Source: a virus
Strand: one strand, 5' to 3'
Virus record (IMG/VR): IMGVR_UViG_3300027791_002264
Coordinates: 6,420 to 70,419 of that record
Length of the DNA: 64,000 bases
In this document: in pieces, positions 1 through 64,000 of the stretch
Numbering within the stretch: the stretch's first letter is position 1
Layout of the letters: each line of letters begins with the position of its first letter
The notes under the pieces: generated by a model
Database searches by the model: none
Told to the model about the DNA's origin: nothing
The model's input: the letters and a program-made list of their open reading frames with translations, nothing else
Translations under genes and position numbers: made by a program

Positions 1-2764
1 ACAAGAGCAAATTCTAAAAGAATTAAAAATACAAACCAAGTTAATGGAACAGCAAAAAGGCGGTGGTCTTGCTGGATTAATGGGTGGTGGTAAAGGTAAA
101 GGAACTGGCGGAATGGCTGCTGGTGGTAATGCATTTAAAATGTTAGGTGCTGGTACTGCAGCTATGGCTAAAGGTTTATTAATATTTACGTTAGTCCCTA
201 CAAAGACTATTAATAAATTTAATGACTTTGTAAGAACCCAAATAGAAATGTGGTCTAAGTCTGATCCAAAGAAAATGGATAAAGGTGCAAAGGCAATGAT
301 GGCTATGGGTAATTCTATACTTAACTTTTCTAAAGCATTAGCACTATCAGCTCTTTTATTAATACCTGCAGCAATAGGTCTTCCGTTATTATACATAGCA
401 GTTGCTCTAATAACACCTTTATTTTTAATATTAGGAATGGCAGAAAAGCCAATAGCGAAAGGTGCGAAGTCATTAGATAATATAGGTGATGCTTTAAAAT
501 CATTTGCAGTAGGCTTAGCTGTGTTTGCATTAACTACATTCTTTATTTTAATGCAGCCTGCTATATTATTAGGAATGGTTGCCACGTTAGTTTTAATAGG
601 TGGTGCTGTTGCTATATTAGGATTATTTGATAAACAGATAAAAAAGGGTTCCATGGCTTTGGCATTCATGGGAGTAGGTTTATTAGTGTTTGGTTTAGGG
701 TATGCTCTATTTGCATTTGCCGTTGCTAGCACTGCACCAACACTTGAAGGTATAGCTATACAAGCAGGGGTATTAGTAGGTATTGGTGTTGTAACTGCTT
801 TACTAGGTTCTCTATTCGGTTTAATTATTCAAGGGGCGGCTTCATTAGCTTCTATGGGTATAGGTTTATTAGTATTTGGTTTAGGTTATATACCATTTGC
901 ACATGCAACTAAAGATGTTACATTAGAAGATATTGGGATACAATCTGCATTATTAACAGCAATGGGATTATTGTTTGCTGCTGCCGGTTTTGGCGCAGTA
1001 GCTATTATACCAGGTGCCGCTGCATTTGCCGCTATAGGTGTTGCATTATTGGCGCTTGCCCCAGGATTGGTAGCAATTAAAAAGGTTGACTTTACTGAAG
1101 ATGATGCTCTTAAATTAACAACAACATTAGCTGGTGTAAAAGCAGCATTTATAGGACCGCCTAGTGGGGGTGGTGTTGGTGGATTCTTTAGTTCTATTGG
1201 TGGAGCTTTAACTGGAGCAGTTGATTCTGTTAAAATGATAGCAGCTGCTGCAGGATTTGGTGCAGCAGGATTATCATTAATAGTATTATCAAAAGGTTTA
1301 AAAGCATACCAAAAATTAAGTTGGACTTCTGATCAAAGTTTACAATTAGCAACAGTATTATCAGGAATCAGTACAGCATTTGCTCAAGCAGGTGGTGAAG
1401 CTGCAACACCAACAGGTATATTTGGAAAAGTATTTGGAAACGCATTTAGTCCTAATGCCACTAAGAAAGGTATTAGTTCTGTAATGGATGCAGGTAAAGC
1501 CTTAACTAATATAGCAGGAGGTTTAACTGAATTTCAAAAATTAGTAGATAGTAAAGTAGACTTTGTCGTATTAGGAGATGCTATAGCTAAAACAGTTGGA
1601 TTTATACAAAGAGCATTTGCTGCGGTTGCTGAAGAGGGTAATGTTGAGGCAGGTGGATTCTTTGGATCTTTATTTGGAATTAAAAAGAATAAGGTAGCTG
1701 AAGGTTTAGAATCAGTACAAGGGTCAGGTAAAGCTTTAAAAGATATTGCAATTGGTTTAACTGAATTTCAAAAATTAGTTGACTCTAAGGTAGATTTTGA
1801 TGTAGTTGGTGCTGCTATATCTAAATCAATTGGTTTTGTGCAAGAAGCATTCTCTGCTGTTGCATCTGAAGGTAATGTAGCAGCTGGTGGTTTCTTTGGA
1901 TCCTTATTTGGAATTAAAAAGAATAAAGTACAAGAAGGTATACAATCAGTACAAGGTGCTGGTGATGAATTAAGTAAAATAGCTACAGCACTATCTACAT
2001 TTTCAGGTATTGAAAATCCTACAGCAATTGCTGAAAAAATTAAAGTGACATTAGGATTAGTAGGACAAGCATTTGCTTCTATTGGTGGTATGGAAGAAAC
2101 TGATACTGGATTGTTTGGAATATCATGGGATGAAAATAAAGTACAAAAAGGTATTGAAGCTGTTGACGGTGCAGGTGCAGCATTAACTGATATTGCAAAA
2201 GGTCTTAAGGCTTTTAGTGGTGATTTTGAACCAGAAGCTGTTTCTACATCAGTAGGTAAATTATTAACTTCTATAGGAACTGCCTTTAGTGATCTTTATA
2301 CAGCTAATCCTGAAATGTCTGAAGAGTTAGATGATTTTAAATCATTTATTGTAACCTTAGGAGATGTTGCAGAAAAAGGTCAATTAGAAAAGGCGGCTGA
2401 TGGAATTTCAAAAATTGCAGATTCTATTAATAAAATTGATATCGATAAAACAGTAGCCTTTGGTGATCTATTTAAATCTGGTTCTGAGTTACCTAGAAGA
2501 AGAGATGGATATGTAGCTTTAGCAAAAGCAGTTGAAGAAATTAGAGATATAATGTCTGAAAGCTCTGGTGGTGGAGGTGGTATTGGAGGATTAATAGGTC
2601 GAGGTGTAGATGCATTAACAGGTAATACCCCAAAACCTAGATCTAATGATTCAATGAAATCCGACTTTAGAAAATTAAATACTACATTAATAGCATTGAA
2701 TTCTACAATGAAACAATTACCGGTAAGTATAACTACTGGTATTTCCAACTTAAGTGATGACTAA
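1..2764 (+). CDS. Tape-measure-like protein (5'-truncated by window edge)
   Basis: Frame is open from base 2, so the true start is probably upstream. Ala/Gly-rich helical sequence with long hydrophobic stretches and an internal 78-aa repeat. Confidence 0.7.
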   Translation, partial: QEQILKELKIQTKLMEQQKGGGLAGLMGGGKGKGTGGMAAGGNAFKMLGAGTAAMAKGLLIFTLVPTKTINKFNDFVRTQIEMWSKSDPKKMDKGAKAMMAMGNSILNFSKALALSALLLIPAAIGLPLLYIAVALITPLFLILGMAEKPIAKGAKSLDNIGDALKSFAVGLAVFALTTFFILMQPAILLGMVATLVLIGGAVAILGLFDKQIKKGSMALAFMGVGLLVFGLGYALFAFAVASTAPTLEGIAIQAGVLVGIGVVTALLGSLFGLIIQGAASLASMGIGLLVFGLGYIPFAHATKDVTLEDIGIQSALLTAMGLLFAAAGFGAVAIIPGAAAFAAIGVALLALAPGLVAIKKVDFTEDDALKLTTTLAGVKAAFIGPPSGGGVGGFFSSIGGALTGAVDSVKMIAAAAGFGAAGLSLIVLSKGLKAYQKLSWTSDQSLQLATVLSGISTAFAQAGGEAATPTGIFGKVFGNAFSPNATKKGISSVMDAGKALTNIAGGLTEFQKLVDSKVDFVVLGDAIAKTVGFIQRAFAAVAEEGNVEAGGFFGSLFGIKKNKVAEGLESVQGSGKALKDIAIGLTEFQKLVDSKVDFDVVGAAISKSIGFVQEAFSAVASEGNVAAGGFFGSLFGIKKNKVQEGIQSVQGAGDELSKIATALSTFSGIENPTAIAEKIKVTLGLVGQAFASIGGMEETDTGLFGISWDENKVQKGIEAVDGAGAALTDIAKGLKAFSGDFEPEAVSTSVGKLLTSIGTAFSDLYTANPEMSEELDDFKSFIVTLGDVAEKGQLEKAADGISKIADSINKIDIDKTVAFGDLFKSGSELPRRRDGYVALAKAVEEIRDIMSESSGGGGGIGGLIGRGVDALTGNTPKPRSNDSMKSDFRKLNTTLIALNSTMKQLPVSITTGISNLSDD
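1520..1987 (+). repeat. 234-bp (78-aa) tandem duplication inside tape-measure-like gene
   Basis: GGTTTAACTGAATTTCAAAAATTAGT at 1520 and 1754; protein GLTEFQKLVDSKVDF...GGFFGSLFGIKKNKV occurs twice. Confidence 0.9.
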
Positions 2765-2787
2765 TATTAATTAATAAACAAATAAAT

Positions 2788-3240
2788 ATGAATACCAAAT
2801 ACACTGCTACTTTTAAAATGGATAAAGGAGATATTACTTTTCGTCTTTATGATGAAACTCCAATAAACACTGGAAATTTTATTATTAAAGCAGAAGCCGG
2901 TAATTATGATGGCCAAAGTTTTGATAGGGTTATACCAGGCTTCATGGTGCAGTTAGGACCAAAGGAACAAGAAGGTGGTCATCCATACTTATATGATGAA
3001 TTAGAAACACCTCGAAGAAAAAAGAATAATAATTTTCATGCTTATGGCGTTTTAAGTGCTGCTAATACTGGATCACCACATACTTCAATGGGTGCATTCT
3101 TTATTTGTTTAAGTAGAAGAGGAACTCAACATTTAGATCCAGGTCATACAACATTTGGTCATGTTATTGATGGAATGGAATTAATTGAGCAGATTGCAGA
3201 AGGCGATACTGTTAATAATATAATTATTTCACTTACTTAA
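2788..3240 (+). CDS. Cyclophilin-type peptidyl-prolyl isomerase
   Basis: YDGQSFDRVIPGFMVQ, FFICL, HLDPGHTTFGHVIDGM cyclophilin motifs. Confidence 0.92.
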   Translation: MNTKYTATFKMDKGDITFRLYDETPINTGNFIIKAEAGNYDGQSFDRVIPGFMVQLGPKEQEGGHPYLYDELETPRRKKNNNFHAYGVLSAANTGSPHTSMGAFFICLSRRGTQHLDPGHTTFGHVIDGMELIEQIAEGDTVNNIIISLT

Positions 3241-3250
3241 CAATTTCTTA

Positions 3251-3277
3251 AAACTAACTTTAACTTTAGCTATATAA
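3251..3277 (+). promoter_or_regulatory. Class B promoter motif AAAC-N15/16-YATATAA (representative copy; 10 seen)
   Basis: Copies starting at 3251, 5874, 9133, 10239, 15658, 21187, 27587, 30762, 33076, 54585, each just upstream of a gene start. Confidence 0.7.
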
Positions 3278-3309
3278 ATTATATAACAGTTAAGGTAAAA
3301 AAGTATAGT

Positions 3310-4113
3310 ATGAAGAAAAATATAGTTTGGTTTGATTTAGAAACCACAGGAATAAGTACATCATCAGATCGTATCATAGAGATATGCATGATTAAAACCG
3401 ACTTTGACGGTAATGAGATTGAGACTTATAATCAATTAGTAAACCCAGGTAATGTAGAGATGAGAGCCGAAGCTGAAGAAAAGCATGGCATTTCTCTAGA
3501 GATGTTAAAGGATAAACCTACCTTTGAAATGATAGCATCTGAAATAAACGATTTTATTGGTGATTGCGACTTAGGAGGGTATAATGCCTTATTCTTTGAT
3601 GTACCATTTTTATGTGAGGAATTCATGAGATGTGGTATAGCATTTAACCATAGAGGTCGAGCAGTAATGGATCCTTTCCTTATTTATAGTAATTATGAAA
3701 AGAGAGATTTAACTAGTACTTATAAAAAATATACTGGTAAAGATTTAGAAGGTGCACATAGAGCTGAGGCTGATGTTAGAGCTACAATGGAAATATTTCA
3801 AAAACAAAGAGAAGTATACCAAATGGCTGATACTGCAGAAGAAATAGATAAGGAGGTAAATACTCGTAGAGCTGATCAAGTTGATTTAGGTGGTAAATTA
3901 AAATTTGCTGATGTAGATGGTAAAAGAACTATTATATTTAATTTTGGCAAGCATAAAGGAAAACCTTTTAGAGAAATATTTGAAAATGATTTTAACTATC
4001 TTTCATGGATAATTGAAAAAGGTGAATTTTCTAAAGAGCTTAAGATTATATTAACTAAATTAATTGCTAAGTTTAAAGCTGAAGAAAATAAAAATATAGA
4101 AATGCCATATTAA
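3310..4113 (+). CDS. DEDDh 3'-5' exonuclease (DNA Pol III epsilon-like)
   Basis: FDLETTG, YNALFFD, HRAEAD motifs; C-terminal FNFGKHKG domain. Confidence 0.92.
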   Translation: MKKNIVWFDLETTGISTSSDRIIEICMIKTDFDGNEIETYNQLVNPGNVEMRAEAEEKHGISLEMLKDKPTFEMIASEINDFIGDCDLGGYNALFFDVPFLCEEFMRCGIAFNHRGRAVMDPFLIYSNYEKRDLTSTYKKYTGKDLEGAHRAEADVRATMEIFQKQREVYQMADTAEEIDKEVNTRRADQVDLGGKLKFADVDGKRTIIFNFGKHKGKPFREIFENDFNYLSWIIEKGEFSKELKIILTKLIAKFKAEENKNIEMPY

Positions 4114-4116
4114 TCT

Positions 4117-4146
4117 TTCAGAAATAGAAAAGATTTGTTATTATTA
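4117..4146 (+). promoter_or_regulatory. Class A promoter motif TTCAG-N17-TATAWTTA (representative copy; 11 seen)
   Basis: Exact 17-nt spacer at 4117, 13192, 39680, 46523, 56651 and in the six cassettes upstream of 48335, 60413, 60695, 61251, 61695, 62684; the upstream box is degenerate in some copies. Confidence 0.7.
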
Positions 4147-4170
4147 TAATATACTAAACACAAAGATAAG

Positions 4171-4500
4171 ATGAATAGATTAGAAAATGCCAGCCTAGCA
4201 ACGGATTTAGGATTTCATAACCATGCATTTGAAGCAGCAATAGAAGATATAGAAAAAGTATGTGGCGCAGTAATGTACACTGATTCTGATATTACTGAAA
4301 GGACTCAAAATGAATGGGAGATGCAAACTGAAGATGGTACTCCTTTTACTATTTATGATTTTAAAGAATATCGTGAATATGATAAAGTTGAAAAGGTTAC
4401 ATGGCATATAGGCTCAGGTAATAGATTTGGATCAAAGAAAGGATATGATGAATTAAAAAGAGCATTCCATTTGCATCCAAAGATTGAGTATAATATATAA
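4171..4500 (+). CDS. Hypothetical phage protein
   Basis: 109-aa ORF after a class A promoter; FTIYDFK...WHIG motif. Confidence 0.7.
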   Translation: MNRLENASLATDLGFHNHAFEAAIEDIEKVCGAVMYTDSDITERTQNEWEMQTEDGTPFTIYDFKEYREYDKVEKVTWHIGSGNRFGSKKGYDELKRAFHLHPKIEYNI

Positions 4501-4528
4501 AGATTATAATTACGTTCTTTGATTTATT

Positions 4529-4872
4529 GGGGGTGACCGGTTTTTGACAATTAGATTGAGATAAAAACTACAGTACTGGGTGATGACCTCCATCAATCTT
4601 AGCCGACAACGCTGAGTTAGCAATGGCTGCCTAAGTAGGTAAGTAGTGCTCATCATATTATTAGTATGCTTGTAAATAATCGAGATGTAAAAGGAAGCAA
4701 GATGTGGTTTAGCAATGTACCCGTTAAACATTGCAACCAATAGAGCCTTTATGATTTTGTGGCCATGGAACATCAAAATCTGATTTTGGAAGTTTAAAGA
4801 AACTTATCCTAAGCTGTAAGAAATGTTTTTAAGGATACTTATTGGACGTGGGTTCGAATCCCACCACCTCCA
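4529..4872 (+). ncRNA. ssrA: tmRNA
   Basis: 5' GGGGGTG pairs with 3' CACCTCC-A including G3:U70; T-arm GTGGG-TTCGAAT-CCCAC; internal tag ORF 4602-4634 ADNAELAMAA-stop. Confidence 0.95.
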
Positions 4873-4876
4873 CAAT

Positions 4877-4949
4877 GCGAAAGTAGCTCAGTCGGTAGAG
4901 CATCAGTTTACCAAGCTGAGGGTCGCGGGTTCGAATCCCGTCTTTCGCT
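4877..4949 (+). tRNA. tRNA-Gly, anticodon ACC
   Basis: Full cloverleaf GCGAAAG/CTTTCGC, U73; anticodon arm TCAGT-TT-ACC-AA-GCTGA; T-arm GCGGG-TTCGAAT-CCCGT. Confidence 0.9.
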
Positions 4950-4963
4950 CAATATTATTAAAA

Positions 4964-5037
4964 GGGGAATTAGCTCAGCTGGCTAGAGCGCCTGCCTTGC
5001 ACGCAGGAGGTCATCGGTTCGACTCCGATATTCTCCA
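4964..5037 (+). tRNA. tRNA-Ala(UGC)
   Basis: GGGGAAT/ATTCTCC-A with G3:U70; CCTGC-CT-TGC-AC-GCAGG. Confidence 0.97.
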
Positions 5038-5064
5038 CAACAATTAAAATTAAATATATAGATT

Positions 5065-5235
5065 ATGAAGAAGTTTTTAAGTACATGGTATCCAATCATC
5101 ATAGCATTCACAGCAATGTTATATTCAATTGGATTAGGATTATTTGGATTAACAGAAGAAGCCCAATACTCAGCTCATTGGTCAGGAACAATTTTACTAT
5201 TTGCTATAGCAATCAGACAAAGACGAGGTAGATGA
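5065..5235 (+). CDS. Small membrane protein (56 aa, not in ORF track)
   Basis: MKKFLSTWYPIIIAFTAMLYSIGLGLFG...; two hydrophobic segments; ATGA overlap with next ORF. Confidence 0.65.
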   Translation: MKKFLSTWYPIIIAFTAMLYSIGLGLFGLTEEAQYSAHWSGTILLFAIAIRQRRGR

Positions 5236-5537
5236 ATATAGCAATGTTTATAGTAGGGGCATCAATATTTAGTGTTTATGTTGTTTTGCTAGTTTGGAAT
5301 ATTTTTTATAGTAACAAAAAACAAAGAGAAGAAAATTATCCAGGTTACTATGCTAGGCATGGACAACCAGAACAAGACAATTTAGAAGTACGTAAACAAC
5401 CGAAACAAGACAATTTAGAAGTACAATTAATGAATGCTAAAATTAATTCAACATCCCCATATAATGATGGATGGACGCAAGAAGGATATAAGGAGCAAGT
5501 AACTCATTTAGAGAAGAAAATAAAATCAGTTAAATAA
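5232..5537 (+). CDS. Membrane-anchored hypothetical protein with internal QPxQDNLEV repeat
   Basis: N-terminal TM; AACAAGACAATTTAGAAGTAC duplicated at 33-bp period. Confidence 0.7.
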   Translation: MNIAMFIVGASIFSVYVVLLVWNIFYSNKKQREENYPGYYARHGQPEQDNLEVRKQPKQDNLEVQLMNAKINSTSPYNDGWTQEGYKEQVTHLEKKIKSVK

Positions 5538-5540
5538 GTA

Positions 5541-5687
5541 ATGACAACAAATCAACAATCAAATAACGGAAACGAGCAATTAAATACTGCAAGGAATTCG
5601 TTTAATAGTAAAGTATCTAAGTATAGAATACTAGGCGGTACTAAAAAGGTACTATGGGATAATGCAAGAAGAAACAGATCAATATGA
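5541..5687 (+). CDS. Small hypothetical protein (48 aa, not in ORF track)
   Basis: MTTNQQSNNGNEQLN...; fills the gap; ATGA overlap with 5684. Confidence 0.55.
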   Translation: MTTNQQSNNGNEQLNTARNSFNSKVSKYRILGGTKKVLWDNARRNRSI

Positions 5688-5875
5688 AAAAAGATTATGA
5701 ATATGTAATCCAAGTAATAAGAAACGATAATAATAAACTAATACATTATCCTGCTGTTAGAAACTTAATAGACCTTTGGGTAACTAAGTGGAATGGATCT
5801 ACTGAATATAGTAAAAATATATTTGATGTTTATTTGCATTCTCTTAATATTAATCTCAAAAGATCATTCAGGTAA
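5684..5875 (+). CDS. Hypothetical protein
   Basis: 63-aa ORF, translationally coupled. Confidence 0.6.
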   Translation: MKKDYEYVIQVIRNDNNKLIHYPAVRNLIDLWVTKWNGSTEYSKNIFDVYLHSLNINLKRSFR

Positions 5876-5912
5876 ACAAAATTTAATTTTGACCATATAA
5901 AAATAAAAATAC

Positions 5913-7787
5913 ATGGCAGTAAGCATTGAAAAGAAATACCAAAAATTAACAGACACAGAACATGTATTGTTAAGACCTGGTATGTATGTTGGATCTATTA
6001 AGCCACATACCGAAGAAGTATTTTTACCTATGAAAGGTAAAGATCAATTTCAACTTACTGAAGTAACTTATAATCCTGGATTCCTAAAACTGTTTGATGA
6101 AATAGTTTCTAACTCTGTTGATGAACATAAAAGAAATACTAAGCTGAATAAAGTTAAGGTAGATATAGATATGTCTACTGGTTTAATTTCTATATGGGAT
6201 AATGGAGGTATACCTGTAAAGATTCATAAAGAGTATGATGAGTGGGTACCAGAAATGATATTTTCTAATTTAAAGGCAGGTAGTAATTTTGATGATACTG
6301 AAGATAGGGTTGTTGTTGGAACAAATGGTGTAGGTAGTACATTAACAAATATATTTAGTAAAGAATTTATAATTGAAACTTGTGATGGTCAAAAACACTT
6401 TGCACAAACCTTTAAAAATAATATGTCTGAAAGGACTAAGGCTAAAATCACCAAAAAGAAAACTGCATATACAAAAATAACATATCTTACTGATTTTAAA
6501 AGATTTGGTTTAAATGGTATTAATAAGAATCATTATTTAATGATAACTAAAAGACTTATTGATATTGCTGCATGTAACCCAACTCTTAAAATATTTTTAA
6601 ATGATAAACCGATTGCCTTTAAAACTTTTAAAGATTATGCAAATCGTTATGTAACTCCAATATTTTATGATCAATCAGAACATTGGAAAATTGGAATTGG
6701 TCATTCAAAAACTGGCTTTAAAGCAATATCATTTGTTAATTCTGTTGAAACTAAAGATGGCGGTACTCATGTTAATAATATAGACTGGCAAATTACATCT
6801 TATCTTAGAGACAAGATTAAAAGAAAATACCGTGTAGATGTAAAACCTTCTGAATTAAGACAACATTTATATTTGTTTATAAATTGTACTGTTATTAATC
6901 CATCATTCTCTTCTCAAACTAAAGAAAAATTAATAACTCCTCCAAAGGATTTTGGTACAAGTCATGTATTAAGTGAAAAAGTCTTAAGACAGGTTTTAAA
7001 TTCTGAAATTATAGAATCCGTTTTAGATTGGATTAATAGAAAACAAGAAGCTGATGAAAGAGCAAAGCTTAGAAAATTAAATAAAGGTTTAGATAAAACT
7101 AAAGTTCTTAAATTAATAGATGCAAAGAAAAGAGGTGATAGAGCAAAATGTACACTTGCAATATTTGAAGGTGATTCTGCATCATCAGCATTTAGAAGAT
7201 ACAGAGAACCACAATACCAAGGAGCATTTCCACTAAGAGGTAAGTTTATTAATGTTAGAGAATTACCAGCATCTAAGGTTGTACAGAATAAAGAGGTACA
7301 ATCAATGATGGCTGCTATGGGTTTAAAGATCGGTCATGAACCTAAAGATCTAAGGTATGGTAAAATACTTTTATATACGGATGCAGATGTAGACGGTAAC
7401 TCCATTGCGGCATTACTAATTAATTTCTTAGGTAAATATTGGCCAGAATTATTTAGTGAAGGTAGGATTCTTAAAGTAGAAACACCTCTTATGGTTGCAA
7501 AGAAAGGTAAAGAATCATTAAACTTTTATTCTGATGATGATTATAAGGTATGGGAATCTAAACAAAGAAATCTTAATAGCTGGTCAATAGAATACAAAAA
7601 AGGTTTAGCCGCACTAGAAGATGCAGAATATAAGGAGATCATTAGAAGCCCGAGAACATTCACGCTTACAAAGGACAACGGATTTAACAATACTTTAGAT
7701 ATATGGTTCTCGAAAGATTCTAATCCTCGTAAAGGCAAGATATTAGGCGAAGAAATAATAATTAAAAACAATAAATCATTATTTTAG
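5913..7787 (+). CDS. Type IIA DNA topoisomerase, ATPase/TOPRIM subunit (T4 gp39+60-like)
   Basis: EHVLLRPGMYVGS, EIVSNSVDE, GTNGVG, EGDSA, PLRGK, DADVDG, KKGLA. Confidence 0.96.
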   Translation: MAVSIEKKYQKLTDTEHVLLRPGMYVGSIKPHTEEVFLPMKGKDQFQLTEVTYNPGFLKLFDEIVSNSVDEHKRNTKLNKVKVDIDMSTGLISIWDNGGIPVKIHKEYDEWVPEMIFSNLKAGSNFDDTEDRVVVGTNGVGSTLTNIFSKEFIIETCDGQKHFAQTFKNNMSERTKAKITKKKTAYTKITYLTDFKRFGLNGINKNHYLMITKRLIDIAACNPTLKIFLNDKPIAFKTFKDYANRYVTPIFYDQSEHWKIGIGHSKTGFKAISFVNSVETKDGGTHVNNIDWQITSYLRDKIKRKYRVDVKPSELRQHLYLFINCTVINPSFSSQTKEKLITPPKDFGTSHVLSEKVLRQVLNSEIIESVLDWINRKQEADERAKLRKLNKGLDKTKVLKLIDAKKRGDRAKCTLAIFEGDSASSAFRRYREPQYQGAFPLRGKFINVRELPASKVVQNKEVQSMMAAMGLKIGHEPKDLRYGKILLYTDADVDGNSIAALLINFLGKYWPELFSEGRILKVETPLMVAKKGKESLNFYSDDDYKVWESKQRNLNSWSIEYKKGLAALEDAEYKEIIRSPRTFTLTKDNGFNNTLDIWFSKDSNPRKGKILGEEIIIKNNKSLF

Positions 7788-9134
7788 ATGAAGAGCAATA
7801 GAACAGTAACATCCTTTTTTGATAAAGAATACTTAGAGTATGCAAGATACGTTGTAGAGAACAGGGCTATACCAAGTTGTATAGACGGTCTTAAACCTAC
7901 ACAGAGAAAAGTTGTTTATATTGCAAATAAGATATGGAAAACTGGTAATGAAAAACCAATGAAGCTTTTTCAACTTGCAGGTAGGGTAGCAGCTGAGGCA
8001 TTTTATCATCATGGTAATACTTCACTAGAATCTTCAATGGTTGGAATGGCACAGAAGTTTAAAAATTCATTACCATTATTAGAAGGTGTAGGTCAGTTTG
8101 GTTCTTTAAGAAGCCCAGCAGCAGGTGCACCGCGTTATATAAGTGCAAAGTTACATCCTAATTTTAGATTATTATATCAAGATTTTGATTTATTAGAAAA
8201 CAAAATAGAAGAAGGAGAAAAAATTGAACCAGCATTCTTTTTACCAATTGTACCAACTGTTATATTAAATGGAACATCTGGTATTGCTGTTGGTTTTGCT
8301 ACTAATATTTTAAATAGAAACCCTAAAGATGTAGTAGATGCATGTATTGCCACTCTAAATAATAAAAGAATGAAAGTATTAGCACCTTGGATACATGAAT
8401 TTAAAGGTACTTTTACTAGAGATTTAGAAAATCCTAAAACTTGGAAAATAAAAGGAGAGTATAAAATTATTAATACAACAACAGTAAAGATAACTGCAAT
8501 ACCTCCAAATTATACTTATGAAAGATATGAAGAGATTTTAAATCTTTTAATGGAAAAGGGTGTAATCACAAGCTATGATGATAATTCTTCTGAAACGATT
8601 GAGTACATATTAAAATTCAGAAGGTCAATATTAAATGACTTAGTTTCAAAAGGTAAGTTAGATAATGCACTTAGGTTAAACACACAAGAAACTGAAAATT
8701 TAACAACGATAGATGAAAATGGTGAATTAAAGATTTTTAATAAAGCCGAAGATATTGTAAAACATTTTGTTGGTGTAAGGTTATCATGGTATCAAACACG
8801 AAAAGATTATTTAATTGATAAAACAGAAAAGCAATTATCATTAGTAACAAATAAAGCAAGGTTCATTAAAGATATTATTGACAATAAATTAAAAATTAAT
8901 AATGTACTTAAAGAAAAGATTGTAACTTATTTAAAAACTAATGCATATGATACTGTTCATGGTTCATATGATTATCTTTTATCAATGGCTATTCATTCTT
9001 TAACAAAGGAAAGATATGAAAAATTGTTATTAGAAAAAGAAGAGTGTATTATTGCACTCAAGATGTTAAAGGCAACTGATCCTAAGACAATGTACTTAGA
9101 AGATCTTAAAAAATTAAAGTTATCAATTAAGTAA
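7788..9134 (+). CDS. Type IIA DNA topoisomerase, breakage-reunion subunit (gp52-like)
   Basis: RAIPSCIDGLKPTQRK, YHHG, GQFGS, APRY catalytic Tyr, NGTSGIAVGFAT. Confidence 0.96.
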   Translation: MKSNRTVTSFFDKEYLEYARYVVENRAIPSCIDGLKPTQRKVVYIANKIWKTGNEKPMKLFQLAGRVAAEAFYHHGNTSLESSMVGMAQKFKNSLPLLEGVGQFGSLRSPAAGAPRYISAKLHPNFRLLYQDFDLLENKIEEGEKIEPAFFLPIVPTVILNGTSGIAVGFATNILNRNPKDVVDACIATLNNKRMKVLAPWIHEFKGTFTRDLENPKTWKIKGEYKIINTTTVKITAIPPNYTYERYEEILNLLMEKGVITSYDDNSSETIEYILKFRRSILNDLVSKGKLDNALRLNTQETENLTTIDENGELKIFNKAEDIVKHFVGVRLSWYQTRKDYLIDKTEKQLSLVTNKARFIKDIIDNKLKINNVLKEKIVTYLKTNAYDTVHGSYDYLLSMAIHSLTKERYEKLLLEKEECIIALKMLKATDPKTMYLEDLKKLKLSIK

Positions 9135-9174
9135 ACTTTTTTTAAAAACAACATATAAATATAAATCAATAACT

Positions 9175-9321
9175 ATGGAGACTTACCAATTTTTAGTAAA
9201 TGACGATAAAAGAATAGCATGCTCAGCAAATAGCGAAACAGATGCATGGTCATGGCTAGCAAAGACCAAGAACCTCACAGTAGATCAAGTAAAAAAACTT
9301 TATAAAATTAAATTAAAATAA
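9175..9321 (+). CDS. Small hypothetical protein (48 aa, not in ORF track)
   Basis: METYQFLVNDDKRIAC...; directly after a class B promoter. Confidence 0.6.
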   Translation: METYQFLVNDDKRIACSANSETDAWSWLAKTKNLTVDQVKKLYKIKLK

Positions 9322-9328
9322 AATAAAA

Positions 9329-9556
9329 ATGATACAAGAACAATCATCAACAGTTGATTCATCAATGATTAACAAATACGTTTATAACTTTGCCACTAAA
9401 TCTCTTAAGGTTGAATTTACAGGTGGAGCATTATATGAATATTCTAATGTAGAACCTGAGTTATATGATAACTTATGTAAAGCAGAATCTATTGGTAAAT
9501 TCTTTAACGAACAAATTAAAAATAATTTTGAACATACACAATTAATAACAGACTAA
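9329..9556 (+). CDS. KTSC-domain protein
   Basis: VDSSMI..Y...L.VEF..G..YEY..V....Y..L..AES.GKFFN. Confidence 0.9.
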   Translation: MIQEQSSTVDSSMINKYVYNFATKSLKVEFTGGALYEYSNVEPELYDNLCKAESIGKFFNEQIKNNFEHTQLITD

Positions 9557-9557
9557 T

Positions 9558-9785
9558 ATGAATAAAAATATAATTTACGAAGCGCTTAAGGCACAATTCG
9601 AGGCACAGAGGCAACTTGCATTAGCAACATTAACAATCTATATGACTAATCCTGTAGGTATAGGAGAACATCCTCAGCATATTGAAGAAATGCAAACATT
9701 AACTAGATCATTAGCAGAGGCTGACGATTGTTTAGAAACATTAAAAAGAAATTTTGAAATAGCAGAAGCAGGAGCGGATGAATAA
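9558..9785 (+). CDS. Conserved phage hypothetical protein
   Basis: NPVGIGEHP motif typical of marine phage small proteins. Confidence 0.7.
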   Translation: MNKNIIYEALKAQFEAQRQLALATLTIYMTNPVGIGEHPQHIEEMQTLTRSLAEADDCLETLKRNFEIAEAGADE

Positions 9786-10257
9786 AATCATATTAATAGG
9801 AAAGGCCGCTGCTGGAAAAGATCATATGAGAAAGGTTTTAGAAGGTAGAGGTTTTACATACGGTACATCTTATACAACCAGACCTCCTAGGGATGGTGAA
9901 ATTGATGGCCAAGATTATTATTTTATTTCTAAAGAAGTTTTTAAGAAGTTTGCAGATAATAATTATTGGTATGAATATGTAGAATTCAACGGTTGGTTTT
10001 ATGGTACAAGCTATGAACAATTTAAAAAGACATGTAACTTATTTGTTATGACCCCTAAAGGTGTTGAGGCAATTAATCCTATTGATAGAAAAGACTGTAC
10101 TATCATTTATTTAGACATACCTTTAGAAATAAGAAAAGAAAGATTAAAATTAAGAGGTGATCTTAATGATAAGATAGAAAGAAGGATTGATGCTGATGAA
10201 ATGGATTTTGGTAAGTTTACTGATTATGATATTGTAATAAACAATTCTAACTTTTAA
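9778..10257 (+). CDS. Guanylate kinase-like NMP kinase
   Basis: GKAAAGK, SYTTRPPRDGEIDGQDYYFIS, WFYGT. Confidence 0.9.
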   Translation: MNKIILIGKAAAGKDHMRKVLEGRGFTYGTSYTTRPPRDGEIDGQDYYFISKEVFKKFADNNYWYEYVEFNGWFYGTSYEQFKKTCNLFVMTPKGVEAINPIDRKDCTIIYLDIPLEIRKERLKLRGDLNDKIERRIDADEMDFGKFTDYDIVINNSNF

Positions 10258-10275
10258 CTATATAAAAATAAAACA

Positions 10276-10887
10276 ATGAGTAAATTCATTATTATAGAAG
10301 GTACCGATAATGTAGGTAAAGATACCCAGCAAGATTTAATTATTAAAAACATGAGTGATCACGTTTTTCATAAGTTACATTATTCATCATTACCGTTTAA
10401 AGATGATAAAGAAAAGCATGCAACATATTCTAAAGAACTTTATGAAAGCATGTTTTTATTAATGATGAAATCTAAACTTGCTCATAAAAAAGGTGATCCA
10501 AATATTAACCTTATATTTAATAGATCTCATTTAGGTGAAACTGTTTATTCTCCATTATATAGAGGTTACTCTGGTGATTATGTTTTTGATATTGAAAAGA
10601 AATTTACTAAAGCATTAAGAGAAGATCTTTATTTAATTACATTAACTAATGATCCACATACTATATTAAAAAGAGATGATGGCAAATCTTTTTATGGTAA
10701 TGAAGAAGAAGTTAAAGCTGAGGTTGATGGATTTACAAGAGCTCATCGATTAAGTACTATTAAAAATAAGTTACATATTAATGTTGGTACAATGAGTGCA
10801 ATAGAAGTTTCTCATATTATAACAGAATTTCTAAAACACAAGAACACAGTAACAGGTGATAACAAACAATTAAATATGTTTTCATAA
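10276..10887 (+). CDS. Thymidylate-kinase-like dNMP kinase
   Basis: IIIEGTDNVGKDT, FNRSHLGETVYSPLYRG. Confidence 0.8.
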   Translation: MSKFIIIEGTDNVGKDTQQDLIIKNMSDHVFHKLHYSSLPFKDDKEKHATYSKELYESMFLLMMKSKLAHKKGDPNINLIFNRSHLGETVYSPLYRGYSGDYVFDIEKKFTKALREDLYLITLTNDPHTILKRDDGKSFYGNEEEVKAEVDGFTRAHRLSTIKNKLHINVGTMSAIEVSHIITEFLKHKNTVTGDNKQLNMFS

Positions 10888-11075
10888 TGAGTAGCGCAGA
10901 AGATATAATGTATAAGGCTCATAATGAAGGTATCAGAGCTGAGGTGTTTATAGAATCACAAAAGTTAAGAGAAGAAAATCCTATGAAATATAAATACAAA
11001 GAAAATGTAGATATATTAGAAGAAGCGTATAAAATAGTATTAGAACGAAAGAATAAAAAGAATGAGAACATATAG
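10887..11075 (+). CDS. Hypothetical protein
   Basis: 62-aa coupled ORF. Confidence 0.6.
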   Translation: MSSAEDIMYKAHNEGIRAEVFIESQKLREENPMKYKYKENVDILEEAYKIVLERKNKKNENI

Positions 11076-11943
11076 AGGAGATACATTTGCAGAAGTTTAT
11101 GAAAAGGCATTAATAGATACTTTAGACAATCCTGATTATACTTCTAAACCAAGAGGTATGGAAATTAAAGAAATCTGTAATGCAGCATTAGTTATAGATG
11201 ATCCTTATTATCCACTGTATGAAAATGAAAAAAGGAGTAGTCAATTTAAATATATTGCTGGTGAAACTATATGGTATTTTACAGGAAGAAAGGATATTGA
11301 TTTTATAAGTAAATATTCTAAATTTTGGAGCCAATTAGATAACGGTGATGGTACTGTTAATTCTGCTTATGGTAATCTTATATTTAATGAACCTCTTTCT
11401 GATGGTAGAAATCAATACCAATGGGCATTAGATTCTTTAATAGAAGATAAAGACTCAAGGCAATCAATTATTCATTTTAATAAACCATCTCATCAATGGA
11501 AAGGTAATAAAGATTTTGTATGTACTCTTAATGGTATATTTCAAATTAGAGATAACAGATTAAACTTTACAGTTGATATGAGGTCTAATGATTTAGTATT
11601 AGGTACCGCAACCGATGTAGCATTCTTTTGTTTACTACAGCAACAAATGTTAAAACATTTAAAGTTAACATATCCTAATTTAAAAATGGGTTCTTATACT
11701 CATATCGTTCATTCATTGCATATTTATGAAAGACATTTTAATTTAGTAAAAGAAATGTTAAGCCATCCATTTTCTCATATGTCTTATCCACCTTTAAATG
11801 AAAACTTAATTACTAGAAAAGGGCATCCTACTGATAACATGAATTTGATAGAATCTGATATTCTTTTAGGCTTTGAAGGTGATTTCTTTAATGATCCACT
11901 ATTTGAATGGTTAGCATTTAACAGTAACGGTGGAGATATATAA
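11062..11943 (+). CDS. Thymidylate-synthase-family enzyme, dCMP hydroxymethylase/methylase-like
   Basis: DFVCT...IRD...MRSND...G...D with Asp at catalytic Cys+31; SLHIYERH. Confidence 0.8.
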   Translation: MRTYRGDTFAEVYEKALIDTLDNPDYTSKPRGMEIKEICNAALVIDDPYYPLYENEKRSSQFKYIAGETIWYFTGRKDIDFISKYSKFWSQLDNGDGTVNSAYGNLIFNEPLSDGRNQYQWALDSLIEDKDSRQSIIHFNKPSHQWKGNKDFVCTLNGIFQIRDNRLNFTVDMRSNDLVLGTATDVAFFCLLQQQMLKHLKLTYPNLKMGSYTHIVHSLHIYERHFNLVKEMLSHPFSHMSYPPLNENLITRKGHPTDNMNLIESDILLGFEGDFFNDPLFEWLAFNSNGGDI

Positions 11944-11958
11944 TAAAATTAATTATAA

Positions 11959-13170
11959 GTGTTGAAATATTTAAAACTTTTTGAACAGTTCCTAACAGAA
12001 AAGAAACCTAAAGGTGCACCAGATTTCCATCATTCAGATGCACCTGATGCTGAAGGTAGGTTTAAAGATCTTTCTATAAAGGATTTAGCCGCATGGTTAA
12101 TTAAAACCAGAAAGAAAGATGTTAAAAAGATTAGTGGTTCTTTAACACAGCAAATAGTTTTTAATAGAAAGAGTGATCCTAAGTATGCTGAAAAGATGGA
12201 GAAAACCAGAAAAGAAGTATATAAACAATTAGGTAGAGAAGATTTACTAAAAGAATCTGTTGATATTGAAGATGGTTTAGGTAAAGTTTATTTAGCACTA
12301 AGAGAAGACAGTGGGCAAAGATGGTGGACTTATAAAGGTTTTGCTGGAGATAAGTTCTTTACACAAGTTCATGAAAATAACATGCATGACATTGATATTA
12401 ATCCAGACTATCCAGTTTTAACATATCATTCAGATACAGTTAATAAACTAATAAAGGCTGGTAAGATTAAAAAAGAAAATGTTTATAATCACCCAGACCA
12501 CATATCAAAATCTGGATCTAAAGAAGAATTCCATAAACTGGTTGGAGAAGATGAAAATATACCTAAGACAGTATATTCTAAGAATGATGCATTAGAGCAA
12601 CTAGAATTTCCTATTATTGCAAAACCTGCAGAAGGTCATAGCGGAAAAGGTATTCAGATTATTAATAAACCAGATTTAATGGAAGATGTAGATGAAAAGA
12701 TCTTTGATACATTTTCAGAATATATTGATAAAGAAGAAGAGCATAGATTTATAAACTTTAAAGGTAAGCCTATCTTTTGGATGGAAAGAACTCCATTAAA
12801 TGAAAAAGCTAAAACTGGTAAAGGTAGTGCTAAAGGTGAAATGGAATTTGGTTATGCAAAAAGGAGCTTAAGTGATTTACCTGAAGATTATAGAAAAGTC
12901 TTAGAAAGATTCTGTAAGATCTATGAAGATTTACCTTATATGTGTTTTGACGTAATGAAAGGTAAAAATGGAAAAGTATATATTATTGAATCAAATGCAC
13001 AACCTGGAGTACCTTTTGATTCGACCGTTGAGGCTTATAAGCATATCTATGAAGATTTTTATAAGAAACCTCTTAATAAAGAAAGTTTAACTAAACTAGA
13101 AGAATACGCAAATACAATGATTGAAAAGACCCTCGAGAAAGATGGCGGCAAAAGATTTTCAATTAAATAG
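11959..13170 (+). CDS. ATP-grasp (RimK-like) ligase with capsid-targeting-like N-terminus
   Basis: IPKT, FPIIAKPAEGHSGKGI, EHRF, FDVM, IIESNAQPG; N-terminus MLKYLKLFEQFLTE. Confidence 0.8.
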   Translation: MLKYLKLFEQFLTEKKPKGAPDFHHSDAPDAEGRFKDLSIKDLAAWLIKTRKKDVKKISGSLTQQIVFNRKSDPKYAEKMEKTRKEVYKQLGREDLLKESVDIEDGLGKVYLALREDSGQRWWTYKGFAGDKFFTQVHENNMHDIDINPDYPVLTYHSDTVNKLIKAGKIKKENVYNHPDHISKSGSKEEFHKLVGEDENIPKTVYSKNDALEQLEFPIIAKPAEGHSGKGIQIINKPDLMEDVDEKIFDTFSEYIDKEEEHRFINFKGKPIFWMERTPLNEKAKTGKGSAKGEMEFGYAKRSLSDLPEDYRKVLERFCKIYEDLPYMCFDVMKGKNGKVYIIESNAQPGVPFDSTVEAYKHIYEDFYKKPLNKESLTKLEEYANTMIEKTLEKDGGKRFSIK

Positions 13171-13260
13171 TAAAAAAGTTACCAAAAACTTTTCAGTTCC
13201 CAACTATTTTGTTTATATTTATACTGTATTATATGAAACAATACACTGTAAACTAATTAT

Positions 13261-13788
13261 ATGAATAAAGAAATACCAAAAGATTTTTATATTACATCCG
13301 ATACTTGGTTTGGCAGACCACAGATTCTTCAAATTGCAAACAGACCGTTTGGCAATGTAGAAGATATGAATTCTGCTCTAATTAAAAATTGGAATAAAAA
13401 AGTAAAGAAAAAAGATGTGGTATTTCATTTAGGAAATTTTGCATGGGATCCCACAACTGCTCGTAAGGTACTTAAAAAATTAAATGGTAGAATCTATTTT
13501 TTAAAAGGTAGCCAAGATGAAGCATTAGAAGAAATCATAGATGAATTTCCTAAGGCAGAATTTATGAAGAAATCAATTGTTGAATTAATTGATTTTGATA
13601 GTATTATTTGCCATTATCCATTAGCGGTATGGAATGGTAAAGATTCTGGAACTATTCATATGCATGGTCATACAGTATTCTCTCATAAAACTAATCTTAC
13701 AATTGAAAGTAGATTTAATGTATGTACTGACTTTTGGGGATATTCACCAGTAAATTACCTAACTTTAAAAGATTTTATAAATGGCTAA
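13261..13788 (+). CDS. Calcineurin-like metallophosphoesterase homologue with degenerate metal ligands
   Basis: SDTWFG, HLGNF, GSQD, CHYP, HGH. Confidence 0.8.
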   Translation: MNKEIPKDFYITSDTWFGRPQILQIANRPFGNVEDMNSALIKNWNKKVKKKDVVFHLGNFAWDPTTARKVLKKLNGRIYFLKGSQDEALEEIIDEFPKAEFMKKSIVELIDFDSIICHYPLAVWNGKDSGTIHMHGHTVFSHKTNLTIESRFNVCTDFWGYSPVNYLTLKDFING

Positions 13789-14422
13789 AAAAACAAAAAA
13801 GACGTACAAAGAACTTGCACTAGAGTTTAAAAAGACAAGAAAAGAAAGTGTTTATAATGAACTATATGCTAAGATGAGACCAGGCTTAAGATCATATGTA
13901 AATAATATTGTAAAAGATCCTAATGTTACTGAAGATATTGTATCTACAACTTTAACTACAGTGTATTTGAAAATTGATCAATATAATGAGGATTATCAGA
14001 TTACAACATGGGCATATCGTATTGCTTACAATGAATGCATAGGTTGGATTAGATATAGAAATAGAAAAGTAAGTATGAATGCATTTACTGATAAAGGCAT
14101 TGATCCACCAACATTTTTATTACCTAACTCAGAACCTAATAATGGAATGCCGTGGTCTACTGAAGATGATTACTGGGCAGCTGAACATCTTTTGGTTGAA
14201 AAGGTAAGATTAACAACAGAAGCAATAAAGGCATTACCTCCAATGTATAAAAGATTTATGGAAGAAAGATTCTTAAATAAAAAATCTTATAATGATATTT
14301 TAGACATAATGTCTGATAGCGAAAAAGGCATAAATCTACAAACTGTTAAGAACAGGATTTTTAGAGGAAGGAAAATAGTAAGAAAACAGCTAGAAAGTAT
14401 GAAAGTATTTTCAGAAGCATAA
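13781..14422 (+). CDS. ECF-like RNA polymerase sigma factor
   Basis: EDIVSTT...Y...TTWAYRIAYNEC (region 2); LPPMYK...SY.DI...TVKNRIFRGRK (region 4). Confidence 0.88.
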   Translation: MAKKTKKTYKELALEFKKTRKESVYNELYAKMRPGLRSYVNNIVKDPNVTEDIVSTTLTTVYLKIDQYNEDYQITTWAYRIAYNECIGWIRYRNRKVSMNAFTDKGIDPPTFLLPNSEPNNGMPWSTEDDYWAAEHLLVEKVRLTTEAIKALPPMYKRFMEERFLNKKSYNDILDIMSDSEKGINLQTVKNRIFRGRKIVRKQLESMKVFSEA

Positions 14423-14445
14423 ATACATAACTAACAAACAAAACC

Positions 14446-14898
14446 ATGTACATATTAAAATTATATAAAGAATTAGTAACCTGGAATAAAATTAAAAGGA
14501 TTGCTAAAGGCGCTCAAGAAAAACTTTTAGAAAAAGGGTTCCGAGTTGATTGGGTAGGTAGAATCTATACTGTTATTAATTTACCAGAAGAAGTAGTGAA
14601 TACACCAATTTCTCAAGAAGGATATGTGTTAATGCAATTAAGAGAACATGATAAATTATTTTTAGAATTAGGAATAGCTGATTATGTATCACCAGAATTT
14701 GAACCTATACCAGATTCAGATTCATTTCTTTTAGTATTATCTCCTGATAGAGAATATTTTAAAACATGGCCATTAATTATATCTTTAACAAAGACATTAA
14801 TACTGGCATTTCTTTTGAGAATTGCTTATGTATTTACAAAATCTTATAGTGAAAAAATATCTGAAATATGGAACGAGATGATAAACCTAGTATTTTAA
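14446..14898 (+). CDS. Hypothetical protein with C-terminal TM
   Basis: 150-aa ORF. Confidence 0.7.
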   Translation: MYILKLYKELVTWNKIKRIAKGAQEKLLEKGFRVDWVGRIYTVINLPEEVVNTPISQEGYVLMQLREHDKLFLELGIADYVSPEFEPIPDSDSFLLVLSPDREYFKTWPLIISLTKTLILAFLLRIAYVFTKSYSEKISEIWNEMINLVF

Positions 14899-15101
14899 AT
14901 AATGTTAATAACATTGAAAATAAACTAAAAGAATTAGAAAAAGAAAAAGAAATTATTCAAACAAGCTGTGGTCATAAAGAAGGTGTGATCATAAACTTTA
15001 ATGAAGATAGATCTATTAAAAAATATTGTTCAGTATGCAAGAGGGATTTAGGTTATGCAACGAAAGAAGAAGAACATGATTTTTTAAAGCCGAAAGGCTA
15101 G
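14868..15101 (+). CDS. Small Zn-binding hypothetical protein
   Basis: CGH...CSVC. Confidence 0.6.
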   Translation: MERDDKPSILNNVNNIENKLKELEKEKEIIQTSCGHKEGVIINFNEDRSIKKYCSVCKRDLGYATKEEEHDFLKPKG

Positions 15102-15177
15102 CAACATACATAGGAAATGGTTTTCTATGTTAGGGAAATAATTCCCGAATATTAAATAATAAAAAAAATTTTAAAAG

Positions 15178-15603
15178 ATGAATAAATTAATTTTAAGTTT
15201 AGCATTAGTAGTTGGAATGGTATTATCCACAACAGCTCAAAATGTAAAAGGAGACTGGTATGTAGGTACAGGAGACGTTGCAAACGTTGCATGGACTGAT
15301 TTATCAATAGCACCAACTTTAGGATACGCAGTATCTAATAAAGTAATGGTTGGATTAGCTGTAGCACAAGCTGACTCTTCTCAAGATTTAGCAATTGATA
15401 TACATGCTAGATATTTTATGACAGTAGCAGGGCAAGATATTTTCTTGTATGCAGCTATGCCAGAATTTGATACTGATAACCTTTCATTAGGTTTAGGTAA
15501 AATGTTCACAGTTCATAAAAGTATATTTATTGAACCAAAACTTGTTTATCACTCAGGTGAAAAAACAACAAACATGATGTTAGGTTTCGGAATGAAATTC
15601 TAA
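15178..15603 (+). CDS. Outer-membrane beta-barrel protein (Bacteroidota style)
   Basis: Signal peptide ending TTA-Q, amphipathic strands, C-terminal Phe (GFGMKF). Confidence 0.8.
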   Translation: MNKLILSLALVVGMVLSTTAQNVKGDWYVGTGDVANVAWTDLSIAPTLGYAVSNKVMVGLAVAQADSSQDLAIDIHARYFMTVAGQDIFLYAAMPEFDTDNLSLGLGKMFTVHKSIFIEPKLVYHSGEKTTNMMLGFGMKF

Positions 15604-15619
15604 TAACATATTACTTATT

Positions 15620-15652
15620 AAAACCGGTAGCTTAATTGTTACCGGTTTTTTT
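15620..15652 (+). terminator. Intrinsic terminator
   Basis: AAAACCGGTAGC-TTAATT-GTTACCGGTTTT followed by T-tract. Confidence 0.85.
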
Positions 15653-15696
15653 GTCTTAAACTTTATTACATTTTTACATATAATAATAAACAGATT

Positions 15697-16446
15697 ATGT
15701 CTACAGAGCAATCATTAGCAACAACCGAAACTATAAATGGTAAAAGATACTATAATATAGGTGAAGGTAAAAAATATCCATCAGTAACAACTATCTTAGG
15801 TGCAATGACAGATAGCTCAGGTATTGATAAATGGAGAAAACGTATAGGTGAAGAAAAGGCTGATGCTATTTCTAAGTTTTCTGCTAACCGAGGAACTGTG
15901 ATGCACCAATTTTGTGAATACTTTTTAGGATCTGAAAAACAAACTATTAGAGAAAGATTAATTGATGCACAAACATTAATAGGCCCATTTGTAAAAGAGA
16001 ATGGTTTTACTGAAGAAGAAACTAATATAGGAAGGAAATTATTCTTTAATTTTTATAATGGCAAATGCTTTGACCGTATTGCAAATGTAGTGTCTATCGA
16101 AGATACTCTATTCTCACCTCAGATGGGAGGTTATGCTGGTAGAGTAGATATTATTTATGAAAATGAAAAAGGGCATCTAGTGATCTTAGATTTTAAATCA
16201 TCTAAAAAAGCAAAAAGAGAAGATTGGATAGAAAATTATAAAATGCAAATTGCAGCATACTCATTAGCATATTGGGAAATGCATAACAGAAAACCACAGG
16301 GTGGTGAAATTTGGATAAGTAATGAAGCTGATGGTTTTCCACAAGTTTTTGAAATGACATTTGATGATATAACTAAATATGGTAAAATGTTTTTAGGGTT
16401 GGTAAAAGAATTTCATAAGAAGTACATACTTGAACCGAATATATAA
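15697..16446 (+). CDS. PD-(D/E)XK exonuclease (phage Cas4-like family)
   Basis: YPSVTTIL, RGT.MH, AGRVD, ILDFKSS, Q..AY. Confidence 0.88.
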   Translation: MSTEQSLATTETINGKRYYNIGEGKKYPSVTTILGAMTDSSGIDKWRKRIGEEKADAISKFSANRGTVMHQFCEYFLGSEKQTIRERLIDAQTLIGPFVKENGFTEEETNIGRKLFFNFYNGKCFDRIANVVSIEDTLFSPQMGGYAGRVDIIYENEKGHLVILDFKSSKKAKREDWIENYKMQIAAYSLAYWEMHNRKPQGGEIWISNEADGFPQVFEMTFDDITKYGKMFLGLVKEFHKKYILEPNI

Positions 16447-16462
16447 AAAAAATCAAATTTCA

Positions 16463-16756
16463 ATGTTTATAAGAACGTACGCAGATTTTCTTTTAGAAGT
16501 TAGAGATAAATCTCATGACAATGCTGGCGATAAAATAGAAAAAGATCATAAAAAAGGTGATCATGCTGGAATAGATAAGAAATTAGAAAAAGAATTAGAA
16601 GATGAACTTAACGATGTTTCAGAAGATTGCGCCAGGTGCGGGGAGCATATCTCATCTTGCCAATGCGCCGAGACGGACCCCTGGTCAACTCAAGTTTATC
16701 ACAGAGCTCCAAAAGGAAAAGAAATTAAACAAAAACCAAAACAAGAATTTAAATAA
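16463..16756 (+). CDS. Hypothetical protein with capsid-targeting-like N-terminus (start re-assigned)
   Basis: ATG 16463 gives MFIRTYADFLLE; preceded by GAATATATAA; CxxC..C.C motif. Confidence 0.65.
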   Translation: MFIRTYADFLLEVRDKSHDNAGDKIEKDHKKGDHAGIDKKLEKELEDELNDVSEDCARCGEHISSCQCAETDPWSTQVYHRAPKGKEIKQKPKQEFK

Positions 16757-16763
16757 TAAACAA

Positions 16764-17051
16764 ATGAATACATTTAACAAATTTTTTGCAGATCATGGAA
16801 TTAAAATAATTATAGCTATAATGTTATTAACTTATTTTAAATCATGTAGCATTGATTCAGAAGTAGAAAGAATTAAAAAAGAACAAAGAATATTAACTTC
16901 TGAAATTGATACATTAGCTTTACAGTTAGTTAATGAAGCCGAAATGATTAAGCTTATTAAAGAAGTACCGGCTTGGAAAACCCTAAGAATTGAAGAAATT
17001 TCTGATAAAGAAAGAATTTCTATCAATGCACTAGAAGAAAAAGATAACTAA
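16764..17051 (+). CDS. Membrane-anchored coiled-coil protein (start re-assigned)
   Basis: MNTFNKFF...IIIAIMLLTYFKSC then coiled coil. Confidence 0.65.
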   Translation: MNTFNKFFADHGIKIIIAIMLLTYFKSCSIDSEVERIKKEQRILTSEIDTLALQLVNEAEMIKLIKEVPAWKTLRIEEISDKERISINALEEKDN

Positions 17052-17053
17052 AT

Positions 17054-17572
17054 GTGGCTAATACACCTATAATACCTGGAGTACCAACACCAGTAAACGG
17101 AGATCCAAAATGTGCATTAACTTTATGTGGTAGAATTATTGCTCAAGTTGATTGTGTTCTTGTAATAATGCAAGGAACTAATGGCTGTATTGATATACAG
17201 TTTTTTGATAAGGCCGGATTACCTCTTGATTTAACTACTTATACAGAAATTCAAATTATGTTGTACAATGAATTTGATTGTACGGTAGCTAATTTTTGGT
17301 GGCCAGCTATTCCTACTGGGTGTACTGGATTATTAATGACCATATTACAATATACAAACTCAAAAGGTGCAATTGTTAATAAAGGTATGGTTAGATTATG
17401 TTTAGATCCTGCTTGTACAAAAACAAGTCCGAGTGGTATATTTGCCGAAATTTTATTAACTGAATTAACAACCGCTGGTACATCGGAAACATCTGGTATA
17501 CCATGTTTACAGGTTGCTAGAATAACACCATCACGCATTCACACAAATGGTTGTGCTGATGGCTGTTCTTAA
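17054..17572 (+). CDS. Cys-rich hypothetical, possibly virion protein
   Basis: 172 aa, GTG start, beta-rich. Confidence 0.6.
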   Translation: MANTPIIPGVPTPVNGDPKCALTLCGRIIAQVDCVLVIMQGTNGCIDIQFFDKAGLPLDLTTYTEIQIMLYNEFDCTVANFWWPAIPTGCTGLLMTILQYTNSKGAIVNKGMVRLCLDPACTKTSPSGIFAEILLTELTTAGTSETSGIPCLQVARITPSRIHTNGCADGCS

Positions 17573-17586
17573 AAAGCTTTAACATT

Positions 17587-18384
17587 ATGAATACATTAAA
17601 AGAAAGATTATTACATATTTTTATTATCGGTATATTCTGTAGCCTTTACTTCTTAGTAGCTACAATATCAATGATAAACTCCGTTGCATTTTTTGACTTA
17701 AGCCATGATGGTTTAATGTCATGGTCATTAGCAATAGGATTTGAAATAGGGGCAGCAGCTTCTCTTGCTGCTATTATTATTTTAGATAAAACAAACAAAA
17801 CAATGGTTTGGGGTTTATTTTTATTATTAACTTCATTTCAAATGATGGCAAATTCCTTTCATGCTTTTATTAATTTAGAAAATTATATGGGATGGATTGA
17901 ATTATTTGGATTAGAAGAAGCAGAACCAATATATCAAAAAAGAATTTTAGCAATAGTGAGTGGTGCTATACTACCTCTGATTGCATTAGGATTTATTAAA
18001 TCTTTGGTTGATTATATTAGACCAGAGCAACCTGAAGAATCATTAAAAGATGAAACTGCTATTGCAGGATATTCGGCGGATATTGATATTTTAGAAAATT
18101 CTAAAAAGCATTTCCCTTCAGATGATATTAAAGAAGTTAAAGATGAGCCAATTAAAGATACTCATACTGAAGCAATTACAATTCCTGTAACAATTGGAGA
18201 AGTACAAATCGCACCTGAGACAGTTAATACTGATAATGCAGTTGCTGATATTGTAGAAGAGCCAGTTCAAGCAGCGCATATTACCCCCGTTGGAGATCCT
18301 ATAGTGATACCAACAAGCAACGCACCCCGTTCTAATAAAGTAGTGAAGCCAGCATTGACTTCAAGACCTTTTATAAAGGGGTAA
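17587..18384 (+). CDS. Multi-pass membrane protein
   Basis: Four hydrophobic segments then an acidic/Pro-rich tail. Confidence 0.75.
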   Translation: MNTLKERLLHIFIIGIFCSLYFLVATISMINSVAFFDLSHDGLMSWSLAIGFEIGAAASLAAIIILDKTNKTMVWGLFLLLTSFQMMANSFHAFINLENYMGWIELFGLEEAEPIYQKRILAIVSGAILPLIALGFIKSLVDYIRPEQPEESLKDETAIAGYSADIDILENSKKHFPSDDIKEVKDEPIKDTHTEAITIPVTIGEVQIAPETVNTDNAVADIVEEPVQAAHITPVGDPIVIPTSNAPRSNKVVKPALTSRPFIKG

Positions 18385-18436
18385 AATCATAATCTTTTAG
18401 CATAACCTGTTGAAAGGTTAAAAATAAAATAAGAAT

Positions 18437-19147
18437 ATGCCTGCACATACTTACGATGATGAGGTTTTCCGTGAAAAGAGAAAACCTAAAAACCCAATAA
18501 CATTTAAATTAAAACTAAACGAAGAACAGAAATTAGCAAAGGATGTAATATTAACAAACACAATTACATTATTAGCAGGTAAAGCTGGATCTGGAAAAAC
18601 ACTATTAGCATGCCAAGTTGCTTTAGATGGATTATTTAGAAGAAATTATGAAAAGATAATTATAACAAGACCAACAGTTTCAAAAGAAGAGATTGGATTT
18701 TTACCTGGAGATTTACATGCAAAAATGGATCCGTGGGTACAGCCAATTTATCAAAACATGTATAGTTTATATGGAAAAGATAGAGTACAGCCTTATATAG
18801 AAAGTGGGCAAATAGAAATTGTACCAGTTTCATTTATGAGAGGACGAACCTTTGTTAATAGTTGTGTTATAGTTGACGAGGCTCAAAACGTAACTAATGA
18901 TCAAATGGAAATGATTGTAACCAGGGTTGGTTTAAGATCTAAAATGATTATATGTGGTGATGACGGCCAAGTTGATTTAAAAGGTAAGAGCGAATCAGGT
19001 TTTAGATTTTTGTATAACCAATCATCTAAAATAAAAAATCTATCTTCTCTTACATTATTACATAATCACAGAGATCCAATTGTAGATGATTTAATTGAAG
19101 TCTATGAAGAGGAAAATTATAAAAGAACAAAGTCTAAGAATAAATAA
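18437..19147 (+). CDS. phoH: PhoH family ATPase
   Basis: GKAGSGKT, ITRP, GFLPG, MRGRTF, DEAQN, HRDPIV. Confidence 0.95.
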   Translation: MPAHTYDDEVFREKRKPKNPITFKLKLNEEQKLAKDVILTNTITLLAGKAGSGKTLLACQVALDGLFRRNYEKIIITRPTVSKEEIGFLPGDLHAKMDPWVQPIYQNMYSLYGKDRVQPYIESGQIEIVPVSFMRGRTFVNSCVIVDEAQNVTNDQMEMIVTRVGLRSKMIICGDDGQVDLKGKSESGFRFLYNQSSKIKNLSSLTLLHNHRDPIVDDLIEVYEEENYKRTKSKNK

Positions 19148-19160
19148 CTAAATTAAAATT

Positions 19161-19427
19161 ATGGAGATTCAAAAAAAAGGAACGGTACTTCTTCAATTTT
19201 CAGCTAATTGGTGTGGTCCCTGTAAAGCAATGAAATCAATAGTAGAAGAATTTAAAGAAAAGTCTACTGTTATAGTTCAAAAAGTAAATGTTGATTCTGA
19301 ATCTGATATAGCACAAGAGTATGGGGTACGTAGTATCCCATGCTTTATTGTTTTAAAGGATGGTGAGCAAGTAGCAAGAAAATTAGGTACACAAACTTTA
19401 GAACAATTAAAAAAATTAGTAGAATAA
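19161..19427 (+). CDS. trxA: Thioredoxin
   Basis: WCGPC, YGVRSIP. Confidence 0.95.
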   Translation: MEIQKKGTVLLQFSANWCGPCKAMKSIVEEFKEKSTVIVQKVNVDSESDIAQEYGVRSIPCFIVLKDGEQVARKLGTQTLEQLKKLVE

Positions 19428-19430
19428 ATT

Positions 19431-20039
19431 ATGAGTTGTTATACAAGAAAACAAATCGAAGATACAATGATTAGTAAAGGATACAAATACTTTACTGGTG
19501 GGGACTATGATGTAAATATTATAGGAGTAAGAAATTCAGATACAAAAGGTAAAGTTACAAATGCTTTTGATGACTGTATGACAATATCCTATAAAGTAAA
19601 AGGTGAGTGGAAATTTCATTGTTTTAAATGTACTACAGATCCAGGTACTCATTGGGTTGAAAATATAATGAATGACAAGGGTGTAGCTATTCTTAAACCA
19701 AATCAGTATAGAGGTTCTCATAAATTAAGATTACACCAAGGTAAATATTTAGCTTTAGGACAAAAGAAAGATGTAACAGTATATAGAGATAATAACCGTG
19801 ATGATAATTATGATTTAAATGAATCTAAAACAGATACAGGATTATTTGGAATTAATATACATAGAGCAACAAGCAGAGCTGGTAAAGGTTCTACACAAAT
19901 TGATAAATGGTCTGCTGGTTGTCAGGTTATAGCTCATAACGATGATTGGCATGAATTTTTAGATATATGCCAAATTGCTAGAGAAATTTGGGGCAATTCA
20001 TTTACATATACTTTATTAGAATCTAAAGATATATGTTAA
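19431..20039 (+). CDS. Putative endolysin / L,D-transpeptidase-like cysteine enzyme
   Basis: NIIGVR, TTDPG, GINIHRA...WSAGCQV (His...Cys). Confidence 0.6.
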   Translation: MSCYTRKQIEDTMISKGYKYFTGGDYDVNIIGVRNSDTKGKVTNAFDDCMTISYKVKGEWKFHCFKCTTDPGTHWVENIMNDKGVAILKPNQYRGSHKLRLHQGKYLALGQKKDVTVYRDNNRDDNYDLNESKTDTGLFGINIHRATSRAGKGSTQIDKWSAGCQVIAHNDDWHEFLDICQIAREIWGNSFTYTLLESKDIC

Positions 20040-20060
20040 TTTAAAAATAAAATTAAAATT

Positions 20061-20279
20061 ATGTGGAAAATATTTAAAGATAATAATGATTGGAATGAAA
20101 AGGCTATTGTTGGCTTTATAGCATTTATAATTATGTGTTTAATAATGATAGCAGATTTAGTAACTGGTTGGTTCGGTAAAGATTTAGTTATTAATGAATT
20201 TATTTATGATTCATTCACATTAGTTGTATTAGGTTGCTTTGGTATAGCAGGATTAGAAAAGTTTGCTAATAAAAAATAA
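20061..20279 (+). CDS. Two-TM holin-like protein
   Basis: Two TMs, basic C-terminus, next to the putative lysin. Confidence 0.55.
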   Translation: MWKIFKDNNDWNEKAIVGFIAFIIMCLIMIADLVTGWFGKDLVINEFIYDSFTLVVLGCFGIAGLEKFANKK

Positions 20280-20288
20280 TAAGAAAAA

Positions 20289-20672
20289 ATGAACAAATAT
20301 ATTTATAGAGGAAAACTTGATAGAGTTGTAGATGGTGACACTATTGATGCAATGATAGATGTTGGGTTTGACATTTGGATTTTTAAAAGAATTAGATTTT
20401 CTGGTATAGATACATGGGAAAGTAGAACTAGAGATTTAGATGAAAAGAAAAAAGGACTTGCTGCCAAAGAGAGATTAAAGGTCTTATTAAATGAAGTCAG
20501 TAGTAAACCAGGAATGTTTAGAATTAAGTCCGAGGGTGTAGGTAAATATGGTAGAATATTAGGTCAGATTTATGTTATGGATGCTGATGGTGTTCAGTGG
20601 GATGTTAATCAAACATTAATAACAGAGGGTCATGGTTATGAGTATCATGGTGGTAAAAAACGGTCATCTTGA
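20289..20672 (+). CDS. Thermonuclease (SNase)-like protein
   Basis: VVDGDTID, RIRFSGIDT.E, GKYGRILG. Confidence 0.88.
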   Translation: MNKYIYRGKLDRVVDGDTIDAMIDVGFDIWIFKRIRFSGIDTWESRTRDLDEKKKGLAAKERLKVLLNEVSSKPGMFRIKSEGVGKYGRILGQIYVMDADGVQWDVNQTLITEGHGYEYHGGKKRSS

Positions 20673-20788
20673 CATAGTAAAAGTAGAAAAGTAGACAATA
20701 TGTCAGAAATCTCATTGTTGCACAGTTTTTTCAGTATAATATATTAAATAAGGAAACGAATCTTTATTTTAATAAAAAACTAAATAAT

Positions 20789-21187
20789 ATGTACACAATT
20801 TTAAACGGATTTAAACCCGTAGCACAAGCAAGAAGAATTAATGATAATATTGATAATTTATTAAAAGATCCTTTTTGGGATGATTTTGAAAATTTCTTTA
20901 CTAAACCATCTAAGGGATATCATTGTATTAAAAATGAAAATGATTGGACATTAGAAATGGCAGTTCCAGGATTTACTAAAGAAGACTTAAAAGTTAAAAT
21001 GGTAAAAGACGAATTAAGTATTGTTTCTACTAATGAAGATAATATATGGTTAGGTTCATTTGATAAACTCTTTACTTTACCAAAAGATGTTAATACTAAA
21101 AAGATTAAAGCAAAGGTTGAAAATGGTGTGTTAACAATAACATTACCTATCAAAGAAGATACTGAAAGTTTTATAGATGTAAAGTGA
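20789..21187 (+). CDS. Small heat shock protein Hsp20
   Basis: AVPGF.KED, F.LP..V....I.A..ENGVL.I.LP. Confidence 0.92.
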   Translation: MYTILNGFKPVAQARRINDNIDNLLKDPFWDDFENFFTKPSKGYHCIKNENDWTLEMAVPGFTKEDLKVKMVKDELSIVSTNEDNIWLGSFDKLFTLPKDVNTKKIKAKVENGVLTITLPIKEDTESFIDVK

Positions 21188-21250
21188 AACTAAATAGAAA
21201 TTACGTTATATAATAATAAATATTTTAAAATAAAATCAAAAAACGTTAAC

Positions 21251-21517
21251 ATGGATAACAATCAAGAAAACCAAAACCCAGAAGAAGTAAACCCAACAGG
21301 TGATTTTACTGGTCAGCAAGCATTAAATGTTTTAATTCAAGCTGTTAGGATAGCACAAGGAAAAGGTGCGTTTACATTAGAGGATGCTGAGATTATTTCA
21401 AAAGCTATTAAAATATTCGTTCCACCAACCCCAGCAGGAGAAGAAGGAACTGATACTGATCCAATTGTAAATGAAGATACACCAGCAGAACCAATTATGA
21501 CTAAAGTTGGAGAGTAA
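21251..21517 (+). CDS. Hypothetical protein
   Basis: AQGKGAFTLEDA motif; class B promoter upstream. Confidence 0.7.
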   Translation: MDNNQENQNPEEVNPTGDFTGQQALNVLIQAVRIAQGKGAFTLEDAEIISKAIKIFVPPTPAGEEGTDTDPIVNEDTPAEPIMTKVGE

Positions 21518-21537
21518 TTAATTTACACAAGTAATTA

Positions 21538-21563
21538 AAGGCCCCATTTATGGGGTCTTTTTT
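21538..21563 (+). terminator. Intrinsic terminator
   Basis: AAGGCCCCAT-TT-ATGGGGTCTT followed by TTTT. Confidence 0.8.
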
Positions 21564-21593
21564 AGTTTAATATATAATACAAATCGTATTAAA

Positions 21594-22187
21594 ATGGTAT
21601 CCTTAGAAAGTATACAACAATATTGCAAAGGAAAGAAAATTATTATAGTAGGTAATTCATCTGGTTTACTCCAAAGTAATCATGGAGAATTAATAGATGC
21701 CTATGATATTGTAGTAAGAATTAATAGCGGTTATTTACAAACACAAGATTATAAAGATTCTATAGGAAGTAAAACAAATATACTTTCCATGGGTATTAAG
21801 TCAGCAGATAGGGTAGGTAATATTGTTAAAGATAATAGAGTAGATTACATTTTAAGCCCAATAATATGGAGTGATAAATTATCTTATTTTAATTCCTATA
21901 ATATAGATCCATCAATATATCATACTCTTAAATCTAATTTAGGTTCTACTAAGCCTTCTACTGGAATTAGTACTTTTAATTTCTTTAATACCCAATGTGA
22001 TTTTTTACAATTAGATTTAATAGGTTTTGACTTTTTTAAAAGTTCAACAAAAAGTAGAAATCCATTAGGCCATTTACATGTTTCAGATCACGATGGCCCT
22101 AAGGAAAGTTTATTTTTTAAGAGATATCGTAATCCTGAAAAAACAAGTTTATATTCTACTTTGTATAATAATAAAATAACATTTTAA
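21594..22187 (+). CDS. GT29 (sialyltransferase)-like glycosyltransferase
   Basis: Sialylmotif-L-like VGNS...IDAYDIVVRIN...GSKT; sialylmotif-S-like PSTG...L.GFD. Confidence 0.75.
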   Translation: MVSLESIQQYCKGKKIIIVGNSSGLLQSNHGELIDAYDIVVRINSGYLQTQDYKDSIGSKTNILSMGIKSADRVGNIVKDNRVDYILSPIIWSDKLSYFNSYNIDPSIYHTLKSNLGSTKPSTGISTFNFFNTQCDFLQLDLIGFDFFKSSTKSRNPLGHLHVSDHDGPKESLFFKRYRNPEKTSLYSTLYNNKITF

Positions 22188-22188
22188 A

Positions 22189-23721
22189 ATGATAAGTAGA
22201 AGAAGTATAAAAAGAATTGTTCATGAACCACAATCTTATGGTGATCAAAAGAAACAATTTCCTAGAGTAACTGTTAGATCTGATGGGACTCATAGTAAAG
22301 TCGTAAATTATTCACAAAGAATTAGGAGGGATCCTTTATTAGTTCCATTACCAGTTCCAATTTCTTTTTTACAAGCTCATCAATTACCAGCAATAACTAA
22401 TGATATTTGTTTTGTTGTAGGTGGTGGTCCTTCGTTGAGTGGATTTGATTTTAATTTATTATCAGGCTTTGATACTATTGCAATTAATAAAACTGTTGAA
22501 TATATCCAAAACCCAAAATATTTTATAACCACAGACTATTCATACTTTGCAAAAGGAACTTTACCAATAGAATCAATTAGACAAAAAACAGAGCATGTAT
22601 ATTTTGTAGCTAATATGACCCACCCTTACATGGAATTAAAAAATGGTATGATTACAGATACGAGAGGCCTTGTATATGAAGATCTCCATAAATGTAATGG
22701 TGTTATAGAATCAAATAATATAGAAGGTTTTAGTAATGATGTAGTTGGTTTTGCTAGTGGATCCAATAGCGGACACTGTGGTATTCAGTTAGCATTACTC
22801 TTAGGTTATAAAAAAATATACTTATTAGGATTTGATTTATCAGAAGGTGCACATACGCATTTTCATCAATCATATACAGAATTTGATAAAATACAATTTA
22901 GAAAAAATGTTGGTAATTATAAAAGAACTCTTTTTTCTGCATTAGAATCTCATAAAGGATCTCAAGAAATTATAAACTTATCTTCACAAAGTAATTTAGC
23001 CGAATCTCCTTTTATTAAAACAGAATCTTTTTATGATATAATTAATCAAGATCATTCTAATAATAAAACACTAAATGTAACACCTAATAGTAAAATACCA
23101 GCTGATGCACCACAAAATTTAATGGTAGTAGGTTACTATACAGTTAATACCCCATATGAACAAGAGGCTCAAAATTTAATTCAATCTTTAAATAGATTAG
23201 GATTAGAAAAAGATATAGTAGGTGTAAATACTTTAGGTAATTGGCAAGCCAATACTAGATTTAAAGCTAGCTTTATGTTAGATATGCTTATTAAATATCC
23301 AAACCATAGATTATTATATGTTGACTGCGATGCAGTACTTCATAAAATGCCTATTCTATTTAATAATTATAATTGTGATATTGCAGTAAGATGGCAAGAT
23401 TTTAAATGGAGAAAAAATGAATGCTTAAGTGGTACTATTTATATGGAGAATAATCATAAGACACAACGATTATGTAGATTATGGAGAGACATTAATATAA
23501 ATGAAGGGAATGCATCAACTAGAATGGAGCAGTGGAATTTAGATACTGTAATTACTACAATAAAAGGAGAGGATCCTACTTTTGCAGTAAAGAATCTTCC
23601 ACCAGAATATACTTTTATATTTGATAGTATGAAACATATATACCCAGCAGCCGATCCTATAATAGAACATTTCCAAGCAAGTAGGAGATTTAAAAACGAT
23701 GTTAATACATTAAACCAATAA
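22189..23721 (+). CDS. Fusion: MAF_flag10/DUF115-like domain plus GT-A domain
   Basis: VGGGPSL, NSG...IQLA..LGYKKIYLLGFD; second domain YVDCDA, EQW, HFQASRR. Confidence 0.7.
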   Translation: MISRRSIKRIVHEPQSYGDQKKQFPRVTVRSDGTHSKVVNYSQRIRRDPLLVPLPVPISFLQAHQLPAITNDICFVVGGGPSLSGFDFNLLSGFDTIAINKTVEYIQNPKYFITTDYSYFAKGTLPIESIRQKTEHVYFVANMTHPYMELKNGMITDTRGLVYEDLHKCNGVIESNNIEGFSNDVVGFASGSNSGHCGIQLALLLGYKKIYLLGFDLSEGAHTHFHQSYTEFDKIQFRKNVGNYKRTLFSALESHKGSQEIINLSSQSNLAESPFIKTESFYDIINQDHSNNKTLNVTPNSKIPADAPQNLMVVGYYTVNTPYEQEAQNLIQSLNRLGLEKDIVGVNTLGNWQANTRFKASFMLDMLIKYPNHRLLYVDCDAVLHKMPILFNNYNCDIAVRWQDFKWRKNECLSGTIYMENNHKTQRLCRLWRDININEGNASTRMEQWNLDTVITTIKGEDPTFAVKNLPPEYTFIFDSMKHIYPAADPIIEHFQASRRFKNDVNTLNQ

Positions 23722-23722
23722 T

Positions 23723-24412
23723 ATGATTAATAGTTATTTTGATAAAATTATATGTATAAACTTAAAGCATAGAGCTGATAGGTGGAAAGAAGTATCTCGC
23801 CAATGCCAAAGGGCAGGCATAGCAGTAGAAAGATATGATGCAATAGAAAACAATCCTATGGGCTGGGTTCATATTCCTGGTAAAGATAAAATGAATCATA
23901 TTAAACCAGAATCATGGCCAGGTGCTGCTGGGTGTATGGCTAGTCATATTAATGTATGGAAATTAGCAAAAGCTAATAATTGGAAAAATGTTTTAATAAT
24001 TGAAGATGATTGTGATTTTGTTGATAACTTACAAAATATATTTAATCAGCAAATTAAACAAGTACCTAATGATTGGGATCTTTTATATTTAGGAGGAATA
24101 CATGAAACGAGAGGTGGTCAATATATTCCTGATAACATAGCACCAAATGTATTAGGCTGCAAAAGATTAATAACCACAACATGTTATGCTATAAAAGATA
24201 CTTGTTATGATTTAGTTATTAATACAATTTTAGAAAATGAACCTAAATTTTATACAGCAGTAGATACTTATTTAGCATCAAGAGTACAACCACTAATTAA
24301 TTCATATGCATTTCATCCACCAATGGCATGGCAAAGAAGAAGTTTTAGTAATGTACAAAATGGCAATAGGGATTATTCCACTATGATGAGAGAAGATAAT
24401 ATTAAAAAATAA
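23723..24412 (+). CDS. GT25 glycosyltransferase
   Basis: INLKHRADR, GCMASH, LIIEDD, WDLLYLGG. Confidence 0.88.
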   Translation: MINSYFDKIICINLKHRADRWKEVSRQCQRAGIAVERYDAIENNPMGWVHIPGKDKMNHIKPESWPGAAGCMASHINVWKLAKANNWKNVLIIEDDCDFVDNLQNIFNQQIKQVPNDWDLLYLGGIHETRGGQYIPDNIAPNVLGCKRLITTTCYAIKDTCYDLVINTILENEPKFYTAVDTYLASRVQPLINSYAFHPPMAWQRRSFSNVQNGNRDYSTMMREDNIKK

Positions 24413-24419
24413 AAGAATA

Positions 24420-25202
24420 ATGATTACATGTAGATTACAAGGAGGAATTGGAAACTTAATGTTTCAAATTGCTTTTATAGAATATGAAGGCATGATGAGT
24501 GGTTTTAAAACTGGTTATTGGAATGTTGATCACCAAATAAACAAATGTAATGTTGACGTAGTACACAACCCTTCACTTAAACATGCAGATGAATACTTAC
24601 AAATGTTTAGAAATTTTAAGTGGCCTAGAATTAACAAACCACCATCCTCAAAAATAAATGTACCTTTTCATTTTGAAACTTTTGCAGTTAAGGATAATGT
24701 TTTATATGATGGTTTTTTTCAGTCAGAAAAATACTTTCCTAATAGAGATTTTATTTTAAATTTGTTTCAGCCATCTGATTTTGTAAAAGATAAACTCAAA
24801 AGGTATGATAATTTATTTAATAATACCACATGCTCAATTCACGTAAGGCGAGGTGATTTTTTAAAATATGATTTGCATGTAGCTAGAAAAATGGATTATT
24901 TTAATGAAGGCATGTCTGCTGTTGGTGATGTAAATAAATATCTAGTGTTTAGTGATGATATAGAATGGTGTAAGAAAAACTTTATTGGAGATAAATTTAT
25001 TTTTATAGAAAATGAAAAGGACTATGTAGAACTTTACTTACAATCTCAATGTACACATAATATAATTTCAAGCTCAACATTTTCATGGTGGGGAGCTTAT
25101 TTAAATAATAAACCAAATAGAAAAATAGTTGGACCTAATCAATGGTTTAGTAATAATAAACCAATTAATAACATTATACCTGATTCATGGATAACAATTT
25201 AA
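24420..25202 (+). CDS. GT11 alpha-1,2-fucosyltransferase-like
   Basis: GGIGNLMFQ, HVRRGDF, FSDDIEWC, STFSWWGAYL. Confidence 0.92.
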   Translation: MITCRLQGGIGNLMFQIAFIEYEGMMSGFKTGYWNVDHQINKCNVDVVHNPSLKHADEYLQMFRNFKWPRINKPPSSKINVPFHFETFAVKDNVLYDGFFQSEKYFPNRDFILNLFQPSDFVKDKLKRYDNLFNNTTCSIHVRRGDFLKYDLHVARKMDYFNEGMSAVGDVNKYLVFSDDIEWCKKNFIGDKFIFIENEKDYVELYLQSQCTHNIISSSTFSWWGAYLNNKPNRKIVGPNQWFSNNKPINNIIPDSWITI

Positions 25203-26068
25203 TTAATCTTTATACACAAAAAAGAATAGATTATTTACAAGTAAAGAAAAATTGTGAATTTTATTTAAAGGATATTAATCCTGTGGATGTTTCTATTATT
25301 ATACCTGTTATGAATAGGGAATCTTTTCATGCACCATTAGTTAAACACCTAAAGGATGCAATTATAAAACATTCAGAAAAAAGTTATTCTATTACATTCG
25401 TTGAGCATAGTGATATACCTAAGCATAAATTGTTATGTGAAGAGAGTAATACTAATTATATTTGGATAAAGAAATCTACAACAGAGCCTTTTAATAAATG
25501 CTTAGCAATGAATATTGGTTCACTCTATAGTAATTCATCTAAGTATTATCTTTTTCATGATATAGATTTATTAATGACACCAACTTATTTTATTGATATT
25601 TTTAAAAATCTTAATAGAGTTCATCCTGAATGCGCACTGCAAACCTTTGCACATCGAAGAATATTAGTAATGGATCAAATAATGAGTAGTCAAATAATTA
25701 ATGGTGTAGTATTAATAGATTCACTTACACCTGGTATTAATCCTCCTCACTCTAACCCAGGGGCTCCTGGTGGTTCTATTTTTATAAATGCTAATAGCTT
25801 TAAGACAGTTGGTGGTTATGATGCTGAGTTCTTTCATAGCTATTCTCCAGAAGATGCATTCTTTTTTCATAAGTTACAATTAGTAGTAGGTATTGAAGGC
25901 TGTAATAATCCAGTGATAGAAGCTTATCATATGCATCATCCTTATATGGGAGGATCTAATCCAGAAAAACCTAAAATGGAAGAAATTTGGAGCGAGTTTA
26001 GAAATATGCAATCTAGCAATAAGCTAAATTTTATTAATCACATAGGAGCAGAATTTAAAAAACTATAA
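25187..26068 (+). CDS. GT7/GT2-type galactosyltransferase-like
   Basis: FNKCLAMNIG, FHDIDL, VGGYD.EF..Y.PED. Confidence 0.8.
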   Translation: MDNNLINLYTQKRIDYLQVKKNCEFYLKDINPVDVSIIIPVMNRESFHAPLVKHLKDAIIKHSEKSYSITFVEHSDIPKHKLLCEESNTNYIWIKKSTTEPFNKCLAMNIGSLYSNSSKYYLFHDIDLLMTPTYFIDIFKNLNRVHPECALQTFAHRRILVMDQIMSSQIINGVVLIDSLTPGINPPHSNPGAPGGSIFINANSFKTVGGYDAEFFHSYSPEDAFFFHKLQLVVGIEGCNNPVIEAYHMHHPYMGGSNPEKPKMEEIWSEFRNMQSSNKLNFINHIGAEFKKL

Positions 26069-26070
26069 AC

Positions 26071-26739
26071 ATGAGAAAAGGATTTGAATATTTTGATAAA
26101 GTATTTCTAATAAATTTAGAAAAGCGTACTGATAGGTTACAGCAATGTAATGATATTTTTAAAGAACTTAATATATTAGACTTAGTTGAAAGATTTCCTG
26201 CAATAAAAAGACCACAGGCTGAGTATGACTGGTATATAAGTGATGGTAAAAAAATAAAGATTGGTGAATATGGTTGTATTGCTTCTCATATAAGTATAAT
26301 AAAAATGGCTAAAGCAAATGGATGGAAATCTGTGTTAGTGCTTGAGGATGATGTTAAGTTTGTTAATCATAAATACTTTAATGATTCAGTAGAACAATTA
26401 AAAGAACATGAATGGGATTTGTTTTATTTAGGTAGCAATACTCATATCCCTTTAGATAAAGTCAATTCTAATCTTTTAAAATTAAAAGAAGGTTTTGCAA
26501 CTCATGCTATTGCATATCATGAAAGATTCTATGATAAGCTTATAAAAGCATTTGATAAAAAGGCAATTGAAATAATAGATGTATGGTTAGCAGAAAATGG
26601 CCAAGAAAATGGAAATGCATATTGCACATACCCTATAACTGCTATACAAGAAAATAGCTTTAGTGATATACATAATCAAGTTATTGACTATAGTTGGATG
26701 ATAACAAAATTTGAAGATAATACAAAACATTTAAAATGA
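26071..26739 (+). CDS. GT25 glycosyltransferase
   Basis: INLEKRTDR, GCIASH, LEDD, WDLFYLG. Confidence 0.88.
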   Translation: MRKGFEYFDKVFLINLEKRTDRLQQCNDIFKELNILDLVERFPAIKRPQAEYDWYISDGKKIKIGEYGCIASHISIIKMAKANGWKSVLVLEDDVKFVNHKYFNDSVEQLKEHEWDLFYLGSNTHIPLDKVNSNLLKLKEGFATHAIAYHERFYDKLIKAFDKKAIEIIDVWLAENGQENGNAYCTYPITAIQENSFSDIHNQVIDYSWMITKFEDNTKHLK

Positions 26740-27599
26740 AAAAACATATCTATATAGCAGCCGGTGGTATATTTTCTTTAGTTATGGGAATGATTTACAG
26801 TATGAAATGGCTGAATAGTGCACTTAAAACTGATGGAGAAAATATTAAAAATATATCTTTTCAACAAAACTTAGCATGGACTTATGATAATAAAATAAAA
26901 GAATATGTAAAGATTGATAAAATGGAATCCTCCTATAATCCTGAAGATTTAAATATGATTGATTTTATTTTTGATCAACCTAAGATAACTGAAGATTATG
27001 AACGCATAAAAGGTTTTACAGGACCATGCTCCATTAAAAATTCCAAACGCAATGTAGACGTGAAAGCAGATCAATCTGATATTTTATTTTTAAGAAAATT
27101 GGCTAGAAAATTAAAATTTAATAAGAGAATGAAAATGCTTATTAAAAATGAAGAAGAAAAAATAGATTTCAATAATGCATTAGGTGTTCATATTAGATTA
27201 ACAGACATGAATGGGATTCACCCAGAGTATGGTATTCTTAATTTTAATGATTTTGAAAAAATGATTGATTTAATATTAAAAGAACATAAAGAGATTAAGA
27301 CAATATTTGTAGCATCTGACAATAATGAATCAATAAAAAAACTAGTAAATAAATATAGTAATAGAATTAAATTTATTGATTATTTAAATAGATGTGAAAA
27401 AGAATCTGAAAATTCATATGAGCTGCAATTAATAAATCATGAAAGTAAAGAATTTTGGGAACATGGATTTTTAGATATGATGATGTTAAGTAAATGTAAA
27501 TATCTTTTACATAGAACTAGCAATGTAGCTAATGCATCTTTAGTTTTTTCTGATACAATTATAAAAAGTTATAACATATCCACATTAAACAAACAATAA
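26736..27599 (+). CDS. NodZ/O-fucosyltransferase-like (GT23/GT68 type)
   Basis: GVHIRLTD, IFVASDN, D...LSKC....SNV. Confidence 0.75.
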   Translation: MKKHIYIAAGGIFSLVMGMIYSMKWLNSALKTDGENIKNISFQQNLAWTYDNKIKEYVKIDKMESSYNPEDLNMIDFIFDQPKITEDYERIKGFTGPCSIKNSKRNVDVKADQSDILFLRKLARKLKFNKRMKMLIKNEEEKIDFNNALGVHIRLTDMNGIHPEYGILNFNDFEKMIDLILKEHKEIKTIFVASDNNESIKKLVNKYSNRIKFIDYLNRCEKESENSYELQLINHESKEFWEHGFLDMMMLSKCKYLLHRTSNVANASLVFSDTIIKSYNISTLNKQ

Positions 27600-27622
27600 A
27601 AACAAACATATAATAATAAATT

Positions 27623-28033
27623 ATGGAAAAAATATATTCAAAAGTTGATCCTACTAAGCTATTACATATAATACAAAGAGTAGATGAAATAACAGAACCT
27701 AGAGTTGATTTAATACCTGAGGAACAATTTATTCAATGTTCTACTTTAAAAATGGAAAAAGGTAAAACATTTAAACCTCATAAGCATATTTGGAAAAACC
27801 GAACTAGAGATGTTATTGCACAAGAATCATGGATAGTCATAAGAGGTAGTGTTAAGTGTATCTTTTATGATATAGATGATAAAATTATTGCAACACCAAT
27901 ATTAAAACCAGGTGATGCATCTTTTACATTAGAAGGTGGTCATAATTATGAAATAATGGAAGATGATACTCTGGTCTATGAATATAAAACAGGTCCTTAT
28001 GAAGGTCAAAAATTAGACAAAACATTTTTATGA
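27623..28033 (+). CDS. Cupin-fold sugar isomerase-like protein
   Basis: PHKH, QESW, GGHNY, EYKTGPY. Confidence 0.75.
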   Translation: MEKIYSKVDPTKLLHIIQRVDEITEPRVDLIPEEQFIQCSTLKMEKGKTFKPHKHIWKNRTRDVIAQESWIVIRGSVKCIFYDIDDKIIATPILKPGDASFTLEGGHNYEIMEDDTLVYEYKTGPYEGQKLDKTFL

Positions 28034-28548
28034 AAATAGGAAAGGATGTATACATCCATGAAGATGCATGGATAAAACAAAAAGAAGGTAGTAAAATAGG
28101 TAATCATGTTGCTATTGATAAAGGCGTTCAGTTTTCTACTAAAGTAGATATAGGTGATTATGTTCATATTGCTCCTTATGTAGTAAGTGTAGGAGGAAAG
28201 GATACAACTGTTACATTTAAAGATTTTTCTTTTTGTGCGGCTGGGACTATGATAGTTGCAGGTAGTGAAGATTATACAGGAAAGGGATTAGTAGGACCAA
28301 CCATTCCTGCTAAATATCGAGAAATTATGTTTGCAGATATTACATTTGAAAAATATTCTGGTTGTGGGGTTAATTGCTGTATTATGCCTGGTGTAACCTT
28401 TGGTGAAGGTGCTATATTAGGCGCGCATTCATTAGCAACTAAAGACTTGGAGCCATGGACTATTTATATTGGTAGTCCTGCAAGACCAGTTAAGAAACGA
28501 GATAAAGAAATAATTTTAAAACATGCTAAAGAATTAGGATATGAATAA
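28030..28548 (+). CDS. Left-handed beta-helix acyltransferase
   Basis: Hexapeptide repeats; PW.IY.GSPAR. Confidence 0.85.
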   Translation: MKIGKDVYIHEDAWIKQKEGSKIGNHVAIDKGVQFSTKVDIGDYVHIAPYVVSVGGKDTTVTFKDFSFCAAGTMIVAGSEDYTGKGLVGPTIPAKYREIMFADITFEKYSGCGVNCCIMPGVTFGEGAILGAHSLATKDLEPWTIYIGSPARPVKKRDKEIILKHAKELGYE

Positions 28549-29074
28549 TATAAATTTTGAGGATAAAGATATTTTTATGCATAAGGATGCAGAGTTTAAA
28601 ATAGACCCAAAGATAGGTAACCATGTTGCTATTGATAAAGGTGTTTATTGTACAGTAAATGCAACAATAGGTGATTATGTACATATTGCACCATACGTTA
28701 CAATAATTGGAGGAAAGACTGGTGTATTTAAATGTAATGGTTTTAATAACATAATGGCTGGTGCAAGAATTGTTTGCGGTTCTGATAGATTTGATGATAG
28801 TGGTTTATTTGGAGCTATGATACCTAAAGAATTTAAAGGAAGGCAAATTATTGAACCGGTAATAATGGAAAGATTTTCTAATGTTGGAAGCAATGCAATG
28901 GTTTTACCAGGATCTATTTTAAGAGAAGGTGTTTTACTATCTGCTGGTAGTTTATTAATAGGTGATACTATTCCTTGGGGTGTATATAAAGGAAATCCTG
29001 CTAAATTAATAAAAGTAATTGACGGAAATAAAATTAAAGAAAATGCAAAAAAATTAGAGATGGGTAATGATTAA
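28541..29074 (+). CDS. Left-handed beta-helix acyltransferase (paralogue)
   Basis: Shares IGNHVAIDKGV and IGDYVHIAPYV with the previous gene. Confidence 0.85.
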   Translation: MNNINFEDKDIFMHKDAEFKIDPKIGNHVAIDKGVYCTVNATIGDYVHIAPYVTIIGGKTGVFKCNGFNNIMAGARIVCGSDRFDDSGLFGAMIPKEFKGRQIIEPVIMERFSNVGSNAMVLPGSILREGVLLSAGSLLIGDTIPWGVYKGNPAKLIKVIDGNKIKENAKKLEMGND

Positions 29075-29951
29075 AAAAACCAAGATCAATATGGGTGGTG
29101 GTGGCTTTTCACATACAATATCATCAACAGGTCTACCTACTAAATATGTTGAATGGATAAGAGGTTATGCAAGCGCTAATATAACTATACATATTGATAA
29201 TTATATGGTTGGTCGTACTGCTAGTATTTATAGAAAAACCAAAGAATATGCATGGCTTTGTGAAGCTAAATCAGTTTCATATTTTTCTAAAAGAAAATAT
29301 GTAACACTAGAAGACGGTACACCATCTTACGAGGATGAAAAGACTTCTCTTTATGAGTGGTGTAAAAACAATATACCAGAATTAAAAGAAAAATTTATTA
29401 AAGTATTCACGCATGATACTGAGTTAGCTAAAATGGATGATATTTTTCAATTAACACTATGCTCTGGTAAATCATTCTTAACAGAAGGTAAAATATATCC
29501 TAAAAGTAAATTAGTGTCTATGATTGCATCTAATAAGGTAATGTGTGAAGAACATGAGTATAGGCAAGAAATGATTGAGAAATATTCTAAATTAGGAGTT
29601 GATCATTTTGGTAGCGGTTTTAATTTTATAAAAGATAAAGCTGATGGTTTAAAAGATTATTGCTTTTCTATTGCAATGGAAAATGCAACATATTCAAATA
29701 TGTTTACTGAAAAGCTAACTGATTGCTTTATGACTGGTACTATTCCTGTTTATTATGGTATAGATAACATTGGAGATTTTTTTAATACTGATGGGATTAT
29801 AATAATGGATGATGATTTTGATATTAAGGATTTAACTGTAGATTTATATAATAGTAAGAAAGCTGCTATTTTAGATAATTATAATAGAGCACAAGATCTT
29901 TTGTGTGCTGAAGATTATATTTTTAAACAATTCATAGAACCTTCTCTATAA
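29067..29951 (+). CDS. GT10-like fucosyltransferase
   Basis: FSIAMEN...FTEKLTDCFMTGTIPVYYG. Confidence 0.8.
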   Translation: MIKKTKINMGGGGFSHTISSTGLPTKYVEWIRGYASANITIHIDNYMVGRTASIYRKTKEYAWLCEAKSVSYFSKRKYVTLEDGTPSYEDEKTSLYEWCKNNIPELKEKFIKVFTHDTELAKMDDIFQLTLCSGKSFLTEGKIYPKSKLVSMIASNKVMCEEHEYRQEMIEKYSKLGVDHFGSGFNFIKDKADGLKDYCFSIAMENATYSNMFTEKLTDCFMTGTIPVYYGIDNIGDFFNTDGIIIMDDDFDIKDLTVDLYNSKKAAILDNYNRAQDLLCAEDYIFKQFIEPSL

Positions 29952-30760
29952 TGGATAAAATTTTACAATTCCAAAAAGTATCATCGGCACACAAATTTGC
30001 TGGTGTAGGTATGGGTGGTAACATCTTTATAACTCTCAATTCTTTATTAGCTTCTAAAAAAGATGATAACTTATATGTGGATATGGAAACTAATTCTTGT
30101 GTATGTACTGAAGACGATTTTAATAAATTTAATACTAATAATTGTTGGGAATATTATTATGATCAAATGCCAAAGCCTGACACAGATAACATCGTAACTA
30201 ATAAATCTGAAAATGCATTCTTAAATTATAATAAGGTTCCTTTAGTTGATTACAGTGATTTGCAGTATAGATTTAATAACAACTTTAAATTAAAAGATTA
30301 TCTTCAGAACGAATTAGATTCTTATTATAATAATAACCTTAAAGATAAAATAACTTTAGGTGTACAAATAAGATTAACCGATATGTTACACCATCATAAA
30401 GTATCTCCTCTATCTAAATACTTAATTAGGATACAGGAAATTTTAAATAAAAATCCAAACATAGAACAATTATTTATAGCAACTGATGATCATAGAGCAA
30501 TAGAGGAAGTAAGTAAACATATAAGTATACCAATAATATACCATGAAGCTTTTAGGGCTAGTGATGATGATCCTCAGACTGATGAATATGATAGGATGCG
30601 AAATAATAGAGAATTTCATAAATATAATTTAAGTAAAGAATGTATTAAAGAAATTTATACTTTAAGTATGTGTAACTTTTTATTAAGAGCCGATGTATCT
30701 GCAATTTCAAATGTTGCTACTTTACTATCTACTAAAATTAACACACTATATAATTTATAA
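29951..30760 (+). CDS. NodZ/O-fucosyltransferase-like
   Basis: GVQIRLTD, LFIATDD, LSMC. Confidence 0.72.
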   Translation: MDKILQFQKVSSAHKFAGVGMGGNIFITLNSLLASKKDDNLYVDMETNSCVCTEDDFNKFNTNNCWEYYYDQMPKPDTDNIVTNKSENAFLNYNKVPLVDYSDLQYRFNNNFKLKDYLQNELDSYYNNNLKDKITLGVQIRLTDMLHHHKVSPLSKYLIRIQEILNKNPNIEQLFIATDDHRAIEEVSKHISIPIIYHEAFRASDDDPQTDEYDRMRNNREFHKYNLSKECIKEIYTLSMCNFLLRADVSAISNVATLLSTKINTLYNL

Positions 30761-30810
30761 TAAACAATCATCATTTATCTTATATAATATATAATAAAAC
30801 AAATTATAAC

Positions 30811-31443
30811 ATGAGCTTTGAGACTGTAACACAATTAGAAAAACAACTTGCTGAATTTTTTGGAGCACCTTATGCAGTATGTTTAGATGCATGTACTCAT
30901 GGTATAGAATTATGCCTAAGACATCAAAATATAAATACAATTACTGTTCCTAAAAGAACTTACATATCAGTACCTTTTCTTGCAAATAAATTAAACATTA
31001 ATTTAAAGTGGAGAGATGAAGAGTGGCAAGATTATTATAAAGTAAATGAACATCTTAAACCTATTTATGATGCAGCTGTTTTATGGAAAAAGGATAGTTA
31101 TATACCAGGATCTTTTATGTGTTTAAGTTTTCAATTCCAAAAGCATTTATCATTAGGTAGAGGTGGAGCTATACTTTGTGATAATAAAGAAGATGCAATT
31201 GCACTAAAGAAAATGTCATATGATGGAAGGTTACCAGATGTTCCATGGCGAGATCAAGATATTGAAACATATGGGTACCATTATTATATGACACCTGAAA
31301 CTGCTCAGTTAGGTTTAGATTATTTTGATGAAGCAGTAAAACAAAAACCAAGACAATGGACTATCACAGATTGGCCAGATTTAACAAAAATGGCAGTCTT
31401 TAATAAAAAAGAAGGAGTTGATCCTTATTTACAAACCAAATAA
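30811..31443 (+). CDS. DegT/DnrJ-family PLP sugar aminotransferase (short form)
   Basis: LEKQLAEFFG, CT.GIELCL, DAA, SFQFQKHL..GRGG. Confidence 0.8.
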   Translation: MSFETVTQLEKQLAEFFGAPYAVCLDACTHGIELCLRHQNINTITVPKRTYISVPFLANKLNINLKWRDEEWQDYYKVNEHLKPIYDAAVLWKKDSYIPGSFMCLSFQFQKHLSLGRGGAILCDNKEDAIALKKMSYDGRLPDVPWRDQDIETYGYHYYMTPETAQLGLDYFDEAVKQKPRQWTITDWPDLTKMAVFNKKEGVDPYLQTK

Positions 31444-31455
31444 CAAATTAAGAAA

Positions 31456-32448
31456 ATGAAAAAAGCATTTATAACAGGAATTAATGGACAAGATGGATCT
31501 TATCTTGCCGAGTATCTTTTAGATCTAGGATATGAAGTTCATGGAACTGTGAGAAGAAATTCTACATCAGAAAATCAATCAGCTAGGTTAACGACTGCAT
31601 ATGAAAGTGGTCAACTCACAACTCATTATGGTGATTTATCAGATCAAGGAAGTTTAGAAAGATTACTTGAGCAAATTCAACCAGATGAAATTTATAACAT
31701 AGCAGCACAGAGTCATGTAAGAGTAAGTTTTGATGTACCACAATATACAGTCCAAACAAATGCTGTAGGTGTATTAAATATATTGGAGGCATACCGAAGA
31801 GCATGCCCTACTGCTAAATTCTATCAAGCATCTTCTTCTGAAATGTTTGGTTTAACTGTTGAGGATGATGGCTTTCAGAGAGAAAGTAGTATTATGAATC
31901 CAGTATCTCCTTATGGATGTTCAAAGGTATTTGGATATAACATAGTAAGACATTATAGAAGAGCTCATAACCTACATGCTGTAAATGGAATTTTATTTAA
32001 TCATGAATCCCCAAGAAGAGGAAGTAACTTTGTAACTAATAAAGTTGTTAAAGCTGCATGTTCTATTAAATTAGGTTTACAGGATAAATTAGAATTAGGT
32101 AATATGGATTCTTATAGAGATTGGGGTCATTCTAAAGATTATGTTATAGCAATGCATGCAATGTTAAATCATGATACACCTGATGATTTTGTTGTATCAA
32201 CAATGGAAACGCATTCAGTTAGAGAAATGTGTGAGTTGGTGTTTAAATATTTAGATTTAGACTACAAGGATTATATTTCACAAAACCCTAAGTTTATGAG
32301 ACCTGAAGAATTACCTTATCTTAAAGGAGATTCAACAAAGATTAGAGAAACTTTAAATTGGAAACCAGAATATACTTTTGAATCTATGATGCATGAAATG
32401 TGTGATCATTGGATGGATGTTTTACAAGGTAAGGTGTCATTGAGATAA
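31456..32448 (+). CDS. gmd: GDP-mannose 4,6-dehydratase
   Basis: ITGINGQDGSYL, AAQSHVRVSF, YQASSSE, SPYGCSK, NHESPRRG, RDWGH. Confidence 0.96.
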   Translation: MKKAFITGINGQDGSYLAEYLLDLGYEVHGTVRRNSTSENQSARLTTAYESGQLTTHYGDLSDQGSLERLLEQIQPDEIYNIAAQSHVRVSFDVPQYTVQTNAVGVLNILEAYRRACPTAKFYQASSSEMFGLTVEDDGFQRESSIMNPVSPYGCSKVFGYNIVRHYRRAHNLHAVNGILFNHESPRRGSNFVTNKVVKAACSIKLGLQDKLELGNMDSYRDWGHSKDYVIAMHAMLNHDTPDDFVVSTMETHSVREMCELVFKYLDLDYKDYISQNPKFMRPEELPYLKGDSTKIRETLNWKPEYTFESMMHEMCDHWMDVLQGKVSLR

Positions 32449-33047
32449 TGGAAGAATCAATTAAGGAATTGCTAGAATATGAAGCAGCACAAATAAAAAA
32501 TATTCCCGTAAACTTTTCTTTTGAATTAGCAGTTAATAGAATAAAACAAAAGGTTCATAATATAGGATCTAATGGTAAAGTTATATTATCAGGGATGGGA
32601 AAGGCTGGTCAAATAGCATTAAACATTTCATCTACACTTAATTCAACAGGAACACCTTCTGTTTATTTACATCCTAGTGAAGCTCAACATGGTGATTTAG
32701 GTATACTTCAAAAAAATGATATTCTTGTTCTTTTATCTAATTCTGGTAAAACTAGAGAAATATTAGAATTAATTGAATTATCAAAAAATATGTATCCTCA
32801 TATATCTATTATTTGCATCACAGGTGATAAAGATAGTATTTTGGCAAACAAATCTGATATAACTCTTCATACTGGAAATACAAAAGAAGTATGCCCATTA
32901 GGTTTAACACCAACTACGTCAACAACATTAATGAAAGTAATAGGAGATATTTTAATTGTAGAATTAATAAAGAAAATTAAATTTACTAAAAAAGAATATT
33001 CACAAAGACATCATAGTGGATATCTTGGTCAAAAAAGCAAAGAATAA
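32448..33047 (+). CDS. KdsD/GutQ-type SIS sugar-phosphate isomerase (no CBS domains)
   Basis: SGMGKAG, HPSEAQHGDLG, SNSGKT.E, PTTST, HHSGYLG. Confidence 0.9.
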   Translation: MEESIKELLEYEAAQIKNIPVNFSFELAVNRIKQKVHNIGSNGKVILSGMGKAGQIALNISSTLNSTGTPSVYLHPSEAQHGDLGILQKNDILVLLSNSGKTREILELIELSKNMYPHISIICITGDKDSILANKSDITLHTGNTKEVCPLGLTPTTSTTLMKVIGDILIVELIKKIKFTKKEYSQRHHSGYLGQKSKE

Positions 33048-33114
33048 TGAAACATTGCATAGAGTTTCACAATTGAAACTATTTCATATAAATGTATATA
33101 ATAATAAATAGATT

Positions 33115-33354
33115 ATGTTTAAATTATTCAAAACAATCAAATCATGGTTCTTACCTAATCATGAAGGACCTTTTCCATATTCAACCGATGGTTTTATAAA
33201 AGCAAAGAGATGGGCAAAAAATCAATCACACCCTAAATTACCTGATCACCCCTCTCAATCATTATGGAGTTATGTAAGTAGCAATTGGATTGATTCAGAA
33301 TATAAATTAAATGAAATTAATAAAGTTAAAACAAATAAGAATAAAACTATATAA
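33115..33354 (+). CDS. Hypothetical protein
   Basis: 79-aa ORF after a class B promoter. Confidence 0.6.
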   Translation: MFKLFKTIKSWFLPNHEGPFPYSTDGFIKAKRWAKNQSHPKLPDHPSQSLWSYVSSNWIDSEYKLNEINKVKTNKNKTI

Positions 33355-33359
33355 TTAAT

Positions 33360-33620
33360 ATGGAAGGACAAAAAATGAATGTAGATATTGATTCAACTAC
33401 TGAAATCGTTTGTGATGAATGTGGAAATAATGTTTTTCAGCCTGCCTTCTTCTTAAGGAAGGTAAGCAGATTTGTATCACCAGATGGTAAAGATAGATTA
33501 TTACCTTTAGATACAATGGTATGTAGCAAATGTGGTAATGTTAATAAAGAATTTCAAACAGCAAATCCTAAAAATAAAACAACAAAAACAAATAATTTAA
33601 AAGATGGCAAACAAAAATAA
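33360..33620 (+). CDS. Zn-ribbon protein
   Basis: CDECG...CSKCG. Confidence 0.75.
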   Translation: MEGQKMNVDIDSTTEIVCDECGNNVFQPAFFLRKVSRFVSPDGKDRLLPLDTMVCSKCGNVNKEFQTANPKNKTTKTNNLKDGKQK

Positions 33621-34311
33621 ACCAGATATGAAAATTGTAAAAGACGGTTCGGTAGAATCTAAATTAACAAAAAACTATGAAAACCAAGTTGGTAAGACTG
33701 GTTCTAAAGAAGAGCAAGCTGCTTTAGCAAAAGAATTAGTTAATGATTCTCCTCGTAAGATGAGTGAAATTATTAAAGACAAAAGAGAAGCATTAAAAAA
33801 GAATGAGGATTTACTTAGAGATCTTCAAACTAATGAATATGATATTCCAATGTCTTCACCTAAACTTTATAAGCAATTAATGAAGTTTTTAGAAAAAGAT
33901 GCTGAATGGGGTCATACGACTGCAACAGGATTAGTAATGTTATATTCTAATCTTAAAGAAAACTCTAAAATAGTTCAGTCTAAAGACTGGGATGGTATTG
34001 TTAAATTAAGAGGTACGAGTATTACTATATTATGGACAATGGTAACATCTATGAAAGGTAAAGGATTCTTTGAAGCTAGAAACTTTATTGAATTAATGGC
34101 TGCGTTTGGTCAAGATCTTTCTACTGTAGTACAAAAAGTACATGTTGATAATTCAGCTCTTAGAGAAAATCATGCAAAACTATCGGAATTAGATACTGAA
34201 GTAAATCATCCTGATGTTATTCTTGATGTTGCAATTGATAAGTATAATGAAGCTGAAGAAGAATTAACTGATTTAATGAATGAAGTTGATCCTGTAGTTG
34301 AAACTGTATAA
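33604..34311 (+). CDS. Hypothetical protein
   Basis: 235-aa helical ORF. Confidence 0.7.
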   Translation: MANKNKPDMKIVKDGSVESKLTKNYENQVGKTGSKEEQAALAKELVNDSPRKMSEIIKDKREALKKNEDLLRDLQTNEYDIPMSSPKLYKQLMKFLEKDAEWGHTTATGLVMLYSNLKENSKIVQSKDWDGIVKLRGTSITILWTMVTSMKGKGFFEARNFIELMAAFGQDLSTVVQKVHVDNSALRENHAKLSELDTEVNHPDVILDVAIDKYNEAEEELTDLMNEVDPVVETV

Positions 34312-34313
34312 CA

Positions 34314-34562
34314 ATGGGATTCCACAGAAGACATATAGATAATAACCAGGTTGTTAAGCTTTATGAAGATGGTGGGCTTATCAGAGTTAAAGAATGGTAT
34401 ACACAAGGCGTTGATGCCTTAGTAACAGAAACCGGCCTCGCTTCAGAGGTCGGTTCTATTCTTTCTGATGATGACTGGATAGTAATGGGTACTCAAATCC
34501 AAGAAAAAGGAATCATTAAACTTATTCAAAAACATTTAGGTATAGTTGACAGCAAAAAATAA
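34314..34562 (+). CDS. Hypothetical protein
   Basis: MGFHRRHI N-terminus. Confidence 0.65.
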   Translation: MGFHRRHIDNNQVVKLYEDGGLIRVKEWYTQGVDALVTETGLASEVGSILSDDDWIVMGTQIQEKGIIKLIQKHLGIVDSKK

Positions 34563-34572
34563 CTTTTTGTTT

Positions 34573-34591
34573 GTTGAATAAATAAAGAAAA
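34573..34591 (+). promoter_or_regulatory. Class C (late-type) promoter motif GAATAWATAA
   Basis: 19-bp GTTGAATAAATAAAGAAAA identical at 34573 and 49358; core also at 16437, 19138, 37241, variant at 11935; resembles T4 late TATAAATA. Confidence 0.6.
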
Positions 34592-34600
34592 CATTGTTAT

Positions 34601-35824
34601 ATGCAACACATACCAGACTATAGACAATTTGTCAATGAGCGTGTAAATCTTAAAGCTGCACACTTATCATCTGAGGATTACCAAAAGGCAAAAAAGCTTA
34701 AAGCTTTTGATTCTGCTGACTGGGCTTGGAATTCAAAATCTCAACTTTATGACAAGGTAAATGAATCAGTAGTTACTGAAGCTAAGTTTACTAGGTTACC
34801 AAAACAATTAAACGCAATGTGGGAGCTTAAAAACTCCGTAGAGAATATGGTTGGTAGGCATGATAATGGAGATGACTATGATCCTAATCAAATGAGGACC
34901 ATTGAGGAATTCATTAAAAAGATTAAAAAATCAGCAAAATCATTTAAATCTAAAGAAGAAGTAGTAGGTACAATCTATGAAAGTAATTTTTCACCTTTAG
35001 GATATGCTAAGAGAGTTGTTGCAGGAGCAATTACTTTAAAGGATGCTATGAAAGAAGCAGGTATTTCATTATCTAATATGGGAAAGTTAATTAAGAAAAT
35101 AGATAAAAAGTTTGATATAGATGCGGCATTCTTAGAAAGTAAAGTAAATGAAGGACCTGGTAAAGGCTACTATATAAAGGTATCTGTTAGAGATGCTAAA
35201 AAAGCTTTAGCAATCCTAGATGATATGTATCGTAAGAAGTTTGATATTAATGGAAGTAATGTTTATTACTTTAAGGATGAGGATATTGCATATGATGCTA
35301 TGATGGATTTATCCGCTGAAGATATTGAGATTGCTGATACTAATATTGAGGAATCATTAGATGAAAATGCTGATCCATGCTGGGATGATTATAAAATAGG
35401 ATCTCCTAAAACAAAAATATCTTCTAAATCTGGTAAAAGAGTTAATAACTGCGTTCCTAAAGATGAATCAGTAGTTAATGAAGCAACTGATATTAATGAT
35501 CCAGTTCTTATGGCATTCAGACGTACTCGAGCAATAATGGAATTACCTAAATTTAAACCAGCTGAAGTAAAATCACGTAGAATTAGTTTTGATAAGTATA
35601 TGGATTTATTAGATTCACAAACAGATATAGCCCAGGACATTAAAGATAAGGCTGAAGAAATGGCTCAAACATTTAGAGACATGGAACAAGAAGCTGAACC
35701 AGAAGGTGGGGTGATGGCAGACAAATATGGTTCTATTATGATGAATCAAGAAAAGGAATATACTCAGTTAAAAGCTAAGAAAGCAAAAATTGATGCTAGA
35801 GTTGAAAAATATAAAATGAATTAA
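34601..35824 (+). CDS. Putative capsid-internal polyprotein
   Basis: N-term MQHIPDYRQFVNE; linkers ESVVTEA, ESKVNEG, ESLDEN, ESVVNEA; PCW...NCVP module. Confidence 0.65.
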   Translation: MQHIPDYRQFVNERVNLKAAHLSSEDYQKAKKLKAFDSADWAWNSKSQLYDKVNESVVTEAKFTRLPKQLNAMWELKNSVENMVGRHDNGDDYDPNQMRTIEEFIKKIKKSAKSFKSKEEVVGTIYESNFSPLGYAKRVVAGAITLKDAMKEAGISLSNMGKLIKKIDKKFDIDAAFLESKVNEGPGKGYYIKVSVRDAKKALAILDDMYRKKFDINGSNVYYFKDEDIAYDAMMDLSAEDIEIADTNIEESLDENADPCWDDYKIGSPKTKISSKSGKRVNNCVPKDESVVNEATDINDPVLMAFRRTRAIMELPKFKPAEVKSRRISFDKYMDLLDSQTDIAQDIKDKAEEMAQTFRDMEQEAEPEGGVMADKYGSIMMNQEKEYTQLKAKKAKIDARVEKYKMN

Positions 35825-35826
35825 TT

Positions 35827-36696
35827 ATGAAGCACTTTAAAACATATACAGACTTTATTAACGAAGCAAAAGGTTGGAATGATATTGCAAGAGTAATGGA
35901 TGCAGGATTAAAGAAAGCTATAAAATCAGGTAGTGTACCATTAAAGTATGCTAAAGATTATGTTAAGTCATTAGAAAGAATGTCAAAAAGAAATACTAAA
36001 AAGTTCTTTGATGAATACGGAGATTTTACTGAAGCTGACTTTATAGAAGATGTAGAATATAATATAGCTAATGAATCTATGAATGAAGAATTCAAAGTTC
36101 ATATGATGTATGATCCAAAAACAGGAAAAGGTTATAAAGCAGAAAAACTAGAAGATCATGAAAGAATGAGTAAACTAGGCTATGTTCATGATAAACCTAA
36201 GGATGATGATATTACAGAATCTGCAATGGGTGAAATTGATATAATGGCTAAAGAAGCTAAAAATCTAAAAGAGTTCACAAAGGAAATGTTTGCTGAATTT
36301 AAAAATCTACCAAAAAAGCCAGATACTTTAAAGTGGATAGAGGAATTATATAACAGTGCAATTAATGAGGCAGAAAAAGCTGAAGGTGATCGAAGTAAAT
36401 TGTCAGCTGACATTGAAAAAGCATTAAAGGATAAGGCTACTGAAAGTGGCGTACCTATTGGACTATTAAGATTAGTAATGAGAAGAGGGCTAGATGCTTG
36501 GAATAGTAGTCACCGTGCAGGTGTACCACAGGTTGCTTGGGGTTATGCTCGAGTAAATGCATTCTTAGAAAAAGGTAAAGGTACTTGGGGTAAGGCTGAT
36601 GCTGATATTGCTAAAGAAGTTAGAGATGAAGGTAAGGCTGATAAACTACCAATTAAAAATCCTTCAGAATTTACAAAGAAAGAAAGAGAAGCATAA
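35827..36696 (+). CDS. Putative capsid-internal polyprotein
   Basis: MKHFKTYTDFINEA; ESMNEE, ITES, INEA; HMMYDPKTGKG and RRG..AW...WGYARVNAF modules. Confidence 0.65.
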   Translation: MKHFKTYTDFINEAKGWNDIARVMDAGLKKAIKSGSVPLKYAKDYVKSLERMSKRNTKKFFDEYGDFTEADFIEDVEYNIANESMNEEFKVHMMYDPKTGKGYKAEKLEDHERMSKLGYVHDKPKDDDITESAMGEIDIMAKEAKNLKEFTKEMFAEFKNLPKKPDTLKWIEELYNSAINEAEKAEGDRSKLSADIEKALKDKATESGVPIGLLRLVMRRGLDAWNSSHRAGVPQVAWGYARVNAFLEKGKGTWGKADADIAKEVRDEGKADKLPIKNPSEFTKKEREA

Positions 36697-37241
36697 TGAA
36701 ATTTATAAAAGACTTTAAAGGTTTTGATAAAGTATCTGAAGAACTTAAATATCATGTAGATAATGGTATAGGTTTAGATGACACTGTTTTTCGCTTAGGC
36801 TCCGATGCACATGGTAAATTGTTTGAAGAAGCAAAAGAGTATTGGGATAAAGGAAATATGGTATTAAATGGAAAAAGTGGCTTCATGGCTAAAAACCTTG
36901 AGGTTGGAACTAAAGCCATATATAAAGATCGTAAATCAGGTAGAACTAAGAAAGTTAAACTTGATTCACCAGAAAGAGGTGGCAATAAAAAGTTTATTGT
37001 TTATCGTAATAGTGGAAGAACCGACAAAGAAACTGGATCAATCGTAGCTAAGAAAATTGAATGGGGAGATCCAGGATTATCTGTAAAGAATGATGACCCA
37101 GGTGCGTCTGCTAGTTTTTGGGCAAGACATCAATGTGATCAAAAGAAAAAGATGGATCCTAATAAAGCAGGGTTTTGGGCATGTTATGGTCCGAGTTTAT
37201 TTGGAAAACAGTTAGGGTTAAAAAGTACTAATCCTTGGTAG
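36696..37241 (+). CDS. Putative capsid-internal protein
   Basis: MKFIKDFKGFDKVSE; WGDP...SFWARHQCD...AGFWAC module. Confidence 0.65.
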   Translation: MKFIKDFKGFDKVSEELKYHVDNGIGLDDTVFRLGSDAHGKLFEEAKEYWDKGNMVLNGKSGFMAKNLEVGTKAIYKDRKSGRTKKVKLDSPERGGNKKFIVYRNSGRTDKETGSIVAKKIEWGDPGLSVKNDDPGASASFWARHQCDQKKKMDPNKAGFWACYGPSLFGKQLGLKSTNPW

Positions 37242-37269
37242 AATATATAAAAAAAGAAATTACATTAAA

Positions 37270-37749
37270 ATGAAACATATTAAGACAATTAATGAGAATG
37301 CTGATAGTATTAATGAAGGAAGAGCTGCAGCAAAGGTATTACTTAAATCCGTTATTAATGGTGATGCTAAAGATGTAGAAGGAATAAAGCTTTCTAAGGA
37401 AATGGCTGAGGCTTATTTAGCTTGGTTGGAACAATCAACATACGGTAAGAAGTTCGGTAAATTACCTTTTAATATGTTATTTGATGCTTCTTTTAATTGG
37501 GGTATTCAAAGATATGCTAAAGGTAAATTAGCAAAAGAATTAAAAGACATTAAGGCAAAGTATAAAACTGTTAGAGAAGATGCTGAGGATGTTAATGAAT
37601 CTGCAAGTTCAGAAGAAAAAAGAATTGCAACTAGAGCAATGAGATCAATTGCTAAATATATGAATGTTGATATGGAAAGAGCTGCACAGTATCTTCTTAA
37701 CGCAGCTGAAGATGTTCAAAGAGATGTCAAAAAAGGTAAAATAAAATAA
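37270..37749 (+). CDS. Putative capsid-internal protein
   Basis: MKHIKTINE...INEG; VNES. Confidence 0.65.
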   Translation: MKHIKTINENADSINEGRAAAKVLLKSVINGDAKDVEGIKLSKEMAEAYLAWLEQSTYGKKFGKLPFNMLFDASFNWGIQRYAKGKLAKELKDIKAKYKTVREDAEDVNESASSEEKRIATRAMRSIAKYMNVDMERAAQYLLNAAEDVQRDVKKGKIK

Positions 37750-37752
37750 GAT

Positions 37753-39009
37753 ATGAAATATTTTAAAACATATGCTACTTATATAAACGAAGAGCTTAGT
37801 GGTCATGCTAAAAAGATGAAGGAAGACGGTCTTAGTGATGATGAAATTAAGAAAATGCATCCTGAGGTAACGGATGAAGATTTAAATGAAGCAAAGAAAT
37901 TTAAAGCAGGTGATATGTGGTCAAAGACTTTTGATTACGGTGGTATGCTAGCAGCAGGCTTAAAGGTTAATGTTAATACACCTATTGGTGAACTTAATAA
38001 ATTATTTGATTCGTTTACTGATGTAAATTATCACAGAGAAGCAAAAGACTTATTAGATGCAATTGATAAGATTGAAAGTGGCGATAAAAAAGCTGCTTCA
38101 AAACATATAGATATGTTTCATAAAGCATGCAAGGAAACTTTAAAGACAAATGAAGCAAGCAACGTTATGAAGGATCTTGAAAAGATAGGTGGTCAAATTG
38201 ATTATCTTTCTGATGCTGATGACAAAACTAAAAAGATATGGAAAAAGGCAGGAGTTAATCCAGAAGATGATAATCAAATTATTATTTACTCATATGTTAA
38301 TTCATGGCCTGAAACTAAAAAACTTTTAGATAAGTCAAAGGTTAAATATAAAGAATTAGAAGATCCTAATTCATCAGGTGAATCTTTTATTGTGTTTAGT
38401 GAATCATTAGTTACTGAAGCTAAAGTTAAGGTAACTAAAAAAGATATTAAAGATATAGAGGACTCTGGTAATATTGATATTGCATATAAAAAAGCAATGG
38501 AATTATTAAAAAGTTTAAGTGAATCAGTAGTTAATGAAGCTAAATTTGTAAAAGAATTTGATAAAGAAGTTTTAGATGCAAAAACAAAGAAAGAAGTTAC
38601 AGAAGTTTATCCAAAAGCAAAATTTTATGTTGGTAAGTCGAATCATTTCTTTGGAGATCTAGAAGATAACTTATTTTTTAAGGCATATTATACAAAAGGA
38701 CAAAAAGAATTTGAAATAAGGTCAGTATACTCTAAAAAAGGAAGTAACTATGTTTATTTATTTAATGAATCGTTAACTGAAGCTTATTCCGATGAACAGA
38801 GAATGGAATTAGCTGATAAAGGTTTTGCATTATCTGATGGGAGTTATCCTATTAAAGATTTAAAAGACCTTAAGAATGCTATTATGGCTTATGGCCGAGC
38901 AAAAGATCAATCAAGAACTGCTAAGTTTATCGTAAAGAGAGCAAAGGCATTAGGTGCTGAGGATTTAATTCCTGACACTGACGATTTTCAAAAATCACTT
39001 AAAGCATAA
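37753..39009 (+). CDS. Putative capsid-internal polyprotein
   Basis: MKYFKTYATYINE; LNEA, TNEA, ESLVTEA, ESVVNEA, ESLTEA. Confidence 0.65.
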   Translation: MKYFKTYATYINEELSGHAKKMKEDGLSDDEIKKMHPEVTDEDLNEAKKFKAGDMWSKTFDYGGMLAAGLKVNVNTPIGELNKLFDSFTDVNYHREAKDLLDAIDKIESGDKKAASKHIDMFHKACKETLKTNEASNVMKDLEKIGGQIDYLSDADDKTKKIWKKAGVNPEDDNQIIIYSYVNSWPETKKLLDKSKVKYKELEDPNSSGESFIVFSESLVTEAKVKVTKKDIKDIEDSGNIDIAYKKAMELLKSLSESVVNEAKFVKEFDKEVLDAKTKKEVTEVYPKAKFYVGKSNHFFGDLEDNLFFKAYYTKGQKEFEIRSVYSKKGSNYVYLFNESLTEAYSDEQRMELADKGFALSDGSYPIKDLKDLKNAIMAYGRAKDQSRTAKFIVKRAKALGAEDLIPDTDDFQKSLKA

Positions 39010-39290
39010 TGAAAAATTTAAAAACATTAAAAGAATCTTTAGAATTAGCTACACAAGTGCCTGCTAAAACTATTGCTATAACAGAAGGAACTGATATAGG
39101 TTCATGGAACCAAGGTGGGCTTAAAGGTAATGAAAATGTTCAGGTAACTACTTTCGTTGGTCCTAAGGACATTGAGGATTTTGGTCTAGGTAGAAAATGT
39201 ATGCAAATAACTGTAGGCAGAAGTTATGTATCATTAAATCCTGCTGACATCACAGAATTAAAAGATCTTCTTAAATCTTATAAAGTTTAA
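39009..39290 (+). CDS. Putative capsid-internal protein
   Basis: MKNLKTLKESLE...ITEG. Confidence 0.6.
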   Translation: MKNLKTLKESLELATQVPAKTIAITEGTDIGSWNQGGLKGNENVQVTTFVGPKDIEDFGLGRKCMQITVGRSYVSLNPADITELKDLLKSYKV

Positions 39291-39628
39291 TGGGTTGCGG
39301 TTGTAGTAACTGTAAATGTGGAAAAGAAAGCCACGAGGAACTCATTAAAGAAATAGAGGATCAAACAAAACCTTTTACTGAAGAAGTTTATTCTAGTAAT
39401 ACTGTGCTTAGGCATTTTGATCCTACTGCATCTACTCATTTATTTAAATGGCATGCCGATGATGAAGATCGTTGGATAGAATCATTAAATGAAAACGATT
39501 GGGAATTTCAATTTGATAATGAATTGCCTATATCTATAGAGCCAGGAAAGATTATTCAAATTCCTACAGGCATAATACATCGCTTAATTAAAGGTACTTC
39601 AGAATTAAGCATGTCAATTAAATCTTAA
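39290..39628 (+). CDS. Cupin-like protein with Cys-rich N-terminus
   Basis: WH.D.EDR, W.FQFDNELP, HRLIKG. Confidence 0.7.
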   Translation: MGCGCSNCKCGKESHEELIKEIEDQTKPFTEEVYSSNTVLRHFDPTASTHLFKWHADDEDRWIESLNENDWEFQFDNELPISIEPGKIIQIPTGIIHRLIKGTSELSMSIKS

Positions 39629-39728
39629 CTTAAACCATTTTTTATTTTTCAGTATAATTAATATACATTAATAACCTCTTTCAGAAAAGGGTATTCTTTG
39701 TTATATTTAAATTATACTAAATAAAATT

Positions 39729-41753
39729 ATGGGAGAAATTTATCCAGAAGAAGAAGCACAACAAAGAAAACCAAGATATAAAAAGACAACTTTAATATTA
39801 GATACTTATGGTACTAATCTAAGTAAGTCGGCTATAGAGGGTAAGCTTGATCCAGTTATTGGACGAACTGATGAAATCCTAAGAGTGATTCAAATTCTAG
39901 GAAGGCGAAGAAAAAATAATCCTGTTTTAGTAGGCGAACCTGGTGTAGGTAAAACTGCAATAGTCGAAGGTTTAGCACTAAAAATGGTAGAGGGTAATGT
40001 TCCCATATCATTACAAGGAAAAGTCATATATACTTTAGAGTTATCAACTATCGTTGCAGGTACAAAATACCGAGGTCAATTTGAGGAAAGAATGAAAAGT
40101 ATAGTTGATGAATTAATACTCAATCCACATATTATTATTTTTATTGATGAATTACATACCTTAGTAGGGGCAGGTGGTTCAACAGGATCATTAGATGCTT
40201 CTAATATTATTAAGCCTGCTTTAGCAAGAGGAGAAATTAGATGTATAGGTGCAACAACGTTTGATGAATTTAGAGAAAACATTGAAGAAGATGGTGCTTT
40301 AGATAGAAGATTTCAAAAAGTAGTAGTAGATCCACCATCGTTAGAAGAAACCATTGAAATACTTTCTAATATTAGACATAAGTATGAAGAGCATCATGGA
40401 GTATCATATTCAGATGATGTAATTAATCTTATTGTTAAATTAGCAGACCGTTATGTTATGGATCGTTTCTTTCCAGATAAAGCAGTTGATATTTTAGACG
40501 AGGTAGGATCTTACAAACATTTAACTAATATGAAGATTCCTCAAAAGATTAAAGCTTTAGAAGAAAAGTTAGTTGAAAAAGAAAATGCTAAAAGAAAGGC
40601 AGTATCAAGGCAATTATATGAAGTAGCTGCGAGAGAAAGAGATATGTGTTTAAATCTTAAAGAAAAAATTAAAACTGATCTTGCTGTATGGAAAACTGAA
40701 ATGGCAGTTAATCAACTAGAAATATCTGAAGATGATGTATTAAAGGTTGTATCAAAAGCAACAGGTGTTCCAATAGAAAAAATATCTGATAAAGAAAATA
40801 AAAATTTACTAGGTCTTAATAAACATTTATCATCTAAGGTTATAGGGCAAGAAGAAGCTGTTAATAAAATAGCAGTAACAGTACAAAGAAACCGAGTAGG
40901 TATTAGAAAAAGAAACCGAACAATGGGTAACTTTATATTCTTAGGACCAACTGGTGTAGGTAAAACTCAATTAGCTAAAGAATTAACAGAATATTTATTT
41001 AATAGTGAAGATAATCTAATAAGAGTTGATATGTCTGAATACATGGAATCTCATTCTACTTCAAAATTAATTGGAGCCCCTCCAGGATATGTAGGTTTTG
41101 AAGGTGGGGGTTTTTTAACAGAGCAGGTGAAAAGAAAACCACACTCTGTTATATTATTTGATGAAGTAGAGAAAGCTCATCCAGATGTATTTAATGTACT
41201 TCTACAGATGTTAGATGATGGGCAGTTAACTGATTCATTAGGCAGGACTGTTGATTTTAGAAATTGTTTAGTAATACTTACATCAAACACAGGGTCTAGA
41301 AAATTAGAAGATTTTGGACAAGGCATTGGTTTTGAAAGCTCTACTAAAATGGTTAATCAAGTTGAAGAAGAAAAATCTATGTTAAGAAAGGCTCTTAAAA
41401 ATAAATTCTCACCAGAGTTTTTAAATAGAATTGATGAAATAGTAGTATTTAACAGATTAACAGAAGATAATGTAATGGAAATTTTAACTAAGGAATGTAA
41501 AGAACTTGCATTAAACTTAACAGAGGTTGGTAATTATATTTTTAAAATATCTAAAGGTGCTAAAACAATAATTTTAAATCAAGGTTATGATCCTAAGTTT
41601 GGGGCAAGACCATTACGTAGAACTGTTGAGAGATTAATTGAAAACAAAGTATCTGAATTAATTCTTAAAGGTGAATTAAAAGAAGGCGGTACTATTAATG
41701 TTAAAAGTACAAAAGGTGAATTAATAATTGATATAACAAATATAAAAGAATAA
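39729..41753 (+). CDS. clpC: ClpC-type AAA+ unfoldase lacking the N-terminal domain
   Basis: LDPVIGR, GEPGVGKT, GPTGVGKT, DMSEYME, GAPPGYVG, UVR-like middle domain, IGF loop. Confidence 0.9.
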   Translation: MGEIYPEEEAQQRKPRYKKTTLILDTYGTNLSKSAIEGKLDPVIGRTDEILRVIQILGRRRKNNPVLVGEPGVGKTAIVEGLALKMVEGNVPISLQGKVIYTLELSTIVAGTKYRGQFEERMKSIVDELILNPHIIIFIDELHTLVGAGGSTGSLDASNIIKPALARGEIRCIGATTFDEFRENIEEDGALDRRFQKVVVDPPSLEETIEILSNIRHKYEEHHGVSYSDDVINLIVKLADRYVMDRFFPDKAVDILDEVGSYKHLTNMKIPQKIKALEEKLVEKENAKRKAVSRQLYEVAARERDMCLNLKEKIKTDLAVWKTEMAVNQLEISEDDVLKVVSKATGVPIEKISDKENKNLLGLNKHLSSKVIGQEEAVNKIAVTVQRNRVGIRKRNRTMGNFIFLGPTGVGKTQLAKELTEYLFNSEDNLIRVDMSEYMESHSTSKLIGAPPGYVGFEGGGFLTEQVKRKPHSVILFDEVEKAHPDVFNVLLQMLDDGQLTDSLGRTVDFRNCLVILTSNTGSRKLEDFGQGIGFESSTKMVNQVEEEKSMLRKALKNKFSPEFLNRIDEIVVFNRLTEDNVMEILTKECKELALNLTEVGNYIFKISKGAKTIILNQGYDPKFGARPLRRTVERLIENKVSELILKGELKEGGTINVKSTKGELIIDITNIKE

Positions 41754-42421
41754 TGAATTACGGAAAAGAATTTGAAAAATATGCAATGAGTGATCATGGT
41801 CTTAGCTCATCAAACATGCATTATGCTAAACAACAATTAGAAAACTCAATGACTCCTTATATTTTAGAGGAAAGACCAATGAGAGCAACACAAATGGATA
41901 TATTTTCAAGATTAATGATGGATAGGTTACTTTGGGTAGCTGGGCCAGTTAATGATAATATGTCAACAATTGTGCAAGCTCAATTAATGTTTTTAGATAA
42001 TGTAGAAAAGAAAGATATTACAATGCATATTGATTCCCCAGGAGGTTCAGTAAAATCAGGACTTTCTATGGTAGATGTAATGGATTATATTAAATCTGAT
42101 ATCAGAACTGTTAATACAGGAATGGCTGCATCTATGGGATCTGTGTTATTAGGAGCAGGAACTAAAGGTAAAAGAAGTTCATTAAAACATTCAACTACAA
42201 TGTTACATCAATCATCAGGTGGTTTTAGTGGAAATATACAAGATGCTGAAATTGATTGGCAACAATGGCAAAATGTAAATAAAGAATTATTTGTATTGTT
42301 AGGTAAGTATTGTGGTAAAAAACCAGAAAAAGTAGCAAAAGATGCAACTAGAGATTTTTGGTTAAATGCAGAAGAAGCCTTAAAGTACGGAATTATTGAT
42401 GAGATTATTGGGGCTAAATAA
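41753..42421 (+). CDS. clpP: ATP-dependent Clp protease proteolytic subunit
   Basis: IDSPGGSV, AASMGS, MLHQ, RDFWL..EEA..YG.ID. Confidence 0.96.
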   Translation: MNYGKEFEKYAMSDHGLSSSNMHYAKQQLENSMTPYILEERPMRATQMDIFSRLMMDRLLWVAGPVNDNMSTIVQAQLMFLDNVEKKDITMHIDSPGGSVKSGLSMVDVMDYIKSDIRTVNTGMAASMGSVLLGAGTKGKRSSLKHSTTMLHQSSGGFSGNIQDAEIDWQQWQNVNKELFVLLGKYCGKKPEKVAKDATRDFWLNAEEALKYGIIDEIIGAK

Positions 42422-42430
42422 ATAATAAAA

Positions 42431-43318
42431 TTGATTATGAAAATTTGCAAATTCATTACATCTGTAAACAGACCTGAATATTTAATACCAACATTAACTT
42501 CAGCTACTAAATTTATTGATTGGGGAGATCATGAAGTTGATGGTATTTTTATTGACGATATGCCTACTGATAGAAATGATAACGAAATAACTAAACTCGC
42601 AAGAGAAAATGGTTATAATCATATAGTTTTACATAAAGAAAATAAAGGTCTTTCATATACATGGGAAGAGGTTCATAAGATTATTCAATCAATGGGTAAA
42701 GATTATGATTTTATATGGCAACAAGAAGATGATATTATAATAGACAAGCATGTTAAAATAGATGATATGATTGAATATTTAAATACTAATGATACATGCT
42801 ATCAAGTACAATTAGGAAGGCAAGCTGATTGGTATTATCCTGATCAAAAAGACAGGCAAAAGAAAGAAGATGTCTTAATGAAAAATTGGAAAAATTTTAC
42901 AGTAAGTACATATTTATCACATGCATTTTCTGGATCTTATTCATTAACCAAAGCAAAAGAATTGTTTGAAGCAATGCACATGTGGAAGAATGGCGAACTA
43001 AGACCATTAAATGATAATGGACCTTATACATTCTGTGAAGGTTATTTATACCAAACTATGACATCTTATGCATTACATAAAAATAATCATGATCATTGGG
43101 GTTTTAGTTTTTATGATAATAATAAAGATATAATTACAAAACATATTGGTGAATGGACTTGGGGTGCAAGGGTTTCGAAAGAATATGTTGAAAATTCATT
43201 AAGTCAATTAGATGGTGAAACTGATGGTATGAAATGGAGAATAGAAAGAATTAAAGAAATGATTGAAAACCCAACAGTTAAGATAGATTCTCGCGGTTGG
43301 GGTAAACTTAATAACTAA
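42431..43318 (+). CDS. GT-A (GT2-like) glycosyltransferase
   Basis: NRPEYL, IDD, NKGL, WQQEDD, HIG. Confidence 0.7.
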   Translation: MIMKICKFITSVNRPEYLIPTLTSATKFIDWGDHEVDGIFIDDMPTDRNDNEITKLARENGYNHIVLHKENKGLSYTWEEVHKIIQSMGKDYDFIWQQEDDIIIDKHVKIDDMIEYLNTNDTCYQVQLGRQADWYYPDQKDRQKKEDVLMKNWKNFTVSTYLSHAFSGSYSLTKAKELFEAMHMWKNGELRPLNDNGPYTFCEGYLYQTMTSYALHKNNHDHWGFSFYDNNKDIITKHIGEWTWGARVSKEYVENSLSQLDGETDGMKWRIERIKEMIENPTVKIDSRGWGKLNN

Positions 43319-43329
43319 TAAAATACTAT

Positions 43330-43512
43330 ATGAAAATATTAATTTGGATTAAAAGAGAAGAAGCCGTTACTGGATCTATAACTAAATATTATACATACTT
43401 ACCGTTTAATGAAAGTTATCAAGAATGGGTACAAGTAGAAATAACACAAGATGAATTTACACAATTGGAGGATGATGCTGCTATGAAAGAAAGATTAATG
43501 CAAGAAAGATAA
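43330..43512 (+). CDS. Hypothetical protein
   Basis: 60-aa coupled ORF. Confidence 0.6.
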   Translation: MKILIWIKREEAVTGSITKYYTYLPFNESYQEWVQVEITQDEFTQLEDDAAMKERLMQER

Positions 43513-43916
43513 TGGAATCTATAGGAATCATAGCAGGAAATTTTGATATACTTCATCCAGGTTATATTAAAATGTTTAATGAAATGAATACTTTTGTAGA
43601 AAAGATACATGTATTATTACACATTGATCCTAGTTTGGATAGACCAGAAAAAATAAAGCCAATATTAAGTGTTTTAGATAGAACAGAAATGCTATTAGCA
43701 TTAAAAGGTGTTTATAAGGTTTCTACTTATAATAATGAAAATGATTTAAATAAATTAATACTAAAAGTAAATCCTAATATTAGATTTTTAGGTGATGATT
43801 ATATTAATAGAACCGATTACACTGGTTATTCATTACCTCCAAAAATTATATTCTTAAATAGAGATCATGGCTGGAGTACTACTAAATTTAAACAAATGAT
43901 TAAAGCAACCATATAA
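43512..43916 (+). CDS. Cytidylyltransferase-family (TagD/RfaE-like) nucleotidyltransferase
   Basis: GNFDILHPGY, KP, GDDY, STT. Confidence 0.85.
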   Translation: MESIGIIAGNFDILHPGYIKMFNEMNTFVEKIHVLLHIDPSLDRPEKIKPILSVLDRTEMLLALKGVYKVSTYNNENDLNKLILKVNPNIRFLGDDYINRTDYTGYSLPPKIIFLNRDHGWSTTKFKQMIKATI

Positions 43917-43925
43917 ATATTATAT

Positions 43926-44249
43926 ATGAATAAAGAAAATAGAATAAAATTAGCAGATAAAATATCATTTAGATTATTAGCTACCCGTGAGCACGAAGAT
44001 CATTCTTGGTTAGTTAATATTTTAAAAGTAAAAAAGGAAAAGACTACAGGATCTATAAAAAGATTTTTTAAGTTTTTCTTAATTTGGTATAGTCAACAAA
44101 TGGCAATACCTTTTTGGATTATCGGTCATGTACATTTACATTTTAATACTTGGCATGATCTTTATGAATACGGATTATCAATATTTTTACATTTAATGGT
44201 AGGTGTTGGTTTTTGGATAGATTGGAAGCAAAGTAATAAAAAGCAATAA
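43926..44249 (+). CDS. Membrane hypothetical protein
   Basis: His-rich TM segments. Confidence 0.6.
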   Translation: MNKENRIKLADKISFRLLATREHEDHSWLVNILKVKKEKTTGSIKRFFKFFLIWYSQQMAIPFWIIGHVHLHFNTWHDLYEYGLSIFLHLMVGVGFWIDWKQSNKKQ

Positions 44250-44250
44250 T

Positions 44251-45330
44251 ATGAGAATACATATACTAGGAGTACCAAGAAATGCATCAACCCCAGAAAT
44301 AGCAATGGATCCTTATGCAATGGTAAGTTATTATTTAACTACATTTTTACATAGGAATAAACATGAGGTTCATTATTATGGATTTAAAGAGTCAACAGTA
44401 GAATGCACCAAAAAATGGGTATGTGGTGATATTAATCATCATAAGAAATATAATGTAACAGAATTTGAAAAGACTCATTGGTTTGAAAGCCATGTAGGTA
44501 ATGAAATAATGTTTCAAAAAGCAACAGATTATATTTTAAAAAATTATAAAAGTGGTGATGTTATTATATCATTATGGTCTCCTCAGATTGATTTTCTTGT
44601 TTTAGGTTTTAAAGGTACAGGAATAAATCCTTTAATAGTAGATGGTCATATTGGCCATCAGCATCCAAATAAAAATACAGCTTATCATGTTTTTGCATCT
44701 CATGCTAATAGGCATTACTGTTACGGTAAACATGAGGGTGGTAGTATAAATAGAGATAATTATTGGCATGATGCTGCAATTGCACCAATAGCTAATACTG
44801 TAGATAATTTTAAGTATACAGAAAAGAAAAAAGATTATTTCTTATTTATGGCCAGATTATCAGAAGGTAAAGGTTTAGGTATATTTTTACAATTGGCTGC
44901 TCATTTTCCTAAAAAGAAATTTATATTAGCTGGTCAAGGTGAATATAATTATGAATTACCACCTAATGTTGAATTTGTTGGTTTATTAAATCCAAAGGAA
45001 CGAAAGAAATATTTAGCAAATGCTAAAGCTGTAATTTCTCCATCACATTATCCTGAGCCATTTGGTTTAACAGCAGTTGAGGCAGGTTTATCAGGAACTC
45101 CTATAATTTCAACAGATCATGGAGGTTATACTGAAACGGTAGTAACTGATTATAATGGATTTAGGTGTTCTTATTTTAATGATTTTGTAATGGCTATTAA
45201 TAATATTGATACTATAAAACCTGAAGATTGTAGAAAACACGCAGAAAAGTTTTCAGCTGAGTCTTTAATAAAAGAATGGGAAACGTATTTACATAGAATT
45301 AACAGAAGTGGATTTTATACATTAGATTAA
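44251..45330 (+). CDS. GT4 glycosyltransferase
   Basis: ARLSEGKG, EPFGLTAVEA...GTPII. Confidence 0.9.
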   Translation: MRIHILGVPRNASTPEIAMDPYAMVSYYLTTFLHRNKHEVHYYGFKESTVECTKKWVCGDINHHKKYNVTEFEKTHWFESHVGNEIMFQKATDYILKNYKSGDVIISLWSPQIDFLVLGFKGTGINPLIVDGHIGHQHPNKNTAYHVFASHANRHYCYGKHEGGSINRDNYWHDAAIAPIANTVDNFKYTEKKKDYFLFMARLSEGKGLGIFLQLAAHFPKKKFILAGQGEYNYELPPNVEFVGLLNPKERKKYLANAKAVISPSHYPEPFGLTAVEAGLSGTPIISTDHGGYTETVVTDYNGFRCSYFNDFVMAINNIDTIKPEDCRKHAEKFSAESLIKEWETYLHRINRSGFYTLD

Positions 45331-45335
45331 AAGAT

Positions 45336-46505
45336 ATGGATTTAAGAATAACAAAAATATTAGAAAAAGAAAAGATTAGACAATCAGATACAATTGAACT
45401 GATAGCAAGTGAAAATTTTGCAAGTGAAGATGTAATGGAGTTAGCAGGATCTATATTAACCAATAAGTACGCAGAAGGGTATCCAGGTAAGAGATATTAT
45501 AATGGCTGTGAGCATATGGATGAAATAGAAACTCTTGCAATAGAACAGCTGAAGGAATTATATAATGCCAACTTTGCTAATGTTCAGCCTCATTGTGGAG
45601 CAAATGCTAATACGGCAGTCTACCAAGCATTCCTAAAACCTGGAGATAAAATACTTGGAATGGATTTAGCAAGCGGTGGTCATTTATCACATGGTAGTAA
45701 ACCTAATATATCTGGTAAAGTTTATGATGCGTATTCTTATGGGGTAGATGAAAATGGATTGTTAGATTATAATGAAATAAGAAAGATAGCAATTAAGGTA
45801 CAACCTAAGATGATTGTAGCAGGAGCAAGTGCTTATCCAAGAATCATAAATTGGAAAGAATTCAGAGATATAGCAGATAGTGTAGGAGCATTACTGTTAG
45901 TAGACATGGCACATTATTCAGGATTGATAGCAGGAAATACGTACCCTTCACCAATACCTTATGCAGATGTAGTTACATCTACAACACATAAAACTCTAAG
46001 AGGACCTAGAGGAGGTATTATATTATGGAACAATTCAGATTACACTAAGCGTATAAATAGTTCTATTTTCCCAGGTACACAAGGAGGCCCTTTAATGCAT
46101 ATCATAGCAGCAAAGGCTCAATGTTTTATTGAAGCAAATACAGATGAGTTTAAAGAATATACTCGCAATGTAATAGAAAATGCTAAAGCAATGTGTGATG
46201 TATTCGTAAAGAATGGAGTTTCAGTACAAACTGATGGAACTGATAGTCATATAATATTAATGGATTTATCAAATAGTCAACATAGCGGTAGGGAGTTTGC
46301 AGATATATTAGAAGACAATGGAATCACTGTTAATAAAAATGGTATACCTAATGACCCTCGTAGTTTTATAGAAACAAGTGGAATCCGTATAGGAACAGCG
46401 GCAGAAACTACTCGAGGTAGAGATAAGAAATGGTTTAAGGACCTTGCTCAAAAAATATGTATGTTTCTCCACTTATCTAAAATTGTCCATAAAAGACCAT
46501 TTTAA
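45336..46505 (+). CDS. glyA: Serine hydroxymethyltransferase
   Basis: LIASENF, NKYAEGYPGKRYY, GGHLSHG, TTHKTLRGPRGG, FPG.QGGP. Confidence 0.97.
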   Translation: MDLRITKILEKEKIRQSDTIELIASENFASEDVMELAGSILTNKYAEGYPGKRYYNGCEHMDEIETLAIEQLKELYNANFANVQPHCGANANTAVYQAFLKPGDKILGMDLASGGHLSHGSKPNISGKVYDAYSYGVDENGLLDYNEIRKIAIKVQPKMIVAGASAYPRIINWKEFRDIADSVGALLLVDMAHYSGLIAGNTYPSPIPYADVVTSTTHKTLRGPRGGIILWNNSDYTKRINSSIFPGTQGGPLMHIIAAKAQCFIEANTDEFKEYTRNVIENAKAMCDVFVKNGVSVQTDGTDSHIILMDLSNSQHSGREFADILEDNGITVNKNGIPNDPRSFIETSGIRIGTAAETTRGRDKKWFKDLAQKICMFLHLSKIVHKRPF

Positions 46506-46568
46506 AAATAATTAAATTTTCTTTCAGAACCTATCATAATTTGTTATAATTAAATTAAATACCGATAT

Positions 46569-47549
46569 ATGAACAAAGACACTCAATTAGGTTACTGCTG
46601 TATTAATTTAGAACTCCGACCAATTCCTATCACTGTTAATAGAACATGTAGGAAAGCAACATTTCAATCAGGTGGCATTGCACATGTAAGCAACCTTGCA
46701 TTACAAAACATGCGTGATCTTGTGGAGATTATTAAATGGAATGAAAAGAATGGATTTAAGGTTTACCGCATGTCTTCAAACATGATACCTTGGATGTCAG
46801 AATATCAACTAAAAGATTTACCAGATTACAAGAAGATATGTACTGTTCTAAAAGGTGCAGGCAATCTTGCTCTTAAGTATGGCCAAAGGTTAAGTTTTCA
46901 TCCAGGACCTTTTAATGTTTTAGGATCACCTAATCCTGTACTTGTAGAGAAAACTAAAAAAGAATTAAATCAATCGGCAGAGATAATGGATATTATGGGA
47001 TTACCACAATCTCAGAGATTTCCAATTAACATTCATTGTAATGGAGTCTATGGAGACAAGAAAGCTACTTTACAAAGATGGTCAGATAATTACAGAGACT
47101 TGTCAGTATCAGCAAGAAGTAGATTAGTTGTTGAGAATGATGATAAAGGTAGTATGTATTCTGTGAAAGATTTGTATTGGGGAATCTTTACAGAAGTAAA
47201 GGTACCTATTACTTTTGATTTTCATCACCATAGATTTAATGACGGTGGTTTATCTGAAGAGGATGCATTCGTTATGGCAAAAGAAACGTGGGAATATCAT
47301 AATGTAAAACCATTATTCCATTATTCATCATGCCGAAGAACATTCGAAGAACCAGGTTGTAAAGCACAGGCACATGCTGATTATGTTTACGAAACGATCA
47401 ATGATTATGGTCATGCGGTAGACATAGAAGTAGAAGCTAAGGCAAAAGAAAAAGCAATCCAAAAATATGTAAAAGATAAAGGTTCCTTACTAGAATCATA
47501 TTTACCTTTTGATGTACATATCGACAATCAATTAGTATTAGAAGTTTAA
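46569..47549 (+). CDS. uvsE: UV damage endonuclease
   Basis: LGYCCIN, YRMSS, RLSFHPG, ENDD, FDFHHH, HYS, AHAD, EAKAKE. Confidence 0.93.
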   Translation: MNKDTQLGYCCINLELRPIPITVNRTCRKATFQSGGIAHVSNLALQNMRDLVEIIKWNEKNGFKVYRMSSNMIPWMSEYQLKDLPDYKKICTVLKGAGNLALKYGQRLSFHPGPFNVLGSPNPVLVEKTKKELNQSAEIMDIMGLPQSQRFPINIHCNGVYGDKKATLQRWSDNYRDLSVSARSRLVVENDDKGSMYSVKDLYWGIFTEVKVPITFDFHHHRFNDGGLSEEDAFVMAKETWEYHNVKPLFHYSSCRRTFEEPGCKAQAHADYVYETINDYGHAVDIEVEAKAKEKAIQKYVKDKGSLLESYLPFDVHIDNQLVLEV

Positions 47550-47563
47550 TTAAAAACAATGTT

Positions 47564-47854
47564 ATGATTAAAATTATTAAAGAAAAACCAATTAAAAGCA
47601 CAACATCAGTTGAAGGTATATTAATACAAGTTACTGGTGGCCAATGGTATGGAATTACTAGATTTAGACCTGCAAGAAACCCTTGGTTAGGTAGAGGTAG
47701 TAAATCAACCACAACAGGAAGAATGGAATTTACAAGCGGTAGTGAAACATTTCAACAAGCTTATAAAGAAAAACCAACCTTTGAAGAATTAAAAGAAACT
47801 TTAATGTCTGTATTAAATGGAGCTGAGCCTGTTAAATATAAAATCCATTATTAA
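47564..47854 (+). CDS. Hypothetical protein
   Basis: 96-aa ORF. Confidence 0.65.
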   Translation: MIKIIKEKPIKSTTSVEGILIQVTGGQWYGITRFRPARNPWLGRGSKSTTTGRMEFTSGSETFQQAYKEKPTFEELKETLMSVLNGAEPVKYKIHY

Positions 47855-48018
47855 TGGGAACAATAATGGAAATGTTTGGCTGCCTATTTATTGTAGGTTT
47901 AAGTTTTGTTTTTCATTGTGTTGTTTGGGAAGATGATTGGGTTAAGAAGTGGTATTGGAAAGTATTAATAGGTGGCGGCATAATTGCAATATGCTTTGCA
48001 GCAGTATTAGGTTATTAA
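47854..48018 (+). CDS. Small two-TM protein (54 aa, not in ORF track)
   Basis: TAATG-coupled; MGTIMEMFGCLFIVG... Confidence 0.6.
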   Translation: MGTIMEMFGCLFIVGLSFVFHCVVWEDDWVKKWYWKVLIGGGIIAICFAAVLGY

Positions 48019-48047
48019 AAATGATTATACTATAATAATAAAAACAT

Positions 48048-48162
48048 GGAGGGTTAGCCAAGTGGTAACGGCGCTATACCTTTTAAGGATTGAAAAGCAA
48101 TGCTAGCTGCGCAAAGTAAATCTTAGGTATGGAAATCAGGGGTTCGATTCCCCTACCCACCA
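48048..48162 (+). ncRNA. tRNA-like RNA with ~40-nt insertion in the anticodon arm
   Basis: Acceptor GGAGGGT/ACCCACC-A (one mismatch), D-arm GCC..GGC, T-arm AGGGG-TTCGATT-CCCCT, 49 nt between the anticodon-stem strands. Confidence 0.8.
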
Positions 48163-48242
48163 GCTCTTAAATAGGTTAACACCGAACAACGAGGCGTCAA
48201 ATCTCACGCCTACAAACCGAAAGGTGGAGTTTAAGTGGAGTA

Positions 48243-48334
48243 TTGTTAATAACTTTTGAAAATAATTAGAAATTTATGGCCAGAATTGTTAAAAATTGAT
48301 TATATTTATATAATAATTAAAACAAACGGAAACT
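48243..48334 (+). promoter_or_regulatory. Early-type promoter/leader cassette (copy 1 of 6)
   Basis: TTGTTAATAAC + class A promoter + AAACGGAAA before ATG. Confidence 0.85.
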
Positions 48335-49060
48335 ATGGAACATAAAATATTTGAAGTCGGTGGTTGTGTAAGGGACGAAATCTTAGGAGTCCATACAAAA
48401 GACATCGATTTTACTTTTGTATTAAGTAATACTGATATGACAGTAGAAGAAGGGTGGAACAGAATGCTATCTATCCTTGAATCTGACGGATTTAAAATAT
48501 TCCTAAAAACACCAGACTGTTTTACTGTTAGGGCAATGTTTCCTAACGGACATGAACATGAAGGCTTAGTTGCTGATTTTGTTATGTCTAGGAAAGAAAT
48601 AGGAGTTATACCTGGAACTAGAAAACCTATATTAGAATTAGGAACATTGGAGGATGACTTAATCCGAAGAGATTTTACTCTCAATGCCTTATGTAAAGAT
48701 GAGAATGGTAATATCATAGATTTATTTAATGGAGTTGAAGATTTAAATAATAGAATTCTTAAGACTCCGTTACCTCCAATGAAAACATTAATGGATGATC
48801 CATTAAGAATGCTAAGAGGTTTAAGATTTTGCATCACTAAAGATTTTACTATTGATGATGAATTATGGAACTGTATGTTAGAGCCAGGTTTGTTATTTAA
48901 AATGAAAGATGTAGTTTCTCAAGAAAGAATCAGAGAAGAAGTTACTAAAATGTTTAAACATGATACTCTTAAGAGTTTAAATCTTTTAAGAACTATACCT
49001 GGATTGATGGAAGTTATATTAAAAGATGGAATGTGGTTAATGCCAACAACTAAAAAATAA
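48335..49060 (+). CDS. Class II tRNA nucleotidyltransferase (CCA-adding-like, no HD domain)
   Basis: VGGCVRD, DIDF, DLIRRDFTLNAL, DDPLRMLRGLRF, ERI.EE. Confidence 0.92.
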   Translation: MEHKIFEVGGCVRDEILGVHTKDIDFTFVLSNTDMTVEEGWNRMLSILESDGFKIFLKTPDCFTVRAMFPNGHEHEGLVADFVMSRKEIGVIPGTRKPILELGTLEDDLIRRDFTLNALCKDENGNIIDLFNGVEDLNNRILKTPLPPMKTLMDDPLRMLRGLRFCITKDFTIDDELWNCMLEPGLLFKMKDVVSQERIREEVTKMFKHDTLKSLNLLRTIPGLMEVILKDGMWLMPTTKK

Positions 49061-49063
49061 GAT

Positions 49064-49366
49064 ATGAAAAAGAAGATTAAATTAGAAACTCATATGGGAA
49101 TTGCATTTTCAACAATAGGTGGACAAAAATACTTATTTCCAGGATGGATCCCAGTAGAAGATCATATATCATTTGATGATGTAGAGGTTACTAATCCTTA
49201 TGCAAATCAAAAATCAGAGACTTATACAATTACTGGATCAAGAGGCGATAAATATACTGTAACAAACCGAAGTGGCAAATTCTCATGTGATTGCCCTGCA
49301 GGTAAATTTCGTGGATCTTGTAAACATTCAACACAAGTCCAGAAAGAATTAAGCTTGGTTGAATAA
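49064..49366 (+). CDS. SWIM zinc-finger protein
   Basis: CDCP....CKH. Confidence 0.85.
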   Translation: MKKKIKLETHMGIAFSTIGGQKYLFPGWIPVEDHISFDDVEVTNPYANQKSETYTITGSRGDKYTVTNRSGKFSCDCPAGKFRGSCKHSTQVQKELSLVE

Positions 49367-49389
49367 ATAAAGAAAAACAAATATTAATT

Positions 49390-50382
49390 ATGATAAATTT
49401 TTCATACGGACTAGCTAAGACTGGTGGCGGAGCAGCAAGCGATTGGGCATTCGGAACTGATCTAGGAATAGCAACAAATGCGCAAAGGAATACTAGTATA
49501 ACTCCACTAAGATCAGACGTTAAGACTGCAACAGTTACATCATTAGGTGTAGGATATTCTTCCACCCTAAACGGACCTATCCAATGTAGTGTTTCAGGTG
49601 GAACTGGAAATGGTGCAATTGTACAAATAGATACAACACCTACTGGTATTTTAATTGCTAATTCAGTAATTAACCCAACTGCTGGTTTTACAGCTTTTCA
49701 AAACGGTAGAATAATAGGTTATAATGTTGACAATTCAGCTTATTCTTTTGTAAGAGATACTGCAACCGGGGCAAACACTATTTCAGGAACAACTACAGCG
49801 CTTACGACTACTTCAAACGGAGGAGGAACTGGTGCTACAGTTTTATTAACAGTAACAAACGGATCTGTAACAAGAACTCAAATTAGCGGAGTAGGATCAG
49901 GATATGTAGCTGGTGAAATTATCAGTGTTTCTGTAGCTAATATGCAAGCAGCAATGAATGTATTAAATGGTGGTGCTACGGTAATTGCCGATAAGATAGA
50001 TTTATTCATAACTGAAGCTAATATTACAAATGGGTTATTAAGAATAGTAAATGTATTAAACGGAGGTACTGGTTATACTGCTGCTGATGTATTAACATTA
50101 CAAGAAATAGGAGGAGCAGAAACTGGAACAGCTACTATAACTGTAGCTACATTAGGACTTGGTTTAAGTTTAAACTCATCTCCAAATAATAGATATCCTA
50201 GAGCAGTTAAAACATCAACAGGAACACAGGCCGCTTCAAAAACAATTGAATTTGTTGGTTTGGATGATGTTAATGTTATTATAGGTGGATTTACTTCTGG
50301 TACAGTATTTCCTTTTAGCTTTAAACAAATTATAGATGCTGGTACTGATGCCGCATTAGGAGAGATTACTATTTTATATTAA
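49390..50382 (+). CDS. Gly/Thr-rich virion structural protein
   Basis: Repeated GG.GTGA / GSGY motifs; late-type promoter upstream. Confidence 0.65.
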   Translation: MINFSYGLAKTGGGAASDWAFGTDLGIATNAQRNTSITPLRSDVKTATVTSLGVGYSSTLNGPIQCSVSGGTGNGAIVQIDTTPTGILIANSVINPTAGFTAFQNGRIIGYNVDNSAYSFVRDTATGANTISGTTTALTTTSNGGGTGATVLLTVTNGSVTRTQISGVGSGYVAGEIISVSVANMQAAMNVLNGGATVIADKIDLFITEANITNGLLRIVNVLNGGTGYTAADVLTLQEIGGAETGTATITVATLGLGLSLNSSPNNRYPRAVKTSTGTQAASKTIEFVGLDDVNVIIGGFTSGTVFPFSFKQIIDAGTDAALGEITILY

Positions 50383-50403
50383 AACAAAAAATAAATTTAA
50401 AAG

Positions 50404-50592
50404 ATGGAAAAAGCAAAAGAATTATTTGGAAAAGTAGTAAGTTGGATTGACTCAAAAGGTTTCTCTGCTTTATTATCATTAGGTCTAGGTTTAGGTCTTT
50501 GGGTATTTGGTTATAAGATATATGCTGGAATTGCTTTTGGTGTATTCTTAACTAGAAACTGGGATCTACTCAGAGGATGGATAAAGAAATAA
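50404..50592 (+). CDS. Small membrane protein
   Basis: Two hydrophobic segments. Confidence 0.65.
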   Translation: MEKAKELFGKVVSWIDSKGFSALLSLGLGLGLWVFGYKIYAGIAFGVFLTRNWDLLRGWIKK

Positions 50593-50656
50593 TTTTAAAA
50601 GGAAAATCACCTCAGTTCATTTTTTGTTACTGGGATGATTATTCTATTTTACCAAT

Positions 50657-50692
50657 AGAAAAGATTAAAGAAAAGATTAAAGAAAAGATTAA
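50657..50692 (+). repeat. 3 x AGAAAAGATTAA tandem repeat
   Basis: Exact 12-bp units at 50657, 50669, 50681. Confidence 0.9.
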
Positions 50693-50707
50693 AACAAAGA
50701 AATTAAA

Positions 50708-51409
50708 ATGAAATACATACAATCATTTAAATCAATTAATGAAGGTGATGATACTATAGGAGGTCTTAATAAAATGGCATCTACTGATTTAGAAAGAATC
50801 GCTGACTATGCTGATATGATTAAAGATAGAATGTCACAAGGACAACAATTAGATGCTTGGATGTATTCTAAAATTTCAGATTCAGTTAAAAACCTAAATT
50901 CAGTTCATGATACAATGGATGGTAATGATGGTGTTGTTGAAGCAAAATCATTCGGAGCTAAGGAGATAATGAAGGAATTAAAGAATAGCGGTGATTGGGG
51001 AGATTTAGCTGATCAGGTTTATATGAAATCAGGTAATATGGTATTTGTAGACACTTTTTTCTATGGAGAAGAAAGAGCTATGAAACAATTAGAAGATTCT
51101 TGGAAGAAAGGTGGTAACAATTATGATTATTGGAATAAAGAATATGGTGTTGATTTTAAAATAGTAGATACCTTTTCTGAAATAAAAGCACAAGGTAGAC
51201 ATAAAAAATTAACAAAGGATGGGATTGTTGGTGTTGTGTTAAAAGTTACTCCTGGTAAAATATCAGAATCAGTAGTTAATGAAGGTAAAGGTGCAGAGCA
51301 ATATTTTGGCGATTTAAAATATAACTACACAAAATCATTACGCTATCTAGATAAAGATGAAAAAAAGGAATATAATAAATTAGCTAAAGATTTCTTTTCT
51401 AAAATATAA
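50708..51409 (+). CDS. Putative capsid-internal polyprotein
   Basis: MKYIQSFKSINEG; VVEA; ESVVNEG. Confidence 0.65.
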   Translation: MKYIQSFKSINEGDDTIGGLNKMASTDLERIADYADMIKDRMSQGQQLDAWMYSKISDSVKNLNSVHDTMDGNDGVVEAKSFGAKEIMKELKNSGDWGDLADQVYMKSGNMVFVDTFFYGEERAMKQLEDSWKKGGNNYDYWNKEYGVDFKIVDTFSEIKAQGRHKKLTKDGIVGVVLKVTPGKISESVVNEGKGAEQYFGDLKYNYTKSLRYLDKDEKKEYNKLAKDFFSKI

Positions 51410-51435
51410 GAATCAGTTAAATAAAATTAAAGATA

Positions 51436-52170
51436 ATGAAATACATTAAATTATTTGAAAAGTTTACTAAAGAATATCAAACTAAGATAGACCTTAAAGA
51501 TTTTAAGAAAATCAAAAAAGGATCTATGATTCAGTATATGGGTGTTCCTGTTGAGGTTGTAGATAATAGCGGTTATGTATTAAAATTAAAAGATGATGAC
51601 GGTAAAATCTTTGTAGTCAACAAAGGTCAATTTGATCATGGTGGAAGAATTAATGAAGCAAAAGACAATCTTTATTTACAGTTACATAAAAAATATGCTG
51701 AACAAATCAAAGGACTTAAAGCAAAGAAGATTAAGAAACTAACTGATTTGGTAAGTGTACAACGAAGGTCAATGGAAGAAAGAGAAGATTACTTCGATAT
51801 GGATTCTAAGAAAAAGAAAGAACTTACAGCAGAATACGATGAAGAAAGAAAACTGTTTAAGAAATATATGGGTCGTGATTATTCAGTAATGTTACCTAAA
51901 GGAACAGAATCTCTCAGAGAAGCTTCATCTACTGATGGTGGGGATAAATCAAATGGTAATGCTCATCATGAAGACCATAAAGAAAAAAGCATAGCTCAGC
52001 ATTGGAAAGATACATACGGAGAAGAATTTAGTTCAAAATATCCAGCCATTGGTAAAATGCTTAAACAGAGACCAGGTATGGATAAAAGAGAACTTAAAAG
52101 AATATGGGATGAAACTTATGGTGAAAACTTTGAGGAGCAATATCCTGCGCTATATAACAAATTAGATTAA
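51436..52170 (+). CDS. Putative capsid-internal polyprotein
   Basis: MKYIKLFEKF; INEA; ESLREA; duplicated W..TYGE.F...YPA. Confidence 0.65.
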   Translation: MKYIKLFEKFTKEYQTKIDLKDFKKIKKGSMIQYMGVPVEVVDNSGYVLKLKDDDGKIFVVNKGQFDHGGRINEAKDNLYLQLHKKYAEQIKGLKAKKIKKLTDLVSVQRRSMEEREDYFDMDSKKKKELTAEYDEERKLFKKYMGRDYSVMLPKGTESLREASSTDGGDKSNGNAHHEDHKEKSIAQHWKDTYGEEFSSKYPAIGKMLKQRPGMDKRELKRIWDETYGENFEEQYPALYNKLD

Positions 52171-52174
52171 AACC

Positions 52175-53458
52175 ATGAAACATATTAAAACATTTGAAAA
52201 GATTAATGAGCTAAGATCCGATATGATATCTGGAACAAGCGGAAGAAGAATAGATTCTTTAGAAGATAAAAAATATGAATTAAAGAAAGATGTTAAAGGT
52301 GCTACGATTGGAAGCTTTTCAAATGTAACACTCCCTAAAGGAACTATTATTTATAATTTACCTGGCGGATTATTTGCCGATCATTTTTCTCTAAAGAATA
52401 AGTATTCGAGTAGATCATCACAAGGTCCACAGTATTTTGACAAGCCTGACTTTAAAGGTATAATGATTAGACAAATACCAGATGTCTTAGCTGCTATCGA
52501 AAAGAACAGTAAAGTTTTAGAATCAATTACTGAAGGAACATATAATTCAAAGAATCATATAGGATCTACTTCTGATGGGCAAGGTTCTAATGCCGAGATT
52601 TATAAAAAAGGAAAAGGGTATTATGTAGTTGTTAGTGGTGAAGCTGATTATGATTTTGATGCAAAGAATGATAAAGAGTTATTAAAAAAGTTAAAAGATA
52701 ATGAATTTGATTCTACTGATATATTAGAATCGGTTAATGAAGCTAAAAGAGCTGGTCTTTCTAAAGAAGAAACTCTAAAAGTTGCACAGAAATTTGCAAA
52801 AGCTTTATCAAAAGTAGATGGTGTAAAGGTTACAGTTAGTAAAGGTCATGAAGAAGATTCATTTGATTTAGATTATGATGGTGAAGAATACGATGGTGGT
52901 TCATATAATATTAATGATGATGGTTCAGTAGTTAATATGGCAGTTAGACATCCTAAAACAAAAGTATCGCCAACTTATGGTAACATTAACGATGATGTTG
53001 CTACAATTGTAAAGACTATTAAGAAGTTACCTAAGATGTTAGGCGAAGGTACTGTTATTGATTTAAGATTAGTTAATGAAAATGTTAATGATGAAATTGA
53101 AATGGCATTAATGAATTGGTTAAATACTTTAGCTGATGGTGATGCTGTTAATATGTCAGATCTTTATTTAGACAACGGTATTCTTTTAGGAACTGTTGCC
53201 AAAGAAATAAAACAAGGAAGAGAACAGATTCAAGAATATTTTGAAATGTTTTTAAAGAAAAGCCCAATCGGAAGTATTGATACTTTTATTTTACAAAACT
53301 TTGGAGATGTTTGTATTTCTGATGGTACTTATACATTTGAAATTGACGGTGAAGGTGGTAACAGAGAATCAGTTGCAGCAAGATATACTTATGTATGGAA
53401 AAAAGAAAATGAAAAATGGATGATTGCAACACATCACTCATCAGTAAACCCTAAATAA
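52175..53458 (+). CDS. Putative capsid-internal polyprotein with C-terminal SnoaL/NTF2-like domain
   Basis: MKHIKTFEKINE; ESITEG, ESVNEA, VNENVND; ARYTYVW....W.I..HHSS. Confidence 0.7.
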   Translation: MKHIKTFEKINELRSDMISGTSGRRIDSLEDKKYELKKDVKGATIGSFSNVTLPKGTIIYNLPGGLFADHFSLKNKYSSRSSQGPQYFDKPDFKGIMIRQIPDVLAAIEKNSKVLESITEGTYNSKNHIGSTSDGQGSNAEIYKKGKGYYVVVSGEADYDFDAKNDKELLKKLKDNEFDSTDILESVNEAKRAGLSKEETLKVAQKFAKALSKVDGVKVTVSKGHEEDSFDLDYDGEEYDGGSYNINDDGSVVNMAVRHPKTKVSPTYGNINDDVATIVKTIKKLPKMLGEGTVIDLRLVNENVNDEIEMALMNWLNTLADGDAVNMSDLYLDNGILLGTVAKEIKQGREQIQEYFEMFLKKSPIGSIDTFILQNFGDVCISDGTYTFEIDGEGGNRESVAARYTYVWKKENEKWMIATHHSSVNPK

Positions 53459-53459
53459 G

Positions 53460-53795
53460 ATGAAATATTTAAAAGACTTTGATTTAATAAATGAAGGAAG
53501 ACCTATGTTCCAAGATACTCCTAATGAGTTAGCTTATTTAGATTTTAAAAAATGGGCATATAAGAACAGAGGTAAGATCAAAAAAGAACTTGCTGGTATT
53601 ACAGATGGTACTAAATTATTCATTGCCTTAAGACAAGTGTGGATGGATTGGGCAAACAAGAATGCAAAAGAATGGAGTTATCTTCATTCAACTGATGTTG
53701 CAAGAAAAGATTTTGGCAGAGCTTTAGCTATAATGCTAAAAACAGATGATCTTATTATAAAAAAATCTGGTAATAAATTAATAGATTTAAAATAA
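53460..53795 (+). CDS. Putative capsid-internal protein
   Basis: MKYLKDFDLINEG. Confidence 0.65.
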   Translation: MKYLKDFDLINEGRPMFQDTPNELAYLDFKKWAYKNRGKIKKELAGITDGTKLFIALRQVWMDWANKNAKEWSYLHSTDVARKDFGRALAIMLKTDDLIIKKSGNKLIDLK

Positions 53796-53796
53796 C

Positions 53797-54366
53797 ATGA
53801 ATAATATACCTACATTTAAAGAATTTAATAATAAAAGATTAATTAATGAAACGTATGATTTGTTAGAAGGTAGTGTAAGCTATGAAGATCTTAATGATGT
53901 TTTAAATGAAGGTATCTTTTCTTTTATTAAAGGTATCTTTATGAACCCAGGGCAAAAAAGAAAGCTAAGAAAGTTAGGAGATCAATTATTTAAAATAAAA
54001 GTTCAAATTCAAAAATTAGATATAGAACAAAATGATATTGACAAAGCTGAAGGAGAACTTAAATCTAAAGATTCTAATTATACAGCAGATCCTATAGTAG
54101 CAGTAGCAGTAAATGCAGAAGAAAAGAAAAAGCAAGCATTACAAAATAAAGAAGGTATTGTAATAGATCAAATGGATTCTGTTGCTGGGCAGAATGAAAC
54201 TCTAACTAAATATGTTAATAAACTTAAATTGGAAGTTAGGATGAAAGCTAATGAAGCTACTATTAAAATAGCTGATGATGAAATGGAAAGAATTCTAAAA
54301 AAGATACAAAAGAAAGATGCTAAAGAAATTGAAAAACTGGATAAAGACTTGGGTGAAGCAGCCTAA
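53797..54366 (+). CDS. Putative capsid-internal coiled-coil protein
   Basis: MNNIPTFKEF...LINE, LLEG, LNEG. Confidence 0.65.
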   Translation: MNNIPTFKEFNNKRLINETYDLLEGSVSYEDLNDVLNEGIFSFIKGIFMNPGQKRKLRKLGDQLFKIKVQIQKLDIEQNDIDKAEGELKSKDSNYTADPIVAVAVNAEEKKKQALQNKEGIVIDQMDSVAGQNETLTKYVNKLKLEVRMKANEATIKIADDEMERILKKIQKKDAKEIEKLDKDLGEAA

Positions 54367-54407
54367 AGAAGATCCTTATGATACTTGGTATCCTGATAGA
54401 TAATGTA

Positions 54408-54432
54408 TAAAGCTGGCTAATGCCGGCTTTTA
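54408..54432 (+). terminator. Probable intrinsic terminator
   Basis: AAAGCTGGC-TAAT-GCCGGCTTTT. Confidence 0.75.
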
Positions 54433-54627
54433 TTGTCTCTAAGTATAACCTTCATCTAAAAGAGAGATATCTAAATATATAGATACATACAACAAAGCTA
54501 TTTTATGATGATAGCCCCTCCCTATCCTCTTTATACATTGTCTAAGCACTGCACTAATCATTAAAACTTAATACATTTTACATAAAACAAATTTCATTTA
54601 TTACATATAATAATAAATTAAGTATAC

Positions 54628-54885
54628 ATGGATAACTTTATAGATCAAGCAATTTACAATTCTTATATGATAATTGCTGGAGAATTAACATTTGAACAAA
54701 TCGTTGAAGATTGTGAAATAATATCGGAAGATTCAAAAGATCCTATGGATTCTATGACTTTTCCAGTTTTCTTTATACCTCCAGGTGAAGGCTATGATAA
54801 TGAAGACTTAAATGAAATGATTAAATCATTTGAAGAAACAGAAGAATATGAAAAATGTTCTGTATTACTAAAATTAAAAAAATAA
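54628..54885 (+). CDS. Small acidic protein with UVR-like C-terminus
   Basis: FEETEEYEKCSVL. Confidence 0.65.
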   Translation: MDNFIDQAIYNSYMIIAGELTFEQIVEDCEIISEDSKDPMDSMTFPVFFIPPGEGYDNEDLNEMIKSFEETEEYEKCSVLLKLKK

Positions 54886-55011
54886 AAAGATGAAAACAAA
54901 AAAGCAAGAAATGAAAGATTTCCTATTAAATCATAAAGGAAATAAGTATAAAGCAAATAACATAGTAAGTTTATTATGGAAGTATGTAACAGGTAAAAAG
55001 AGTAAGTAATT

Positions 55012-55275
55012 ATGTGGTGGATAATAGGAATAACAGCTGTATTTGTAGCTATGTTTATATTCATTGGGATATCATTATATCATGCACCTTTAATGCCTGA
55101 GGATTATGGACTAAAAGAAGAAGATATTTGGCCAGGTAATGAAATAACTAAAAAAGAAGATCCTAAATTAAAAGTAAAGGAAATAAAGAAAAATAAAAAA
55201 AGATCTTTTAATAAATCACAACCAGAATCTTTATTAAAATATTTACCACCAAATGATTATGAATTAGATAATTAA
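55012..55275 (+). CDS. Membrane-anchored hypothetical protein
   Basis: N-terminal TM. Confidence 0.65.
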   Translation: MWWIIGITAVFVAMFIFIGISLYHAPLMPEDYGLKEEDIWPGNEITKKEDPKLKVKEIKKNKKRSFNKSQPESLLKYLPPNDYELDN

Positions 55276-55279
55276 TAAT

Positions 55280-56344
55280 ATGACATTAGTAGATTCAACA
55301 TGGACATGTGGTTGCGGATCATTGAATTCAGGATACTTAACAAGCTGCCCTGATTGTGATGCAAGAAAAACACCTAACAATCTTATTATAAATTATAACC
55401 TAAAAGGTGGTGGTACATTATCACAAGTAGAAACTTTAATTAAAGCCTTTGCATATAATCCTCATTTATTACATAATCTAAAAACAAAAACATCATTAGA
55501 GATAAAAATATCAGAGTCTTTTCATATGAAGAATGTTACGACTGTTCTTAATTGGTGGGATTCTGTTTTAGATCAGGAGAATAATGAAAGTAGTGAAATA
55601 TTTGAATTATCTGAAGCAAGCTTAAGATCTTTACCAAAAGCATATAATACTGAATGTGGAAATCATTTATTACCATCCCTTAACTTAATTAATAATGAAT
55701 ATGATATACAGCTTTTACCTAAATTAAGAGAAGTTTGTGGAGTATTATTTAATTGGAAATCTTCATTGATAGATGATGTAGATTATCATTATAAAAAATG
55801 GGCTTTGGATTCTAATACATTAGCTGTTCATCTAAGAACAACTGATATGAATGGATTACATAGTTGGTGGGGTACGGCTACTTTAGATGATTATGTGACT
55901 TTAATTAATAAAGCTATTAAAGAAAATCCAAATATTAATAAAATATTTATAGCTAGTGATTCAACGAAAGACATTAAATATTTAAATACAATTAATAACT
56001 TACCTCCTATACATTCTTTTAATATTTCAAGATTAGATAGTATTGAATTAGATTCATATTCTCAGCAATTAAAAAATTGGAGTGATCCTAATAATGGCTA
56101 TGAAGTATTAAGAGATGTTCATATGCTTGCTAGGCTTCCTATTTTTATAGGCAGAATAAGCTCTGTTACAAATGTGGCTATTATATTAAATAAAAATATA
56201 AAAAAATACTATTGTATTAATGAACATAGTAATGATCATACTGACTTAGAAAATACCAGAAGAACAGTAGTAACCAAATATTTTCCACCTATAGGCATAA
56301 CCTTAAATAATGACCAATTAGAAAAATACATAAAGATAAAATAA
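55280..56344 (+). CDS. NodZ/O-fucosyltransferase-like with N-terminal Zn ribbon
   Basis: WTCGCG...CPDC; AVHLRTTD, IFIASD. Confidence 0.7.
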   Translation: MTLVDSTWTCGCGSLNSGYLTSCPDCDARKTPNNLIINYNLKGGGTLSQVETLIKAFAYNPHLLHNLKTKTSLEIKISESFHMKNVTTVLNWWDSVLDQENNESSEIFELSEASLRSLPKAYNTECGNHLLPSLNLINNEYDIQLLPKLREVCGVLFNWKSSLIDDVDYHYKKWALDSNTLAVHLRTTDMNGLHSWWGTATLDDYVTLINKAIKENPNINKIFIASDSTKDIKYLNTINNLPPIHSFNISRLDSIELDSYSQQLKNWSDPNNGYEVLRDVHMLARLPIFIGRISSVTNVAIILNKNIKKYYCINEHSNDHTDLENTRRTVVTKYFPPIGITLNNDQLEKYIKIK

Positions 56345-56658
56345 TGCCAACTAAAAAGATAAGAAAAGAATTTAAAGAAGCAAACCGAAAAGAAATACGC
56401 TATGCCGTAATGGAGAATTTCTTTTTTGGTTTAAGTGGAGCTGTGATAGTTCCATTTATTGCATTAAGAATGGATATTGCAGTACTTATAGGTTATATGA
56501 TACATTATTTTTATATTAGTAAAGTTATAAACAGACCTAAGTATACAACAAGTTTAGCTAAATTTATTTTATTTCCAATACCAACTGCCTTAGGTGGCTT
56601 TGTAGGATATAAGATTGCATATTTTATTTCACAATACTTAACAGAATACATTCAATAA
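56344..56658 (+). CDS. Membrane protein
   Basis: About three hydrophobic segments. Confidence 0.65.
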   Translation: MPTKKIRKEFKEANRKEIRYAVMENFFFGLSGAVIVPFIALRMDIAVLIGYMIHYFYISKVINRPKYTTSLAKFILFPIPTALGGFVGYKIAYFISQYLTEYIQ

Positions 56659-56695
56659 TAACTAAAATTTGTTATAATTATATTAAATACTAAAT

Positions 56696-57613
56696 ATGAT
56701 AGAAGATAAAGATTTTACGATAGATGAAAGATACCAAGAACTCTTACAAACAATTTTAGATTTTGGTAAAGAAAAGAAAGATAGAACTGGAACTGGTACA
56801 AAATCAATATTCGGATATACAATAAGACATGATATGACTCAAGGATTTCCTTTGTTAACTACAAAGAAGATGGCTTATAAGTCAATGATAACAGAATTAA
56901 AATGGTTCTTAAGAGGAGATACAAATATTAAGTACTTACAAGAAAATAATTGTAAAATATGGGATGGTGATTATGCTAAGAGTGGAAGAACTGATGGTGA
57001 CCTAGGTCCTATATATGGAAAGCAGTGGAGAAATTGGAACGGTGTAGATCAAATTCAGGATTTATTAATACAGCTTGAAAATAACCCAGACTCAAGACGA
57101 TTAATGGTAAATGCTTGGAATGTTAATGATTTAAATAAAATGACACTACCTCCTTGCCATTATGGATTTCAAATTTACACAACTGAATTAACTCTAAAAG
57201 AAAGACAAGAAGAATTTTGTCATAAGTTAGGTAAGAGCATACATTTTGCAAAAAACTTAGAACACGACTTTTTAGATAAAGATAATGTTCCTAAAAGAAA
57301 AATATCATTAATGTGGAATCAAAGATCCGTTGATGTATTTTTAGGATTGCCTTTTAATATTGCAAGCTATGCATTACTCCTTGAGTTAATAGGAAAAGAA
57401 GCAAACATGGTACCTGATCAGCTAATTGGTAATTTAGGAGATACTCATTTATACCTTAATCATTTAGAACAAGCAAAGGAACAACTTAAAAGAGATCCTA
57501 TAATGTTACCAGAAATAGAAGTAAGTAAAGTAGATATATTAAATGGAAAGTTTGATTATGACCTAATAGGTTATGAAAGTCATCCAAGCATTAAAGCACC
57601 TTTAAGTAATTAG
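56696..57613 (+). CDS. thyA: Thymidylate synthase
   Basis: DRTGTGT, FPLLTTK, LGPIYG.QWR, LPPCH, QRSVD.FLGLPFNIASY, HLYLNH. Confidence 0.97.
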   Translation: MIEDKDFTIDERYQELLQTILDFGKEKKDRTGTGTKSIFGYTIRHDMTQGFPLLTTKKMAYKSMITELKWFLRGDTNIKYLQENNCKIWDGDYAKSGRTDGDLGPIYGKQWRNWNGVDQIQDLLIQLENNPDSRRLMVNAWNVNDLNKMTLPPCHYGFQIYTTELTLKERQEEFCHKLGKSIHFAKNLEHDFLDKDNVPKRKISLMWNQRSVDVFLGLPFNIASYALLLELIGKEANMVPDQLIGNLGDTHLYLNHLEQAKEQLKRDPIMLPEIEVSKVDILNGKFDYDLIGYESHPSIKAPLSN

Positions 57614-57616
57614 AAA

Positions 57617-58435
57617 ATGATTAAACCTATTATACATGGCGGTTGGGGTATGCACATTGGGGAATTACCTGTAGCAGTAGAAATTTATTGTGATAAGGCT
57701 ATGCCAACTCAAACTAACATTAATAATAATTTAAAAATATTATGGGTAAATGAACCTAAAGAAATATTTCCACATTTGCAACAACATGTTATTGTTAACA
57801 GTCATGCTTATGATTTTATTTTTACATCAGATCCAACATTATTAAGTTTAGGCAAATCTAATATTAAACATTATATGATGTTTCATTGTTGGAACATTCC
57901 TTTAGCAAAAGATTGTGGTGGTATATTTAAAAAAGAATTTAATGTATCAACCGTTGTTGGTGATAAAGAAATGTTACCAGGCCACTTGTTAAGAAAGGAC
58001 TTATGGAAAAGACAAAAAGAAATAACTATTCCTAAAAAGTTTTATGCAAGTAGTAAAGGTAAGCTTATAGATAATGTTGATTCTTTAATGATCTTAGGTG
58101 ATACTAAATATGAAATGTTTAATTCTCAATTTCATATTGCAATTGAAAATGTTTACAGAGATAACATGTTTACTGAAAAGCTTAATGATTGTATAGCAAC
58201 TAAAACAGTTCCTATTTACTGGGGTTGCCCTAACATTGAAAATATCTATGATACAAGAGGAATGATAATGGTTAGTGATTTAGAAGACCTAATAAATAAG
58301 GTAAATAATATTACTGCTGATACTTATAACGAAATGAAACCTTATGTTGAAGAAAATTTCAAAATAGCTATGGCACTAGCTGAGGTACCAGCATTGCATA
58401 ATGCTATATTAACAGAACTTAATAATAAAATTTAA
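57617..58435 (+). CDS. GT10-like fucosyltransferase
   Basis: FHIAIEN...FTEKLNDC..TKTVPIYWG. Confidence 0.78.
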   Translation: MIKPIIHGGWGMHIGELPVAVEIYCDKAMPTQTNINNNLKILWVNEPKEIFPHLQQHVIVNSHAYDFIFTSDPTLLSLGKSNIKHYMMFHCWNIPLAKDCGGIFKKEFNVSTVVGDKEMLPGHLLRKDLWKRQKEITIPKKFYASSKGKLIDNVDSLMILGDTKYEMFNSQFHIAIENVYRDNMFTEKLNDCIATKTVPIYWGCPNIENIYDTRGMIMVSDLEDLINKVNNITADTYNEMKPYVEENFKIAMALAEVPALHNAILTELNNKI

Positions 58436-58439
58436 AATT

Positions 58440-59057
58440 ATGAAACTAAAAGATACAATTGGAGTATTTGAAAATGCATTTAGTAAAGATGAATGTGATG
58501 CTTTAATAAAAAGACACGAGGTCGCTATTAAAAGAGGTATGGCTTATGGTGGTATGTCTGGTGATGGGGGCGAAAATGAGAATAAAAAATCAACTGATTA
58601 TAACATCTTACATCAACATAATGACGTAGATAACAAATTATCGGAAATGGTGTTAATTAAATTTAATCAATATATTGGTGAATATTTAACTAATGCACCT
58701 TATGCTGATACATTTTATCATAATAGGATTGTAAATGGTATAACAGACTATCCACTACTACAAATGCAAAAGTATGATAAAAATGAAGGACATTATAATA
58801 CTTGGCATGTTGAAAAGGAACACCTAGCATCTGCTCAAAGAATGTTTGTTTTAATATTATACTTAAACGATGTTGAAGAAGGCGGTGAAACTGGATTTTT
58901 ATTTAAAGAAGAAGGTGAAGATGATTTTTATAAAGTAAAACCTAAAGTCGGTAAGTTAATCATTCATCCATGTAGTTGGCCGTATGTTCATAAAGGATAT
59001 ACACCAGAATCAGATGACAAATATATTTTAACAACTTGGCTAGAGTACGTTCAATAG
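58440..59057 (+). CDS. 2OG-Fe(II) oxygenase (prolyl-4-hydroxylase-like)
   Basis: WHVE, YLNDVEEGGET.F, H.G....KY. Confidence 0.9.
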   Translation: MKLKDTIGVFENAFSKDECDALIKRHEVAIKRGMAYGGMSGDGGENENKKSTDYNILHQHNDVDNKLSEMVLIKFNQYIGEYLTNAPYADTFYHNRIVNGITDYPLLQMQKYDKNEGHYNTWHVEKEHLASAQRMFVLILYLNDVEEGGETGFLFKEEGEDDFYKVKPKVGKLIIHPCSWPYVHKGYTPESDDKYILTTWLEYVQ

Positions 59058-59063
59058 TTAACA

Positions 59064-59654
59064 ATGGGTAAGAAGAAGTTTAAACATTTAGTAGTAATAG
59101 GGCATCCTGATAGAGAATCATTTTGTTATAATGGAATATTCAAAACCATTACAAAAGAACTTGAAGATAACAATGAAACCTTTGAGGTTATCGATGTGTA
59201 TGAGGATAAGTTACATAGAAACAGAGAAGAGTTAATCGAAGAATATAAGAAACTAATTACTTGGTCAACTCATATTTACTTTGTATCACCAGTATGGTGG
59301 TTTAGGATGACACCAAAGATGGAAACGTTTTTTGATGAGGTTCTCACACCAGGTTTTGCATATAAGTTTGTACCGATAAAAGGGATGTATGCTTACCCAA
59401 AACCATTTTTAAAAGACAAGAAGGTTAGAACATATATAACACACGGTGCACCTATGTTACCAGTCATTACATTATATTTTAACTCAGTTAAGTTACGATT
59501 AGTAATGGGAGTGTATTCATTTGTGTTTGGGTGGAAGCTAAGTAGATGGAGAAAAACAAAACAATTCTGGTCTGTACCCTTTGTATCACATGAAAAACGA
59601 CAGAAGTATTTAAGAGTAGTGGAAAAAGATATACGAAAAGATTTAAAGAAATGA
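59064..59654 (+). CDS. Flavodoxin-2 / NAD(P)H:quinone oxidoreductase
   Basis: GHP...SF, P.WW...P..M..FFD.V..PGFAY, THG. Confidence 0.88.
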   Translation: MGKKKFKHLVVIGHPDRESFCYNGIFKTITKELEDNNETFEVIDVYEDKLHRNREELIEEYKKLITWSTHIYFVSPVWWFRMTPKMETFFDEVLTPGFAYKFVPIKGMYAYPKPFLKDKKVRTYITHGAPMLPVITLYFNSVKLRLVMGVYSFVFGWKLSRWRKTKQFWSVPFVSHEKRQKYLRVVEKDIRKDLKK

Positions 59655-59905
59655 AAAAGATTAGGATCATAGAAAGAGATAGGCAATTAACCACATGGGA
59701 GCGTTTAGCTACAAGAATTGGTTATTTAGGAGCAGGTTTATTAATAGCAGGGCAATGGACACTGGAGCCTGTATTATTTGTAATAGGATTTACTTGTGTT
59801 ACAATACAAGTTTCAGTTAGAAAGCAATGGAACTTAGTTGTTCTACAATTAAATGGATTAATCGCATGGACTGTTCATTTCATTAATAGCCTATCAACAG
59901 CATGA
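59651..59905 (+). CDS. Small membrane protein
   Basis: Three hydrophobic segments. Confidence 0.65.
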   Translation: MKKIRIIERDRQLTTWERLATRIGYLGAGLLIAGQWTLEPVLFVIGFTCVTIQVSVRKQWNLVVLQLNGLIAWTVHFINSLSTA

Positions 59906-60135
59906 GATTTAGAACTGGTAAATATGCAGGGATGACATTAGATCATGTTAGAACGATAGCTCCGTGGTACATACAATGGGTACGTGAAAATAGACCAGAG
60001 ATGTTAAAAGAGCGTACACCTAGTAAACCAAAGATTAAGAGTAAACCTAAGAATGAATTTGCAGCAGAAAAACCTGCACCATATCTTGCTTCATTAGAAG
60101 AAGCATTTGGAGTTAACATTCCAATTAATGATTAA
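59902..60135 (+). CDS. Stand-alone F.GKY.G...P.YI.W domain protein
   Basis: Same motif class as the C-terminus of the 3310 exonuclease. Confidence 0.65.
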   Translation: MRFRTGKYAGMTLDHVRTIAPWYIQWVRENRPEMLKERTPSKPKIKSKPKNEFAAEKPAPYLASLEEAFGVNIPIND

Positions 60136-60313
60136 ATTAAAACCTGAAGACTATCAGCAAATGGTAGATAGGATTAAAGTAATAAGTAATGTAGTAGACA
60201 ATAATCTTCAGCAACACCCTGTTGCTAAAATACATACTAACATTAAAGACCACATATCAGCAGCCGTTGATGAATTATATAAAGCAGCAGAGCTAGTTAA
60301 GAAAAATTGTTAA
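60128..60313 (+). CDS. Hypothetical protein (start re-assigned)
   Basis: ATG 60128; LQQHPVAK. Confidence 0.6.
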   Translation: MIKLKPEDYQQMVDRIKVISNVVDNNLQQHPVAKIHTNIKDHISAAVDELYKAAELVKKNC

Positions 60314-60325
60314 AAAATTGTTAAA

Positions 60326-60412
60326 TTGTTAATAACTATATAAAATAATACGAAAGTATGGCCGGAATCGTTTAGAATTGATTATATTTAAATATAATTT
60401 AAAAACGGAAAA
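60326..60412 (+). promoter_or_regulatory. Early-type promoter/leader cassette (copy 2)
   Basis: TTGTTAATAAC, ATTGATTATATTTA, AAACGGAAA. Confidence 0.85.
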
Positions 60413-60601
60413 ATGGCAATTATTGATACCTGGAACAAAAAAGAATTTTTACAAGTAATGTCTGATGTATATAAAGATGCATTTGGTGTAAGACCTAATT
60501 ACCTTGAGTTTAACAAATGGAGTTTAGAACAACTTAAAGAAGAATTCTTAATACTATGTCAAATAGCAGCTGATAATGAACAGCAAGAAAGAGAACAATA
60601 A
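60413..60601 (+). CDS. Hypothetical early protein
   Basis: SDVYKDAFGVRP motif. Confidence 0.75.
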   Translation: MAIIDTWNKKEFLQVMSDVYKDAFGVRPNYLEFNKWSLEQLKEEFLILCQIAADNEQQEREQ

Positions 60602-60602
60602 A

Positions 60603-60694
60603 TTGTTAATAACTTTTTAAAAAAAACAAGAATTTATAGTACAAAACCTAAGAAATAGTATTATATTTAAATATAATTTAAAAAACGGAAAAAC
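60603..60694 (+). promoter_or_regulatory. Early-type promoter/leader cassette (copy 3)
   Basis: Same three elements. Confidence 0.85.
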
Positions 60695-61156
60695 ATGCAA
60701 ATTACAGAACACAGATCAGAATTAGGAAACGGATTTTCAATCACTCAACAAGTAAAAGGTAAGCAATACAAATTTCATGCTCATAACCACGGATTATGCT
60801 GGGATAAAGAATATGACTATCAAGTTATTACAAAATGCCAGGCTGGGTTTTTTACTGTATCAACTGGTAAATCTAAATTAAGTCATATTGTTACAGGTTA
60901 TAAAACAAATAAGTTACATACTGTACAACTTAAAAATGATCATGGTAATTATACACTAACTGCTCTTGCAATGAAAGGTGGTAAGTTCTATATAATAGAT
61001 AAAGAAATCCTAGAATGTTTAACTGTCGGAGATGTTCATAGTAATTTTCCTGCAATGGCTGATCATAATCATTGGAAAAACATCGGTTCTAAAACATGGG
61101 CAGATCCGGCATACGGAATGTTAGTTAACTCTACAGTAGAATTTCAAAATTGTTAA
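60695..61156 (+). CDS. Hypothetical early protein
   Basis: 153-aa ORF with its own cassette. Confidence 0.75.
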   Translation: MQITEHRSELGNGFSITQQVKGKQYKFHAHNHGLCWDKEYDYQVITKCQAGFFTVSTGKSKLSHIVTGYKTNKLHTVQLKNDHGNYTLTALAMKGGKFYIIDKEILECLTVGDVHSNFPAMADHNHWKNIGSKTWADPAYGMLVNSTVEFQNC

Positions 61157-61250
61157 TAACTTTTTGAAAATAACTACAAAAGTATGGCCTGGATAGGATA
61201 AAATTGATTATATTTATATTAATAATAACAATAACAAAAACGGAAACATT
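61150..61250 (+). promoter_or_regulatory. Early-type promoter/leader cassette (copy 4)
   Basis: Same three elements. Confidence 0.85.
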
Positions 61251-61601
61251 ATGAACAACGCATTTGAAACTAAAGCAAACTACAAGGAGTCAGTAACAGT
61301 ATTAAGAACTCAGATTAAATCTCTGAAAAGTTTGGTTAAGTTAGATAAGGCACAACGTGCAACTATCAAACCTATTATAGATGAAAAGGTAAATATGCTG
61401 AAGTACATATCAGGATTGAAAACTTGGAACTTTGGTTTTGAAAGTGGCGGTTGGAATTCTAATGTTGCTAAGACCAAAGAAGAATCAATTAAGAAGGCAA
61501 AGAAAATGTATAACGCGAGTAAGTATACTCAGGTTTCTGAAACTAGTTTCCGAGTTGCTACTAAAGCTGATACAGCAAACTTATTATCGCTGTTTCATTA
61601 A
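61251..61601 (+). CDS. Hypothetical basic early protein
   Basis: GGWNS..AKT.EE motif. Confidence 0.75.
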   Translation: MNNAFETKANYKESVTVLRTQIKSLKSLVKLDKAQRATIKPIIDEKVNMLKYISGLKTWNFGFESGGWNSNVAKTKEESIKKAKKMYNASKYTQVSETSFRVATKADTANLLSLFH

Positions 61602-61694
61602 TTGTTAATAACTTTTTAAAAATAACTAATATTTATAGTTCAGAATCACAATAAATTGATTATATTTATAATATAATTAAAAAACGGAAATCAA
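61602..61694 (+). promoter_or_regulatory. Early-type promoter/leader cassette (copy 5)
   Basis: Same three elements; AAACGGAAATC. Confidence 0.85.
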
Positions 61695-62573
61695 ATGAAA
61701 AAAGTACAAAAAATCAAATCAAGGCTAACTCAGATTAGCAATGTAAAATACGAAAAGGGTTTATTCGAGGCTCACAAAACAAATACTCCATTAGACGGAT
61801 TATTTAGTATCGATGGCGGAGTTCCAAAAGCAACTAACTGGATGGTAGTTGGAGATCCTGGTGTTGGTAAATCTACAGTAACACTAGATATTATTGCAAA
61901 TGCAAAAAAGACTGGATCTAAAGTACTATTCATTTCAGCTGAGATGAACCAGGTGGATCTTTACCTTTATGTTAAAAGATATCCTAAGTTCGGAGAATTA
62001 GATATATTCTTTCCACAAGAAATAGAAGATAATGAATGTCCGAAACAAGTCCTAGAAGAAATCCTAGATGAAGGGTATGATATTGTTCTAACTGATTCCT
62101 TTATTGAATTACAAGAAACAATCCGAGAATCAGGCAGAATGACCAGAAACAGTTCTGAGAAATACTTATTGGATTTAATGTACAAACATAATCTAGGAGC
62201 TAACAAAGGAAAACATTTTACTGCATTCCTTAATATACAACAAGTAAATAAAGGTGGTTCATTTGTAGGATCAAATAAACTGAAACATATGACTACTGGT
62301 ATGATGGAGATAAGGTTCGTAGATGAAAGGGATCAAGAGGAAAGGTATGTTACCTTTAGTAAAAACCGTCGCGGTCATGTCGGGAAGCAAATGTACTTCG
62401 ATCTCTCTGCTAGTGGTAATGTAACATATGATACTGAAAGGTTCAAAAAAGCTGAAGGATTAAAACAATTAAAGAAAGCTGAAAAAGAAAAGATTAAAAA
62501 ATCAGGTTTACAATTCGATGCTCTATTCGGATTAGATAAAGATCAAGAAGAAGGTGAAACAACGAATAAATAA
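61695..62573 (+). CDS. RadA/Sms-like RecA-family ATPase (ATPase domain only)
   Basis: GDPGVGKST, FISAE, LTDS, KNRRG (RadA KNRFG-like); no Zn finger or Lon domain. Confidence 0.8.
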   Translation: MKKVQKIKSRLTQISNVKYEKGLFEAHKTNTPLDGLFSIDGGVPKATNWMVVGDPGVGKSTVTLDIIANAKKTGSKVLFISAEMNQVDLYLYVKRYPKFGELDIFFPQEIEDNECPKQVLEEILDEGYDIVLTDSFIELQETIRESGRMTRNSSEKYLLDLMYKHNLGANKGKHFTAFLNIQQVNKGGSFVGSNKLKHMTTGMMEIRFVDERDQEERYVTFSKNRRGHVGKQMYFDLSASGNVTYDTERFKKAEGLKQLKKAEKEKIKKSGLQFDALFGLDKDQEEGETTNK

Positions 62574-62574
62574 A

Positions 62575-62683
62575 TTGTTAATAACTTTAGAAAAATAACT
62601 TATAATTATAGTTCAGAAACAGTAAAAATTGATTATATTTATACTATATTAATTAAACAAACAAAAACAAAACAGTAAAAATT
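62575..62683 (+). promoter_or_regulatory. Early-type promoter cassette (copy 6, lacks AAACGGAAA)
   Basis: TTGTTAATAAC and class A promoter present; leader reads AAACAGTAAAA. Confidence 0.8.
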
Positions 62684-63841
62684 ATGAAAGAATTAACTAC
62701 ATTATCGCCAACTGCATTCCAAGCCCGTAAAGCTGAAGCCGTTAGGAACGAAGTAATGAGAAAAGAAATCAGTTTATCTGAGTTCAATGTAATCGACAAT
62801 ACTCATATCGAGGTTGACGGAGTAAAAATAGAATTAACCCAATTTGCCTTCAAAAGGTTATTAGGTAGGTTAAGAATACCAACGGCATTTGCTAAAAGGT
62901 TTGAATTAGGATTTGGTTCTGATGGACTAAAGCAATTAGTACAGATGATGAAAACAATGAAATCATCTAAGAATGATCAAACTGTAACTCTGTTGGTTGA
63001 TCCAAGAGCAAAGAAAGTTACTAACATACTACCTGCAGGTTATGCAAGTATTAGTAATGAAGCATTCATTGATTTTGCTGAAGGGTATATCAATCAATAT
63101 GGATTAGAAGTAAAAGACTTCGGATCGGATCCATCAGGTGGAGCTACTATTAACTGTGTATCTCCTAACTCTGTCTTTTCTGTTCCAGGAATGTCGGATG
63201 AAGTATTTAATACTGGTGTAACATTTAGAAATACACCAACTAGAGGATTAGAGGTATCACCTTATTTAAACCGATTGGTTTGTTCAAATGGTATGTCATC
63301 TACATCATTCTCTGAAACATACGGTTTACATGAACTAACTGATAAATCAATTAGAGAATTTAATGATCATATGATTAGCATGGCATCTACAGGATTCCAA
63401 CCTGTAGGATTAGCTGACAAAATTAAATCTGCAAATGATACTGATGCAAGTATTGCTGAAGTACAACGCGCAATGTCCGCTATGTTATCAACTGATAAGA
63501 AAATTGATTTTGAATACATGCAAAGGTATCTACCAATTAACCGAGTTATGAAAGCATACTCTGATATTGGAGCTGAGCCATCTACATTTACTACAAAGCA
63601 ATTACAAAATGCTAAATCAGGTTTATCAATCTGGGAAGTTGTAAACGGTATAACAAACTTTGCCTCTAACGATGAGAAATACAATATAGATGATCACAAA
63701 ACTGGTAATCTAATGGTATCAGCTGGAAACCTTTTAATGAAAAAGAATTTTGATACTGAAGCATTAATCCAATTTGATCCATTTGCAACAACTGGGTTAC
63801 TAACGGAAAATGAATCTGCTCGCCTTATGGGACAAGCATAA
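62684..63841 (+). CDS. DUF932-like protein
   Basis: Y..ISN, G..FRN, RLVCSNGM, W..VNGIT..A. Confidence 0.65.
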   Translation: MKELTTLSPTAFQARKAEAVRNEVMRKEISLSEFNVIDNTHIEVDGVKIELTQFAFKRLLGRLRIPTAFAKRFELGFGSDGLKQLVQMMKTMKSSKNDQTVTLLVDPRAKKVTNILPAGYASISNEAFIDFAEGYINQYGLEVKDFGSDPSGGATINCVSPNSVFSVPGMSDEVFNTGVTFRNTPTRGLEVSPYLNRLVCSNGMSSTSFSETYGLHELTDKSIREFNDHMISMASTGFQPVGLADKIKSANDTDASIAEVQRAMSAMLSTDKKIDFEYMQRYLPINRVMKAYSDIGAEPSTFTTKQLQNAKSGLSIWEVVNGITNFASNDEKYNIDDHKTGNLMVSAGNLLMKKNFDTEALIQFDPFATTGLLTENESARLMGQA

Positions 63842-63848
63842 ATACAAA

Positions 63849-63897
63849 GGATGAGGTTAGTAGTTTAGATTTCCGTTTATCTACTGATCAACAATCC
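63849..63897 (+). ncRNA. Candidate antisense sRNA hairpin
   Basis: Stem GGTTAGTAG/CTACTGATC, outer GGAT/ATCC, loop contains TTTCCGTTT. Confidence 0.55.
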
Positions 63898-63901
63898 ACC
63901 G

Positions 63902-63938
63902 AAGGCATCTGGGTAACATTATCCAGGTGCCTTTTTTT
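63902..63938 (+). terminator. Intrinsic terminator
   Basis: AAGGCATCTGGGTA-ACAT-TATCCAGGTGCCTT followed by T-tract. Confidence 0.9.
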
Positions 63939-63958
63939 GTTAACTAATATATACTAAA

Positions 63959-64000
63959 ATGGATCCAAAGGAAAAAGACTACATCGACGATTACGACGAC
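63959..64000 (+). CDS. Start of ORF running off the window
   Basis: MDPKEKDYIDDYDD... Confidence 0.5.
   Translation, partial: MDPKEKDYIDDYDD

Follow-up and report, generated by a model that had tools for sequence, protein, structure and literature searches.

Three RNA genes lie head to tail at positions 4529-5038 of the window, i.e., the whole stretch of 64,000 nucleotides analyzed here: a tmRNA gene, a gene for tRNA-Gly with the anticodon ACC, and a gene for tRNA-Ala(UGC), as called by ARAGORN and Rfam. The features of this cluster are the following:

4529..4873, plus strand: phage tmRNA with the tag DNAELAMAA (ARAGORN; Rfam RF00023, 76.8 bits, mapped to 4529-4875)
4877..4949, plus strand: tRNA-Gly(ACC) with U73 and no encoded CCA, followed by CAA (ARAGORN, Rfam, direct reading)
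4910..4912, plus strand: anticodon A34-C35-C36 within the loop UUACCAA at 4908-4914 (sequence, ARAGORN)
4876..4961, plus strand: insertion of approximately 86 nt, composed of the tRNA-Gly gene and the spacer CAATATTATTAAAA (alignment with relatives; edges ambiguous by a few bases)
4964..5038, plus strand: tRNA-Ala(UGC) (ARAGORN; Rfam, 69.4 bits)

A scan of 4000-5400 for promoters and terminators yielded nothing above shuffled expectation. All three RNA genes lack an encoded CCA (4871-4876, 4950-4952, and 5038-5041) and are followed by CAA. Because of this, the lineage of the window needs a CCA-adding enzyme. CCA is encoded in four of five aligned relatives, where the tmRNA ends in CCACCA.

The window comprises bases 6420-70419 of a 70,419-bp IMG/VR virus record with a CheckV completeness of 24%. 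Its GC content varies between 27% and 34%, as in a phage of approximately 30% GC, and its genes lie nearly all on the plus strand and read well in code 11. The public runs containing this region are seawater and marine metagenomes. Best GenBank matches of the topoisomerase are uncultured huge phages of 460-640 kb, at approximately 50% amino-acid identity. The source is a marine, AT-rich jumbo phage.

Elsewhere in the window, the gene content is typical for very large phages (2788-3240, 3310-4113, 5913-9134, 9778-11943, 39729-41753, and 45336-46505), with a cyclophilin-type PPIase, an RNase T/ExoX-like exonuclease, a split topoisomerase II, guanylate and thymidylate kinases, a thymidylate synthase, a ClpB-like double-AAA chaperone, and a serine hydroxymethyltransferase. 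A further tRNA-like gene was observed at 48048-48162 on the plus strand (Rfam tRNA, 42.4 bits), with 40-48 extra bases in its anticodon arm. Default ARAGORN misses it; with introns allowed, the program reports tRNA-Lys(ttt) with a 40-nt intron. Its homologue in a 181-kb relative (L244, 1501-1628) is 93% identical, shows two compensated T-stem changes, and has its putative anticodon altered from TTT to TCT, i.e., from a Lys to an Arg reading. The fold z-score of the gene is only -1.1. A short intron or an extended anticodon arm is unusual in a phage tRNA.

Direct reading of 4877-4949 reveals a tRNA of 73 nt with a 7-bp acceptor stem (G1-C72, C2-G71, G3-C70) and U73, a D arm with G18G19, the anticodon stem UCAGU/GCUGA, the variable loop GGGUC, and a T arm. 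The anticodon loop is UUACCAA, and A34 corresponds to position 4910. ARAGORN places a tRNA-Gly(acc) at 4877-4950, and the Rfam model RF00005 matches with 71.4 bits (gathering threshold 29; E = 1.3e-13), covering model positions 1-71 in full and without a single non-canonical pair. The preliminary description of this DNA, made from the letters alone, had proposed a cloverleaf of Gly identity with A34 and the anticodon ACC, and all three lines of evidence confirm it. A single-sequence minimum free energy fold with a non-cloverleaf centre was set aside in favor of the covariance model and the covariation reported next.

In an alignment of 16 ACC and GCC tRNA-Gly sequences, the cloverleaf is paired in 336 of 336 cells (100%). 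Both sides have changed in 11 of the 21 pairs, including all five pairs of the anticodon stem, and none of 500 shuffles reached the covariation score of the alignment. G1-C72, C2-G71, G3-C70, C35, and C36 are invariant, and T73 is conserved in at least 90% of the sequences. The identity set of bacterial glycyl-tRNA synthetase (GlyRS) consists of G1-C72, C2-G71, G3-C70, U73, C35, and C36; it is present in full in the tRNA of the window.

As for the body of the tRNA, the earlier notion of a UCC-like molecule with three differences had to be abandoned. When the anticodon is masked and 1044 distinct tRNAs are ranked by similarity, the first 40 consist of Gly(ACC) and Gly(GCC) without a single UCC, and the highest-ranking non-Gly tRNA scores 56 of 70. 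By its neighbours, the body is of the GCC type, not of the UCC type. The loop UUACCAA differs from the GCC-type loop UUGCCAA solely at position 34. Given this GCC-type body, ACC is therefore one G34A transition away.

The same tRNA is found in further assemblies. The IMG/VR viral contigs were scanned with a pattern of 43 bases that spans the anticodon and leaves position 34 free (N); all five other contigs that match it carry ACC. Conservation in related phage contigs, named in the preliminary description as a check, is thus seen in 5/5 cases. The tRNA-Gly(ACC) is 100% identical across the six contigs (window plus five), which partly reflects recent ancestry, since the gene is limited to a narrow clade (see below). 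The adjoining tmRNA varies among these contigs (approximately 18 differing columns, counted by eye, in contig L007), and the tRNA-Ala of contigs with the identical tRNA-Gly shows a compensated T-stem change. Furthermore, 14 DNA runs each contain half or more of the words sampled from the region. A sequencing error, which had been doubted from the start, is ruled out by these independent assemblies. The original argument from three differences does not hold, however: the body is not UCC-like, and the case against an error therefore rests on the assemblies.

Via the topoisomerase II gene approximately 1 kb downstream, 27 related loci were gathered, with protein identities of 74-99%. Only three of them, those with 99% topoisomerase identity (contigs of L005, L006, and L008), contain the tRNA-Gly(ACC). 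Nineteen have the tmRNA and/or the tRNA-Ala and no tRNA-Gly, and in 13 of these 19 the tRNA-Ala follows 3-7 bases after the tmRNA. Three loci have no tRNA, and the two most distant ones (74-76% identity) hold large tRNA arrays that include Gly(GCC). Aligned with its relatives, the window shows a clean insertion of approximately 86 nt, made up of the tRNA-Gly and a 14-nt spacer. A single tRNA gene thus appears to have been slotted into an existing tmRNA/tRNA transcription unit.

Gly codon usage in 20 related loci without tRNA-Gly (GGT 57%, GGC 9%) is the same as in the window, and since the gene is absent from relatives with the same usage, it is dispensable for this phage family. Because its absence spans the deeper diversity, a gain would be more parsimonious than a loss. 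As far as these alignments and distributions indicate, tRNA-Gly(ACC) is a recent, dispensable addition to the existing unit. Its nearest relatives are ACC tRNAs from other phage contigs (64/70), and in the tree of ACC and GCC tRNAs described below it falls into an all-ACC cluster of seven (support 86, unstarred). Both observations suggest that the gene arrived with ACC already in place.

The neighborhood of tmRNA and tRNA-Ala is conserved in the phage family, with a tmRNA called by ARAGORN at 20 of those 27 loci. They carry the tags DNAELAMAA, DNAEYAMAA, DNAEFAMAA, GNAELAMAA, GNTELAMAA, and GNTQLAMAA; for the tmRNA of locus L222, ARAGORN reads a different, longer tag. In the uncultured huge phage LR745206, whose matched region is 86% identical, a tRNA-Gly(GCC) precedes the tRNA-Ala. 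We take the LR74/LR75 records to be the huge phages of Al-Shayeb et al. 2020. A blastn similarity search with the region and three other ACC tRNA clusters found no close match in 50,697 GenBank phage records. Among cultured phages, we set aside the best tRNA match (89%), in Erwinia phage Asesino, which is annotated as Gly(ccc), matches to Gly(UCC) in Aeromonas phiA8-29 and Vibrio 1.186.O, and a match in Alishewanella Slicko01 annotated as tRNA-Gly, where the anticodon is not stated.

A stricter, general ACC pattern, GGTAGAGC-N6-TTACCAA-N6-GGTC-N4-GTTCGA, matched 45 viral contigs with 18 distinct sequences. On 40 new loci with this pattern, ARAGORN returned Gly(acc) in 39 cases and Gly(gcc) in none. 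The viral gene is usually located within a tRNA array, beside Gly(tcc), and the 18 distinct sequences differ in their anticodon and T stems through compensated changes. Two records of jumbo phages are close to or at full length: one of 360 kb with terminal repeats and 48 tRNAs, rated 100% complete, and one of 295 kb with 28 tRNAs, rated 98% complete. In both, Gly(ACC) and Gly(UCC) are present and GCC is lacking, the GC content is 32%, and 60-63% of the Gly codons are GGT and 2-3% GGC. In bacterial tRNA-Gly(UCC), an xm5U-type U34 reportedly reads only GGA and GGG. This limitation may be why glycine, of all amino acids, calls for a second tRNA in such near-minimal phage sets.

A maximum-likelihood tree was built from 113 distinct ACC and GCC tRNAs. 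It is weakly resolved because it rests on only 73 columns; at least 13 switches between ACC and GCC are required on it, ten of which are forced by starred (well-supported) branches. Three ACC/GCC pairs in this set have identical bodies, and the all-ACC cluster of seven covers several synteny types. The tree indicates that tRNA-Gly(ACC) has repeatedly replaced GCC in AT-rich phages that seldom use GGC. We see about an even chance that ACC represents a recurrent, long-maintained phage tRNA which replaced GCC some ten times or more in AT-rich, mostly large, aquatic phages, moves between phage lineages as a gene, and decodes GGU (possibly GGN) with an unmodified A34.

Other A34 tRNAs besides Arg were observed in the phage arrays, among them Thr(agt) in loci L040 and L046 and Pro(agg) in L047. 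Among the 1044 distinct tRNAs, a biased collection, A34 occurs in 24 Gly(acc), 20 Arg(acg), and three Thr(agt); Ser(aga), Pro(agg), Ala(agc), His(atg), and Leu(aag) are represented once each in this biased set. ARAGORN also reports tRNAs with anticodons of four bases (agac) or two bases (tc, ta) in the arrays of ACC-bearing phage contigs (L012, 2880-2953 and 4319-4396; L030, 1785-1863).

In cells, the same strict ACC pattern, applied to one genome for each of 185,579 species, matched seven loci: six contigs of metagenome-assembled genomes (MAGs) and one Shewanella array. One of the six MAG contigs shares its arm and synteny with a viral contig. Three of five ACC-bearing cellular genomes examined also have a GCC copy of the same arm. 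Such cellular ACC copies look like young G34A mutants of redundant GCC genes. With seven pattern matches in 185,579 species, and with reviews that report Gly(ACC) as universally missing, its near absence from cells, as stated in the preliminary description, is well founded. For one bacterial phylum, 301 genomes were sampled, and the R34 form of the pattern occurred in 200 of them; among the 150 of its matches listed, all are GCC; the sole ACC copy noticed in this sample, that of genome G006 itself, was found separately from the 150 listed matches. In viral contigs, the GCC form of the pattern gave at least 120 matches. Relative to GCC, ACC is far commoner in viral contigs than in cells.

Two of the cellular cases deserve a description. 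A 5.6-kb contig of a Flavobacteriales MAG (L056) shares its tRNA-Gly arm with viral contig L029 and has the order Ala-Gly(acc)-Gln-Glu; probably, a phage sequence ended up in the MAG by binning. On a contig of Shewanella saliphila (L060, 5896-6466), four GCC copies and one ACC copy are identical except for position 34. A pairing of GCC and ACC like that in Shewanella was also seen in a Dehalococcoidia MAG and a Bacteroidaceae MAG.

Codon usage was counted in 71 ATG-started plus-strand ORFs of at least 100 aa. The 1211 Gly codons of the window comprise 658 GGT (54%), 396 GGA (33%), 92 GGC (8%), and 65 GGG (5%), and the dominance of GGT, earlier judged by eye, is thus borne out by the count. GC content is 27-38% (median 33%) at 36 ACC loci vs. 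31-71% (median 42%) at 103 GCC loci (p 2e-14), where the p-value, like those that follow, overstates independence since the loci in the GC and codon comparisons are related. Among viral loci matched at 27-38.5% GC (36 ACC vs. 32 GCC carriers), the share of GGT is 0.51 vs. 0.56 (p 0.90) and that of GGC 0.05 vs. 0.06 (p 0.39). Even so matched, the ACC loci are slightly more AT-rich than the GCC loci (0.333 vs. 0.358, p 1e-4).

Equal Gly codon usage in GC-matched ACC and GCC phages means that codon usage is at most permissive: a usage rich in GGU and poor in GGC provides a background that permits ACC rather than a proven cause of it. For the adaptation to GGU codons suggested in the preliminary description, the result is divided. 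The confinement of ACC to AT-rich phage loci agrees with it, whereas GC-matched GCC loci and the relatives without the gene show the same usage.

Given equal codon usage in both kinds of carriers, the switch can be put down to AT mutational pressure just as well as to adaptation. It is conceivable, though we hold it for the less probable course, that ACC is near-neutral: under AT pressure and with few GGC codons, G34A would have been tolerated and would have drifted to fixation, translation not being improved. The confinement of ACC to loci of 27-38% GC, slightly more AT-rich than even GC-matched GCC loci, would fit such a drift, as would the equal Gly codon usage of ACC and GCC carriers and the ACC/GCC pairs with identical bodies. 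In addition, genomic B34A replacements were almost neutral in E. coli according to the available part of a 2026 preprint. However, ACC persists while the tRNA bodies diverge with compensated stems, and the all-ACC cluster of seven extends across several synteny types. Moreover, the window phage gained an additional gene by insertion, which drift at a single base does not account for.

How the tRNA reads its codons depends on the state of A34, which in the window tRNA-Gly(ACC) we believe, with good though not full confidence, to be unmodified. TadA needs a UACG core within the seven-base loop YUACGAA on a stem, as stated in the accessible part of PMC12255301. This core is absent from UUACCAA, and as position 36 is C and not the G of UACG, formation of I34 is doubtful. 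Like tRNA-Arg(ACG), the TadA substrate, with which it co-occurs in phage tRNA arrays, tRNA-Gly(ACC) has A34 in a four-codon box and shares Y32, U33, A34, C35, A37, and A38; unlike tRNA-Arg(ACG), it has C at position 36 instead of the G of the core. In E. coli, Gly-tRNA(ACC) was unmodified and a poor TadA substrate (Boren 1993, cited in the available text of 10.64898/2026.05.15.725136). Human ADAT deaminates tRNA-Gly(ACC) poorly, and its charging is good (Saint-Leger 2016, PMC4928997, seen in excerpt). No TadA-like gene was found in the record of the window (24% complete) or in five large ACC-bearing phage records. Two deaminase matches in large ACC-bearing records were rejected as ComEB/dCMP-deaminase-like, with 30 bits against a TadA cut-off of 150.

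Taken together with the loop, these observations bear on a second alternative, which we regard as unlikely: the tRNA might work as ICC, with the host TadA, or an unseen phage deaminase, making an I34 that would read GGU, GGC, and GGA. After all, UUACCAA matches YUACGAA at six of seven positions, and overexpressed TadA edits some sites one base off the core motif (PMC12255301, part of the text). Phage tRNA sets with ACC also hold Arg(ACG), and some ACC-bearing loci use GGC at 21-33%. But the one mismatch concerns G36, inside the very core that the same excerpt reports as required. The poor performance of ACC with the E. coli and human enzymes in the partial sources just cited and the absence of a TadA-like gene from the window's record and the five large ones argue in the same direction.

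With regard to expression, the tmRNA is represented by contigs from four metatranscriptome runs of three studies, which begin at 4537 (at 4470 in one run) and reach 4829-4871; the contig of run X15 has no mismatch over 330 nt. The main tmRNA contigs of X15, X16, and X18 end at 4866-4871, just before the tRNA-Gly, and that of X17 ends at 4829. Contig ends near the 3' end of the tmRNA give a weak hint at processing there, where carry-over of DNA is possible. In these four runs, no contig of this phage covers 4877-4949. Short RNA pieces at this position have 3-4 mismatches, or a loose end that corresponds to the UCC-type loop of another organism.

All in all, the gene is probably a genuine and functional elongator tRNA-Gly of a marine, AT-rich jumbo phage, decoding GGU. 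That its function is of an ordinary kind, the decoding of glycine codons, is very probable. Its transcript would likely be shared with tmRNA and tRNA-Ala, and release by RNase P and 3' trimming would be followed by the addition of CCA. With the GlyRS identity set on a GCC-type body, the tRNA should be charged by the host glycyl-tRNA synthetase. On the ribosome, A34 would form a Watson-Crick pair with the U of GGU, the commonest Gly codon (54%). Other GGN codons may be read weakly, as the literature leads us to expect, which would be harmless because the box comprises four codons. An ACC mutant of E. coli tRNA-Gly supports elongation, ACC is accepted for charging by human GlyRS (PMC4928997, in the part available), and overexpression of Gly-tRNA(ACC) in E. 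coli impaired lag phase and growth rate (10.64898/2026.05.15.725136, likewise in part).

Escape from defence has been proposed for phage tRNAs with changes in the anticodon loop (eLife 2023, PMC10264068, as far as accessible), and A34 might accordingly spare the phage tRNA when the host tRNA-Gly(GCC) is cut by an anticodon nuclease or a different defence directed at tRNAs. We consider this very improbable, as no result points to a nuclease targeting tRNA-Gly, the rest of the loop is an ordinary GCC-type loop, and escape does not predict a restriction to AT-rich genomes. The tRNA further possesses G18G19, a TTCGA T-loop, and the T-stem pairs G49-U65, C50-G64, and G51-C63, elongator features which mark an EF-Tu-competent tRNA-Gly. 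These features, and the lack of a reason for a donor to need ACC, make it hardly believable that the tRNA is no decoder and serves as glycine donor in a non-ribosomal reaction, e.g., a tRNA-dependent modification of DNA or cell wall, for which the Mom protein of phage Mu, modifying DNA by means of Gly-tRNA-Gly, offers a model (PMC13219725, in excerpt). Finally, a mistake in sequencing or assembly, or a pseudogene without function, can be dismissed as next to negligible: GCC needs one transition to become ACC and the ACC copies of cellular genomes resemble point mutants of multi-copy GCC genes, but ACC is present in six contigs, at least half of the region's sampled words recur in the 14 DNA runs, the structure is perfect and scores high, and many diverged phage homologues have kept ACC.

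As a probable decoder of GGU, the phage tRNA-Gly(ACC) can be compared with known systems. It resembles bacterial and phage tRNA-Gly(GCC) of the E. coli tRNA-Gly3 type in body, identity nucleotides, and loop except position 34. With A34 in place of G34, an A-U pair would replace the G-U wobble on GGU, and the G-C pair with GGC would be lost. With the engineered tRNA-Gly(ACC) of E. coli and human (Boren 1993; Saint-Leger 2016; Raval et al. 2026), as described in the available parts of these works, it has the anticodon and a native Gly backbone in common. The engineered molecules can reportedly be charged and function in elongation, and they stay unmodified in E. coli (PMC4928997; 10.64898/2026.05.15.725136; both in part). 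In contrast to these laboratory mutants, of which the ACC of Raval et al. was derived from a CCC isoacceptor according to the accessible text, the phage gene is natural and kept in genomes. A natural parallel comes from Lactobacillales and Mollicutes with 60-70% AT and many codons ending in U: there, Leu(AAG) and Thr(AGU), both ANN, took the place of GNN (10.64898/2026.05.15.725136, available portion). There as here, A34 replaces G34 in a four-codon box of AT-rich genomes; the difference lies in the Gly box and in the carriers, which are phages and not cells.

Glycine is the one four-codon box whose ANN tRNA is reported as universally absent (reviews; 10.64898/2026.05.15.725136, in part), and tRNA-Gly(ACC) has been called "systematically banished" (PMC6720975). 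The authors of the 2026 preprint write in its accessible part that their own results "sharpen the paradox" (10.64898/2026.05.15.725136), and the words "phage" and "virus" are absent from that part. Phage tRNAs are said to lack the same "prohibited" genes as those of bacteria (review PMC8007984). The paper behind this statement, Morgado & Vicente 2019 (PMC6409571), contains no anticodon-level analysis in its main text, where "anticodon" occurs once, in the methods. Our viral scans contradict the statement of PMC8007984 on prohibited genes in the case of Gly(ACC). We found no description of a phage tRNA-Gly(ACC) in the literature; supplementary tables of anticodons could list such genes, possibly the anticodon tables of Morgado & Vicente or Table S2 and Figs S10-S12 of Raval et al. 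The phage genes represent an ordinary tRNA family, in natural recurrence, with an anticodon believed to be excluded.

It is an old question what keeps A34 out of tRNA-Gly in every domain of life, and so far only engineered mutants have been used to address it. If expressed and charged, the phage genes would provide natural, evolved ACC tRNAs, including variants of the anticodon arm that may have co-adapted. They would also add a case of tRNA sets being tailored to AT-rich phage genomes. If this holds true, phages would constitute a natural system in which to study why cells exclude A34 from the glycine box.

Follow-up and report, generated by a model that had tools for sequence, protein, structure and literature searches.

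What does a phage encode directly upstream of its CCA-adding enzyme when the gene looks like a tRNA-Lys(UUU) gene with dozens of additional bases at the anticodon? An earlier note, made from the letters of this DNA alone, had described a tRNA-like gene with a structured insertion at 48048..48162 and had left three options, namely an unusual spliced tRNA, a decoy or a non-coding RNA built on a tRNA scaffold. We followed up this locus in the window, the whole stretch of 64,000 nucleotides that was analysed, and in related phage sequences. Judged from sequence comparison, 48048-48243 (+ strand, as all features described below) very probably forms a single gene, and the phage RNA that it specifies, about 196 bases long and non-coding, has two parts: a tRNA-shaped module and, directly after it, a conserved 3' domain. 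The earlier coordinates hold for the tRNA module, but not as the end of the unit, since conservation extends to about 48243. Neither the conserved 3' domain nor the palindromic loop described below was part of the earlier reading.

Genomic Setting of the Locus

The window belongs to a 70.4-kb IMG/VR virus record with an estimated completeness of 24%. Its G+C content is 30% and its gene content is that of a large phage, including a tmRNA, two tRNAs, a split type II topoisomerase, a sigma factor, ClpB/ClpP, PhoH and many glycosyltransferases. The tmRNA is a separate gene (4529-4875), and an encoded CCA is absent from the tmRNA, the tRNA-Gly and the tRNA-Ala of the window.

The gene at 48335..49060, outside the RNA, was confirmed as that of a tRNA nucleotidyltransferase (CCA-adding enzyme), as its 241-aa product matched Pfam PolyA_pol (5.4e-18) and the PHROG tRNA nucleotidyltransferase (8.3e-63). 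It has a promoter-like site of its own at 48286-48314. Neighbourhood of the two genes is not obligatory: an RNA-library contig of a relative joins 48242 to 49078 without the CCA-enzyme gene, and in another relative (L026) the RNA is kept and the CCA-enzyme gene is missing beside it. In a PHROGs search none of the small open reading frames next to the RNA received a name. A TATAAT-like hexamer at 48031..48036, 12 bases before the first base of the RNA, may serve as a -10 element; a TATAA-type word is kept at the same spacing upstream of the RNA in relatives, and a sigma-70 scan did not list 48031..48036 as a full promoter. In the window's clade the RNA unit stands alone, outside tRNA arrays, and it has no intrinsic terminator.

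The tRNA-Shaped Front Module

The Rfam tRNA model (RF00005) matched 48048-48162 on the + strand from end to end (model positions 1-71) with 42.4 bits, the gathering score being 29. The alignment places 48 bases at 6 anticodon-loop model positions; acceptor position 3 is marked as a non-standard pair, which is the acceptor mismatch seen in the earlier reading. The module comprises an acceptor stem (48048-48054/48155-48161) with an A.A mismatch at pair 3, a D arm (48057-48072), an extended anticodon arm, a T arm (48138-48154) and a discriminator A (48162), after which CCA is not encoded. About 42 extra bases are folded onto the anticodon stem. A class II tRNA with a long variable arm was considered and rejected, as these bases lie within the anticodon stem and not after it; a tmRNA-like coding function was likewise discarded, as relatives share no conserved reading frame or stop.

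The folding energy of the module is ordinary (z -1.08; 26 of 200 shuffles fold equally well), and the structure was therefore judged from relatives. Pairing reaches 93.7% in the acceptor stem and 100% in the T stem of 43 distinct relatives of 113-119 nt, with both sides changed in 4 of the 5 T-stem pairs; three pairs of the D stem are likewise 100% paired. The tRNA-like gene with a structured insertion is thus real, and the check for covariation in homologues, which the earlier note had proposed, came out positive for the stems of these 43 relatives and for the tail in 71 distinct sequences.

Across the family the front module ranges in size from 69 to 224 nt as parsed. Read by eye, two members (L133 and L030) have a plain long hairpin in place of the D and T arms before the tail; members without these arms still keep the arm, the palindrome and the tail.

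The Extended Anticodon Arm and Its Palindromic Loop

The extended anticodon arm (48074..48132) was defined by the fold and by pairing within the clade. Helix 1 (48074-48081/48125-48132) is an 8-bp stem, CUAUACCU/AGGUAUGG. It is followed by a 4-base 5' bulge, UUUA, at the place of the anticodon (48082-48085), by helix 2 with 6 bp (48086-48091/48119-48124), by an internal loop GAAAA/GCAAAGUA and by helix 3 with 3 bp (48097-48099/48108-48110). The anticodon stem is therefore extendable, as had been claimed, and continues in a second helix. All 26 sequences of the window's clade form the six core pairs of helix 1, and 25-26 of them form five pairs of helix 2. Support for helix 3 is lower, with pairing in 11-24/26 and a register shift. 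In some relatives the bulge at the anticodon place has 7 bases rather than 4, and the 3' strand is continuous.

At the tip of the arm lies the hexamer GCUAGC (48102..48107), a palindrome. The hexamer at this position is self-complementary in all 43 distinct relatives and occurs in four versions (GCUAGC in 19, ACUAGU in 20, of which one has an extra U, GAUAUC in 3 and GAGCUC in 1), and all three mirror positions change on both sides. In longer family members, looked at by eye and without a systematic count, the apical loops carry the palindromes UAAUUA, UGAUCA, CUCUAGAG and GUGAUCAC. As six bases in a loop of 8-9 bases cannot pair intramolecularly, the simplest reading is loop-loop pairing of two copies, and the conserved apical palindrome suggests a kissing-loop dimer with 48102..48107 as the proposed dimerisation site. 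These counts were made in aligned columns. Predicted hairpin loops contained a palindrome in 31 of 71 front modules and in 101 of 1420 dinucleotide shuffles, but this count was unreliable and was set aside, since the T-loop UUCGAA inflates it and the apical palindrome is frequently paired elsewhere in minimum-energy folds.

The Conserved 3' Domain

In all relatives conservation runs past the discriminator base into an 81-base tail, the 3' domain (48163..48243). Its structure was derived by eye from an alignment of 72 sequences, 71 of them distinct, and was then tested. The domain opens with an invariant G (48163) and is closed by P1 (48164-48171/48230-48237), which contains a U.U mismatch. Within P1 follow the P2 hairpin (48174-48183), J2/3 GAACAACGA (48184-48192), P3 (48193-48197/48206-48210) with the loop CAAAUCUC, J3/4 UACAA (48211-48215), P4 with a GAAA loop (48216-48225) and J4/1 GGAG (48226-48229). 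The end of the P3 loop (CUC, 48203-48205) pairs with GAG (48238-48240) after P1, so that the fold is a four-way junction with a pseudoknot (48203..48240).

Standard pairs make up 94.9% of the 1530 cells of this structure, compared to 82.2% in shuffles, and 15 of the 24 pairs have changed on both sides. None of 500 shuffles reached any of five measures, and when partners were slid by 1-3 columns pairing fell to 34-48%. RNAalifold, run without a supplied structure, gave the same four helices. The closing helix illustrates the paired changes, reading UUAAA/UUUAA in the window and UUAGA/UCUAA or UUGGA/UCCAA in relatives. The pseudoknot cells are 97.8% paired and three of the four pairs have changed on both sides; examples of the variants are CG 51, UG 11, AU 4 and UA 2 at one pair and UA 48 and CG 20 at another. 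The folding energy of the tail is again ordinary (z -0.86), and its minimum-energy fold does not contain the helices that covariation supports.

P3 is invariant across the family, an invariance that, like that of much of the core, is partly imposed by the search words; a pattern with P3 left free still found no P3 variant in IMG/VR. Outside the search words, the opening G and C, the UAG before P2, most of GAAYAACGA and the GAG before the 3' strand of P1 are invariant in 72/72 sequences. The discriminator, just ahead of the opening G, is variable, with A in 54, C in 11, T in 5 and G in 2 of the 72 sequences. P2 tolerates expansion and reaches 42-89 bases in three members (L101, L115 and L137). 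A covariance model of the 3' domain (R1) gave a single match in the window, 48162-48243, with 96 bits, and no match in 22 other loci that included more distant relatives found through the CCA gene.

Occurrence in Uncultured Phages

Close relatives were reached via the CCA-enzyme gene and a 26-base word. In IMG/VR a 20-base word from the tail found 25 loci and the pattern with P3 left free found 32, among whose matches L069 and L074 were recognized as chance matches in coding DNA. When the window's RNA was compared by BLAST with 50,697 deposited phage records, 19 records matched, in T-arm words only; a 1.6-kb query matched only the CCA-enzyme gene of Cellulophaga phages. The carriers are uncultured, mostly marine phages, and the RNA unit is restricted to phage-type sequence. 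Stretches identical to the window were present in marine metatranscriptome contigs, with uninterrupted identity over 396 and 199 letters, for instance, indicating that the source phage is marine. RNAs of unassigned function have long been known from phage tRNA clusters, T4 species 1 and 2 being the classic case; the present family is a sharply defined and abundant example, as its tail word was found in none of the genomes of 185,579 prokaryote species and at no fewer than 119 loci in metagenome contigs (at least 119).

Model R1 found exactly one copy of the tail in each of five phage records. In all four records of relatives the tail abuts a hit of the tRNA model, of which these records hold 6, 7, 13 and 36; the window's own record holds 3. 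Many relatives carry the unit in a tRNA array, directly after tRNA-Arg(tct). Presence and position differ even between close relatives. Among four phages with a CCA enzyme 90-93% identical to that of the window, the RNA adjoins the CCA gene in L007, lies about 1 kb further upstream in L006 and is absent from the 3 kb upstream of the CCA gene in L004 and L005. In L004 the flanking sequence on both sides is kept, and exactly and only the whole RNA unit is missing. A CCA enzyme was found in two of the four other records, which are 65-78% complete, and in one of these relatives (G001) its gene lies about 2 kb from the RNA.

Comparison With Known RNAs

A search of Rfam over 47900-48400 at E<=1 returned only tRNA and no other ribozyme, riboswitch, ROOL, GOLLD or tmRNA; the 3' domain, searched at E<=10, matched no known ribozyme family and gave only a 7.4-bit chance hit. 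In a literature search we found no description of this RNA, which has no Rfam family; a 14-base core word occurred in no paper and an 11-base word only in papers of unrelated title. The portion of the supplements searched for a set of 10,006 viral candidate RNAs (PMC10690425) contained no match, and the RNA may be listed there without a name. The strongly conserved, knotted tail and the self-pairing loop suggest a function that has so far not been described.

The closest concept is the theta ribozyme. Theta ribozymes are located immediately 3' of phage tRNAs, and the phages that carry them show a 250-fold enrichment of the CCA-enzyme gene (PMC10879173). They resemble the present RNA in being small structured RNAs that begin at the 3' end of a CCA-less phage tRNA or within a base of it, in phages that often encode a CCA-adding enzyme, with G as the first base and with a pseudoknot between the P3 loop and bases after P1' near the 5' end. 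A G directly after the tRNA 3' end, which would be a candidate cleavage site, is present in 72/72 of our sequences, and the 3-4 bp pseudoknot is the analogue of a P1.1-like helix. Unlike in theta ribozymes, however, P2 and P4 are closed hairpins in a four-way junction, P1' comes last, at the 3' end, a nested double pseudoknot is missing, and a single copy per genome follows one special tRNA-like gene. The habitats given also differ, mostly marine for this RNA and gut for theta ribozymes.

An HDV-like fold (P1-P2-P3-P1'-P4-P2') was tried for the tail and rejected, as the elements here follow the order P1-[P2 hairpin]-[P3 hairpin]-[P4 hairpin]-P1'-tail and P1' is separated from P3 by J3/4, P4 and J4/1. 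A strand order that is not HDV-like speaks against cleavage.

The closest context is that of rnaD (species 2, 119 nt) and rnaC (species 1, 139 nt) of phage T4, which lie directly after tRNA-Arg in a tRNA cluster, just as many relatives of our RNA have tRNA-Arg(tct) upstream. T4 rnaC ends in a T arm and an acceptor-like stem (a weak tRNA-Sec hit with 17.5 bits, E 0.76). Model R1 had no hit in the T4 locus (L204), and the similarity to rnaC and rnaD is one of genomic context only; we know of no function for either RNA.

ROOL and GOLLD are encoded by phages or prophages, often near tRNA islands, have no assigned function, and form homo-oligomers held partly by covarying kissing loops (bioRxiv 10.1101/2024.12.08.627333). 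Compared with them, the present RNA is several-fold smaller (about 196 nt), has a tRNA-shaped module and, apart from that module, no Rfam match, and its possible oligomerisation is read from one palindromic loop alone. Two further likenesses, for which no homology is claimed, concern single elements. Retroviral dimerisation-initiation hairpins carry a six-base palindrome in the apical loop, and flavivirus exonuclease-resistant RNAs have a junction in which the P3 loop pairs with the strand after P1; they are analogies to the palindrome and the pseudoknot, respectively.

Proposed Processing at the Acceptor End and Its Alternatives

The architecture, the conservation, the restriction to phages and the single copy are what the comparisons show, and the functional readings below go beyond them. 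In the mechanism that we favour, the tail would act in cis at the acceptor end and would cleave itself off, or mark a cut, between the discriminator and the invariant G. The CCA-less tRNA mimic thus released would be completed by the phage CCA-adding enzyme; it would be non-decoding and would form a homodimer, held by the kissing loop, that would engage some tRNA-binding host or phage factor. As a whole, that is, as a two-part RNA with cis-cleavage, CCA completion and a non-decoding dimeric mimic as its product, this is our best explanation and a tentative one, plausible but short of probable. The mechanism on its own, in which the tail would self-cleave or direct cleavage at the discriminator to yield a non-decoding dimeric mimic, is drawn by analogy and is a possibility that we regard as somewhat doubtful.

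We favour processing in cis because the invariant G and C at +1 and +2 adjoin a variable base at -1, because the pseudoknot would stack at the base of P1 like P1.1 in HDV-type ribozymes, because CCA is unencoded in the tRNA-type genes of the window and the CCA enzyme is adjacent, and because theta ribozymes provide a precedent 3' of phage tRNAs. The pseudoknot helix starts directly after the 3' strand of P1, which places the 5' end of the domain at the junction of P1 and the pseudoknot. One relative (G003) bears on the question in particular. Here a tRNA of 71 nt precedes the tail and is called tRNA-Lys(ttt) by ARAGORN. Of the 31 tRNAs that the program calls in the two clusters of this phage, no other is a tRNA-Lys, although the 36 Rfam tRNA-model hits of this record may include further tRNA-Lys. 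If this fused tRNA-Lys is used, the tail must come off. A second front module of normal size, with 69 nt and UUU in a 5-base loop, was found in L200.

Several further observations speak against the favoured mechanism, among them the lack of a match to any ribozyme family in Rfam and the finding of the CCA enzyme in only two of the four other records. As only one tRNA-like gene per genome has the tail, the tail is not a general device for tRNA maturation, and the members without D and T arms are easier to reconcile with a role of the intact RNA than with tRNA maturation. The junction 48162/48163 is crossed uncut by RNA-library contigs (X1 records 2 and 3, X2 record 11) with at least 31 letters on either side, from libraries that may hold DNA and in contigs that hide minor forms. 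A more specific form of the mechanism, in which the tail would be a new class of self-cleaving ribozyme that matures a dimeric, non-decoding mimic derived from tRNA-Lys and aimed at a host defence or factor, is rather unlikely. In that form the pseudoknot between the P3 loop and the 3' tail would place the scissile bond at the base of P1, and large marine phages would use the mimic against Lys-tRNA-directed defence or to capture a tRNA-binding host factor. If the tail does cleave, it would add a ribozyme fold and would be a second, independent case of tRNA 3' ends made by a ribozyme.

In the strongest alternative the RNA would stay intact and serve as a sponge or decoy that resembles tRNA-Lys, with its anticodon locked in the bulge. 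The pseudoknotted fold would cap the acceptor end and protect it from 3' exonucleases, and the RNA, uncut and uncharged, would bind a host tRNA-directed defence nuclease or another tRNA-binding factor. Host nucleases of this kind are PrrC, RloC and those of the PARIS type, and phage tRNA variants that evade anticodon nucleases are known. Since 22 of 43 relatives carry UUU or CUU as the triplet at the anticodon place, with an invariant AA behind it, and since the normal-sized version in G003 is called tRNA-Lys(ttt), a decoy for host nucleases that cut Lys-tRNA is a serious possibility, if a doubtful one. The single copy per genome agrees with it, as does the retention of arm, palindrome and tail in members without D and T arms, and so, as a minor point, do the RNA-library contigs that run across the junction. 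The triplet itself is not conserved, however, as the 7-mer ending in the invariant AA exists in 15 versions, and a mechanical cap would require far less conservation than the core of the tail shows. The fused tRNA-Lys of G003, as the only one called, argues for use in translation in that phage, and the analysis identified no defence system or partner. If the RNA does stay whole, it would be a small natural mimic of a tRNA that brings its own dimerisation handle, and would be relevant to phage counter-defence against tRNA-cutting systems.

Alternatively, the 3' domain could be the working small RNA, with a ligand- or protein-binding fold, and the tRNA module a handle for processing or stability that would be cut away by RNase Z and RNase P, as happens to the tRNA part of other tRNA-linked small RNAs. 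Within the unit, conservation is highest in the junction strands of the tail and in P3, and the front module varies widely in size, both in line with such a division of labour; in the arrays of G003 and G001 the next tRNA begins 1-18 bases after the tail and would define its 3' end. For a mere handle, however, a plain tRNA would suffice, yet nearly all members keep the elaborate arm and the palindrome. A conserved neighbouring protein gene is absent, and no riboswitch-like position is kept, as the gene downstream of the RNA differs among relatives. We consider this reading unlikely.

The option of an ncRNA on a tRNA scaffold, raised before any relatives were compared, is the one that the evidence bears out. 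Whichever of these readings applies, the RNA has three features that can be tested at the bench: the covarying pseudoknotted junction that abuts the acceptor end, the covarying palindromic loop, and an anticodon that is presented as a bulge.

The Spliced tRNA-Lys Reading and Annotation

The main idea of the earlier note was that of an intron-bearing tRNA-Lys(UUU), from which a 40-base insert would be removed to give a decoding tRNA. ARAGORN in default mode called no gene at 48048-48162; with introns allowed (ARAGORN -i) it called tRNA-Lys(ttt), i(41,40), that is, a 40-base intron at position 41, and so reproduced the deletion of 48088-48127 that leaves the Lys loop CUUUUAA. The same 7-mer is shared by 6 of 43 relatives. 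A group I intron had been excluded for reasons of size, and with an insert of about 42 bases, where a group I intron would have some 200 or more, and no Rfam intron family at E<=1 over 47900-48400 this exclusion holds. The module does share with tRNA-Lys(UUU) the acceptor, D and T arms and, in the window and in the 22 relatives mentioned above, a Lys-type triplet; it differs in having no 7-base anticodon loop, no conserved U33, about 42 extra bases and a fixed 3' domain. As read from these sequences, the Lys signal appears to be real as ancestry, and the front module probably descends from tRNA-Lys.

As a gene for a decoding tRNA, however, the module fails on several counts. A decoding tRNA is expected to have a 7-base loop, U33, a purine at 37 and an anticodon that is constant in orthologues; here, 48 bases occupy the place of the loop. 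The place of U33 is U in 23 of 43 relatives, C in 17 and A in 3, and triplets at the anticodon place also include UCU, UAU, CUC and CUG. Run in intron mode on 117 distinct family members, ARAGORN called genes in 92 of them and gave the module 13 identities (Leu, Ser, 'Stop', Thr, Ile, Trp, Tyr, Pro, Val, 'Pyl', Lys, Glu and Gly). Even for the window the call is unstable and changes from Lys(ttt) to Leu(taa); the ARAGORN check suggested in the earlier note thus returned the expected Lys but did not secure it.

Nor does the fold favour splicing. Because the covariation-supported arm has one 5' bulge and a continuous 3' strand, there is no bulge-helix-bulge, a motif of two 3-base bulges on opposite strands with a 4-bp helix between them. 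The insert holds conserved structure and a covarying palindrome, which a spacer to be discarded would not need. The search for splicing and repair enzymes, confined to five phage records of 24-78% completeness, found the tRNA-intron endonuclease PF01974 in 0/5 and RtcB in 0/5, and RNA_ligase matches in one of the five lay below the cut-off. Ordinary tRNA-Lys(ttt) genes lie a few genes away in G001 and G002. In RNA-library contigs, which drop rare forms and whose libraries may hold DNA, no joint skips 48088-48127; the left edge of the insert is bridged by X1 record 2 and the right edge by X1 records 2 and 3 and X2 record 11, each with at least 31 letters on either side. Given the variable anticodon, the many identities, the fold, the enzymes and the separate tRNA-Lys, we reject splicing to a tRNA-Lys as the main reading and consider it very unlikely.

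A decaying tRNA pseudogene, or an element acting at the DNA level such as an attachment site or a protein-binding palindrome, is hardly credible: presence and absence do differ among close relatives (L004 and L005 versus L007) and the palindromes are also restriction-site-like DNA words, but instead of the random decay in relatives that the earlier note had named as the sign of a pseudogene we found compensatory changes in seven RNA helices and the pseudoknot across more than 70 distinct sequences, the hits of the tRNA and R1 models are strand-specific, and, as a minor point, the RNA libraries cover the unit.

The ARAGORN results also carry a warning for annotation, as tRNA finders run in intron mode give this RNA many different identities as an intron-bearing tRNA, suppressors ('Stop' and 'Pyl') among them.

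Presence and absence of the RNA unit in relatives

The two-part RNA unit differs by exact presence or absence between two loci of relatives whose CCA enzymes are 90–93% identical to that of the window (L004:2600–3003 versus L007:2685–3005, corresponding to window 48020–48340). L004 retains the TATAA-type word that lies upstream and, on the downstream side, the TTTCAGAATTGTTAATAAC stretch; of the RNA unit itself, not a single base is present. In a further relative of this group, L006, the unit is placed about 1 kb more upstream. Because of the exact difference and this shifted position, the sequence comparison suggests that the RNA unit behaves as a cassette in its movement or loss, the ends of which would be the ends of the RNA.

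In contigs from two marine RNA libraries, position 48242 was joined to 49078 by 28 other letters in place of the intervening window sequence. These contigs represent a relative that has the RNA unit without the CCA-enzyme gene.

Variants of the tail and other tRNA-framed RNAs

In some members with higher G+C content (L101, L115, and L137), the P2 hairpin of the 3′ domain is enlarged to 42–89 bases; in L115 and L137 the expanded P2 contains a hairpin of its own, reading CCGGAAUUAACCGG.

The normal-sized, tail-fused tRNA-Lys(ttt) of the relative phage G003 (L207:6694–6764) was accepted by ARAGORN and Rfam (50.3 bits). Its elbow is atypical, as the T loop reads UUAAAAU and the D loop has no GG.

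The unexplained stable RNAs of phage T4 are likewise tRNA-framed, given that rnaC (species 1 RNA, L204:909–1047) has a canonical T arm followed by a stem of acceptor type at its end and is located after rnaD and tRNA-Arg. The rnaC end matched a tRNA-Sec model weakly (17.5 bits, E 0.76).

Other genes of the window

A phage tmRNA gene (tag DNAELAMAA), a tRNA-Gly whose anticodon, ACC, is unusual, and tRNA-Ala(UGC) follow each other in this order at 4529–5038, with at most 2 bases between the first two. CCA is not encoded in any of these genes, and the bases after each one read CAA.

At 21594–32448 and 42431–45330, a big block of glycosyltransferase genes (families 29, 25, 11, 10, 2, and 4-like) is accompanied by genes for GDP-mannose 4,6-dehydratase, an aminotransferase, hexapeptide acyltransferases, and a SIS-domain protein. 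Together they form a cluster for building sugars that is unusual in a phage.

Two thymidylate-synthase-family genes were observed (11062–11943 and 56696–57613); one of them is canonical (1.5e-92), the other divergent (3.3e-22). The neighbors of the divergent gene, which are of the dNMP kinase-like and ATP-grasp kinds, may be a sign of modified-base synthesis.

Follow-up and report, generated by a model that had tools for sequence, protein, structure and literature searches.

The window analysed here is a stretch of 64,000 nucleotides from an IMG/VR virus record (IMGVR_UViG_3300027791_002264), and the features given by position below lie on its plus strand. Near its downstream end are a 62-aa gene (60413-60601), a 153-aa gene (60695-61156), a 116-aa gene (61251-61601), a RecA/KaiC/DnaB-like P-loop ATPase gene (61695-62573) and a gene for a 385-aa protein (62684-63841), hereafter the carrier gene. 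A tRNA nucleotidyltransferase (CCA-adding) gene lies further upstream (48335-49060). These genes are accompanied by repeated promoter-like cassettes, which we infer from their sequence to be promoters. The first cassette element, TTGTTAATAAC, contains a GTTAnTAAC palindrome and occurs at 60326, 60603, 61150, 61602 and 62575, and also at 48243; the second, TTATATTTA, occurs at 60382, 60661, 61208, 61660 and 62633, and also at 48300 (cassette span 60326..62645).

A leader box, AAACGGAAA, occurs five times on the plus strand of the window, always 1-4 nt 5' of an ATG. It is found at 48324-48332 (2 nt before ATG 48335 of the tRNA nucleotidyltransferase), 60403-60411 (1 nt before ATG 60413), 60683-60691 (3 nt before ATG 60695), 61238-61246 (4 nt before ATG 61251) and 61682-61690 (4 nt before ATG 61695 of the ATPase). 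The leaders that carry it are short and A-rich, with almost no predicted structure. Across both strands of the window there are six matches to AAACGGAAA, against 0.46 expected, and none of 100 shuffles reached six. The genome-wide count by strand that the earlier note proposed gave five plus copies and one minus copy in the entire 70,419-bp record. Counted as 7-mers, the box and anti-box motifs have 12 and 2 copies in the record, where words of the same composition average 7.9 and 2.1; neither is over-represented.

The box has a sole reverse complement in the 70.4-kb record, the anti-box TTTCCGTTT (as RNA, UUUCCGUUU; 63870..63878), which lies in the 17-nt loop (63864-63880) of a hairpin, hairpin 1 (63849..63897). 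Hairpin 1 begins 8 nt past the stop codon of the carrier gene (63839-63841) and consists of a stem of nine pairs, two of them G-U (63855-63863 / 63881-63889), with outer GGAT (63849-63852) and ATCC (63894-63897). It is followed by an intrinsic terminator (63901..63938) with a 15-pair stem (63901-63934) and a T7 run to 63938, the sole plus-strand terminator-like site within 59800-64000. Over 63842-63940 the minimum free energy is -37.9 kcal/mol (z = -6.05), and none of 200 shuffles was equally stable. This fold includes a weak A-U/G-U inner helix within the loop (UAGAU/GUUUA) that covers part of the core and leaves UUCC as the apical loop. The leader of the ATPase gene can pair with the loop over 11 nt, AAACGGAAATC with GATTTCCGTTT, the complement to the loop reaching 61692. 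The earlier note had described the box before these five start codons, the reverse complement in the loop of a 9-bp hairpin with outer GGAT/ATCC, a strong terminator right after it and the 11-nt pairing with the 61695 leader, and all of this, including every coordinate, was reproduced.

By chance, about 0.23 copies of such a 9-mer would be expected per strand of 64 kb, and one antisense copy is not significant on its own; the weight of the argument rests on relatives. Rfam 15 gave no match at the locus at gathering thresholds, the best permissive score being 21.2 bits against a threshold of 60. Contigs from four marine metatranscriptome runs (X1, X2, X3 and X5, from three studies) cover parts of 60300-64000, including 63452-63891; such contigs carry no RNA ends, strand or level. 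The carrier protein has phrog_1362 as its only assignment, Pfam and PDB profile searches with it returned nothing significant, and its AlphaFold model is of low confidence (mean pLDDT 53.7). An ACGGA near the end of the carrier gene (63802, in the last 60 nt) was considered as a mask for the loop and set aside as chance, being present in 5 of 50 distinct tails.

The phage group and its relatives

The phage belongs to an uncultured marine group with no cultured member, and the record is a 70-kb fragment of its genome. A megablast of 60300-64000 against GenBank phages found no match, and a protein search of GenBank phages found as its sole match one uncultured 484-kb record at 23.6% identity. 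A scan of genome contigs with the CCA-adding enzyme found no relative. Public metagenomes hold at least 212 related loci, and the metagenome scan used the best 80 of the 212 relatives. Its host probably belongs to the Flavobacteriia.

Because some IMG/VR and metagenome loci derive from the same contig, distinct sequences are counted as well. Dropped before counting were five metagenome loci in which a contig end cut the match off before the end of the gene (L057, L084, L087, L088 and L093), L001-L006 (truncated, or duplicating the contigs of L010-L014 and L025) and L096 and L107 (fewer than 60 nt after the stop).

Conservation of the loop and its stem

Of the related loci, 93 extend 60 nt or more beyond the stop codon of the carrier gene (62 distinct contexts). 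All 93 have a CCGTTT loop core no more than 160 nt past the stop, and the carrier proteins of these loci are 65-100% identical. Over 60 distinct contexts of 61 nt, T.TCCGTTT alone is invariant (63870 and 63872-63878), at a mean column identity of 46%. The invariant core sits in the loop in every hairpin family, partly covered by the weak inner helix in the family of this window, and the stems that hold it vary in sequence: GGUUAGUAG/CUACUGAUC, UCAAGGU/ACCUUGA, CCUGG/CCAGG, CCAGG/CCUGG, CGGG/CCCG and GGGUGGUA/UACCACCC. A MAFFT alignment across all families gave no consensus structure, since the stems fall in different columns, and covariation was therefore counted per family. Family A has compensatory changes in three of its four predicted pairs. 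In family C 94% of cells are paired, and covariation reaches 0.342, where shuffles give 0.163 and none of 500 equals the real value; at the middle pair of this stem, four sequences have AU, three GC and two UA. A covariance model built from family C reaches families A and B through the loop alone, at 10.7-14.1 bits.

Two folding measures count against the reading. Folded alone, sequence by sequence, hairpin 1 does only moderately better than with shuffled flanks (mean z = -1.69, with 25 of 60 below -2), and a helix of at least 5 bp forms in 57 of 60 real sequences yet in 53% of shuffles too. A T5 run follows within 90 nt of the core in 65 of 68 distinct UTRs of relatives.

Among 69 distinct gene-strand contexts of TCCGTTT, 52 are hairpin 1 and five are a second hairpin (CAUAAAUUUCCGUUUAUG), which other relatives carry at the stop codon of the ATPase gene; eight are conserved D-P-F codons and four are other. 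In one distant relative UUUCCG is repeated three to four times in tandem in the loop.

The leader box in relatives

Placement before start codons holds for the box across relatives. Among 144 distinct gene-strand contexts of AAACGGA, 115 have, between -12 and +14 nt, an ATG that starts an ORF of 40 aa or more, and nine more are the carrier gene's own leader, with AAACGGA 13-20 nt before the ATG. The observation that the carrier gene has the cassette and lacks the box thus holds for this window and fails for those nine distinct leaders of relatives. The distance from box to ATG is 0-6 nt in relatives, and the distance to the promoter-like TATATTTA ranges over 12-30 nt; the box follows the ATG and not the promoter, and in some relatives it lies within codons 3-5. 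Of 41 distinct ATPase leaders, 26 have the box before the ATG and one only after it; 13 that adjoin an upstream gene have none, and one has a mis-called start. Orientation is strict, all leader copies being sense and all 3'-UTR copies antisense.

Both 7-8-nt cores, in loop and box, are invariant and exactly complementary across all relatives examined. The contrary pattern set out in the earlier note, boxes conserved without the loop, was thus not seen. True compensatory changes between loop and box were sought in the relatives and none was found, as both cores are invariant. The proposed structured 3' RNA with a loop antisense to a shared early-gene box is strongly supported by these comparisons, through the complementary invariant cores and the covarying stem, and has no compensatory loop/box change on its side. 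Co-evolution of the flanks gave no signal, with contiguous matches of 9.39 nt to a phage's own loop and 9.29 nt to foreign loops. The one loop variant, UUUAUCCGUUU, comes from a single clade; AAACGGAU boxes make up 5 of its 9 pairs and 10 of the 127 pairs of the common loop, and two relatives with AAACGGAU boxes still keep the loop U.

A scan of IMG/VR for the promoter-plus-box pattern found at least 120 loci. Of the 120 listed, 105 show just one box in a start region and lack any homologue of the six early proteins; judged by eye, about half of the 78 distinct matches listed show an extended cassette, and the rest look like chance. No extra copy of TCCGTTT among the listed loci is a hairpin. 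On each of five further contigs of 53-91 kb, themselves fragments, one or two genuine cassette-plus-box starts were seen and the anti-box hairpin was not found; two anti-box candidates there proved to be D-F-R-F codons.

Duplex energies and translation starts

When 100 start regions are ordered by the energy of their duplex with the loop, the five box genes take ranks 1-5, led by the 61695 leader (-15.3 kcal/mol, rank 1 of 100). Among the start regions, 24 of 200 shuffled loops match the real fifth-best energy. A duplex scan over the whole record turned up better sites than the boxes, and shuffled loops reached sites just as good or better; energy alone was rejected as evidence.

The phage makes no use of Shine-Dalgarno (SD) sequences: upstream of 100 genes, GGAG occurs in 2 and AGGA in 2. 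The most enriched 5-mers before ATGs are CGGAA, AACGG and ACGGA. Bacteroidia ribosomes are reported to initiate without SD pairing (PMC6847099, PMC9976891). The 16S 3' tail of 41 Bacteroidota genes ends in CACCTCCTTTCT, with which the box pairs only around a bulged C, and TCCGTTT is present in none of the 41 Bacteroidota 16S genes extracted. A search for CsrA (PF02599) had no match in five complete Bacteroidota chromosomes or in the phage record (24% complete), with positive controls in E. coli, B. subtilis and T. maritima. The phage record has no bS21 gene.

Discussion

The arrangement at the locus, with a stop codon, hairpin 1 and its own intrinsic terminator in succession, is that expected of a small RNA (sRNA) embedded in a 3' UTR, and a conserved loop seed that matches five start regions exactly, as their complement over 9-11 nt, is likewise characteristic of regulatory sRNAs. 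We favour, at a probability of roughly 60%, the reading that the early transcripts pair through their 3' end with the tagged leaders, in trans and possibly also in cis, which most likely blocks ribosome loading. The structured RNA would form the 3' end that the transcripts of an early unit have in common, and its loop would present 5'-UUCCGUUU-3' to the complement 5'-AAACGGAA-3' that several early-gene leaders bear 0-6 nt before the AUG. A duplex of 9-11 contiguous pairs, predicted at about -10 to -15 kcal/mol, would cover the ribosome landing site on mRNAs that lack an SD. The likeliest effect would be a block to initiation, possibly with cleavage of the duplex, and as the stable 3' end accumulated the outcome would be dose-dependent negative feedback on, or delayed shut-off of, a small early regulon. 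Three steps of this account are inference: that loop and box pair inside the cell, that the 3' end yields a short RNA, and that the outcome is repression and not activation or stabilisation.

Where the two partners reside bears on this reading. The box of the tRNA nucleotidyltransferase gene lies 15.5 kb upstream of the hairpin, so any pairing there must be in trans; this box and those on other contigs, all without a nearby anti-box, fit a trans-acting partner. The plus strand has no terminator-like site between the cassettes at 60326-62575 and the terminator at 63901. All the nested early transcripts therefore probably end with the hairpin, and not just the last one, as the earlier note had it; cis pairing is possible within transcripts that would share the terminator.

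Such nesting would also suit a view in which the pairing is real and intramolecular. The transcripts of the four box-bearing promoters in this run may share the hairpin end, and the 3' loop and 5' box of one nested transcript might then meet to stabilise or activate it, protect its ends or tune its translation, as has precedent in the 5'/3'-UTR interactions reported for icaR and hbs mRNAs (PMC3868564, PMC5737220). The box at 48324, 15.5 kb away with many genes between, and the boxes on other contigs without a nearby anti-box point to trans instead, and the position of the box over the ribosome landing site favours repression; we regard a purely intramolecular, stabilising or activating role as improbable. 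We give a similarly low standing to the proposal that the hairpin is a 3' signal for protein binding or RNA processing, bound by an antitermination, stabilising or processing factor in the manner of boxB or a coat-protein operator, with the box a separate element and the complementarity a coincidence. Protein-bound hairpins, too, show a conserved loop on a covarying stem, the duplex energies are unexceptional and the hairpin lies 4-12 nt from the terminator. Coincidence would nevertheless have to account for two independently conserved 7-8-nt cores that are exact reverse complements with coinciding boundaries of invariance, and for complementarity that recurs in the second hairpin, at the stop codon of another gene, and in the tandem-repeat loop; no candidate binding protein was found.

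Recognition of the motif as DNA fares worse. On this view a single asymmetric DNA-binding protein, such as a repressor that acts shortly after early promoters, would bind the 9-bp word as a duplex site in either orientation. In its favour, the word is present on both strands and the boxes lie near promoter-like cassettes with the GTTAnTAAC palindrome. Against this stand the strict dependence of orientation on context (sense in leaders, antisense in 3' UTRs), a box that tracks the ATG while its spacing to the promoter varies over 12-30 nt, boxes without a cassette or inside the first codons, and a covarying stem that would be pointless in double-stranded DNA, and we think such a site very unlikely. 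Least credible to us, and scarcely probable, is that the box serves as a degenerate SD-like element, as another point of contact with the ribosome or as an ANGGA site of the CsrA type, with the hairpin unrelated or a mere competitor. AAAcGGA does resemble AAAGGA, and the 16S tail could pair with AAA and GGA around the bulged C. That C is nevertheless invariant in the 27 of 41 distinct ATPase leaders that have the box, a set chosen without reference to the motif, and it pairs with a loop G where it would bulge against the 16S tail. The lack of TCCGTTT in all 41 16S genes, the scarcity of GGAG upstream of the 100 genes and the disuse of SD pairing by Bacteroidia ribosomes (PMC6847099, PMC9976891) weigh the same way, as does the record's lack of a bS21 gene. 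With CsrA not found in the five complete chromosomes or in the partial phage record, the CsrA-like alternative raised in the earlier note gained no support.

Trans-acting sRNAs derived from 3' UTRs are known from enterobacteria, where CpxQ, DapZ, SroC and MicL are examples. The present case resembles them in a regulator placed right after a stop codon, the use of the mRNA's intrinsic terminator, a short conserved seed and several target start regions. It differs in being encoded by a phage, in having the phage's own early genes as predicted targets, in placing the seed in a hairpin loop and in addressing a dedicated invariant box rather than an SD; its short-RNA form is a prediction. A further difference is that Hfq and ProQ are probably missing from the host phylum (PMC7366714). 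GibS of Bacteroides thetaiotaomicron is described in the same source as an sRNA whose seed anneals to SD-less initiation regions and represses them. As described there, GibS is chromosomal and intergenic with an unstructured 5' seed of 30-50 nt, in contrast to the phage-encoded loop seed of 8-11 nt at an mRNA 3' end proposed here. No sequence relation to GibS was found, and no Rfam family came near its threshold.

In the icaR mRNA of Staphylococcus aureus, a 3'-UTR motif is reported to complement the ribosome-binding region of the 5' UTR (PMC3868564). The likeness lies in a 3'-UTR motif set against a start-region motif, both perhaps on one transcript. From that account the icaR motif is an anti-SD acting on its own mRNA; here the box, AAACGGAA, is no SD and is shared by several genes, of which at least one is distant, and the carrier gene has no box in the window.

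Among phages, the c4 RNA of P1 and P7 and the CI RNA of P4 are antisense regulators, and the c4 loops act against a ribosome-binding region. To our knowledge, phage-RNA riboregulation is known almost solely from temperate phages of enterobacteria and vibrios. A 2025 review of phage riboregulation lists the lambda OOP RNA as an antisense regulator and does not mention Bacteroidota (PMC12197685). As far as these accounts go, the c4, CI and OOP RNAs share with the present case an RNA that comes from or overlaps phage transcripts, pairs with phage mRNAs and would serve developmental control. They belong to temperate enterobacterial phages, act in immunity or lysogeny and have one or two targets, whereas the present case concerns an uncultured marine phage, a multi-gene early regulon and an invariant 8-nt code.

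A broader reading is possible and is offered tentatively: the pair may be a private post-transcriptional code of widespread uncultured marine phages (at least 212 loci, probably on Flavobacteriia). An invariant 8-nt label, AAACGGAA, would mark dispersed early-gene starts, and one master loop, UUCCGUUU, at their shared 3' end, duplicated or in tandem in some lineages, would shut early translation as it builds up; the label may double as a substitute for the SD where ribosomes ignore it. If the element functions as predicted, this would be the first predicted multi-target regulatory RNA in a Bacteroidota-type phage and an example of translational control on SD-less mRNAs. The portable 8-nt tag and its loop might then be reusable as an orthogonal translational switch in Flavobacteriia and Bacteroides. 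The locus also provides a handle on early-gene timing in a phage group with no cultured member.

Box and anti-box in the window

The 9-nt leader word AAACGGAAA (the box) has five gene-strand copies, 1–4 nt 5′ of the ATGs at 48335, 60413, 60695, 61251 and 61695, as an earlier note on this DNA had described for all five, and a single opposite-strand copy at 63870–63878 (the anti-box). Where 0.46 matches would be expected on both strands of the window there are six, a number that none of 100 shuffles attained. The strand-specific count proposed in that note returned the same five gene-strand copies and one opposite-strand copy for the entire 70,419-bp record. At the 7-mer level neither word was over-represented in the record-wide count, and a single antisense 9-mer per 64 kb, taken alone, is not remarkable. 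Within 20 nt 5′ of ATGs, the 5-mers with the strongest enrichment were CGGAA, AACGG and ACGGA (5 genes versus 0.5–0.75 expected).

A hairpin with a 9-bp stem and outer pairs GGAT/ATCC (hairpin 1, 63849–63897) holds the anti-box in its loop of 17 nt. It begins 8 nt past the stop codon of a gene for a 385-aa protein (62684–63841) and is followed by a terminator of 15 pairs and a T7 run (63901–63938). The fold of hairpin and terminator (MFE −37.9 kcal/mol, z = −6.05) bears out the previous description of this locus; hairpin 1 alone folds just moderately better than with shuffled flanks. No second anti-box hairpin copy was found in the window after 62573.

The box genes encode a CCA-adding tRNA nucleotidyltransferase, a RecA/KaiC/DnaB-like P-loop ATPase and three small proteins without family. 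All five, and the 385-aa gene, are preceded by a repeated cassette composed of TTGTTAATAAC (core palindrome GTTAnTAAC; + strand at 48243, 60326, 60603, 61150, 61602 and 62575) and, ~50 nt further on, TTGATTATATTTA or a variant. The six copies of TTGTTAATAAC are on the + strand only, with none on the opposite strand, and judged by sequence the cassette looks like an operator plus early promoter.

Conservation in relatives

Relatives were fetched through the 385-aa protein (6 IMG/VR loci, 19 IMG/VR loci with an alignment as query, and the best 80 of 212 metagenome relatives). The earlier note had counted a non-conserved loop beside conserved leader boxes as a refutation; the core CCGTTT was retained within 160 nt past the stop codon in 93 of 93 loci that extend 60 nt or more beyond it (62 distinct contexts). 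Across 68 distinct UTRs the core lies 11–100 nt from the stop (median 30 nt), and in 65 of them a T5 run follows within 90 nt. T.TCCGTTT supplies the only invariant columns of 60 distinct 61-nt contexts, for which mean column identity is 46%.

Stem sequences are lineage-specific: GGUUAGUAG/CUACUGAUC in the window and, in other lineages, UCAAGGU/ACCUUGA, CCUGG/CCAGG with its mirror CCAGG/CCUGG, CGGG/CCCG, and GGGUGGUA/UACCACCC. Compensatory changes affect three of four predicted pairs in the family to which the window belongs. A second family has 94% of cells paired, with AU in 4, GC in 3 and UA in 2 at the middle pair; its covariation is 0.342 versus 0.163 in shuffles (0 of 500 as high), falling to 0.12 or less once the partner is slid one to three columns. 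A covariance model of this second family found the other families solely through the loop; the structure has therefore been kept while its sequence, save for the loop core, is free.

In the relative furthest removed among those fetched (protein identity 65%), the loop carries three to four tandem copies of UUUCCG (locus L005, 2290–2335, equivalent to L025, 2286–2346). A second anti-box hairpin, CAUAAAUUUCCGUUUAUG, spans the ATPase stop codon in five other relatives (L044 2379, L056 3272, L058 2124, L067 169 and L085 954). Both features would underline the importance of the loop. The ATPase stop codon lies within the 5′ arm of the CAUAAAUUUCCGUUUAUG hairpin, with a structured stretch and a T-run downstream. 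In the tandem-repeat relative the ATPase gene has one box before its ATG and another right after. Four distinct relatives have CAATTGATTATGAAATAAA between stop codon and hairpin (L015 3262–3285, L016, L018 and L095), a stretch that echoes the first ten bases of the cassette (AATTGATTAT), a hint at a possible separate promoter of the hairpin RNA at this site.

The gene-strand word AAACGGA has, within −12 to +14 nt, an ATG that starts an ORF of 40 aa or more in 115 of 144 distinct contexts; nine further contexts lie 13–20 nt 5′ of the 385-aa gene's own ATG. Box-to-ATG spacing is 0–6 nt, spacing to the promoter-like TATATTTA ranges from 12 to 30 nt, and the box is present also at cassette-less genes and, in some lineages, at codons 3–5 of the ATPase gene (ATGGCAAAAACGGAAA). 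Among 41 distinct orthologous ATPase leaders, chosen without regard to the motif, the box precedes the ATG in 26 and only follows it in 1; 13 abut the upstream gene and have no box, and 1 is a mis-called start. A promoter-plus-box module (…TTGATTATATTTATAATATAATTAAATAAACGGAATATG…) also occurs 5′ of a gene that recurs on many other viral contigs and whose product begins MTEYT or MTELT, among the IMG/VR pattern matches listed (L229–L348, e.g. L238, L253, L266, L324 and L340), and the box regulon therefore reaches beyond the hairpin-adjacent cluster.

Pairing model and rival explanations

The box core AAACGGA (mostly then A) and the loop core UCCGUUU (mostly after U) cover the same 7–8 positions on opposite strands, with the sense word in every leader and the antisense word in every 3′ UTR hairpin. 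Predicted loop–box duplexes have 9–11 contiguous pairs (−10.4 to −15.3 kcal/mol). Of 100 start regions ranked by duplex energy, the first five are those of the box genes, and the boxes lie in nearly structure-free leaders. In a genome-wide duplex scan the boxes were not distinctive, as other sites and shuffled loops equalled them; 24 of 200 shuffled loops attained the real fifth-best start-region energy. The compensatory changes between loop and leaders that had been suggested as a check were not found in relatives, where neither core ever varies, and the flanks show no co-evolution (contiguous match 9.39 nt with own loops versus 9.29 nt with foreign loops). The sole loop variant, A for U before UCCGUUU, belongs to one clade whose boxes are mostly AAACGGAU; two relatives with AAACGGAU boxes retain the loop U. 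A multi-target network would predict a seed that never varies, because all partners would need to change together, though this is an argument and not a test.

Pairing of the loop with the boxes, RNA to RNA, would be the simplest account, and the hairpin is a candidate antisense regulator of the box genes with good comparative support, though unproven (probability roughly 0.6). The antisense reading of the earlier note is backed by the conserved complementary cores and the covarying stem, not by duplex energy or loop–box covariation. A protein-bound hairpin whose complementarity to the box is coincidental fits the conserved loop and covarying stem, but is unlikely, as it leaves unexplained the exact complementarity of two independently conserved cores and its recurrence in the second hairpin and the tandem-repeat loop. 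That the word is a double-stranded DNA site is less probable still, being contradicted by the strict orientation, by a box that tracks the ATG and by the stem. Against a 16S rRNA partner for the box stands the absence of TCCGTTT from all 41 Bacteroidota 16S genes compared; the box could match the tail …CACCTCCTTTCT only around a bulged C, which is invariant in 27 box-carrying orthologous ATPase leaders. No bS21 gene was found in the phage record, which is 24% complete. The CsrA-like site offered earlier as an alternative found no support: CsrA was found in none of five complete Bacteroidota chromosomes, nor in the 24%-complete phage record.

Under the antisense model, the duplex would span roughly −1 to −13 from the AUG, inside the ribosome landing site of mRNAs reliant on an open, A-rich leader (PMC6847099). 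In Bacteroides thetaiotaomicron the GibS sRNA represses SD-less start regions (PMC7366714). No other + strand terminator-like site was found from the cassettes (60326–62575) to 63901, so the hairpin is probably the shared 3′ end of transcripts from the four box-bearing promoters there. In that case the abundance of the anti-box RNA would match or exceed that of its local targets, and this RNA could act both in cis and in trans; trans action would be needed because the box at 48324 is 15.5 kb away and other contigs have boxes without an anti-box. The most likely outcome would be that early translation is repressed with a delay or in a dose-dependent way; the chief alternative, still assuming pairing, is that 5′–3′ pairing stabilises or activates. 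Marine metatranscriptome contigs, which carry no ends, strand or level, cover the region.

Known systems, phage genome and probable host

P1 c4 and P4 CI are phage antisense regulators. Lambda OOP is among others already known (PMC12197685). These come from temperate phages of enterobacteria and address one or two targets, whereas here the probable host phylum differs, SD sequences are absent, a dedicated invariant 8-nt tag marks dispersed early genes, and the anti-tag is duplicated or tandemly repeated. The layout (seed, the mRNA's own terminator, several start-region targets) is that of 3′-UTR-embedded base-pairing sRNAs, and a cis mode, should it exist, would resemble the icaR and hbs 5′/3′-UTR interactions (PMC3868564 and PMC5737220). 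No Rfam family matches the hairpin locus, and literature searches of open-access text found nothing on such an element in Bacteroidota phages.

The window is the final 64 kb of the record, rated 24% complete by CheckV; with completeness of 65% given for a related contig of 181,663 bp, the full genome is probably near 280 kb. The ~100 predicted genes are all on the + strand, with A/T-rich upstream regions in which SD words are scarce (GGAG 2 of 100, AGGA 2 of 100). The 385-aa protein has no cultured relative among GenBank phages. A tmRNA (tag peptide DNAELAMAA) is followed by tRNA-Gly(ACC) and tRNA-Ala(TGC) at 4529–5038. In a comparison set restricted to Bacteroidota, this tRNA-Ala matches the tRNA-Ala in the rRNA spacer of a Muriicola locus at 75 of 75 positions and that of many other Flavobacteriaceae at 74 of 75, which is consistent with, without being proof of, a host in the Flavobacteriia. 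Rfam also called a 115-nt tRNA (42.4 bits) at 48048–48162, absent from ARAGORN output, which may contain an insertion or intron and which lies shortly 5′ of the cassette and box at the gene for the CCA-adding enzyme.
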